A stretch of DNA of 29,459 nt. Origin: Minisyncoccota bacterium (GTDB lineage Bacteria; Patescibacteriota; Minisyncoccia; Phycocordibacterales; UBA9973). Where the stretch lies: contig DATHJV010000093.1 of the NCBI GenBank assembly GCA_035489645.1, forward strand, positions 1 through 29,459, written 5' to 3'. This document shows, in pieces, positions 1 to 29,459 of the stretch. The notes under the pieces are model-generated. The model did no database searches. It was given only the letters and a program-made list of their open reading frames with translations, and had not been told where the DNA came from. The first letter of the stretch is position 1. The number at the start of each line of letters is the position of its first letter. Both the position numbers and the translations under genes were made by a program.

Positions 1-1
1 C

Positions 2-394
2 TGCGAGGTTGCTCCGGGTATGGTAGTCGACGGAGACGAGAATATGTTAAAAATCGTCTATAACAATCTGATTCGCAATGCTTGGAAGTTCACGCGCAAA
101 AAAAAGACGCCGCGCATCGAAGTGGGAATGATTGAGAGGGGCGGCATTCCCGTATACTTTGTACGCGATAACGGCGCGGGGTTCGATATGCAGTACGTGA
201 ACAAGCTCTTCATCGCATTCGAACGTCTCCATAACGCCGCAGAATTTGAAGGCACGGGCGTCGGTCTCTGCTTGGTGCGTCGCATCGTCGAGATGCATGG
301 CGGGACGATCACGGCGGAAGCCGAAGTTGATAAAGGCGCGACCTTCTGGTTTACAATTCCAAAGCAAAAAGCTAACAGCGTGACATCGGCATAG
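2..394 (+). CDS. Sensor histidine kinase, C-terminal HATPase_c domain (5'-truncated by window edge)
   Basis: N box NLIRNAWKF, G1 VRDNGAGF, F box LFIAFERLH, G2 GTGVGL. The frame is open to the window start. Confidence 0.92.
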   Translation, partial: CEVAPGMVVDGDENMLKIVYNNLIRNAWKFTRKKKTPRIEVGMIERGGIPVYFVRDNGAGFDMQYVNKLFIAFERLHNAAEFEGTGVGLCLVRRIVEMHGGTITAEAEVDKGATFWFTIPKQKANSVTSA

Positions 395-417
395 GTGACG
401 GTAAACTCTACACACGC

Positions 418-449
418 GACCCCGACCAGTAATGGCGGGGTCTTTTTTT
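418..449 (+). terminator. Intrinsic terminator after the kinase
   Basis: GACCCCG(A)CC-agtaat-GGCGGGGTC stem followed by T7. Confidence 0.8.
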
Positions 450-533
450 ATCATTGTAAAACGTATTACGTCGTGCAAACCATCTTGGAAATAATTTGCA
501 ACTTGAGATAAAGAATTATGCTATAATGAACTT

Positions 534-1064
534 GTGACCATGAAACGAAACATTTTGGTAAATAAAATTCTAGTTGTGCTGGTAATTATATTGGCAAGTT
601 CGCTTTTGTTTGAGACCTATAATAAAAAACCAAGTTCGACTGGTCAAGTAGAGCCGGCTAATTCACAAAATACGCAAAAGATAAAAAACACTGTTCCTAA
701 GGAATATGTTAAAAAGACAGACGACAGTGCCAATAAAGCAACTTTTGTCTTCGTTGTCCCAGTAAAAAAGCAGGACATCATCGGCGCCAATATCCGATAC
801 TGTATTGTGAGCGCCAGCGCCGGAGCTCAAGCTGAAGGAAGGGAGGAAGAATGCAAAGAAACTATTCTTTCGAATAGTTTCTCTTTGCAATACAACGAGG
901 CAACCAGGGCTCTAATAATTTCTGATCCCACACCGGGCGAATGGGGTCCTGACGGTGGGCCATTTCGAATCGGCTGTGCCGCTTGTTTTAGTGTAATAGA
1001 GTTCAACGGTATCCATACTTCTGACGGTCAATTGCTGCCCAAGGCGGTAGTGACTGTATATTAA
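534..1064 (+). CDS. Hypothetical N-terminally membrane-anchored protein
   Basis: 176-aa ORF with a hydrophobic stretch ILVVLVIILASSLLF near the N terminus and four Cys. An extended -10 (TGcTATAAT, 519-527) lies just upstream. The start could be GTG 534 or ATG 540. Confidence 0.7.
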   Translation: MTMKRNILVNKILVVLVIILASSLLFETYNKKPSSTGQVEPANSQNTQKIKNTVPKEYVKKTDDSANKATFVFVVPVKKQDIIGANIRYCIVSASAGAQAEGREEECKETILSNSFSLQYNEATRALIISDPTPGEWGPDGGPFRIGCAACFSVIEFNGIHTSDGQLLPKAVVTVY

Positions 1065-1091
1065 GAACCTAGAATTATAGAGAATCCTTCC

Positions 1092-2018
1092 TTAGAATCC
1101 AGATGGAGTCCTGCGTTCCTGAATCATCAAGAGACCGGTAATGATAAGGAGAAGAATGAAGAACCAAAGGATATACTTGTTATTCAAGAAATCTCCAAAT
1201 GCATTACTAACTGCTGCCGTTTGCGTCTGGTCAGTAAGCGCAGGGGTTGTTGATGTGTCCACAAAGGTATCTACCGGAGCTTCTACTATTTGCGGTAGAG
1301 GACTGACGGAAACATTTGCCGGAGCATTTGAAACGGTTCGAGCAATAGTTTGAGGGATACGAAGAGATGTTGTTGCAATAATTCTGTAAGTAGAATCAGC
1401 ATTCGTTTTAGGATAGGAGAAATTTAAAGTATAATTTCCGAGTGCTGCAGATGCAGGGACGATCCAATCCAATTCATTGATACCTTTTATATTGGCGCCT
1501 GTCCCGACAAATATATTTGATCCAAAAAAATTAGAAACCAGGACAAGAGTCGTGTCTGTCGCGCTATCCCTGGATGTCTCCCAAGTTATGGCATAAGTTT
1601 TTCCGATAGTAAGTGTGTTCGTAGCGACAGTCGAACCTGCAGGCATGACCCTAATATTAGAAATTTCTAATACCGTTCCACCACCGCTAACTCTGCTACT
1701 TCCACCACTATGTCTGCCACCAGTATCTGTAGGAGTAGTCCCGCCGCCTCCTGTTAAACCGCCCTCATCAGCATTAGAACCTCCACCGACTGGAGTGCCA
1801 TTGCCTTCGCCAACATTAGAACCTCCACCGACTGGAGTGCCATTGCCTTCGCTGCCATTAGAGAGTCCTCCTGCCGGAGCGCTATTACCTTCGTCGCCAT
1901 TACTGCCACCTGCGCCTGGAGCACCGACTGCAGCGAATGCAGACGTGGCCGAAAAGACAACGGAAAACACTAAAACTGCTATAACCACATATTTCAATAA
2001 AGTCTTTGTTTTATTCAT
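1092..2018 (-). CDS. Hypothetical cell-surface protein (signal peptide, Gly-rich repeat linker, beta-rich domain, C-terminal TM anchor)
   Basis: Signal peptide ending SAFA, GGGSN/GEGNGTPV repeats, Thr/Pro-rich stalk, and C-terminal YILWFFILLLIITGLLMI followed by ERR. Confidence 0.8.
   Translation of the reverse strand: MNKTKTLLKYVVIAVLVFSVVFSATSAFAAVGAPGAGGSNGDEGNSAPAGGLSNGSEGNGTPVGGGSNVGEGNGTPVGGGSNADEGGLTGGGGTTPTDTGGRHSGGSSRVSGGGTVLEISNIRVMPAGSTVATNTLTIGKTYAITWETSRDSATDTTLVLVSNFFGSNIFVGTGANIKGINELDWIVPASAALGNYTLNFSYPKTNADSTYRIIATTSLRIPQTIARTVSNAPANVSVSPLPQIVEAPVDTFVDTSTTPALTDQTQTAAVSNAFGDFLNNKYILWFFILLLIITGLLMIQERRTPSGF
1772..1852. repeat. 42-bp period in-frame tandem repeat
   Basis: Identical 39-mer CATTAGAACCTCCACCGACTGGAGTGCCATTGCCTTCGC at 1772-1810 and 1814-1852. 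Degenerate copies continue to about 1925. Confidence 0.9.
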
Positions 2019-2060
2019 ATAATCCGATATTCCATTAATCTCCGACCTATTAATATTATT

Positions 2061-2089
2061 AGTCTAGCATAGTCTGAGTTGTTTGTCAA
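2061..2089 (-). promoter_or_regulatory. Sigma70-type promoter of the 308-aa surface protein gene
   Basis: Minus strand TTGACA (2089-2084), 17 bp, TGc-TAGACT (2066-2061). Confidence 0.75.
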
Positions 2090-2104
2090 GTACCTGAATG
2101 AGGC

Positions 2105-2135
2105 AAAAAAAAGCGCCTGTGAATAAACCACAGGC
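2105..2135 (-). terminator. Intrinsic terminator of the 330-aa gene
   Basis: GCCTGTG/CACAGGC 7-bp stem followed by T8 on the minus strand. Confidence 0.75.
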
Positions 2136-2152
2136 ACTAGTTTTTGATTTAA

Positions 2153-3145
2153 TTAATCTGTCTGGCTGAATCCCACCGAAGGGACTAAGCCGACGACTTG
2201 CTTCGCGAATCCCCCTTGTTGAGCTGGGCCGCGAAGTGACTTGAAGAATTTAGGTCCCACATTTGTGAAAGACCGCGAATAACCGTCGGGCAACTGCTCC
2301 TGGAACAATTCCCAAGCTGCAGGCGAATTCGGCAATGGTCCAGCCCACAGAACCGTATAGCTCGCGTACAAACTCGGCTGCCCTACCAGAGTAAACACAG
2401 GTAGGATATTAGTCCCTGTGTTTACTCTCGACATCACCATCGCTGGTGCAGTCGAAACGGCGAAACTGTCTCCGATCGCGGTTGCTGCGTGTCGCATCGC
2501 GCACGACAATCGGAATGGATCATTTATCAAAATGTAGCTCTCAATTGTCGCTCGACTCGCTGCGTCGCTGTACTTGAAAAACACCCTGTAATGGACAATG
2601 ATTTCATTCACTGGGACCAGCTGCCCCGAAGTATATGTGTTCGTCACACCTCCGGCACCGTATTCCCCGCCGAAGAATGTTGTAGGGCTAAAGCTGAGCT
2701 CCTGCCCATTCGCAACATTCGTAGCCACATTTCCCGCGAATCTCAAACTGTCAGGGGCATCATCTGAGTCAATCGCGAACAAAAATTCGCGTGGGTGGTG
2801 CTTCGCAACGCTGTCCCTGATTTTCGCGAAACAATGCCCGCTCAACCCCTCAACACCATTGGTATGGAGCGCGATATAGATCCACTTCAGTATATCTTTA
2901 TGCACAAAATCTTTACTCGACCCAATTACCGTGAAGGCACCCGGGTCCGTTTGAAGATTCCCCAATGCCCCCGGTGAACGAAATCGGGCATACTGCATAC
3001 CCTTCTCTAGGTAAGCAGTAATGTTCGTCGAATTCGGTCCGGGACCTGTTGACCAAGTGAACTCGTAAGTGATTTCTGCCCGGCCGGTATTCGCCGCCAG
3101 GCCCATTAATAGGACGAGCCCAAGGAGGCTCAGTTTCGTCTGCAT
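2153..3145 (-). CDS. Hypothetical secreted protein
   Basis: 330-aa ORF with signal peptide MQTKLSLLGLVLLMGLAANTGRA, its own promoter and terminator, and visibly higher GC than the core genes. Confidence 0.75.
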   Translation of the reverse strand: MQTKLSLLGLVLLMGLAANTGRAEITYEFTWSTGPGPNSTNITAYLEKGMQYARFRSPGALGNLQTDPGAFTVIGSSKDFVHKDILKWIYIALHTNGVEGLSGHCFAKIRDSVAKHHPREFLFAIDSDDAPDSLRFAGNVATNVANGQELSFSPTTFFGGEYGAGGVTNTYTSGQLVPVNEIIVHYRVFFKYSDAASRATIESYILINDPFRLSCAMRHAATAIGDSFAVSTAPAMVMSRVNTGTNILPVFTLVGQPSLYASYTVLWAGPLPNSPAAWELFQEQLPDGYSRSFTNVGPKFFKSLRGPAQQGGFAKQVVGLVPSVGFSQTD

Positions 3146-3253
3146 TTTTATCTTTCTGGCCGTTTGACGATCACATACCTCTCCATAACAATGGAAAGTT
3201 GATTAACCGAATATGCGATTTTCAAAGGGCTCTATAAATTTGACTCACTGCGG

Positions 3254-3282
3254 AGTGTAGCACAAATCTGGCAGAAAGTCAA
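3254..3282 (-). promoter_or_regulatory. Sigma70-type promoter of the 330-aa gene
   Basis: Minus strand TTGACT (3282-3277), 17 bp, TGc-TACACT (3259-3254). Confidence 0.65.
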
Positions 3283-3357
3283 GGCGCATGTAACGGTTTG
3301 ATAGCTTGATACACGAGAGTAAAATGAGGTTATCCACACATTAATAAGTAGACATTC

Positions 3358-3385
3358 TTGCATTATCTCATATATGATATATACT
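3358..3385 (+). promoter_or_regulatory. Leaderless-type promoter of XRE-murA with a palindrome in the spacer
   Basis: TTGCAT (3358-3363), 16 bp, TATACT (3380-3385), with ATG 7 nt later. Palindrome TAT-c-TCATATATGA-t-ATA at 3364-3381. Confidence 0.6.
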
Positions 3386-3392
3386 GCATCAT

Positions 3393-4937
3393 ATGGATAA
3401 AACGAAAAAAGGGCAGGAAAAAAGTGTCCAGACCGAACAGCAAAAAATCGGTTATTTTATTAAAGAGTTGAGGGAGCACAGAGGAATGACTCAAGAAGAG
3501 TTTGCTGACGCTCTGAACACTTCCCAGAGCTCTGTTCCTCGGATGGAGAAAGGTGAACAAAATTTCACTACGGAGTTACTCCGGAAAATAAGCAATGTCC
3601 TGGACCACCAAATTGTTTCCGTAAATGATTCCATTGATTTTGAGGTAAAAGGAGGCAAGAAACTAAGTGGGACAATTAAAACAAATTTTTCTAAAAACGG
3701 CTCGGTCGGGCTCCTTTGCGCTTCAATTTTAAATAGCGGTACTACCACACTCCATGGCATCGCTAGGATTGAGGAGGTTTATCGGGTCATCGAGATTCTG
3801 GAGAGTATCGGAGTCACCGTAAAATGGCTCGATCAAAATTCGGTGAGTATCGTTCCTCCAAAAACGTTTGTTTTAGAAAATATCAATGTAGAATCGGCAA
3901 TTAAAACACGTTCCGTCGTAATGTTGATCGGACCGCTGATTCATAAATTACCTTTATTCTCTATCCCCCACCCGCATGGATGTAATTTGGGTAAAAGAAC
4001 GATCGCGGCGCATATTTATGCCCTTGAGACACTCGGAGTGAAGATAAAAACTACAGAAAAAAACTATGAAGTTACCGCCAAAAAATTAAGACCGGGTGAT
4101 ATAGTTATGTATGAATCCGGAGATACAGCCTGCCAAAACGTTTTAACTGCTTCTGCTCTTATCGATGGTACGACAAAAATGAGTTTCGCGAGCGCCAACT
4201 ATATGGTTCAGGAAGTGTGTTTTTTTCTGGAAGCATTAGGAGTGAAAATTGAGGGCATCGGCACCTCCAATCTGACCATCCATGGTGTCAAAAAAATTGA
4301 CAGGGATATTGAATATAGCAACAGCGAAGACCCGATCGAATCAATGATGTTTATATCAGCCGGAATTATTACTGATTCGAGGCTGACCATCGCCCGCTCA
4401 CCGATTGATTTCTTGACTCTCGAACTGGAAAAGTTGAAGAGGATGAATTTGAAATATAAAGTGTCGAAGATATATTATTCCTTCAACGGCCGGACCAGGC
4501 TGGCTGACATAGAAATATTCCCAAGTAAATTGAAAGCGCTGAATGATAAGCTGCACTCCAATCCTTATCCCGGCATAAATATCGATAATTTGCCATTTTT
4601 TGTTCCGATTGCGATAAAGGCTATAGGGCAGACTATGATTCACGACTGGGTCTATGAAAATCGAGCTATTTATCTGACGGAATTAAATCGCTTGGGAGCT
4701 GATATAACTTTGGCCGATCCGCATCGTCTTTATATAAACGGCGGAACGCCGCTCTCTGCCGCGCAAGTTGTCTGCCCTCCGGCCCTGCGGCCATCGATGG
4801 TGATTCTCATCTCAATGCTGGGCGCCAATGGCACTTCAATTTTGCGAAACGTCTATATGATAAGTCGAGGTTACGAAGAAATTGCGCAGCGACTAAACTC
4901 AATCGGCGCGGATATTAAAATAATCAAAGGGAGTTAA
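3393..4937 (+). CDS. murA: XRE-family HTH fused to UDP-N-acetylglucosamine 1-carboxyvinyltransferase
   Basis: N-terminal HTH IKELREHRGMTQEEFADALNTSQSSVPRMEKG. MurA motifs SKN (Lys22 equivalent), GCNLGKRTIAAH (Cys115/Arg120 equivalents), PYPGINID, ALRPS and RGYE. Confidence 0.9.
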   Translation: MDKTKKGQEKSVQTEQQKIGYFIKELREHRGMTQEEFADALNTSQSSVPRMEKGEQNFTTELLRKISNVLDHQIVSVNDSIDFEVKGGKKLSGTIKTNFSKNGSVGLLCASILNSGTTTLHGIARIEEVYRVIEILESIGVTVKWLDQNSVSIVPPKTFVLENINVESAIKTRSVVMLIGPLIHKLPLFSIPHPHGCNLGKRTIAAHIYALETLGVKIKTTEKNYEVTAKKLRPGDIVMYESGDTACQNVLTASALIDGTTKMSFASANYMVQEVCFFLEALGVKIEGIGTSNLTIHGVKKIDRDIEYSNSEDPIESMMFISAGIITDSRLTIARSPIDFLTLELEKLKRMNLKYKVSKIYYSFNGRTRLADIEIFPSKLKALNDKLHSNPYPGINIDNLPFFVPIAIKAIGQTMIHDWVYENRAIYLTELNRLGADITLADPHRLYINGGTPLSAAQVVCPPALRPSMVILISMLGANGTSILRNVYMISRGYEEIAQRLNSIGADIKIIKGS

Positions 4938-5034
4938 GATGTTTAAACATGAACTTTTCTTTGGTACGGATTTTTCTAAGCTTAAAAAATCCTGAAGTTC
5001 TCGGCTCGCCAGCCTCGAAACCCCGCGAAAAGTT

Positions 5035-5904
5035 ATGTTTAAACATCTTCCAAAAATTATAGTAGTACTAGGTCAAACCGCCACAGGTAAAAGTGCCCTT
5101 GCAGTTAAAATTGCCAAGAAAATAAATGGTGAGGTAATTTCTGCCGATTCGAGACAAGTTTATAAAGGGCTTGATATTGGTACAGGCAAGATTTCTGAGA
5201 AGGAAATGAAAGGTATTCCTCATCATTTGACTGACATAGTGAATCCGAAGAGAATATTTACGGTTGTCGAATATCAAAAAAAGGCAATCTACGCCATGGC
5301 TGAGATTGCAAGTCATGGCAAGGTACCGATTATTTGCGGAGGCACGGGGTTCTATATTGATGCCATAACGAAAGGAGTCGTTTTTCCCGAAGTTCCGCCA
5401 AATCTAAAATTACGTAAACAACTTGCTAGAAAGTCTGCGATCACATTATTTCTAATATTAAAAAAAGTAGACCCAGTAAGAGCAGCAAATATAGATCCAA
5501 AAAATAAAATTCGATTAATCAGGGCCATTGAAATAGCCAAAACCTTGGGCAAAGTTCCTAAAATTATACAGCAAGCTCCCGCTTATAAATTTGTGAAAAT
5601 CGGCTTGTATTTACCACCTGAAAAATTGAAAAAGAGAATAGAAAAAAGGGTAAAAAAAATGTTCGCGGATGGATTGCTTGAAGAAATTAAAAATCTTAAA
5701 AAAGCTGGTGTATCAAATAGAAGGCTAAAGGAGCTTGGTTTTGAGTACTCTAATCCAAATTATGAAAAAGTAGTTAAGGAAACATTGAAATACGCAAAAC
5801 GCCAGATGACGTGGTTCAAGCGAGACAAGAAAATAAAATGGATTGACGCATCAAAACCGGAAGCTATTCGTCCGCTTTCGGCTCATTTAATGGAAAAGAT
5901 TTAA
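5035..5904 (+). CDS. miaA: tRNA dimethylallyltransferase
   Basis: GQTATGKS P-loop, ISADSRQVYKGLDIGTGK, GGTGFY, RLIRAIEI, YAKRQMTWFK. Confidence 0.97.
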   Translation: MFKHLPKIIVVLGQTATGKSALAVKIAKKINGEVISADSRQVYKGLDIGTGKISEKEMKGIPHHLTDIVNPKRIFTVVEYQKKAIYAMAEIASHGKVPIICGGTGFYIDAITKGVVFPEVPPNLKLRKQLARKSAITLFLILKKVDPVRAANIDPKNKIRLIRAIEIAKTLGKVPKIIQQAPAYKFVKIGLYLPPEKLKKRIEKRVKKMFADGLLEEIKNLKKAGVSNRRLKELGFEYSNPNYEKVVKETLKYAKRQMTWFKRDKKIKWIDASKPEAIRPLSAHLMEKI

Positions 5905-6214
5905 CATTTTGAAAAAAAACTTTGAGCTTAAATTCTTGGGCGGATAAATTTTTATACTCCCTAAGCAATTGATCTAATTTTTTGGCCTTGTGGCTCAAAC
6001 CTTTTTTTACTTCGAGCTCAACTATCTCGGAGCAAACAACGCGTGTGGTGTCCACAATGTATTCATACTTTTCAAATTCTCTCTTATAAAGCTTGTCATA
6101 GCCTAATGTCTGGAACAAATCCACATTGCTATCCATTTCCCTTAAGTCTGCCTCATAGCTTTCCGCTTTGGTCTTTTCCGCTCCCCGTATATATCTTTCA
6201 GAATTGAAATCCAT
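5864..6214 (-). CDS. Hypothetical protein (charged, helical), overlapping the miaA 3' end by 41 nt
   Basis: 116-aa ATG ORF filling the gap between miaA and the next gene. No recognisable motif. Confidence 0.55.
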   Translation of the reverse strand: MDFNSERYIRGAEKTKAESYEADLREMDSNVDLFQTLGYDKLYKREFEKYEYIVDTTRVVCSEIVELEVKKGLSHKAKKLDQLLREYKNLSAQEFKLKVFFQNVKSFPLNEPKADE

Positions 6215-6284
6215 ATATTTACTTTATCATAAATTATTTTATAATGGTATGATTAGTGTGTAACAGCAACTTAACAATTAATTT

Positions 6285-6629
6285 ATGAAAACAATAGTCC
6301 ACTGGATTGTCTCAACGCTCGCCATATTATTAACAGCCTATCTTTTGCCAGGAGCTCACGTCGACGGAATAGTCGCGGCACTTATCTTGGCTGTAGTTCT
6401 CGGCGTTATTAACGCCGTTCTACGCCCACTTCTTGTATTACTCACTTTCCCTATCACTATTTTAACTCTCGGACTTTTTGTGCTTGTAATAAATGGGCTC
6501 CTAGTTATGCTCGCCTCCTATATTGTGCCCGGGTTTACAGTTGATAGTTTCTGGTCCGCGCTTGCCTTCGGCATTGTGCTCGCAATCGTAAGCTCGGTAC
6601 TGCATATGTTTGAAAAAAAAGTCTTATAA
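6285..6629 (+). CDS. YvlD-like 4-TM membrane protein (phage holin superfamily IV)
   Basis: Four hydrophobic helices with the family pattern LGVINAVLRPLL...LTFPITILTLGLFVLVINGLLV...VPGFTVDSFWSAL. Confidence 0.88.
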   Translation: MKTIVHWIVSTLAILLTAYLLPGAHVDGIVAALILAVVLGVINAVLRPLLVLLTFPITILTLGLFVLVINGLLVMLASYIVPGFTVDSFWSALAFGIVLAIVSSVLHMFEKKVL

Positions 6630-7079
6630 CTTTCTCTCTCGAGCAAGATCTATCGTGTGTCTTCCAGTTTGCACTTTTAAAATAGTTTTGTCAGAATTCT
6701 GCAAAGCATCTTTGATCCTCTCAACCTGCTTAGGAAAAGTGTTTGCCGGCAACTTATCCGTTTCAAAAAATTTAATCTGATCAGCTTCGTTATTTAATGT
6801 CGCTCGTCCGCCGATAATTTTACATTTAAAAGATAGAGCTAAATTATCTTCATCACGCTTGCTATAAAAACCGAGAAGTTTTTCAACTTCAACATCAAAT
6901 CCCGTTTCTTCTTTCACTTCCCTTTTCACACCCTCCCAAGGCGGCTCCCTGGCCTCTAGACCCCCTCCAGGTAAATTCCATAAATCATAATCCGTCCTAT
7001 GAACAAGTAAAACTCTGTTTTGCTCGTCAAAAATTATTCCGAACACCCCTACAGTAAATTTTGCTCTATTTTTTTTCAT
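6624..7079 (-). CDS. NUDIX hydrolase
   Basis: Nudix box GGGLEAREPPWEGVKREVKEETG. The ATG at 7079 (MKKNRAK) is preferred over the track start at 7112, which crosses the att site. Confidence 0.9.
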   Translation of the reverse strand: MKKNRAKFTVGVFGIIFDEQNRVLLVHRTDYDLWNLPGGGLEAREPPWEGVKREVKEETGFDVEVEKLLGFYSKRDEDNLALSFKCKIIGGRATLNNEADQIKFFETDKLPANTFPKQVERIKDALQNSDKTILKVQTGRHTIDLARERKL

Positions 7080-7082
7080 AAT

Positions 7083-7089
7083 TGCGGGC
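7083..7089 (+). repeat. Left attachment-site core TGCGGGC
   Basis: Identical to 18865-18871 and located 3 nt from the NUDIX start codon. Confidence 0.8.
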
Positions 7090-7173
7090 TGTAAAAATCT
7101 AGAATGGAACACTATTCAGAGTATGGTCCTTGATTGGAATAGTGTCTTCCGAGGCCTAGATCTTGTAAATTAA
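7090..7173 (+). other. Orphan 27-codon 3' end of the recombinase gene (excised-state C terminus)
   Basis: After the core codons GCG GGC (Ala-Gly, the same frame as in the recombinase) it reads CKNLEWNTIQSMVLDWNSVFRGLDLVN-TAA. Confidence 0.75.
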
Positions 7174-7422
7174 TATAATAAACCAGCATTATTCTAGCAT
7201 ATAAAGGGCGCTGGGGGCATCTGGAGGCCGGAAAAACACTACCGGTGGCTCATTCTAGGTAATTATGTATGACTTCCCTAAAAAGGCTTTGATTTTTCAT
7301 CTAGGGGGTAGGCGGCAGTCATTTTGAAATGAAATTTAGTTTCCTGAATCTAAAAAAATTCTGCCCGATTTTAATAGATGTTGATAACTTAACACATGAC
7401 CTCTCATAACATAATTGAAAAT

Positions 7423-7451
7423 TTGCTATAAAAAATCAAAGAACATATACT
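7423..7451 (+). promoter_or_regulatory. Leaderless-type promoter of the ImmA/IrrE gene
   Basis: TTGCTA (7423-7428), 17 bp, TATACT (7446-7451), with ATG at 7458. Confidence 0.6.
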
Positions 7452-7457
7452 AAAAAC

Positions 7458-7958
7458 ATGGAGGAATCAATGAAAAAAATTTTAGAGCAGTATTCCAACA
7501 CTGTGCCTGTGCCAGTTGTTGCAATTGCTGGTGAATTAAATGCAGAGGTGTATGAATCTTCCAGTTTACCTGATTCAAAATCAGGTTCAATAAGCAAGAA
7601 AGATAAGGGCGGTTATGAAATTATTGTCAACGCCAACCATTCAACAAATAGGAAAAGATTTACTATTGCTCATGAAATCGCTCATATTATTTTACACAGT
7701 GATATTTTGGAGAAAGCCAAAACTCATGAGGATTTTTCTAAAAGGCCAGTTATGTTGAATAGAGATTCAAAGGATGCTGGTATAAAAATAGAAAAAGAAG
7801 CTGATAAATTAGCGGGGCAAATCTTGATGCCAGATGATTTATTTAAAAATATATGGGGAATGTCTAATTCTGTCGAAGAAGTAGCAGATTATTTCCAAGT
7901 TTCTCAGTCAGCTGCTAACATGAGAGCAGGGATGCTTTTTAAACAATCAATTTATTGA
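7458..7958 (+). CDS. ImmA/IrrE family zinc metallopeptidase (stand-alone, no HTH)
   Basis: RKRFTIAHEIAH (HExxH), EKEADKLAGQILMP, and C-terminal VADYFQVSQSA. Confidence 0.9.
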   Translation: MEESMKKILEQYSNTVPVPVVAIAGELNAEVYESSSLPDSKSGSISKKDKGGYEIIVNANHSTNRKRFTIAHEIAHIILHSDILEKAKTHEDFSKRPVMLNRDSKDAGIKIEKEADKLAGQILMPDDLFKNIWGMSNSVEEVADYFQVSQSAANMRAGMLFKQSIY

Positions 7959-7962
7959 TTTT

Positions 7963-8238
7963 GTGAAAAGAATTTTTACAGATGAAGAACTTAAGAATGA
8001 TGATAAGGTAAAGGGACACGAAAGAAGGCAAAAACTCCTAGATGCTTTGTCTATAGTTGCGCAGGTTGCCATTTATGTAATACCTATTTGTTTGGGAATT
8101 TTTTATGTTTTGATTCTTGGGCATAAAATAGTCATTGGGGACTGGGTTGGCCTTGAGGGCTCTATTACAAGTATGCTAATTCCTGTTATTACTTACCTAG
8201 TGGGAGTTATGACTAGATCGGGGATGTTGCCAAAATGA
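7963..8238 (+). CDS. Small 2-TM membrane protein coupled to the ImmA gene
   Basis: GTG start 4 nt after the peptidase stop. Charged N terminus followed by two hydrophobic segments. Confidence 0.7.
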   Translation: MKRIFTDEELKNDDKVKGHERRQKLLDALSIVAQVAIYVIPICLGIFYVLILGHKIVIGDWVGLEGSITSMLIPVITYLVGVMTRSGMLPK

Positions 8239-8325
8239 ATTCCAGCCACGATTTCGTAAACGCCTTTTCTTTAAATTTTTTATCATAGAGACTAGGCCAT
8301 CATCATTAAAAGTATTCATAATTTT

Positions 8326-8697
8326 TTACTTTAAATTTTTTAGATTTATTTCGGGGTCCGGGTAAACTTCATTTTCCGGGGTATATTTTATTGCTTCATG
8401 AAAATATTTTTTAGCGCTGTCGAAATTTTTAAGTTCGGCAAAGATAACCCCGATATTATTTGAGGTTCTTGAAGCAATATTATCTCGTCGAAGATATGAA
8501 TCGGCGTATTCAAAATATTTTGGCAAAATACGTCGGGTTTCCCCAATATCAAGCTGTGAGTCGGGTTGTGATCTTGCATATTCCGCGGCTTCCGCACTAA
8601 GTTGATCCATTACTGCGTTATAACAGGATAAAGCGCTTGCTAATTTTCCACTATTTTTAAAATCACTTGCTTCGTTTATTAGTTTCTGTAAATCCAT
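8326..8697 (-). CDS. Tetratricopeptide-repeat protein
   Basis: TPR-like segments ASDFKNSGKLASALSCYNAV and NNIGVIFAELKNFDSAKKYFHEAIKYTP. Confidence 0.75.
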   Translation of the reverse strand: MDLQKLINEASDFKNSGKLASALSCYNAVMDQLSAEAAEYARSQPDSQLDIGETRRILPKYFEYADSYLRRDNIASRTSNNIGVIFAELKNFDSAKKYFHEAIKYTPENEVYPDPEINLKNLK

Positions 8698-8702
8698 AAA
8701 AA

Positions 8703-11700
8703 TTAAAATTTAAACATTTTTTTCTCTTTCTGAGTGAGTTCATACATCTCCATGAACAGTTCGTCTATCTCGTTCTTTAAGGCATTTATAGTATGCGAAT
8801 CTATTGCCGGCATTTCTTTTATCGACATTAATGAAATCGGCTTTCTAGGTGTGCCTATTTTGTCGTGGTAATTCTTTATCGAATCACTAACGACTCGCTC
8901 ATATCCTTTTTCTATTGGAAAAAGATATTTGTTATCATTTTCAGTTAAAATAAGCTTATCTTTTTGGACATTCATTGAGTCAAATCGCTGTATAAGAGAA
9001 TTAATTTTCACGATGTCAGAAATAGATTTTTTTTCAAGTTCTAAAATTCTTGTTGCCAATTTTATTACACTTTCTTTCTTAGATTCTTTCTCCGCACTGT
9101 CGATTTTAGGAATACGGACAAACTCTTTTATCGTCTTAATACCGATTAAAAAACTTTTCTCATTTTGAACTTTGAATAATGCATTAAGAATATTCAAATT
9201 CAAAGAGGAATTTAATAGGGCAAATAAGTAAATCATTTCTTGTTTATTGTTGGAAGATATTAGAATCCAGTTGAAATCAAGCATTATATTTTTATCAGAA
9301 AATTTAAAGTTGTCAGGATTTATATATCTCCAAACGATTTTGTATTTTTTCTGAAATACATCGAATCCTTGAGCCCCTCCGGGCAATCTAATGTTATTTT
9401 TATCTATTGAATGACCTGATGTTTGAAGATTATAACTAGGACTATTTTGAACTAGTAGGAAATCGCCATTCTCATCATTTCTAATTTTTGATTTTAAGAA
9501 GACCAGCCCTTTATCGAAATAAAAAACATCGCTGAATTGTTTTAATGAAATTTCTGGAAGACGGTATATATCCAATTTATCCAATGCAAGGTACTTCTCA
9601 AAATAGTCTTGAAAATCAGAATTCCAAGTAATGAAATTCCAATTTTCAATTTTTTCTTTTAATTTCTGCTGTGAAATATCTTTGCTGTATTTACTACGAT
9701 TAATTTTTATCTCCCGAAATATGTTCTCGATATCCGTTTCTATGTTAGGAAAATGTACGCATTCTACCTGATTCGATTTCTTTGGTTTTTCTTTACTGCA
9801 CACGATAATCAAACTGGACGTCGGAATTTTTCTCTTTTGATTTGTACCTCTGCCAATGAACAAATTTCCGGCAAACGTAACAATTTTTTCTAAAGTGTAT
9901 TCATTCGCGAGTTGGTATCTCACTACATCAAGATCACCTGAAGTAAGTAATGTTTGAGGAACGATATAAGCAAAACGTCCATGTGGCTTTAAAAGTACGA
10001 ACCCAAGAGCCATAAAAAATGCGTAAAGGTTAGGTTTTGGGGCGTATGCTTTCTTTCTTCCAGGAACTGTATTCAAATTCCAACCATAAATGTCATTCAT
10101 TTTTATACCGCTTTCCTTATTTTGAATAGATTTGACTATTTTCACTCCCAACTTTGAACACTCGTTATAACCAATATAAGGTGGATTTCCAATTACGAAA
10201 TCAAACCGACGACGAGGAATTGTATTTGTACCCCCACCAAGTGTTGATAGACTTTGTTTCATTTCATCTAGGTCGCGTTCATCACGCATAAATCCGTCAT
10301 ATCTCCATCCGAGAGCGAGGCGACCTTGCATTTCGTTATAGAGATTAGCTTTTCGGCTTCCCATGTCTTCAATGAATTCTGAAATTGAGTCTTCTGTCAT
10401 GAAAAGCTTTAATTTTTTATCAATCGGATTGTTATATTTTTCGCTTATAACTGATGGAAGTAAACGCATAAGAATACTCATTTCAGCAAGGTAGAGGGGA
10501 AATTCGTCAACATCTAACCCGAAGATGTTCTGATTGACATCTTCTTCAATTTTTTTAGATTCTATGGCTGTCGTATAACTTCCTGCTTGCATTATCTCGC
10601 GTACCGCTGAGTAAAGAAATGTTCCGCTTCCACAACTTGGATCAATAATTGAAATATTTTTGTGATTTCTTTTTTTTATTTCATCACTCGTATATCCAAT
10701 CTCCCTTAACATAAAATCAACGACTTCGGGGTCCGTAAAATACTGCCCATAGTTCTTCTCTTCGAATAACTCCTTGAGATAATTTTCGTAAATCGCACCA
10801 AAAATATCGTTCTGTATATTGGCAAATTGATATTGCTTAATAAAGATGAAAATATCTAAAAAAGGTGACATATTCATTATGTCATCTTTACCCGAATAAA
10901 GTAATTCCTTTACTTGTTTAATAATAATCTCTTGTTCTTTGTAGAATGGTTTATATATATTCTCAGATATTCGTACACTCATTCCTTCAAGAATCATTAA
11001 GATAGCATTAAACGATCCGCTTTTTAGATGCGAATGAATTAACTTTTCCTTTTTTTTGAACTCATCTTTAAATTCATCAAAATCGTTGTCCACTAATGTT
11101 TTATATAGAATAAATTGTATAAGATACGAGTATGATATCTCAGTAGCCTTTTTTTCTTTTTTGGTGTTATCTAATATTTCATTAAAATATCCCGTGTTAA
11201 GCAATTTTGTCTTTAGTTTTTTTATAATTTTTGTTACGTCATTAAAAAAACGTTGCCTGTTTTTATCAGCCATTATTTGCATTTCAAAATGTTCCAATTT
11301 GTGTTGCCCAATGTTATCAAAAAAAGAAACATAGTAATTCACCGGTCGTATATATTCATTCCAAAAAATTAGAAAAGCTTTTGTATCTGAGAATATTTCA
11401 TCAAGTGTAAATATAAAGTATTTTTGGTCATTTACATCACCATAATAAAAACGCCATTCGTTTCCATCGGTGAGAATCCCATATTTTTTATCAAATGCCG
11501 TTCTATATTTATCTATCTGCCATTCTCCACTCTTTATTTTTTTAAACTTCTCGACTTCAAGTGGGATTACTATATCTTGATCAATGAAGATTACGGCATC
11601 AACCTGCCCTGCTTTATTACCTTCTTCTTTAAGAAATTCATTCCTTCTTTTTTCTTGTGTGGTTGATTTATACCCTTCCTTGAGATTAAAAAGTTCGGGG

Positions 11701-11810
11701 CAAGTCAATAAGTCAAACACAAATCGTTGGACACCACTTCCAATTTCACTACCTAAATAGTGCTCTTTTTCTTTTTTCCATATTTGCTGTAATTCTCGAA
11801 TAGTTTTCAT
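8703..11810 (-). CDS. Type IIG-like restriction-modification fusion (nuclease + N6-adenine methyltransferase + target recognition domain)
   Basis: N-terminal HsdR_N-like region VD..EVEK..QIDKY..YGILTDGNEWRFY, motif X GQYFTD, motif I IIDPSCGSGTFL, motif IV GNPPY, and a TRD-like C terminus. Confidence 0.9.
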   Translation of the reverse strand: MKTIRELQQIWKKEKEHYLGSEIGSGVQRFVFDLLTCPELFNLKEGYKSTTQEKRRNEFLKEEGNKAGQVDAVIFIDQDIVIPLEVEKFKKIKSGEWQIDKYRTAFDKKYGILTDGNEWRFYYGDVNDQKYFIFTLDEIFSDTKAFLIFWNEYIRPVNYYVSFFDNIGQHKLEHFEMQIMADKNRQRFFNDVTKIIKKLKTKLLNTGYFNEILDNTKKEKKATEISYSYLIQFILYKTLVDNDFDEFKDEFKKKEKLIHSHLKSGSFNAILMILEGMSVRISENIYKPFYKEQEIIIKQVKELLYSGKDDIMNMSPFLDIFIFIKQYQFANIQNDIFGAIYENYLKELFEEKNYGQYFTDPEVVDFMLREIGYTSDEIKKRNHKNISIIDPSCGSGTFLYSAVREIMQAGSYTTAIESKKIEEDVNQNIFGLDVDEFPLYLAEMSILMRLLPSVISEKYNNPIDKKLKLFMTEDSISEFIEDMGSRKANLYNEMQGRLALGWRYDGFMRDERDLDEMKQSLSTLGGGTNTIPRRRFDFVIGNPPYIGYNECSKLGVKIVKSIQNKESGIKMNDIYGWNLNTVPGRKKAYAPKPNLYAFFMALGFVLLKPHGRFAYIVPQTLLTSGDLDVVRYQLANEYTLEKIVTFAGNLFIGRGTNQKRKIPTSSLIIVCSKEKPKKSNQVECVHFPNIETDIENIFREIKINRSKYSKDISQQKLKEKIENWNFITWNSDFQDYFEKYLALDKLDIYRLPEISLKQFSDVFYFDKGLVFLKSKIRNDENGDFLLVQNSPSYNLQTSGHSIDKNNIRLPGGAQGFDVFQKKYKIVWRYINPDNFKFSDKNIMLDFNWILISSNNKQEMIYLFALLNSSLNLNILNALFKVQNEKSFLIGIKTIKEFVRIPKIDSAEKESKKESVIKLATRILELEKKSISDIVKINSLIQRFDSMNVQKDKLILTENDNKYLFPIEKGYERVVSDSIKNYHDKIGTPRKPISLMSIKEMPAIDSHTINALKNEIDELFMEMYELTQKEKKMFKF

Positions 11811-11818
11811 TACCCGAC

Positions 11819-11847
11819 ATTATATCCTTTAACCTGCTTATTTCCAA
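11819..11847 (-). promoter_or_regulatory. Internal promoter of the RM gene
   Basis: Minus strand TTGGAA (11847-11842), 17 bp, TATAAT (11824-11819), with ATG 8 nt downstream. Confidence 0.6.
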
Positions 11848-12633
11848 TTAAAGCAATGTATCTTCTTTTTTGGCTAACGATTCTAGGGCTTCAGTGATTT
11901 TGTTTTTTGCGAACCAATTTTTAGGATTTAATTTTATTACTTTTTGAAGCGCTTCAATAGCTCGCTTGATACCAATATTGTCTTTTTGGTAAGATTCAAA
12001 ATTAGTGGATAGATAAAATAAAGCTTTTCTAAAATACCCAATTTCATTTAATCTTGGGAAAAACCGTACATCCAATATGAAATCATCTAATGTATTAGTA
12101 GAAAAGAGATTTGGGGAATGATACATAAGCATATCCAATAGGTCAATGAATTCAGGAATATTCCATGGGTCTCCTGCCTTTCGTTTTTTACCCGTGGCTC
12201 TATACCAAAATTCATATAATTCTAGTTTTAATGATTCATCATAATTTTTTACCGCCTCGAGATACTTACCCATTTTGTAATAGACATCTCCACGAAATGA
12301 CCACAAAAAGTAATATTGCTTTTCTGCTTCGAGGCAACGATCAAGGACTTTCAGTGATTCTTCATATCTTTTGGCCAAATATAAAGATCTACCATAATAA
12401 CAAAGTGTAAAGAAATGACTTGAATCAGTTTTTAAAATTTCTTCAGAAACATTAATACAGTCCCGAATTTTCTTAGCTTTATATAATTCTTTAAGTCTTA
12501 AAAAAAGCTCCTCTATTTTGGGCCATATACTCAAATCCCTCAAACCTCTTTTGACGAGACTAGAATCCTCACTAAGCTGTTCTAGGGAATAATAAGGGGA
12601 TGCTATTATTTGTTTATCATTATCCTTGTCCAT
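11848..12633 (-). CDS. Tetratricopeptide-repeat protein
   Basis: YYGRSLYLAKRYEESLKVLDRCL, WSFRGDVYYKMGKYLEAVKNYDESLKL, AIEALQKVIKLNPKN. Confidence 0.85.
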   Translation of the reverse strand: MDKDNDKQIIASPYYSLEQLSEDSSLVKRGLRDLSIWPKIEELFLRLKELYKAKKIRDCINVSEEILKTDSSHFFTLCYYGRSLYLAKRYEESLKVLDRCLEAEKQYYFLWSFRGDVYYKMGKYLEAVKNYDESLKLELYEFWYRATGKKRKAGDPWNIPEFIDLLDMLMYHSPNLFSTNTLDDFILDVRFFPRLNEIGYFRKALFYLSTNFESYQKDNIGIKRAIEALQKVIKLNPKNWFAKNKITEALESLAKKEDTLL

Positions 12634-13402
12634 GCTTTTTCTTTAGTTCATCAAGCATATTCTCCTTTTTTGCAATATCCTCGAGCACTTTTTCTGAGAG
12701 TTCACTCAAAATGTCTCGCTTTTGTTTTTTTGCCTTCTCCATATTTTCTTTTAAAATGGCCCACTCGGAATGTTTTAGTTGTTCTTGTTCGTAAAGAGCT
12801 TTTTTAATTGATTCTTCTAATCGTGCTAATTTAATTTTCAGTTCCTTGATAGTTTTTTTATCAACATTTCCAACATCTTCACCTTTATCAATTGCGCGCA
12901 AAGTTTCTAAATTGCCGTCTGCATAGGCTTTATTGATCTTTTTCATCGTTGTGTCATCGCCTCCAGCGAGGTCGGGGTGAAACTTATGAGCAAGCTTGTA
13001 GAATAGCTTTTTAAGTTCGTCTTTTTCTTCTTTAGAAATAGTTTTTTTTTTAGTATCTCTTTCTTCCTCGTTAATTTTTTTGTATTCTTTCTCAATCTGT
13101 TCACGTCTCTTTTTCAGGGTTTCTTCTACAGCTCTTTGCGCATCTTCAAAAGAAAAACCTTTATTCATTAAATCCTCAATTTTCTTGAATTTTAAAATTT
13201 CAAGATTAGTTGCATCCAATTTTAGATAGAGTCTACCTATCTTTAAATCGTATTCTTGCTTAACAATAGATAAATCAATTTTGAATCGCTCTATTTTTTC
13301 TACAAGCTCAATAAGTATTTTTTCTTTTTCGGCAATGATGCGTTTAAGTTCACGTTTTTCTAATAGTTCATCTAGAGCTATATTTGATTTTATTATTTTC
13401 AT
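12620..13402 (-). CDS. Coiled-coil protein with an internal J domain
   Basis: ELKKLFYKLAHKFHPDLAGGDDTTMKKINKAY (HPD motif) flanked by long coiled coils. Confidence 0.85.
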   Translation of the reverse strand: MKIIKSNIALDELLEKRELKRIIAEKEKILIELVEKIERFKIDLSIVKQEYDLKIGRLYLKLDATNLEILKFKKIEDLMNKGFSFEDAQRAVEETLKKRREQIEKEYKKINEEERDTKKKTISKEEKDELKKLFYKLAHKFHPDLAGGDDTTMKKINKAYADGNLETLRAIDKGEDVGNVDKKTIKELKIKLARLEESIKKALYEQEQLKHSEWAILKENMEKAKKQKRDILSELSEKVLEDIAKKENMLDELKKKHGQG

Positions 13403-13405
13403 AGA

Positions 13406-14377
13406 CTAATTTTCTGGATAAGCTTTATCTGACAAATCTTTGTTGTGAGCTCCCCACCAGTTATTCCATTCGGTCATAAGTTTAATCCCATCTAGCTGTT
13501 TTTGAGCATTTAGTAATGCAACCTCACTGTAAGCATCACTGTCCTCTTGGGCTTTCATCCCTTCATAATATATTTCACTTCCAGCAATAAACTTATTACG
13601 ATAATAATTTTTTAAATCCGGATGAATATAGTCAAGAAAAGCATCGTCAACTTTTTTGCCTAAAGCGATACCCTCTTCCATTTTGGAATATATCTGCTGT
13701 AGTGTTGCTTTTGACTCAGTATCACTTGATTGGTTGTTTGATTTGTTAATTAAATCACTAGCCTCGTACAGAACTGTAAGTGATTGCACAAAATTTTCAC
13801 GATCATCCTTAAATTGTTGGGGAAAACTGGAGGGGGTCATTGAAAAAAATAACCAAAATAAAAATAAAAACAAAGGAAAATAAAACCAATTTTCTTTGAA
13901 AAATTCTTTAATTCTTTTTTGTTTGGCTGAGTTAATAAACTCATTAATTCCAAAAAAAGCTATAGCTCCGACAAGCAATACTTTCACCACAAACCAGACC
14001 CAAGTCCAAACGTTATTAAAAGATGTGTGAATTCCAAAGATTAATATAATACTCCATATTATTAGTGAAACTATTGAAAACAATAGCAATGGTATAAAAA
14101 GAAATGAAGCTATTCCAATTGCTATAGGTGTTCCAATGATTAAAGCAACCAATCCCCAAACTATCGATCCTTTCTGGAATAGAACAATCGCCCACCATAC
14201 CATTGATAGCCCAGCAGAAGCGATATACAAAAAACGAAGGACAGTAAAAATTAACAGGAGTAAACCTCCCCCTATAACAGCTCCCCCAATGCCAATTCCA
14301 CTGAAAACTTTTTTTACAAAACTTTTCTTTTCTATAAACACACTATCCACTTTTTCTATTTCTTGTTCATTTTCCAT
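13406..14377 (-). CDS. Hypothetical multi-pass membrane protein with a soluble C-terminal domain
   Basis: About five or six hydrophobic segments in residues 25-180, followed by a polar helical region. Confidence 0.75.
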   Translation of the reverse strand: MENEQEIEKVDSVFIEKKSFVKKVFSGIGIGGAVIGGGLLLLIFTVLRFLYIASAGLSMVWWAIVLFQKGSIVWGLVALIIGTPIAIGIASFLFIPLLLFSIVSLIIWSIILIFGIHTSFNNVWTWVWFVVKVLLVGAIAFFGINEFINSAKQKRIKEFFKENWFYFPLFLFLFWLFFSMTPSSFPQQFKDDRENFVQSLTVLYEASDLINKSNNQSSDTESKATLQQIYSKMEEGIALGKKVDDAFLDYIHPDLKNYYRNKFIAGSEIYYEGMKAQEDSDAYSEVALLNAQKQLDGIKLMTEWNNWWGAHNKDLSDKAYPEN

Positions 14378-14387
14378 ATTTTTTCAT

Positions 14388-14521
14388 AAAAAAAGCTAGC
14401 TGATAATGGCTAGCATGGAAGCACAGAACCCCACGCCAGCTAGGTCTTGCGACCCTATACAAGTTTCCCTGTATAGCCCTTGGAAGAGTTGCTGAACGCG
14501 GGGTTCAGTATCTTCCAAGGG
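14388..14521 (-). ncRNA. Structured 5' leader / candidate attenuator RNA of the cargo operon
   Basis: 11-bp stem 14477-14487/14511-14521, GAAA-capped stem 14455-14476, GCAA-capped stem 14443-14454, and a GCTAGC hairpin 14395-14414 plus T7 just upstream of the ATG. The GNRA loops and G.U pairs only work on the minus strand. Confidence 0.65.
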
Positions 14522-14619
14522 TCTTTAAACCATATCTCATATGGATACGAGGGTTAGGTCATTCTTATTTAGTTGTGTCTATATAATACAACTTCTTTAG
14601 GGTTTATGCACAATTGATA

Positions 14620-14648
14620 TTGACTCTTAAATAAAGTATTTGTATTAT
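14620..14648 (+). promoter_or_regulatory. Sigma70-type promoter of the replication/integration arm
   Basis: TTGACT (14620-14625), 17 bp, TATTAT (14643-14648). Confidence 0.7.
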
Positions 14649-14666
14649 GGAAGTAATTAAATATTA

Positions 14667-14780
14667 TTCCTGACGGAACAACCGAGGGAACTTTAGTAAA
14701 AACCTTTTTGGTTATACTACGAGTTTCTCGTATCGTCAGGAAAACTCTAGAAAAACCAGCAAGGAAAGTTGGTTTTTTTG
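14667..14780 (+). ncRNA. Structured short transcript or leader ending in an intrinsic terminator
   Basis: TTCCTGACG (14667-14675)/CGTCAGGAA (14734-14742) closes internal hairpins. Terminator AAAAACCAGC/GTTGGTTTTT (14751-14777) is followed by further T runs. Confidence 0.55.
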
Positions 14781-14890
14781 TTTTTTAAACCACAAACGAT
14801 TATTAATTTTTTTAGTTTTTTGTGTTGGTCTTGGATAAAAACTTAGTTGTTCGCTTCCAAGGCCAGCATAAGAAACAGCGAACAACTAAA

Positions 14891-16684
14891 ATGGAAAACA
14901 TAGAAAATAATGAAGAGGAATTTACTCCTCAAGAGAGGAACGAGATTATTTCAAAGGCTCAGAGTTTTCTCGATAAAGATAATTTAAATGAAAAAGGCGA
15001 GTCAGATGCTGAAGAAGATGATGAAATTAAGGAGATACAAAAAGAATTAGAAGAGATACCGTCAGATACACCTAAGGTAGAACTTATGGAAAAATTAAGC
15101 CTTGTTTTTGTAATGCTTTGTGATATTGAGAGAATTACTGCAGAAATGTTTATCTTGTATAACATTAAGGAACACTTTAAAATTACCAAAGAGGATGCTA
15201 AAAAATACATTACTCATTTAAACAGCTTAAGGAAACAGTTAAGTGGACATAAAAAAGAGGAAAAGGCAGAAAATCATTTACCCTTAATTCTTGATAGGGA
15301 CATAGACTCCGGGGAGGTACTCGATGCTATTTTAGAAATAGGAATTATAGATAAGAAAACTCTACATATCATCATAGCCATAGCTATTTCAGCACAGTTG
15401 CGCCTTAATCCGCCATTATGGTTATTCCTAATTGGTGTTCCATCATCATTTAAAACGGAGTTTGTGGGCCTTCTGGGAGACATGAAAGAGGTATTTACAC
15501 TCGATACCCTTACCGAAAATGCGTTTGCTTCCGGATTTATACCTCCAGACGGTTCAGATCCCCAAGACTTACTTCCTCTTTTGGATAATAGATGTTTCAT
15601 CATCAAGGATTTAAATACTATTTTCTCAATGAATGAAGATATGGTCAAAAAGATACTGGGAGATCTAACCAGTATTTTTGATGGAAAGTTTGAAAAATTT
15701 ACGGCTACGAGAGGAATGATTCAGTACAATTCCCTTTTTTCAATGATAGGGTGTATTACGCCTTCGATTTTAATTAAACACTATAACTACGCAACCCAAC
15801 TTGGCCCACGTTTTCTATTTTTGCGCCTACCGGAACTTACTGATGAAGAAATGCAAAAAGGATTTAATAAATCATGGAATGAGACTGATAGGAGAAAGAA
15901 GATAATTGAAACACGGCAACTGGTTTCATCTTACTGCACACAATTAATTAAAAAAATTAAACAGTTTAAAAATAATCCTGAAACAAATGAAATTAAAAAG
16001 AAGATTAACAACATAGCTCGTTTTATTTGTAATGCTCGCGGTATTGCTATTTCCGGTAGATCAACATTTAAAAATGACGCGGGTAATGAAGTTGACTACT
16101 ACGAGATAAAAGACTGGCAGGTTGAACATCCCTGGAGGATTCTTAACCAGCTAAAATCTTTACTCACCATCTTAAGCTTTATTAACGGAAAAAATAATAT
16201 TGACGAAGAAATAATCAATATCATTAGACCTATTATCTTATCGACTATGCCAGTTGATAGATCGCAAGTTTTAAACGTACTTGCTTCAAAATGTGGACTT
16301 TCGGCAAGGGATATCTCAAAAGAAATCCGAAAATCTTCGAAAACTATTCGTAGAATATTAAAGGAATTGGAGGCGCTTAATATTGTTGATTGCTATAAAG
16401 ATTCTAAGGCGGGAGCTTCCGGAGAAGCTCCCTGGTTATATTATATCGTTCCGGAATTTGCTTCTGTGCTTGAAGCACCAATACCCCCTACGGAGTTTAT
16501 GTCCCAATCAAGAAGTCACATTAAAGAGACGGGGGAATCATACAATAAAGAAGAAATTGAGGAGGATTTAGTCGATTTAGCAAATTATTTAAACCCGGAC
16601 CGGAAAAAGCATGAGGATGGAATTGAAGTTCCTTCTAATCCTTTTAAAAAAGAGCCTCCAGATATCAAAGAATTGCCCTTTTAA
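14891..16684 (+). CDS. MCM-like AAA+ ATPase / putative replicative helicase with C-terminal winged HTH
   Basis: Variant Walker A LIGVPSSFKT, Walker B-like FIIKDL, Arg-finger-like LGPRFLFLR, sensor-2-like PWRILNQLKSL, and wHTH LSARDISKEIRKSSKTIRRILKELE. ATG 14891 is preferred over GTG 14822. Confidence 0.65.
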   Translation: MENIENNEEEFTPQERNEIISKAQSFLDKDNLNEKGESDAEEDDEIKEIQKELEEIPSDTPKVELMEKLSLVFVMLCDIERITAEMFILYNIKEHFKITKEDAKKYITHLNSLRKQLSGHKKEEKAENHLPLILDRDIDSGEVLDAILEIGIIDKKTLHIIIAIAISAQLRLNPPLWLFLIGVPSSFKTEFVGLLGDMKEVFTLDTLTENAFASGFIPPDGSDPQDLLPLLDNRCFIIKDLNTIFSMNEDMVKKILGDLTSIFDGKFEKFTATRGMIQYNSLFSMIGCITPSILIKHYNYATQLGPRFLFLRLPELTDEEMQKGFNKSWNETDRRKKIIETRQLVSSYCTQLIKKIKQFKNNPETNEIKKKINNIARFICNARGIAISGRSTFKNDAGNEVDYYEIKDWQVEHPWRILNQLKSLLTILSFINGKNNIDEEIINIIRPIILSTMPVDRSQVLNVLASKCGLSARDISKEIRKSSKTIRRILKELEALNIVDCYKDSKAGASGEAPWLYYIVPEFASVLEAPIPPTEFMSQSRSHIKETGESYNKEEIEEDLVDLANYLNPDRKKHEDGIEVPSNPFKKEPPDIKELPF

Positions 16685-16711
16685 CGGCTCATCAATTTAA
16701 AACGAAAAAAG

Positions 16712-17017
16712 ATGAAAATAACACCTAAAACTCCAATAACTACGAAAAAGAAACAAAAAGGCAGATGGGGCCGGCATAAATGGCCTTCGCGTCCGGAGGT
16801 GTTTGAAGCCTTTGCGGAGTGGATAGTTTATCCAAAATTAGTTAGAGAACCGAAAACACAGCAAGAATTTGCAAGACTACATGAAGTGTCCCCTGATACT
16901 CTTTCTGACTATAAAAAGAAACCTGAATTTTGGAAAAAGGTCGAAGAAAACAGAGAAAATCTAAAGCGAGACATCGAGAATAAGATTCTTTTGGACAAGA
17001 TAGTTTTTCCAAATTGA
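16712..17017 (+). CDS. Small HTH protein resembling the phBC6A51/terminase-small-subunit HTH
   Basis: FAEWIVYPKLVREPKTQQEFARLHEVSPDTLSDYKKKPEFWKKV matches my recollection of that family. Basic N terminus. Confidence 0.6.
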   Translation: MKITPKTPITTKKKQKGRWGRHKWPSRPEVFEAFAEWIVYPKLVREPKTQQEFARLHEVSPDTLSDYKKKPEFWKKVEENRENLKRDIENKILLDKIVFPN

Positions 17018-17039
17018 GAAAGTTGATTAGAAATATACA

Positions 17040-17192
17040 ATGATCAGCCTTGAAGAATTTAAAAAAGCATTAGGAAACCTTAAGAATGAGTTATCTGAGG
17101 AAGAAATTCTAAAACTTAGGGAAAATCAGGACCAAATGGCTGAAATCCTTTTTAATTCTTGGTTGATGGAAATTAATAAAAATAAGGTATAA
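17040..17192 (+). CDS. 50-aa acidic helical protein immediately upstream of the recombinase (not in ORF track)
   Basis: ATG 17040 to TAA 17192: MISLEEFKKALGNLKNELSEEEILKLRENQDQMAEILFNSWLMEINKNKV. Confidence 0.75.
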   Translation: MISLEEFKKALGNLKNELSEEEILKLRENQDQMAEILFNSWLMEINKNKV

Positions 17193-17200
17193 TCAATTTT

Positions 17201-18979
17201 ATGCCAGAAATTAATCAGAAAATGGAAGATGCTGTCGCATATCTACGAGTAAGCTCGAGTAAGCAATTTCAGAATGGGGAAAGTATTTTAGATCAGAATA
17301 ATATCTGTATTAATGTTGCGAAGGCGAGGAATTTAAGGATTATACCAAATGATAAGCCTTTTTTTGATGTATTCTCCGGAAGAAAGGAAACTAGGCCCAG
17401 TTATGAGGATTTAAAGGAATTTGTAAAAAAGAATCGCAATGTTAAGTACTGCATAATTAGAGGCATAGACAGATTTACTCGTAGTGGAACACTTGTTTAT
17501 GAAACGATGAAGAACGAACTAGAAAGCCTAGGCGTTCAACTCATAGATAGCTACGGTGTAATTCAGCCTTCAAAAAATACATTGGAGCATCTAGGTATTG
17601 AGTATGATTGGAGCAGAATACGCCCAAGTGAAATAACAGAACTTGTAATGGCCCAGCAAGGAAAGAGCGAAGTTAATCAAATTCTTACTCGGACCATCGG
17701 TGCAGAAATTGCTTTGGTTCGAGCTGGATATCATATAGGACCTCCCAGAGAAGGATATATAAACGCAAAAATGTTTGTTGATGGAAGGAAAAAACCCATT
17801 CAAGAGGCTGATCCGAAATATGCGCCTTTTTTTATTAAAATGTTTGAATTGCGAGCATTGGGAATATATACAGACAAAGAAATAGTGGATCAGATAAATG
17901 CTATGGGTTATCGTTCTCGTATAAGAAACAGCTGGGCTAAAAATAAAGAGAGGGTTATAGGTTCAACTGGTGGAATGAAACTTAACATAAAGCATTTCCA
18001 ACATATCATCGCAAACACTATTTACTGCGGAATTAATACACAAAAATGGCTTTCAACACCTATCAAAACTCAATATAGCGGACTTGTAAGTGTTTCCACT
18101 TTTAATAAAGCAAACAAAGGAGCTAAGTTTATAGAAGAAAAAGCAGATGGAAATATCACCATTCATAAAAATTTCAATCCGCATAGTCTAAAGAGAATTA
18201 AGGATAATCCCCTGTTTCCCTTTAAATCGGTCATACTCTGTCCTGCCTGTGAAAAACCTTTTTTGGGAAGTGTCTCAAAAGGAAAATCTGGTCAAGGCTT
18301 CCCTGCTTATCATTGTTCTAGGGGTCATAAACAATACGGAGTAAGTAAAAAGGAATTTGAAAAGCAAATTGCTCTTTTTATTAATAACTTAAAATATAAA
18401 GCAGACTTTTTTAAAAGTTTTGAGGCAACCCTTATAAATAAATACCGGGAGAAAGAAAAAGAGATTGGTGAATTCTCATTGAAAGCAAATAATAATGTAG
18501 TTGATCTTGAAAAAGAAAAGCTACAAAAGATTGATGCTTTTACTAATACTCAGAACCAAACCATACGGGCTACGCTTGAAAAACAGATAGAGGAAATACA
18601 AAAACAAATAACCGGAGCTCAAGGAGAACGCAATAAACTAGAGGTAAAAGAGAATGATATTCACGATTTTGTTAAATATGCAAAATACTTAATGGAACAC
18701 CACGAAGAAATGCTTTTAAAGCAAAAGAATTTTACTACCTTAAGGGCTCTTTTTGGCCTAGTATTTGATAAATTACCTACTTATTCTGAAATAGTTAATG
18801 GAACACCAAAACTATCTTTAGGATACAAGCTATCTGAAGAATTTACTAATGAGAAAGACTTGACTGCGGGCCCACGAGGAATCGAACCTCGGTCTTCCCT
18901 TTTGGAGAGGGAAATTCTACCTCTAAACTATGGACCCGTAAGCTCTATTTATACATTTCTGAAACGCTTTTTGCAATGA
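17201..18979 (+). CDS. Large serine recombinase (integrase)
   Basis: Catalytic AVAYLRVSS, GIDRFTRS, recombinase domain, zinc ribbon CPACEK...YHCSRGH, and coiled coil. The last 35 codons overlap the tRNA and its promoter on the opposite strand. Confidence 0.95.
   Translation: MPEINQKMEDAVAYLRVSSSKQFQNGESILDQNNICINVAKARNLRIIPNDKPFFDVFSGRKETRPSYEDLKEFVKKNRNVKYCIIRGIDRFTRSGTLVYETMKNELESLGVQLIDSYGVIQPSKNTLEHLGIEYDWSRIRPSEITELVMAQQGKSEVNQILTRTIGAEIALVRAGYHIGPPREGYINAKMFVDGRKKPIQEADPKYAPFFIKMFELRALGIYTDKEIVDQINAMGYRSRIRNSWAKNKERVIGSTGGMKLNIKHFQHIIANTIYCGINTQKWLSTPIKTQYSGLVSVSTFNKANKGAKFIEEKADGNITIHKNFNPHSLKRIKDNPLFPFKSVILCPACEKPFLGSVSKGKSGQGFPAYHCSRGHKQYGVSKKEFEKQIALFINNLKYKADFFKSFEATLINKYREKEKEIGEFSLKANNNVVDLEKEKLQKIDAFTNTQNQTIRATLEKQIEEIQKQITGAQGERNKLEVKENDIHDFVKYAKYLMEHHEEMLLKQKNFTTLRALFGLVFDKLPTYSEIVNGTPKLSLGYKLSEEFTNEKDLTAGPRGIEPRSSLLEREILPLNYGPVSSIYTFLKRFLQ
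18865..18871 (+). repeat. Right attachment-site core TGCGGGC
   Basis: Corresponds to tRNA nt 69-73 plus two trailer bases and overlaps recombinase codons 555-557 (Thr-Ala-Gly). Confidence 0.8.
18867..18937 (-). tRNA. tRNA-Trp (CCA), CCA end not encoded
   Basis: Acceptor GGGTCCA/TGGGCCC, discriminator G, anticodon arm TCCCT-CTCCAAA-AGGGA, T arm CGAGG-TTCGATT-CCTCG. Confidence 0.93.
18948..18976 (-). promoter_or_regulatory. tRNA-Trp promoter
   Basis: Minus strand TTGCAA (18976-18971), 17 bp, TATAAA (18953-18948). Confidence 0.65.
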
Positions 18980-18998
18980 CGCCACTCATAAAATAACG

Positions 18999-19025
18999 CC
19001 CCATGGTAACCGGATTACCATGGGG
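18999..19025. terminator. Strong hairpin, likely terminator of the 29-aa gene (possibly bidirectional)
   Basis: Perfect 11-bp stem CCCCATGGTAA/TTACCATGGGG with a T-rich run on the minus strand. Confidence 0.75.
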
Positions 19026-19031
19026 TTGAAG

Positions 19032-19121
19032 TTATTTTTTCCCCTCGAAGAGTGTCGCAAATGCCTCCCAGAGAGCAGCCGCGACGACTATCCCAGCAAG
19101 AACTATTAGAACTATTTTCAT
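19032..19121 (-). CDS. 29-aa single-helix membrane peptide (not in ORF track)
   Basis: MKIVLIVLAGIVVAAALWEAFATLFEGKK, flanked by a consensus promoter and a terminator. Confidence 0.65.
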   Translation of the reverse strand: MKIVLIVLAGIVVAAALWEAFATLFEGKK

Positions 19122-19158
19122 AATTATGTGCGGGTTTGCCAGCTTTAACTCAGAAAAA

Positions 19159-19187
19159 ATTCTAACATGTGGTTGTTAGTGTTTCAA
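19159..19187 (-). promoter_or_regulatory. Promoter of the 29-aa gene
   Basis: Minus strand TTGAAA (19187-19182), 17 bp, TGt-TAGAAT (19164-19159). Confidence 0.65.
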
Positions 19188-19208
19188 TAGATTTCTGTGG
19201 ATTGCCGC

Positions 19209-19367
19209 CTATTTTTTAGTTTCTTTATGCTTGGTTTGCTTTCGGCACCATTTGCAGTATTTTTTGAGCTCGATTTTTTTAGTTACGAGTTTTTTATTTT
19301 TACTGGACCAGTAATTTATACGCTTACAGATTCCGCAGGCAAGTTTGATAAGTCTATCTTGTGACAT
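19209..19367 (-). CDS. rpmG: 50S ribosomal protein L33, zinc-binding type (not in ORF track)
   Basis: MSQDRLIKLACGICKRINYWSSKNKKLVTKKIELKKYCKWCRKQTKHKETKK: two CxxC motifs and the L33 motifs NY..SKN and ELKKYC. Confidence 0.95.
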   Translation of the reverse strand: MSQDRLIKLACGICKRINYWSSKNKKLVTKKIELKKYCKWCRKQTKHKETKK

Positions 19368-19412
19368 AGAGAGATATTAGTATAAAATTTAGTAATATGC
19401 AACTTAATACAC

Positions 19413-20561
19413 TTATAAATAAACTCTCTTAATAAGAGGGTTGAGACGAGTAACGGTTTCATACCACGACAAATTTGAAATATTGCTAATTCCTTCCATG
19501 GAGCAAGTCGAGTCGCTATCATTACCTATAACCACTACTTCATCTCCAACACGCAAATTTTTAACGTTACTAACATTAATGCATATCATATCCATAGAAA
19601 CGCGTCCCAGTATTTTACATAACTTACCTTTTACGAGCATTTTGCCCAATGAAGAAAGTGAGCGAGGATAGCCATGCCAATACCCAACAGGCACAATTGC
19701 CACTACTCCATCTTTTGACAAAGACTCAGTCAAATCGTACCCTATGCGGCTTCCCTTCGGCAGTTTCTTTATCTCAGCGATTAAAGATTTCCATGAAAGA
19801 ACGGGATGAAGCGAAATTTTTTTCGCTAGAGCCATTTTAACTTCCTTAGCTGGCCATAAACCATAGAGTCCAATACCGACTCGCACCATATCAAGATGGG
19901 ATTCTGGAAAAAGCATTGTGCCGGCTGTAGCTGCCGTGTGTGTTATCGGCTCGAATCCGGCCTGCTTAAATAATTTAATCCATAATTTAAAATTTTCCAA
20001 TTGCTCTTCTGTACCTTTTGGAAAACCGGGATTTTTTGCGGTAGCAAAATGCGAAAACAAACCTTCAACTTGCAGAGTAGTTTTTGAGATTGAATTAAGA
20101 ATCTTTAAAACTATCGTTATATCTCTCATTAAAAATCCCTGACGATGCATTCCCGTATCAACCTTTACGTGAATTTTCAGGGGTTTTTTAAAAGATTTAT
20201 GTTTAGCCACAATATATTTTAATAACTCAAAAGTTGAAACGGTCAGAGAAATATCTTTACCAGCAGCCTCCGCAAGCATTTCAGGAAGAGTATATCCCAA
20301 GACTAAAATCGGCACACGAATTCCTTCTTTCCTTAATACTAAACCCTCCGTTATGGAATCAACTCCTAAGAAATCAACCTTGAGTCGCACCATTTCATTG
20401 GCGAAGTCAATAATACTGTGGCCGTAAGCATTAGATTTAATAACGGCCATAAACTTAGTCTTTTGATTAAGTAATGAACGGAAAACTGAAATGTTGTGCT
20501 TAATTGCTTTTCGGTCAACTTCAATCCATGTCCGGAGACCCTTTCTTTGCGACTTTTTCAT
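19413..20561 (-). CDS. alr: Alanine racemase
   Basis: PLP lysine motif AVIKSNAYGH, KVDTGMHRQG, VRVGIGLYG, IGYD, GRVSMDM. Confidence 0.97.
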   Translation of the reverse strand: MKKSQRKGLRTWIEVDRKAIKHNISVFRSLLNQKTKFMAVIKSNAYGHSIIDFANEMVRLKVDFLGVDSITEGLVLRKEGIRVPILVLGYTLPEMLAEAAGKDISLTVSTFELLKYIVAKHKSFKKPLKIHVKVDTGMHRQGFLMRDITIVLKILNSISKTTLQVEGLFSHFATAKNPGFPKGTEEQLENFKLWIKLFKQAGFEPITHTAATAGTMLFPESHLDMVRVGIGLYGLWPAKEVKMALAKKISLHPVLSWKSLIAEIKKLPKGSRIGYDLTESLSKDGVVAIVPVGYWHGYPRSLSSLGKMLVKGKLCKILGRVSMDMICINVSNVKNLRVGDEVVVIGNDSDSTCSMEGISNISNLSWYETVTRLNPLIKRVYL

Positions 20562-20570
20562 ATCTTTCTA

Positions 20571-21665
20571 TTACTTTACGGAAGTTTTTAATTTCTGTTC
20601 CTTTATAAAACGCTCCATGGCAAGTTTAATCAATTTATCCAAAAGTTTCGGTACAGACATTCCCGATGATTGCCATAATTTGGGATACATGCTGATATTG
20701 GTAAAACCCGGAATCGTGTTTATTTCATTCACTAAAACATCTCCATTTTTTTTCAGGAAACAATCCACCCGAGCGAGACCTTCGCAGTTAAGCACCTCGA
20801 ATGTTTTGATCGCCAATTCTTGAACCTTTTTAGATGTTTTTTTATCAATTTTTGCGGGAATTTCGGCCACTGCCCCGACGTCAATATACTTTGCATCATA
20901 AGAATAGAATTCCTGATTGGCGATGATTTCGCCGGGGACAGATGCCATCGGATGGTCATTGCCCAGTACTGCGCATTCGATTTCTCGACCGGAAATAAAC
21001 TCCTCTATAATTATTTTTGTGTCGAATTTAAACGCGTCACGGACGGCTTTTTTAAACTCCTTCACATTTTTTACTTTACTTACACCAACCGACGAACCCA
21101 TGTTAGCGGGTTTAATGAAAAGCGGCAAACCAAGCGCTTCTTTAATTTTATCAAAATTTATTTCAGCACCATCTTTAATGGCAATGAATTTTCCGATGGG
21201 AATCCCTGCCTCCTTTAAAAGTCTTTTCATCACATCTTTATCCATTCCGACCGCCGAGCCCAATACTCCCGCTCCAACAAAAGGGATTCCGGCAAGTTTC
21301 AGCAATCCCTGCATACTCCCGTCTTCGCCGAACGGCCCGTGCAATACCGGGAATATAACGTCAATTTTTCCCTTAATTTCAGAATCATTATGTACAGAGG
21401 AGAGAACTCCCCCGCCTTGCGCGTAAAGAGCTATTTCCCTGTTAGATTTATTCAGTTTAATAAGCTTGGGATTATTGCTATTCAGTAAATAGTTTGAAGT
21501 GGTATTTAGCAGCCAGTTTCCCTCTTTTGTTATTCCTATGGGAATAACTTCATATTTATTTTTATCGAGAGATTCAATCACATTGCGGGCAGATTGAAGC
21601 GAAACTTCATGCTCGGCTGATTTACCACCAAAAAGCACCCCGACTTTTATCTTTCTTTTTGACAT
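20571..21665 (-). CDS. ddl: D-alanine--D-alanine ligase
   Basis: GGKSAEHEVS, FPVLHGPFGEDG, KPANMGSSVGV, FYSYDAKY, EINTIPGFT. Confidence 0.97.
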   Translation of the reverse strand: MSKRKIKVGVLFGGKSAEHEVSLQSARNVIESLDKNKYEVIPIGITKEGNWLLNTTSNYLLNSNNPKLIKLNKSNREIALYAQGGGVLSSVHNDSEIKGKIDVIFPVLHGPFGEDGSMQGLLKLAGIPFVGAGVLGSAVGMDKDVMKRLLKEAGIPIGKFIAIKDGAEINFDKIKEALGLPLFIKPANMGSSVGVSKVKNVKEFKKAVRDAFKFDTKIIIEEFISGREIECAVLGNDHPMASVPGEIIANQEFYSYDAKYIDVGAVAEIPAKIDKKTSKKVQELAIKTFEVLNCEGLARVDCFLKKNGDVLVNEINTIPGFTNISMYPKLWQSSGMSVPKLLDKLIKLAMERFIKEQKLKTSVK

Positions 21666-21667
21666 TT

Positions 21668-22396
21668 TTAGAGTGTAGCACTTTTCAGGTCTTTAGGAAA
21701 ATTGGTTAAATTCTTATAACCATTTTTAGTAATTAGAATCATGTCCTCTATGCGGACACCTCCAAAACCTTTGAAATATAATCCGGGTTCGATGGTCATC
21801 ACACACCCTACTGGAAGAATGTCCTCGCTTTTTGGTTTGAAATTCGGCCACTCGTGGATGACAGTGCCTACTCCGTGCCCTAAGCCATGAGGAAATTTCT
21901 TCGCTCCGAATTTTTTATTCAAAAATCCTCGTGCAGAATTATCTATTGCTTTCGCTCTTCGTTCGCCTTGACCTATCTTTTTTAAGGCTAAATCCATCGC
22001 CTGCAGTACACTCAGATAAATTTTTCTTTGTTTAGTACTAGGTTCTCCAATAAAATAAGTCCTAGTCATATCGGAACAATAATTATTTACTGTGCATCCG
22101 AAATCAAACATTACAATATCGCCTCTTTTAAGTTTAGTTTTACTGGGCTCGTGATGGACATTTGCTGTATTTTTACCAAAAGAAACAATTGGCGGAAAAG
22201 ACAAAATCGGCGCGCCGTATTTCCTGAATCTGTCAGCGATAAACTTGGCTATTGCACTTTCGCTCACACCGAGTTTGAGCTTTTTCAGAACATCTCCCAG
22301 TACCTGTTCGCTGATTCCTTGAGCTTTTATAATGTTCGCAAGCTCCGTTTTATTCTTTACTGCTCGGACTTCGTGTATTAACCCTATTTTTTTCAT
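21668..22396 (-). CDS. M24 family (Xaa-Pro-type) aminopeptidase, catalytic domain only
   Basis: FDFG...YCSDMTRT, HGLGHGVG..IHE, TIEPGLY, GGVRIED. Confidence 0.9.
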   Translation of the reverse strand: MKKIGLIHEVRAVKNKTELANIIKAQGISEQVLGDVLKKLKLGVSESAIAKFIADRFRKYGAPILSFPPIVSFGKNTANVHHEPSKTKLKRGDIVMFDFGCTVNNYCSDMTRTYFIGEPSTKQRKIYLSVLQAMDLALKKIGQGERRAKAIDNSARGFLNKKFGAKKFPHGLGHGVGTVIHEWPNFKPKSEDILPVGCVMTIEPGLYFKGFGGVRIEDMILITKNGYKNLTNFPKDLKSATL

Positions 22397-22404
22397 GATA
22401 AATA

Positions 22405-23505
22405 TTAAAATAATTTCAAAACATCGTGATAAGTGATTACTAGCATCAGGAGTATCAAAATACCAAAACCGATCATATTGGCAGTGTTTGCTATTTTTGG
22501 ATTAATTTGTGAACCTTTAATTTTTTCAATCAATAAAAAGAAGAGCCGCCCGCCGTCGAGTGCTGGAAATGGAAATAAATTTATGATTGCAAGGTTAACG
22601 GAAATAAGCGCGGTGAAAGAGAGAAGGTAGGCAAAGCCAAATCGGTACGCATCACCCACGATGCCTACCATGCCTACCGGTCCCGCCACGGATGCGAGAC
22701 TGCCCTGACCCCTGATGGTATCAGCAATAAGCGTATAAAGCCCAGAAATTGTGCTTTTAGCAGCAAACCAGGTCAACGATAGCCCCTCGCTGATCGCTGT
22801 AAAAAAGGGTAATTTAGCCGTGCCAATCATATCCATCGATATCCCTATCATCGGTTCAACGCCCGGAGAGTTTTCGACTGGCGTAACTTTAGCAATATGA
22901 ATATTCTCATCCTTGCCTCGCAGATATCCTATTTCTATTTCTTTGTCCCGATGGGAAACTATAAAAGATTTCAAGGTGTCGGGGTTAATCCGATCAACAA
23001 CAACGGAAGAACTTTTTATTGAGATTATTTTATCACCGGACTTGAGGAGAGCTTTAGATGCGGGCGAGTCGGCGAGGACCGAAACGACCACTAAGTTTAC
23101 GTCCGTGAGAGCATATCCTTTTACCTCATTGCCGACGGATGTAGGAAGTCCGGACATGAAACCGACAGAAAATAGAGCCCAGGCCAATAAAAAATTAGCA
23201 AATACTCCGGCAAACAACACAATCGCTTGCTTCCATTTTGCTTTATTAACAAAACTTCTTTCTCTGTCCGGACCATTTGTATTCTCATCATCCGGATTCT
23301 CACCAAAAATTTTCACGAAACCGCCAATGGGCAGAAGATTAAAGCTATATATGGTCTCTCCCTTTTTAAAACTAAATAACTTCGGCGGAAAGCCGAAGCC
23401 GAATTCATCCACTCTTATACCGAACTTCTTCGCAGAAAAAAAGTGTCCAAACTCGTGGACTAGGACCAAAACCAAAAGTATTATTATAAATATGACTATT
23501 GACAT
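22405..23505 (-). CDS. rseP: RIP metalloprotease (site-2 protease, M50) with PDZ domain
   Basis: HEFGH, LPIGGFVKI, PDZ region, NLFPFPALDGGR. Confidence 0.95.
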   Translation of the reverse strand: MSIVIFIIILLVLVLVHEFGHFFSAKKFGIRVDEFGFGFPPKLFSFKKGETIYSFNLLPIGGFVKIFGENPDDENTNGPDRERSFVNKAKWKQAIVLFAGVFANFLLAWALFSVGFMSGLPTSVGNEVKGYALTDVNLVVVSVLADSPASKALLKSGDKIISIKSSSVVVDRINPDTLKSFIVSHRDKEIEIGYLRGKDENIHIAKVTPVENSPGVEPMIGISMDMIGTAKLPFFTAISEGLSLTWFAAKSTISGLYTLIADTIRGQGSLASVAGPVGMVGIVGDAYRFGFAYLLSFTALISVNLAIINLFPFPALDGGRLFFLLIEKIKGSQINPKIANTANMIGFGILILLMLVITYHDVLKLF

Positions 23506-23574
23506 TAATTATTTACTGACGATTAACTTTCGCCAGTCTCTATAGTATACAAATCTCAAGAAAGAAACAACCCA

Positions 23575-24198
23575 TTAATTTATTTTTACCTCTTCGCCGT
23601 CGCCCACAAAAGTGTACTTGCCATTTTCAACAAGTATTCCTTGTCCATCTCTCAATATTCGTAATGGATATTTTAGGGTTGTAATTTTTTCTCTAATTAA
23701 GCTTTCCATATCATCTTTGTAATGGACTTTGAGCGCAAAAGGAACGTAATTAAGAGCGGTAAAATCAGTCATACCAAACCTATCTTTATCACTTTTCCAA
23801 TCTGAAACTTCAATGGTCGGACACATTACGTAAGCTCCCGCGCTTGTACCAATATAGACCTTCCCTTCGCCTAGTATTTCTTTTAATATTTCGTCGAAAC
23901 CCGTTTCCCTGATTGCTTTAAGTAAGTAAAACGTGTTACCACCTTCCAGATGAATTACATTTATGTCTTTAAAAGCTTCTCTCAACTCAACTTTATTTTT
24001 TCCTTCAATATCAATTTCTTTGAAACTTAATGCTTCATGTTTCATTATTTTTTCAATTCTTTCAATATAGGATCTATCTTTAGAGCCTTTCGAAGCAGTA
24101 ACCACATAAGCAATTTTCATTCGATTTTTAGGAATTCCAGTTAGTTTATAACCGTAATTCAACAAAAAACTTAAGTCGGACGCAAGTATAATTTTCAT
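23575..24198 (-). CDS. Peptidase S51 (dipeptidase E-like, class I glutamine amidotransferase fold)
   Basis: GGNTFYLLK, YIGTSAGA nucleophile elbow, and VHY. Confidence 0.88.
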   Translation of the reverse strand: MKIILASDLSFLLNYGYKLTGIPKNRMKIAYVVTASKGSKDRSYIERIEKIMKHEALSFKEIDIEGKNKVELREAFKDINVIHLEGGNTFYLLKAIRETGFDEILKEILGEGKVYIGTSAGAYVMCPTIEVSDWKSDKDRFGMTDFTALNYVPFALKVHYKDDMESLIREKITTLKYPLRILRDGQGILVENGKYTFVGDGEEVKIN

Positions 24199-24206
24199 AT
24201 GTTTAT

Positions 24207-24234
24207 CCTAGAACCTAGTCCCTAGAAACTAGCA
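24207..24234. repeat. Heptamer tandem repeat in the frr downstream spacer
   Basis: CCTAGAA CCTAGTC CCTAGAA ACTAGCA. Confidence 0.6.
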
Positions 24235-24239
24235 CTAAC

Positions 24240-24791
24240 TCAGCCCATCACTTCCTTTTGTTTCTTCTCAAAGATTATCTCTAAATTTCTATTTGTCTCG
24301 TCAATTATTTTCTGTAATTCTTCTTTGGCTCTGAACTTTTCATCTTCGGTCAACTTGCCATCACTCTCTTTTTTCTGAACATCCTCCCAGATGCGTTCCC
24401 TCTCGCGGCGCACCGTGATCCGCTGCTCCTCCAATTTTTCTTTTAAAACTTTTACAAGCGTCTGTCTCGTTTCGGTAGTTAATTGAGGAAAAATAACTCT
24501 AATACCTATATCGTCCGTGGCAACCGAAAGGCCCAGGTTGGCGCTAATTACGCCTTTTTCTATGTCTTTTATTTGATTTTTATCCCAAGGCGCGATACGG
24601 AGAGTTTTCGGGTCTTCTATCGAGATCGAAGCAACATTTTTGAGAGGAACATACGAGCCGTAAGAGTCGACTGATACTCCGTCTAAAATCATTGGCGATG
24701 CCCGTCCGATATTTAATTGACCATATTCTTTGCCCAAAAAATCCTCGACCTTTTTGAGTTCCACTTTGAAAACTGAAAAGTTATATGGCAT
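24240..24791 (-). CDS. frr: Ribosome recycling factor
   Basis: GRASPMILD, IRVIFPQLTTETR, RITVRRER, LTEDE. Confidence 0.96.
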   Translation of the reverse strand: MPYNFSVFKVELKKVEDFLGKEYGQLNIGRASPMILDGVSVDSYGSYVPLKNVASISIEDPKTLRIAPWDKNQIKDIEKGVISANLGLSVATDDIGIRVIFPQLTTETRQTLVKVLKEKLEEQRITVRRERERIWEDVQKKESDGKLTEDEKFRAKEELQKIIDETNRNLEIIFEKKQKEVMG

Positions 24792-24803
24792 ATATTTATA
24801 ATA

Positions 24804-25535
24804 TCATAAATTTGGAATTATTAGTGCCACGGATTCCATCAAGGTCTTTGTGGAACTTCCGGGCATACGGAGAAACTCGCGAACCTTGAAAAGGTGCTCA
24901 AAACATCCCATGTCAAGGACAGTCCTTGACATACTTGATATAAACTTTTTATGCAGAGTTAGTTCAAGCGCGTTTAAAAATTTCAAGGCTTTTGAGCGAG
25001 TGGAATCTAAAACAGCAACTTCGCTATCTCTTTCATCATTTTCTTCTTCCGGTTCCGCCAGTAATTCCTTTATAAAATCAATTCTGTTTTTTAAAGGCAT
25101 ATTTAAAAATTGCTCGGCTTCTTTTGTTTTAATATCTGCATTTTCATTTCTTATTAAATAAAACCTAGAAACGAGAGTTTTCAATAGAGAGTTTACGTCT
25201 GGTACCACTAGAAAAAAATGTGTATTTTCAATCGGCTCCTCAAACATTTTAAGTAAGGTTCCTTGGGCATCTAAAGTGATACTATTTGAACATACGACAA
25301 ATATTTTCTTACCCGGTGAGATGCCTCTTTCATTACCCATTCCTCGCAAATTAATCGCTTCTTCCATTTTAAAATTGTCAATTTTGATAATGCAAAAATC
25401 AGGATTATCGGCGGTTTCCACATTTAAATCTTCGCAAAATTTCACGATTTCCGGCACAACATTATCCTTATCTCCTTCAATGAGATATGCATGGTGCAAA
25501 TTGTTTTTATCAAAATGCTTTTGGATTAGGGACAT
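24804..25535 (-). CDS. holB: DNA polymerase III delta-prime-like clamp-loader subunit (short form)
   Basis: LHHAYLIEG, NPDF, AQGTLLKMFEEP, LLKTLVSR. Confidence 0.75.
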   Translation of the reverse strand: MSLIQKHFDKNNLHHAYLIEGDKDNVVPEIVKFCEDLNVETADNPDFCIIKIDNFKMEEAINLRGMGNERGISPGKKIFVVCSNSITLDAQGTLLKMFEEPIENTHFFLVVPDVNSLLKTLVSRFYLIRNENADIKTKEAEQFLNMPLKNRIDFIKELLAEPEEENDERDSEVAVLDSTRSKALKFLNALELTLHKKFISSMSRTVLDMGCFEHLFKVREFLRMPGSSTKTLMESVALIIPNL

Positions 25536-25554
25536 AGGTTTTAGGCACTAATTT

Positions 25555-26568
25555 TTATTTCTTACTTAAAACAGTATTCTTATACACGTCGAGGTGATCC
25601 AGCGCTACTCCCGTGCCTTTCACTACGCAAAAAAGCGGATCTTCAGCCATCGTTGCCTTGACTCCCGTTTTACGATAAACCAGATCAGTAAAACCCCGTA
25701 GTTGAGACGACCCTCCGGTCATTATTATACCCCGATCGATGATATCGGAAGCGAGTTCCGGCGGTGTCTCCTGCAACACATCCTTGATGGCTTTTATAAT
25801 TTGTTTTAATTCACCGTCTATCGCTTTTACTATTTCATTCGTTCCAACCCGCGCAGAGCGAGGTAATCCCTGAATAAAATCCCTGCCTTTAATTGTGACA
25901 GAGAGTTCCTCCTCCAGAAAAACAGCGGCGCCGATCTTTATTTTTACTTCTTCAGCTGTCCGGTCGCCGATGGCTAAATTAAAAGTTTTTTTGATATAAT
26001 CAGCAATCGCTTGGTCAATTTTATTTCCAGCGCATTTAACCGAAGTGGAAGAAACAATTCCGCCAAGTGATATGACCGCCACATCGGTAGTGCCGCCGCC
26101 AATGTCCACTATCATATAGCCTCTTGATTCATTAATTGGAACGCCGGCGCCGATGGCGGCGAGGATGGGCTCTTTTACCACATAAGCATTTTTTGCACCG
26201 GCCCGTAAGGTTGCCTCGATGACGGCCCGTCTCTCTGTACTCGTGACGCCCGCGGGCACGGAAACCATCACATCCGGTTTAAAAAAATTAAACCGTCCCA
26301 TTGCTTTATTTATAAAGTAGCGCAGCATCGCTTCGGTTACACGATAATCCGCAATCACTCCATCTTTCATCGGGCAGTATGTGACAATCGATTCCGGAGT
26401 TTTTCCAATCATATCTTTGGCCTCAAAACCGATTGCCAAAATCTTATTATCTTGCTCGGATATCGCTACGACGGAAGGCTCGTTTAAGACAATTCCCTTG
26501 CCTGGCAAAAACACGAGAGTATTTGCCGTTCCCAAATCTATACCTAATTTCTTAGTAAAAATACCCAT
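25555..26568 (-). CDS. mreB: Rod shape-determining protein MreB/Mbl
   Basis: GIDLGTANT, EPSVVA, PMKDGVIAD, VDIGGGTTD, LTGG-like MTGGSS. Start placed at MGIFTKK (26568). Confidence 0.96.
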   Translation of the reverse strand: MGIFTKKLGIDLGTANTLVFLPGKGIVLNEPSVVAISEQDNKILAIGFEAKDMIGKTPESIVTYCPMKDGVIADYRVTEAMLRYFINKAMGRFNFFKPDVMVSVPAGVTSTERRAVIEATLRAGAKNAYVVKEPILAAIGAGVPINESRGYMIVDIGGGTTDVAVISLGGIVSSTSVKCAGNKIDQAIADYIKKTFNLAIGDRTAEEVKIKIGAAVFLEEELSVTIKGRDFIQGLPRSARVGTNEIVKAIDGELKQIIKAIKDVLQETPPELASDIIDRGIIMTGGSSQLRGFTDLVYRKTGVKATMAEDPLFCVVKGTGVALDHLDVYKNTVLSKK

Positions 26569-26606
26569 TCTGTCAATATATCTCATATCTGTGATAAAAT
26601 CAAAGG

Positions 26607-26927
26607 ATGAACGATAAAGAGCACCGGTTAGAAAACCCATTTAAGGGATACCTGGCAAAATTACAAAAACATAAATCCGCCGTCAATCCGGTACATGAAA
26701 TTGTCAATTGCTACTACCGGATGAATGGCTTCGAAAAAATGCCAAAGGAATTTTATACCGGCAGATACGCCTACAATAAGCTCGCCAAAGAAGCGAAAAT
26801 GCTTTTCGAGGCCTGCAACGAAGTTTTAGACGACTCTATTTGGGTGCTGGATAAAATGAAATACTTAGCAGATAAAGGAGGCTTTGACTGGTCCATAATT
26901 ACGTGTTTAAAACATAAATTGACATAG
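26607..26927 (+). CDS. Hypothetical protein divergent from mreB
   Basis: 106-aa ATG ORF with TGa-TAAAAT (26592-26600) 6 nt before the start. Confidence 0.75.
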   Translation: MNDKEHRLENPFKGYLAKLQKHKSAVNPVHEIVNCYYRMNGFEKMPKEFYTGRYAYNKLAKEAKMLFEACNEVLDDSIWVLDKMKYLADKGGFDWSIITCLKHKLT

Positions 26928-26977
26928 CCTATTGCAAAAATTTTTAATATAGATTATATTTTTTACTAACAAAAGGA
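26928..26977 (+). repeat. Promoter/RBS block, copy 1
   Basis: 49 of 50 nt identical to 27281-27330. Contains TTGCAA-17-TATATT and AAGGA. Confidence 0.9.
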
Positions 26978-26984
26978 GAAATGT

Positions 26985-27188
26985 ATGGCAAAAAAAATAA
27001 GTTCGTTCTTTCCCTCACCAGGAGAAGACTCGGAGGCAAGCTCTCGTCTATATAAAAACATAGAGCTGCTCGTCGCGGCTCAGGAACATGAGATAAGAGC
27101 CCGCAAAAAAGAGGTAGTTTCCGCAGTAAGAAATGCTTTACTCAATCCACAACCACCCCGCACACCTCACAGTTTCGAAAACAAGTAG
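26985..27188 (+). CDS. Small hypothetical protein, paralog 1
   Basis: 67 aa with AAGGAG upstream. Shares VAAQExEIRAR and PHSxExK with 27336..27542. Confidence 0.8.
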   Translation: MAKKISSFFPSPGEDSEASSRLYKNIELLVAAQEHEIRARKKEVVSAVRNALLNPQPPRTPHSFENK

Positions 27189-27214
27189 GCGCATGCGGAT
27201 GGTCAAAAAAAAAG

Positions 27215-27249
27215 GGGCGCACTCGTAAGAGTGTGCCCTGACTTTTTTT
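27215..27249 (+). terminator. Intrinsic terminator, copy 1 (bidirectional-type)
   Basis: GGGCGCACTC-GTAA-GAGTGTGCCC, with an A tract before and a T tract after. Confidence 0.85.
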
Positions 27250-27280
27250 TATTATCAGTTTGAGGCACATATTAACATAT

Positions 27281-27330
27281 CCTATTGCAAAAATTTTTAA
27301 TTTAGATTATATTTTTTACTAACAAAAGGA
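27281..27330 (+). repeat. Promoter/RBS block, copy 2
   Basis: 49 of 50 nt identical to 26928-26977. Confidence 0.9.
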
Positions 27331-27335
27331 TATTT

Positions 27336-27542
27336 ATGGAAAAAAAAAGTAAATGGTTCTTCCCACAAACAGACTCGGAGACAAACACTTCCCGACCTAT
27401 CCCAATCGAAGAGTTCGTCGCGGCTCAGGAACGAGAGATCAGGGCTCGGGAAGCGGAAATAGTTGCCGCTATGACAGATAATTATCACAAACGAGGAGCC
27501 CGTCCACCAGAGCGCATACCTCACAGTCTCGAGTACAAATAA
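27336..27542 (+). CDS. Small hypothetical protein, paralog 2
   Basis: 68 aa, homologous to 26985..27188. Confidence 0.8.
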   Translation: MEKKSKWFFPQTDSETNTSRPIPIEEFVAAQEREIRAREAEIVAAMTDNYHKRGARPPERIPHSLEYK

Positions 27543-27567
27543 CCTCATTCATCTGGGGTCAAAAAAG

Positions 27568-27600
27568 GGGCGCACTCGTAAGGTGTGCCCTAGATTTTTT
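27568..27600. terminator. Intrinsic terminator, copy 2 (shared with convergent rsmI)
   Basis: GGGCGCAC-TCGTAAG-GTGTGCCC with A6 before and a T run after. Confidence 0.8.
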
Positions 27601-28285
27601 ATGAAACGATAACTGTAAACTCACCTCTCTCCTTTTCTGGATTTTTATTAAAATATTCTAAAACTTCGGCTGGACTTCCAGTTTTAAATTCTTCATAAAT
27701 TTTTGTCATTTCTCTCGCAATAAAGACTTTTTTATTTGGACAAAATTTAGCAAGAGATTCAAGAGTTTTTAAAATTCGATGGGGCGATTCGTAAAACACA
27801 AAAGTTCTTTTCGATGAAGCAATTTCTTTAAATAAGGTTTCCCTGCCCTTTTTGTGCGGCAAGAATCCAAGAAAAGTAAATTCGTGTGTCGGTAGCCCCG
27901 AAACAGAAAGCGCAGCTATAACGGCTGAAGGACCGGGAATGGGAATTACTTGCACATTTACGCTATCGCGTAAATGTGTATTGTTCTTTATCTGTGAAAT
28001 CAGTAGTGCTCCCGGATCAGAAATTCCCGGCGTACCTGCGTCTGATACTAGAGCTAGATTTTTACCATCTTCTAATAATTCGAAAATTTTATCAACTTTT
28101 GCCTGCTTGCTCTGAGCATGATAGCTCAACATTGGCTTGTTGATATTGTATTTTTCCAAAATTTTTTTAGTCTCGCGAGTGTCTTCACATAAAATAATAT
28201 CTACATCTTTAAGTATCTCGATAGCTCGTATAGTTATATCTCCCATATTTCCTATCGGCGTCGCCACCACATAAAATTTTGACAT
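27599..28285 (-). CDS. rsmI: 16S rRNA (cytidine1402-2'-O)-methyltransferase
   Basis: VVATPIGNMGDIT, CEDTR, LVSDAGTPGISDPG, PGPSA, FYESPHR, REMTKIYEE. Confidence 0.97.
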   Translation of the reverse strand: MSKFYVVATPIGNMGDITIRAIEILKDVDIILCEDTRETKKILEKYNINKPMLSYHAQSKQAKVDKIFELLEDGKNLALVSDAGTPGISDPGALLISQIKNNTHLRDSVNVQVIPIPGPSAVIAALSVSGLPTHEFTFLGFLPHKKGRETLFKEIASSKRTFVFYESPHRILKTLESLAKFCPNKKVFIAREMTKIYEEFKTGSPAEVLEYFNKNPEKERGEFTVIVS

Positions 28286-28387
28286 ATTATATTTAGTTCT
28301 CTGAAAAGATTTTTAAGAAACGTGTGGGTTCCCTGTCCTTATGACCTCGAGGGCGCAGTTTCAAGAAAATTTTTTTAGAGAACTTTG

Positions 28388-28834
28388 TTATTTCCGATAC
28401 TTCTTTGTCCTCCATTTGTCCGCGATTTTTACACGCGTAAGTGAGCGCTCAAGTTCTGATTCAAAATGCTCAAAGTCCACGTGATCCTTGTTTTCCATTT
28501 GTTTTTTTAGTTCTTCGGAGCGAGCCCTGGCTTGAGCTATCTTTTCATCGGATAGTTCTTTTACATGCTCGGCAAAATCGGCCAGCACGGCAACTTCCGT
28601 ATTTCCCTCTTCATTTTTTTTTACTTCTAAAAAACCACCGACTACAGCCATTGGTATATGTTCAACATTTGTAACAGCCACGACATCGCCGGATTTGAGC
28701 CCAGCGATAAGAGGAATATGGTCGGGCAAAATGGTAATCTCGCCTTCCGTTGTTGGTAATGTCACTTGATCTACCATTTCTTCCAAAACGAGACGCTCCG
28801 GGGTGACTATTTTTAATTTTAATTGTTTTACCAT
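28388..28834 (-). CDS. atpC: ATP synthase F1 epsilon subunit
   Basis: LKIVTPER, GEITILPDHIPLI, VVGGFLEV. Located directly after atpD. Confidence 0.95.
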   Translation of the reverse strand: MVKQLKLKIVTPERLVLEEMVDQVTLPTTEGEITILPDHIPLIAGLKSGDVVAVTNVEHIPMAVVGGFLEVKKNEEGNTEVAVLADFAEHVKELSDEKIAQARARSEELKKQMENKDHVDFEHFESELERSLTRVKIADKWRTKKYRK

Positions 28835-28954
28835 ATTCTAATTTTAAAATCTGGAATAATGCTTTTAAAAATCGTACGGAGGCCGACGGGCCGAAGTCTT
28901 AGCAAAAATTCAGCAGAATTTTATGCGGGTTTTTAAAAGTATTTATTTTAGATT

Positions 28955-29458
<504 letters not shown>

Positions 29459-29459
29459 A

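Follow-up and report, generated by a model that had tools for sequence, protein, structure and literature searches.

A tRNA-Trp island of a Minisyncoccota bacterium whose serine recombinase gene exchanges its 3′ end upon integration

Introduction

Attachment (att) sites can lie inside a gene of the element that carries them, so that integration rewrites the gene product. In SSV1-type archaeal integrases, the att site is inside the integrase gene and integration splits and inactivates it, while integration-dependent immunity in mycobacteriophage BPs truncates the repressor, not the integrase. Both had been named as precedents in a first-pass annotation of the locus described here, and their likeness to it, an att site inside an element gene, holds; however, the closest cases, Mx8 Int/IntX, the ICEs in rumA, and DsiB, were absent from that list.

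Phage large serine recombinases (LSRs), such as those of LI/A118, phiC31, SPbeta, and Bxb1, contain a coiled-coil motif and work with small directionality factors, and their near-palindromic att sites lie outside int, with protein genes as the usual targets. In the phiC31 and SPbeta systems, the zinc-ribbon-domain motif sits further out in attP, with a difference of 4–5 bp from attB. The enzyme described here has the same fold, but its attP lies inside int and lacks detectable dyad symmetry, integration takes place at the end of a tRNA, and int itself holds two further copies of the motif.

In the Myxococcus phage Mx8, attP is also located inside the integrase gene, and integration replaces the C-terminal 112 residues by 13 (Magrini et al. 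1999, summarised in PMC4701971). The prophage form, IntX, is less active, and as far as this summary goes, Mx8 is the only self-rewritten integrase with functional evidence for a difference between the isoforms. The Mx8 integrase, as summarised there, is a tyrosine recombinase that exchanges a large part of the protein, whereas the present enzyme is a serine recombinase and exchanges the tail only. For streptococcal ICEs in rumA, an att crossover inside the serine integrase ORF was reported in passing, without analysis of tail conservation (Ambroset et al. 2016, PMC4701971); the target there is protein coding, whereas here it is a tRNA. DsiB of Dehalococcoides, likened here by its description, is a serine recombinase of about 540 aa belonging to integrative mobilizable islands at ssrA (McMurdie et al. 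2011, PMC3146451), and a small second recombinase, DsiA, was proposed as its partner (PMC3146451). Its target is tmRNA (ssrA) rather than tRNA-Trp, and neither a conserved native tail nor a T-arm-mimicking attP has been described for it, whereas the present family has both. Thus, with Mx8 (1999), DsiB (2011), and the rumA ICEs (2016), the idea of a self-rewritten integrase is not new in principle. Our literature searches on CPR serine recombinases at tRNA genes returned nothing relevant.

Results

The window, that is, the whole stretch of 29,459 nucleotides that was analysed, comes from a bacterium with a small genome (0.85 Mb). It contains an 11,782-bp island of low GC content (0.30–0.35 versus 0.38–0.48 in the flanks) at the 3′ end of tRNA-Trp, bounded by TGCGGGC at 7083 and 18865 (Table 1). 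The first-pass annotation had claimed such a pair of 7-bp cores 11,782 bp apart, one of them inside a recombinase ORF; both positions were confirmed, as were the Thr-Ala-Gly codons (555–557 of the integrase) within the right core. The core repeat by itself is weak evidence, because TGCGGGC occurs five times in the window versus 1.6 expected, an excess that is not significant alone. The breakpoints were confirmed in three independent ways. The DNA to the right of the left core showed in-frame homology to the attached int 3′ end of the homologue P0004. Furthermore, in a same-genus genome (G009), the orthologous Nudix gene (81% identity) lies downstream of tRNA-Trp, and the island is missing from between the two. 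Finally, the empty site is represented by one contig of the source soil sample in which 7082 is connected directly to 18865, with 11,782 bp skipped, 7 ambiguous bases, and a shorter side of only 23 nt; this contig could come from a strain that never carried the island. Of the two junctions predicted for an excised island, the empty site was therefore recovered, while the circle (attP) junction was not seen in the available contigs. An int remnant was found at the same junction in genome G016. The island was thus inserted into the 3′ end of tRNA-Trp by its own LSR, and the tRNA gene stays complete. The core count would be compatible with a reading in which the 7-bp cores are coincidental and the extension of the ORF over the tRNA is an annotation accident, but the homology that flanks each core on either side, the empty sites in relative and sample, and dozens of parallel elements refute it and leave it virtually no probability.

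Table 1. Positions of the island, its attachment sites, and associated features in the window
Feature	Positions	Strand	Remarks
Integrated island	7083..18864		Low GC, Pfam matches, exactly skipped by one source-sample contig
Chromosomal Nudix hydrolase gene, left flank (B arm side)	6624..7079	-	Pfam NUDIX E 1.8e-18; ATG 3 nt from left core
Left TGCGGGC core (attL crossover region)	7083..7089	+	7 ambiguous bases here in empty-site contig
Detached native integrase C-terminal tail, 27 codons + TAA; also P′ arm of attP	7090..7173	+	Tail HMM 52 bits, E 3.6e-16
P′ arm motif GAATGGAACAC, imitates tRNA T-arm, encodes (E)WNT	7102..7112	+	Presumed zinc-ribbon-domain site
LOOT RNA (Rfam RF03000), ahead of cargo operon	14442..14560	-	Full-length match, 81.6 bits versus gathering score 46.4
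50-aa ORF directly upstream of int	17040..17192	+	Conserved integrase partner
LSR gene, integrated isoform, 592 aa	17201..18979	+	Residues 1–557 element; 558–592 antisense tRNA-Trp and DNA upstream of tRNA
Extra TGGAACAC copy inside int, codons L-M-E-H	18693..18700	+	Same offset in 16/17 LSR loci, without synonymous variation
Extra TGGAACAC copy inside int, codons N-G-T-P, another frame	18799..18806	+	
Right TGCGGGC core (attR)	18865..18871	+	Covers 4 tRNA acceptor-stem bases, discriminator, 2 trailer bases; encodes (Thr)-Ala-Gly
tRNA-Trp(CCA), intact; integration target and B′ arm	18867..18937	-	ARAGORN; Rfam tRNA 63.4 bits
B′ arm motif GAATCGAAC, antisense of tRNA T-arm/T-loop	18879..18887	+	5 bp nearer crossover than P′ counterpart

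The integrase has a resolvase-type catalytic domain (PF00239, E 4.8e-12, residues 11–116) with the catalytic motif YLRVSS, whose R and S do not vary across 114 homologues. A Recombinase domain (PF07508; 21.0 bits, just under the cut-off of 21.1), invariant zinc-ribbon Cys/His residues (C354, C357, H378, and C379), and an inserted coiled-coil place it among the LSRs. The AF2 model of homologue P0004 (pLDDT 89) matched the phiC31 integrase as well as the SPbeta integrase at full length (9dxd, E 3.9e-13). In this model, a linker of lower confidence (pLDDT 67) follows the zinc-ribbon/coiled-coil part and contains the junction, so that the tail swap leaves all domains intact, and the tail forms a helix at 570–585 (pLDDT about 80–87). 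The single 592-aa ORF and the linker position in the P0004 model agree with the earlier claim that the catalytic, DNA-binding, and coiled-coil parts stay whole. Unlike SSV-type integrases, whose gene is partitioned, the enzyme body remains whole on integration, with every domain carried by this one ORF.

In frame after the left core, codons are open from 7090 to 7170, with TAA at 7171–7173, and the encoded detached tail aligned with the attached tails of 11 homologues, in which W7, N8, W17, and F21 are invariant. This stored tail is the true integrase C terminus. The crossover, within TGCGGGC, lies 27 codons ahead of the natural int stop; therefore, the enzyme encoded on the circle is 584 aa long and has a conserved amphipathic helix at its end. 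The 35 residues that follow the right core are read antisense through tRNA-Trp and past the tRNA 5′ end. Because the att core is inside the int gene, insertion swaps the conserved 27-residue end for these 35 tRNA-derived residues: once integrated, the element specifies an enzyme of 592 aa that has arbitrary antisense-tRNA residues in place of the helix, whose codons are left at the opposite end of the island. This is integrase rewriting, with the att crossover inside the integrase ORF and integrated and excised forms that differ at the C terminus. An exchange of this kind had been proposed before, and the in-frame P0004 homology and the tail classes of the homologues bear it out.

We collected 518 integrase homologues at E ≤ 1e-10 and read the tail classes in the top 120. 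Among these 120, the attached native tail was present in 11, with the consensus LEWNTIxxMVxKWNxVF, and about 100 had antisense-tRNA ends of 4–35 aa without conserved length or sequence; any effect of the exchange would thus come from loss of the native tail. Metagenome contigs yielded 66 unique tails, of which only 2 were attached to a long LSR ORF and most were detached at element far ends, always with the junction after a core resembling a tRNA 3′ end. The WN...W conservation predicted by the first-pass annotation was accordingly found both in attached tails and at far ends of elements. A detached tail, an LSR, and an antisense tRNA occurred on the same strand at four loci (L087, L106, L152, and L174), and L137 ends ahead of its tRNA. 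In an unbiased check of class-A (integrated) loci picked by protein id, a detached tail lay upstream in 3/4, the fourth being too short upstream. Stored-tail exchange is therefore the general pattern across a large family with tRNA-Trp, tRNA-Glu, and tRNA-His as targets. The native-tail homologue P0004 was located on contigs of 448–618 kb, indicating that an attached tail is not always a free circle; native-tail contigs showed no terminal overlap and no tRNA. The contig of another homologue, P0002, begins inside its element and therefore lacks a far end. A phylum-wide genome search with the tail profile detected one further tail only, an orphan in G274, a genome in which no LSR was shown.

The invariant Trp-Asn-Thr codons of the tail carry GAATGGAAC, which copies the T-arm motif GAATCGAAC of the tRNA 5 bp further from the crossover. 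In 9/9 intact elements, GAAT[C/G]GAAC is at offset 10 from the junction in the tRNA arm and at offset 15 in the P′ arm. As in other LSRs, attP and attB half-sites thus share a motif that is 5 bp further out in attP, the shift that classically sets attP apart from attB and that the zinc-ribbon domain presumably reads. The P′ arm motif, as a DNA site, fixes the Trp-Asn-Thr codons; the Asn codon was AAC in 66/66 tails, and TGGAA recurs at the second Trp-Asn. Part of the tail conservation (Trp-Asn-Thr) is hence imposed by the DNA recognition motif and not by the protein. No dyad symmetry above background was found in 11 attP sequences. The shared cores of 4–8 bp contain the crossover and locate its 2 bp to within their own length. 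Since the half-site copies the universal tRNA T-arm, the family can hop among tRNA-Trp, tRNA-Glu, and tRNA-His genes.

We then consider whether the tail matters beyond these DNA-motif codons. It could be a by-product of compaction, in which the P′ arm of attP overlaps the last int codons, the tail is tolerated read-through, both isoforms are equal, and the swap is non-regulatory. The Trp-Asn-Thr codons, fixed at synonymous sites and coincident with the T-arm-mimicking motif, accord with this, as does pN/pS among detached tails, which with pattern-forced codons excluded was 0.56 overall and about 0.9 in closer pairs, meaning that variable tail positions evolve almost freely. Supportively, cryo-EM maps of the SPbeta and phiC31 integrases show their C-terminal residues as disordered, and McMurdie et al. 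(PMC3146451) termed the variable C terminus 'a trivial explanation' for DsiB. However, conservation runs 40–70 bp past the crossover, outside the 25-bp half-site, with a helix-like hydrophobic periodicity, and hydrophobic tail positions have a second-base entropy near 0 while their third bases are free (1.5–1.8 bits). The stop is kept 27–40 codons after the core, 53/53 detached copies have an open tail frame versus 5–6/53 for the other frames, and AF2 assigns the tail helix high confidence. Identity was 64% in codons 10–28, 41% past the stop, and 30% in the flank. We therefore regard the by-product explanation as rather unlikely, and the remainder of the tail probably matters as protein, although far from certainly so.

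If the tail is essential for all activity, integration could also be one-way ('suicidal'), as it is with SSV-type archaeal integrases: the integrated enzyme would be dead, and the island would stay in place as long as no second copy provided full-length integrase. At tRNA sites, remnants and stacked tails (G016, L074, L100, L144, L172, L173, and L186) suggest islands that stay and decay, and the lack of a circle junction in the available contigs would fit. Yet the catalytic, DNA-binding, and coiled-coil parts all persist in one intact ORF, the frame kept in every detached tail fits repeated passage through the circular state, and empty and occupied sites coexist in the source sample, all of which make this outcome quite improbable.

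Besides int, Pfam and Rfam searches identified as island cargo an M78 peptidase, an MmeI-like type IIG restriction-modification enzyme, TPR proteins, a J-domain-like protein, a 620-aa winged-helix protein, and the LOOT RNA. The 50-aa ORF ahead of int showed 82–84% identity to the int-upstream ORF of L041 and L049, where the cargo differs, and a 50-aa ORF was called before int in L183 and L185 too. It had no match in the family search and is the only directionality-factor candidate in the element.

Discussion

The island was inserted into the tRNA-Trp 3′ end by its own LSR, and this reaction replaces the terminal helix with antisense-tRNA residues and leaves the helix codons at the far end; we propose that excision, possibly helped by the conserved 50-aa neighbour, would restore the full 584-aa enzyme. 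Taken as a whole, from self-insertion and C-terminus swap to a tail that matters as protein and a change in activity, we hold this account to be the likelier one, with moderate confidence. By analogy with Mx8 Int/IntX, loss of the tail may change the activity or directionality of the integrated-state enzyme, a step about which we are more hesitant, putting it somewhat below an even chance.

The first-pass annotation had conjectured that the tail could sense the integration state and control direction or stability. More tentatively still, the conserved C-terminal helix might be an intramolecular directionality or activity switch. It would be present on the circle form only, which would be integration competent and unidirectional, and would be removed by the enzyme's own reaction, leaving an integrated-state enzyme that behaves differently, for instance by being damped or, together with the 50-aa partner, prone to excision. 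One stretch of DNA would then serve both as a tRNA-mimicking half-site and as the codons of the switch. We consider this unlikely as it stands, but if true, nature would here provide a recombinase that rewrites itself, a design that could be carried over to engineered serine-integrase circuits.

The choice of direction by serine integrases is under active structural study, and the enzymes serve as genome-engineering tools. To the cases known before, the present island mainly contributes an example that is clean and well bounded and in which an empty site is supported by population evidence. Its family is a natural experiment, in which one enzyme body either has or lacks a conserved terminal helix and recombination itself does the switching.

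The attachment core lies within the integrase gene

The source genome comprises 847 kb in 112 contigs, and the window is one complete contig of 29.5 kb. TGCGGGC occurs at 7083 and 18865, a spacing of exactly 11,782 bp; because the window holds five copies versus 1.6 expected, the repeat on its own is no proof. GC content is 30–35% between the two cores versus 38–48% outside. The right core lies within codons 555–557 (ACT GCG GGC) of int, the large serine recombinase (LSR) gene of the island, and the ORF then runs for 35 codons antisense through tRNA-Trp and on beyond the tRNA 5′ end. As the core consists of the discriminator, two trailer bases and the last four acceptor-stem bases, the tRNA-Trp gene is kept complete. 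The left core is followed in the same frame by 27 open codons, with TAA at 7171–7173. Both elements described in the first-pass annotation, a core within the recombinase ORF and a second core with an in-frame open tail, were thus found.

Features of the island and its borders
Feature	Position	Strand	Remarks
Nudix hydrolase gene	6624–7079		directly adjoins the detached tail at the tRNA-Trp site
LOOT RNA (Rfam RF03000)	14442–14560	minus	full-length match, 81.6 bits; ahead of the cargo operon
50-aa ORF	17040–17192		directly upstream of int, abutting
int ORF, 592 aa	17201–18979	+	Resolvase and Recombinase domains; catalytic motif YLRVSS
Two extra TGGAACAC copies in int	18693–18700, 18799–18806		same orientation as the P′ arm copy
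tRNA-Trp	18866–18937 (ARAGORN), 18867–18937 (Rfam)	minus	

The cargo encodes an M78 peptidase, an MmeI-like type IIG enzyme, TPR proteins, a J-domain-like protein and a 620-aa winged-helix protein. Word depth of the contig rose to 345–1184x across 13400–14300, over an A-rich stretch (13837–13889), in all three runs, most likely through low-complexity cross-matching from other organisms. A Nudix gene (4922–5371) also directly adjoins the detached tail on an unrelated contig at a tRNA-Glu site (L188), and a further predicted one precedes int on the contig carrying the homologue P0008.

Independent support for the breakpoints

Among homologues whose gene end is uninterrupted, P0004 is the closest (77% identity to the window int); it reads ...ATG GCG GGC TGT GAA AAC CTG GAA TGG AAC ACT... 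through to its stop. Codon by codon, the window follows this sequence as far as GGC at the int end, then picks it up again with TGT at the far end; several of the differences within this match are synonymous. In G009, which belongs to the same genus, tRNA-Trp is followed by a small ORF and then by the orthologous Nudix gene (81% identity), the island being absent. Furthermore, a contig from runs containing window DNA joins 7082 to 18865, skipping 11,782 bp, with seven bases assignable to either side and just 23 nt on the shorter side of the joint. Its depth was 2.1 versus 7.5–9 for the occupied form, and it may derive from a strain without the island rather than from excision. Of the two junctions predicted earlier, the empty site was therefore recovered, in this contig and in G009, and the circle junction was not, none being reported in the contigs of those runs. 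Unitigs break at 7060–7089 and 18865–18894. In G016 (L022; C17, 1528–1815), tRNA-Trp is still bordered, at the Leu-Thr-Ala-Gly junction known from the window, by what is left of a related integrase gene: roughly its last 105 codons, other DNA having replaced the rest.

The tail is stored at the far end across a recombinase family

The window recombinase matched 518 proteins at E <= 1e-10. The best 120 of these are collinear through ...K-S-L-x-A/V-G/T and then diverge: about 100 end in antisense-tRNA residues, which include G-I-E-P encoded in this frame by the T-loop, and stop after 4–35 residues depending on which tRNA is read, while 11 carry the native tail attached (consensus LEWNTIxxMVxKWNxVFxxxxL) and two further ones carry weaker versions. 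The stored tail of the window fits this consensus, and W7, N8, W17 and F21 are invariant in 12 aligned tails.

Metagenomes searched with a degenerate DNA pattern for the tail yielded 119 stretches, 63 of which passed the tail profile, and these gave 66 unique tails. A long recombinase ORF was joined to only two of them; the others were mostly detached (53 scored). Detached tails have an upstream frame of 1–39 codons and directly follow a core resembling a tRNA 3′ end (..GCG|GGC, ..GTG|AGC, sometimes with CCA). Four loci with both ends on the contig (L087, L106, L152 and L174) show the order tail, 4–7 kb of cargo, recombinase and antisense tRNA-Trp or tRNA-Glu, and L137 shows it as far as its contig extends. 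Given that this set was selected via the tail, four integrated homologues were also fetched by protein identifier alone; three (L186, L187 and L188) have a detached same-strand tail upstream, and the fourth, at tRNA-His, has just 7 kb of upstream DNA. Retention of the WN...W tail at the opposite element end, raised in the first-pass annotation as a test, was thus observed, and the tail-swap design is, judging from these sequences, family-wide.

Two or three detached tails stand in tandem, within 0.2–1.5 kb of one another, at L074, L100, L144, L172, L173 and L186; their arrangement suggests that insertions accumulated or decayed at a single tRNA site. A further detached tail (LGWNTLEEEIRRWVEVF...) is an orphan: it occupies 1500–1620 of L051 (contig C7 of G274), and this genome, from the same phylum and 83% complete, yielded no related recombinase.

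DNA-level and protein-level constraints on the tail

The P′ arm, the attP half-site overlapping the first tail codons, carries GAATGGAAC(AC), encoding (E)-W-N-T, 15 nt after the junction, and the tRNA arm carries GAATCGAAC, which is the T-arm read antisense, at a distance of 10 nt; this placement holds in nine of nine intact elements. In serine integrases, the zinc-ribbon domain distinguishes sites by a shared motif 4–5 bp further out in attP than in attB. Because the shifted motif overlaps codons, the first Asn codon is fixed as AAC (66/66 tails); both codons are used for the second Asn. This also accounts for the way the family retargets among tRNAs, the element presumed to be recognised being the universal T-arm. 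At L186 (2240–2270), the P′ arm copies 19–21 bp of the tRNA arm (through GGAATCGAA) followed by the shifted GAATGGAAC, and so holds two registers of the motif side by side.

All six TGGAACAC copies of the window lie inside the island, others including those at 17485 and, on the minus strand, 14128 and 15435. The two extra int copies listed in the table are 106 bp apart in two reading frames (L-M-E-H and N-G-T-P), and both occur with zero synonymous variation in 16 of 17 family loci, even where protein identity falls to 40%; Glu, His, Gly and Thr codons next to them are free to vary. These copies may be accessory binding sites.

As for the protein, the second base is nearly fixed at Leu5, Ile10, Val14, Val20, Phe24 and Leu26, with the third base varying by 1.5–1.8 bits. 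The tail frame is open in 53 of 53 detached copies versus 5–6 of 53 for other frames, and identity is 64% in codons 10–28, 41% past the stop and 30% in the chromosomal flank. At codons unforced by the search pattern, pN/pS was 0.56 over all pairs, where pS is saturated, and roughly 0.9 when closer pairs were taken, so that clear conservation is confined to the hydrophobic face and to the Trp, Asn and Phe residues. The main alternative, that int overlaps attP only as a side effect of attP being compact and that the two isoforms are interchangeable, has the motif within the tail codons on its side and the held hydrophobic face against it, and we consider it rather unlikely. That the tail helix matters as a protein is, in our judgment, probable.

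An AlphaFold2 model of P0004, built from 114 family sequences with integrated forms trimmed at the junction, had a pLDDT of 89 and a pTM of 0.70, and Foldseek matched it to SPbeta integrase over ~540 columns (E 4e-13) and also to phiC31 integrase. The junction residues form a linker (pLDDT 67) C-terminal to the last zinc-ribbon elements, and the tail is a helix at 570–585 (block pLDDT 87 and 79). The only part lost on integration is therefore this terminal helix, in agreement with the earlier proposal that only the tail changes and the domains stay intact. Since the extreme C terminus of phiC31 integrase contacts the directionality factor, a role of the tail helix near the coiled-coil hinge is plausible by analogy.

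Neighborhood of int

The 50-aa ORF is 82–84% identical in three elements whose cargo otherwise differs, and an ORF of 50 aa likewise precedes int in L183 and L185. The window ORF had no family match and is a candidate int partner or recombination directionality factor. The native-tail homologues P0004, P0022 and P0025 all adjoin a TraG/TrwB-like coupling protein. Contigs carrying P0004 measure 448–618 kb, so a large replicon can retain an intact attP. A module of TraG/TrwB-like coupling protein, 50-aa ORF and native-tail integrase was seen in L041, L042, L183 and L185, with ArdC, a small resolvase or GmrSD nearby.

Precedents and proposed mechanism

The precedents listed in the first-pass annotation were incomplete, omitting DsiB, the rumA ICEs of streptococci and Mx8. 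DsiB is the serine recombinase of Dehalococcoides ssrA islands; the 3′ end of its gene always overlaps attL and reads antisense into ssrA, and the protein was proposed to be fully functional maybe only on the circle (McMurdie et al. 2011, PMC3146451). [quoted passage not shown] 2016, PMC4701971). The window int shares with both an att site inside or overlapping the 3′ end of a serine recombinase gene. For Mx8, integration swaps 112 residues for 13 and lowers activity, as summarised by Ambroset et al. (2016, PMC4701971). Neither McMurdie et al. (PMC3146451) nor Ambroset et al. (PMC4701971) describes the conserved motif of the tail, the way it codes at once as DNA site and as protein, or how large the family is.

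The data demonstrated that an LSR inserted the island at the tRNA end through a crossover located within int, by which a conserved helix is reciprocally exchanged for accidental tRNA-encoded residues. The helix would contribute to activity, directionality or stability; by analogy with Mx8 IntX, its loss could make the integrated-state enzyme behave differently, although we hold this only tentatively. Once integrated, int converges at its 3′ end on the tRNA gene and overlaps it in antisense, which could damp expression further. The tail swap itself is confirmed, and the earlier interpretation is partly supported, a tail acting as state sensor being its hypothetical component. Although it has precedents and its functional role is inferred, this family offers a clean, testable natural case for serine-integrase regulation.

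Follow-up and report, generated by a model that had tools for sequence, protein, structure and literature searches.

The hairpins that had been flagged ahead of a cargo operon in the DNA studied here (the window, a stretch of 29,459 nt from a Minisyncoccota bacterium) make up a copy of LOOT, which is catalogued among the structured RNAs of ultra-small (CPR) bacteria. We favour, with moderate confidence, the view that this LOOT leader is a cis-acting attenuator, in which a promoter, the four-helix LOOT core and a downstream chain of tail, antiterminator and terminator would together gate the cargo operon of an integrative element. The original prediction, a switch-like leader or attenuator in front of this operon, is in this respect borne out by what we observe, namely the family membership of the RNA, its pairings with their conservation or covariation, in particular the covarying tail and terminator and the conserved antiterminator complementarity, and the geometry of the leader. 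All of the hairpins and complementarities that it listed are found in the minus strand where it had placed them; the span that it gave, 14388-14521, contains these elements but cuts off LOOT helix P1 (14560-14528) and the promoter. The LOOT core is already known, whereas the tail, the antiterminator, the terminator and the reading as a cis leader are absent from the database model and from the papers that we found.

As had been proposed together with the prediction, the window was searched with covariance models against Rfam. The minus strand between 14442 and 14560 matches LOOT (RF03000) with 81.6 bits, compared to a gathering score of 46.4 (E = 3.7e-14); the match spans model positions 1-121 of 121 without truncation and is the sole non-tRNA match above threshold in the whole window. 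In the Rfam alignment, the hairpin originally called A, the GAAA-capped stem and the GCAA-capped stem coincide with LOOT helices P2, P3 and P4 (Table 1), and the four-helix layout of the family is complete, with an internal loop in P1, a long P2 ending in an apical hairpin, a GAAA-capped P3 and a tetraloop-capped P4. The suggestion that this might be a new RNA class has to be dropped for the core, as a strong Rfam match is what the prediction itself had named as making the RNA known rather than novel. LOOT goes back to a survey of candidate structured RNAs published in 2017 (Weinberg et al., PMC5737381), and its structure was refined in Rfam 15 (PMC11701678); otherwise it is mentioned merely as an alignment or structure (PMC7657543, PMC11701678), and a full-text literature search found no paper giving LOOT a function. 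The window copy shares with RF03000 the full-length model, the four helices, the CCUAA/AUGG internal loop, the GAAA loop and the residence in a small CPR genome, but differs in carrying 54 extra functional-looking nucleotides (tail, antiterminator partner and terminator) that the model lacks. Moreover, RF03000 is filed by Rfam as 'Gene; sRNA', that is, as an sRNA gene, whereas the window and its relatives show LOOT in the context of a cis leader.

Table 1. Positions of the LOOT leader elements and of the first cargo gene in the window
Feature	Position	Strand	Basis and remarks
Predicted -10 box TATTAT	14583-14588	-	Read from the sequence; TG just upstream; weak -35-like TTGTGC at 14613-14608
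LOOT helix P1	14528-14560	-	Rfam alignment; internal loop CCUAAC / UAUGG, resembling the 11-nt GAAA-tetraloop receptor
LOOT helix P2 (hairpin A)	14477-14521	-	11-bp outer stem and apical hairpin CUGAAC-CCCGC-GUUCAG (14508-14492)
LOOT helix P3	14455-14476	-	Rfam alignment; 9-bp stem with invariant GAAA loop
LOOT helix P4, end of the Rfam model	14442-14454	-	Rfam alignment; GCAA-capped (stem 14454-14443)
3' tail	14416-14441	-	Outside the Rfam model; CGUGGGGUUC (14435-14426) pairs with GAACCCCGCG (14506-14497), the P2 apical arm and loop
Antiterminator hairpin (predicted)	14409-14440	-	GCUGGCGUGG (14440-14431) pairs with CCAUGCUAGC (14418-14409), occupying the terminator 5' arm
Terminator (predicted)	14388-14414	-	Terminator scan; GCUAGC 14414-14409, 8-nt loop, GCUAGC 14400-14395, U7 14394-14388
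First cargo gene	13406-14377	-	323 aa, N-terminal hydrophobic segment; ATG 10 nt after U7; no Shine-Dalgarno motif

Folded alone, the segment 14562-14441 adopts the LOOT four-helix layout as its minimum free energy (MFE) structure, and the 193-nt leader stretch as a whole yields a fold z-score of -6.05, with none of 200 shuffled sequences folding as well. In P2, the outer stem joins 14521-14511 with 14487-14477 over 11 bp, and the inner CUGAAC/GUUCAG stem joins 14508-14503 with 14497-14492; among 33 relatives, the outer stem shows changes on both sides at 7 of its 11 pairs. Of about 90 family members that could be folded, 85 have GAAA as the loop of P3, and the loop of P4 varies across the family (GAAA, GCAA, UUCG and others). 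Two linked variants of the P1 internal loop are seen in the family (loci L002-L101), 42 loci having CCUAAC/UAUGG and 38 having CCUAAA/CAUGG, to be compared with CCUAAG_UAUGG in the canonical 11-nt GAAA-tetraloop receptor (PMC11381326). Such a near-copy of the receptor in P1, together with the invariant GAAA loop of P3, suggests a tertiary contact between P1 and P3 and hence a docked, compact core. The receptor-like P1 loop and the P3 GAAA loop largely account for the unpaired nucleotides that are conserved in the core, and they reveal no ligand pocket.

LOOT was found in 70 of the 151 same-family genomes, in one to seven copies each, and in none of 14 control genomes. We collected 101 LOOT loci with their flanks; as the relatives in each comparison are kin, the counts given here overstate independence. 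In 73 of 99 family loci, LOOT is followed by a co-oriented ORF (at least 70 aa) whose start lies a median of 62 nt (IQR 51-67) behind the end of the model. In 52 of 90 related loci, a -10 box with at least five of six matching positions precedes the model, its end being 20-29 nt from the model start; in the window this distance is 22 nt. The first downstream protein carries an N-terminal hydrophobic segment in 63 of 78 loci, compared to 29% of the long ORFs in the window genome and to only 2 of 68 upstream neighbours. Apart from this, the downstream proteins are unrelated to each other: they fall into many small clusters, mostly without Pfam match and with some DNA methylases among them; we found no shared cargo or cognate protein in these loci, and no relative's downstream ORF resembles the window cargo. 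The divergent neighbour is most commonly a large serine recombinase (13 of 68); a primase-polymerase is another such neighbour. Based on the ORF spacing, the -10 box, the hydrophobic first proteins, the unrelated cargo and the recombinase neighbours, LOOT behaves as a portable, promoter-proximal leader of mobile-element cargo rather than as a free-standing gene. The lack of relationship between the cargo genes also argues against a classical, pathway-specific metabolite riboswitch.

A scan of genome contigs with a 17-nt tail pattern matched mostly unrelated GC-rich genomes, and the CPR matches alone were used. Leaders near-identical to that of the window, including the GCUAGC terminator, were seen on genome contigs at loci L304, L305, L307, L319, L331 and L332, in metagenome-assembled genomes titled Paceibacterota, Nomurabacteria or 'Patescibacteria group'. 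Their cargo is unrelated to that of the window, which suggests that the leader module moves across CPR classes. Window-type copies in assemblies titled Methanoregula (L265) and Pseudobdellovibrionaceae (L252) look like binning carry-over.

In the window, the predicted -10 box places the transcription start near 14576 on the minus strand. In the family loci (L002-L101), the -10 box and the start of the LOOT model are separated by a conserved ACAACUUAAUA-like stretch, 15-25 nt ahead of the model start, which lies at 14576-14561 in the window and is probably the initial transcribed sequence; a closing helix between this 5' stretch and the region behind the tail was considered and rejected (own -5.2, shuffled -6.1). 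Between LOOT and the start codon of the 323-aa gene, a scan of the minus strand found nothing resembling a promoter, and the stretch from U7 to this start codon is too short to hold one. Behind LOOT, the minus strand encodes, in this order, the 323-aa protein, a DnaJ-like protein, a TPR protein, an MmeI/Eco57I-type restriction-methylase and a small TPR protein; on the plus strand, divergently oriented, follow a 620-aa winged-helix protein, a 101-aa ORF and a large serine recombinase. By this gene order, LOOT lies where the cargo arm of an integrative element begins, within the divergent control region of that element. PADLOC returned nothing for the first three cargo genes. The gene for the 1035-aa type IIG restriction-methylase (start at 11810) is directly preceded by a promoter match, TTGGAA-17-TATAAT, on the minus strand at 11819-11847, so that the transcription unit headed by LOOT may be limited to the first three cargo genes.

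The genome to which the window belongs comprises 0.85 Mb (94% complete, 40.5% G+C), and of its ORFs with 150 aa or more, only about 10% are preceded by a Shine-Dalgarno-like motif at -18 to -4. Initiation of translation in this organism probably relies on unstructured A/U-rich regions, such as the U7-AUG-A6 sequence behind the terminator. A mini-ORF of six codons, AUG AAA AAA UAU GGA AAA UGA (14367-14387, minus strand), directly follows U7 and overlaps the ATG of the 323-aa gene out of frame.

Beyond the end of the LOOT model, a conserved tail continues in almost every locus, and the 3' part of the window leader (14441-14388), although outside the Rfam model, is conserved in relatives. The original prediction had noted that the 5' arm of hairpin A (14517-14497) is largely complementary to 14436-14416; this holds, and the unconstrained MFE structure of the leader makes use of this very pairing. 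In the window, the pairing of tail and P2 extends to 24 bp over 14517-14491, and the resulting duplex, at -39.5 kcal/mol, is the best among 99 tails tested against the window P2. Across the loci, duplexes with the own tail average -29.5 kcal/mol, and those with tails exchanged between loci -19.1 kcal/mol; in 78% of loci, the own tail is among the best 10%. The apical 5' arm of P2 lies within the duplex in 93 of 99 loci, and the loop does so in 95. Further evidence comes from the subclass of the window, 92 clean members obtained from a metagenome scan for the window-type apical hairpin in which two loop positions were left free. In these members, the two positions are paired with the tail in 183 of 184 cells, involving eight different loop dinucleotides, compared to 114.5 +/- 5.5 paired cells for shuffled tails, with a maximum of 133 in 2000 shuffles. 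In a 33-sequence alignment, the core helix formed by 14510-14497 and 14435-14422 is 98.4% paired and shows compensatory changes at two positions.

Thus, the alternative pairing that had been proposed for hairpin A stands for its apical part, but not for the extension into the outer stem of P2 (UGGAAG:CUUCCA), which we reject as a family feature: 66-70% of cells are paired, and own tails score -3.5 compared to -3.2 for swapped ones. This extension is local to the window, L030 and L305, and as it is not conserved, the tail pairing could be a static pseudoknot instead of a switch. On the other hand, the apical 5' arm of P2 is already paired in the Rfam consensus hairpin, so that for this arm the hairpin and the tail pairing are mutually exclusive; a shorter pseudoknot involving the loop only could coexist with the closed apical hairpin. 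Pairing of the 3' arm of P2 with the start region of the downstream gene, which would mask that region, holds for a subset of the family (own -9.1, swapped -5.3 kcal/mol; 42% of loci in the best 10%), but is weak in the window (-4.9). In some loci (e.g. L019, L023, L025 and L050), the 15-20 nt before the ATG repeat the outer 5' arm of P2, and consequently the P2 3' arm can mask the start region there, forming a platform unlike the terminator of the window.

The tail is followed by the GCUAGC hairpin (14414-14395) with its U7 run ending 10 nt before the ATG, an element of the original prediction that the terminator scan confirmed. With 6 bp, an 8-nt loop and -7.8 kcal/mol this hairpin is weak, which counts against the attenuator reading. 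Its helix covaries in the alignment of relatives, with changes on both sides at 4 of 6 pairs and 93.9% of cells paired; one position, for example, is U-A in 17 sequences and C-G in 15. Within the subclass, 38 of 92 members possess a hairpin and U-run within about 45 nt of the tail, with the ATG following the stem at a median distance of 12 nt, while 54 members have no terminator-like hairpin and an ATG within tens of nucleotides. A separate terminator accompanies 26 of 34 tails that are fully complementary to the apical arm (UUC[UA]GUG), but only 12 of 58 other tails, counts that are non-independent as the members are kin. Classical intrinsic terminators are also seen at gene ends in the window, for example at 2138-2112.

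An antiterminator had been proposed in which CUAGCUGG (14443-14436) pairs with the 3' arm of the terminator (14403-14396). These eight pairs can indeed form, but the 3' arm is not the main partner: averaged over 38 relatives, pairing of the tail start with the terminator 5' arm reaches -18.7 kcal/mol (shuffled -9.6; mean z -3.7, z < -2 in 89%), whereas pairing with the 3' arm, at -8.6 kcal/mol, does not rise above its shuffled background of -9.6 and was set aside as the weaker option. The value of -11.7 that the 3'-arm pairing attains in the window, as well as the 82% paired cells that it shows on the alignment, result from the palindromic nature of GCUAGC; that it is paired to this extent counts against the attenuator reading as specified here. 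In terms of global folds, the version with the 3' arm (-64.1 kcal/mol) is less stable than that with the 5' arm (-68.4 kcal/mol). The predicted 5'-arm antiterminator, 14440-14431 with 14418-14409, overlaps the 5' arm of the terminator and has CGUGG in common with the tail:P2 helix; a transcript cut at 14404 adopts this antiterminator in its MFE fold, and the duplex in the window scores -18.6 kcal/mol compared to -8.6 +/- 2.5 kcal/mol for shuffled sequence. The complementarity of the tail start to the terminator 5' arm holds whatever the sequence of the terminator, and it is stronger than the terminator hairpins themselves, which score -4 to -13. The share of paired cells in the alignment is 87%, and drops to 32-57% when the partner is slid. 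Covariation, a check that had been put forward with the prediction, is thus found for the tail:P2 helix and for the terminator but not for the antiterminator, for which the alignment contains no compensatory double changes and the covariation score equals that of shuffles; it is conserved complementarity that makes this hairpin a candidate.

How these elements might work together is indicated by the predicted folds of the growing transcript. Through 14441, the MFE structure is the LOOT fold; at 14416, it is the form in which the tail has invaded P2; at 14404, the LOOT fold returns in combination with the antiterminator; and once U7 is included, the tail-invaded form prevails together with the terminator. 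For the full leader, the tail-invaded form with terminator is calculated at -72.5 kcal/mol, the LOOT fold with antiterminator at -68.4 kcal/mol and the LOOT fold with terminator at -65.8 kcal/mol, so that the two global folds lie about 4 kcal/mol apart. In the mechanism that we propose, the LOOT RNA would be transcribed from a promoter about 15-25 nt upstream and form the 5' leader of the cargo operon in the CPR integrative element. The apical hairpin of P2 would then either be closed, or have its 5' arm and loop taken by the tail. A free tail could pair with the 5' arm of the terminator, giving rise to the antiterminator and allowing the polymerase to read into the gene for the 323-aa membrane protein, whereas capture of the tail by P2 would permit the GCUAGC hairpin and U7 to form and transcription to stop 10 nt before the ATG. 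Some signal would shift this balance, and a ligand, a protein of the element or the speed of the polymerase could serve as such. Termination at the hairpin, the population of both folds in vivo and their selection by a signal are the steps that we infer.

Platforms that consist of a terminator, an antiterminator and an anti-antiterminator are exemplified by trp-type attenuators and by transcriptional riboswitches that share a pseudoknot strand with the platform, such as ZTP. The LOOT leader resembles them in its overlapping segments that can pair with either neighbour, in the final hairpin and U-run just upstream of a gene, in having two states of nearly equal energy, and in a predicted fold that flips as the transcript grows. 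It differs from them in that it precedes unrelated mobile-element cargo instead of one pathway, and in that many LOOT copies have no terminator. In the window leader, the hairpin and U7 at a distance of 10 nt from the ATG are conserved as a structure; the alternative pairing that excludes the terminator, and that is itself excluded by a third pairing, is conserved by complementarity only.

Instead of switching, LOOT could be a constitutive structural leader, with the tail held in a fixed pseudoknot, that serves as an mRNA stabiliser, as a translation platform in place of a Shine-Dalgarno sequence, or as an antitermination element of the put/EAR kind. Unrelated cargo families and divergent integrase or primase genes would be compatible with this, the receptor-like loop and the invariant GAAA suggest a rigid tertiary fold, Shine-Dalgarno-like motifs are rare in this genome (about 10% of genes), and a terminator directly behind the RNA would fit a put-like 'gate'. 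The putL/putR RNAs of phage HK022 and the EAR element of Bacillus are cis-acting antitermination RNAs, which, like LOOT, are structured, promoter-proximal and located at the head of horizontally acquired operons, with terminators behind them. This likeness is one of description only, and put and EAR need no competition by base pairing as it is seen between the tail, antiterminator and terminator of LOOT. We consider a constitutive leader unlikely, as the tail is complementary to an apical 5' arm that is already paired in the Rfam consensus hairpin and both pairings cannot hold together, as the antiterminator/terminator pair has the layout of a regulated platform, and as about 15 unpaired nucleotides at the predicted 5' end are unlike a 5' stabiliser. 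The Rfam type 'Gene; sRNA' points to another possibility, a stand-alone, trans-acting sRNA of about 185 nt, for which the tail and GCUAGC-U7 would simply be its own terminator and cargo expression an incidental read-through. A unit of about this length is indeed bracketed by the promoter-like -10 box and the terminator, genomes hold one to seven copies of LOOT, and the fast-evolving apical loop could be a target-recognition seed. We would nonetheless give this idea rather poor prospects: more than half of the subclass (54 of 92) has an ATG within tens of nucleotides but no terminator-like hairpin, the fixed spacing to a co-oriented start codon is not what an independent sRNA gene would be expected to show, our scan found no separate promoter for the downstream gene, and in every locus the partner of the apical loop is found in cis.

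The original prediction had likened the leader to the C4 RNA of phages P1/P7 and the CI RNA of phage P4, which are processed antisense RNAs that act on upstream target sites, such that an immunity RNA of this type would pair with sites upstream in its own transcript and thereby cause termination. The resemblance lies in the GNRA-capped stems, in the internal complementary sites thought to affect termination and in the location of these structured RNAs on mobile elements, and it is resemblance only. Covariance-model searches of 14200-14850 against Rfam returned, at E <= 1, LOOT and four chance matches but no family of the C4 type, on the grounds of which we reject membership in this group. Blastn found no similarity to known phages or plasmids (50,697 phage and 72,556 plasmid records), the host element being a CPR integrative element with a serine recombinase; furthermore, the arrangement in the window, with a structured core followed by a tail, a terminator and the gene in cis, differs from that of C4 and CI. 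That LOOT is an immunity RNA of this kind therefore appears highly improbable. The same applies to a reading at the DNA level, be it as a single-strand origin, a recombination site or an operator array, although the location in the divergent control region of an integrative element, beside replication and recombination genes, would be suited to it. G-U pairs are maintained on the minus strand only, the helices carry GNRA tetraloops and P1 a receptor-like loop, and the orientation relative to the -10 box and the downstream ORF is fixed, all of which speaks for RNA rather than DNA.

If the attenuator reading is extended to the family, it is conceivable, though for now a tentative thought, that LOOT is a widespread and portable promoter-plus-leader switch rather than an sRNA, placed by CPR mobile elements before their first cargo gene, which mostly encodes membrane, secreted or restriction-modification proteins. 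The core would then be a sensor, locked by the tetraloop-receptor contact and reading a signal of the cell or of the state of the element, with its output passing through lineage-specific platforms, such as the terminator here and masking of the start site elsewhere. If this is true, LOOT would constitute an orphan riboswitch-like class specific to ultra-small bacteria, where it is among the few structured RNAs known from CPR/Patescibacteria. The window locus presents the expression platform behind LOOT in its clearest form and thereby offers a concrete model that can be tested by mutation; its platform argues for re-filing the LOOT family as cis-regulatory. Gene regulation in the reduced, host-dependent CPR bacteria is almost unexplored, and if a leader controls the membrane and defence cargo carried by their mobile elements, it would offer a useful way into this field, now that some Saccharibacteria can be manipulated genetically (PMC10633639).

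On the opposite arm of the element, the plus strand contains a promoter match of its own in the 14620-14780 region (TTGACT-17-TATTAT, 10 of 12 positions), positioned back-to-back with the LOOT promoter. Behind this match, and still before the GTG of the 620-aa gene at 14822, lies a hairpin of 13 bp with a T-run (14748-14780, plus strand), which may be a second leader or attenuator, in this case for the replication/integration arm. Further along this arm, the last ~110 nt of the serine recombinase ORF (17201-18979, plus strand) cross an antisense tRNA-Trp gene (18866-18937, minus strand), an overlap that suggests integration of the element into a tRNA gene, with the C-terminus of the recombinase depending on the junction.
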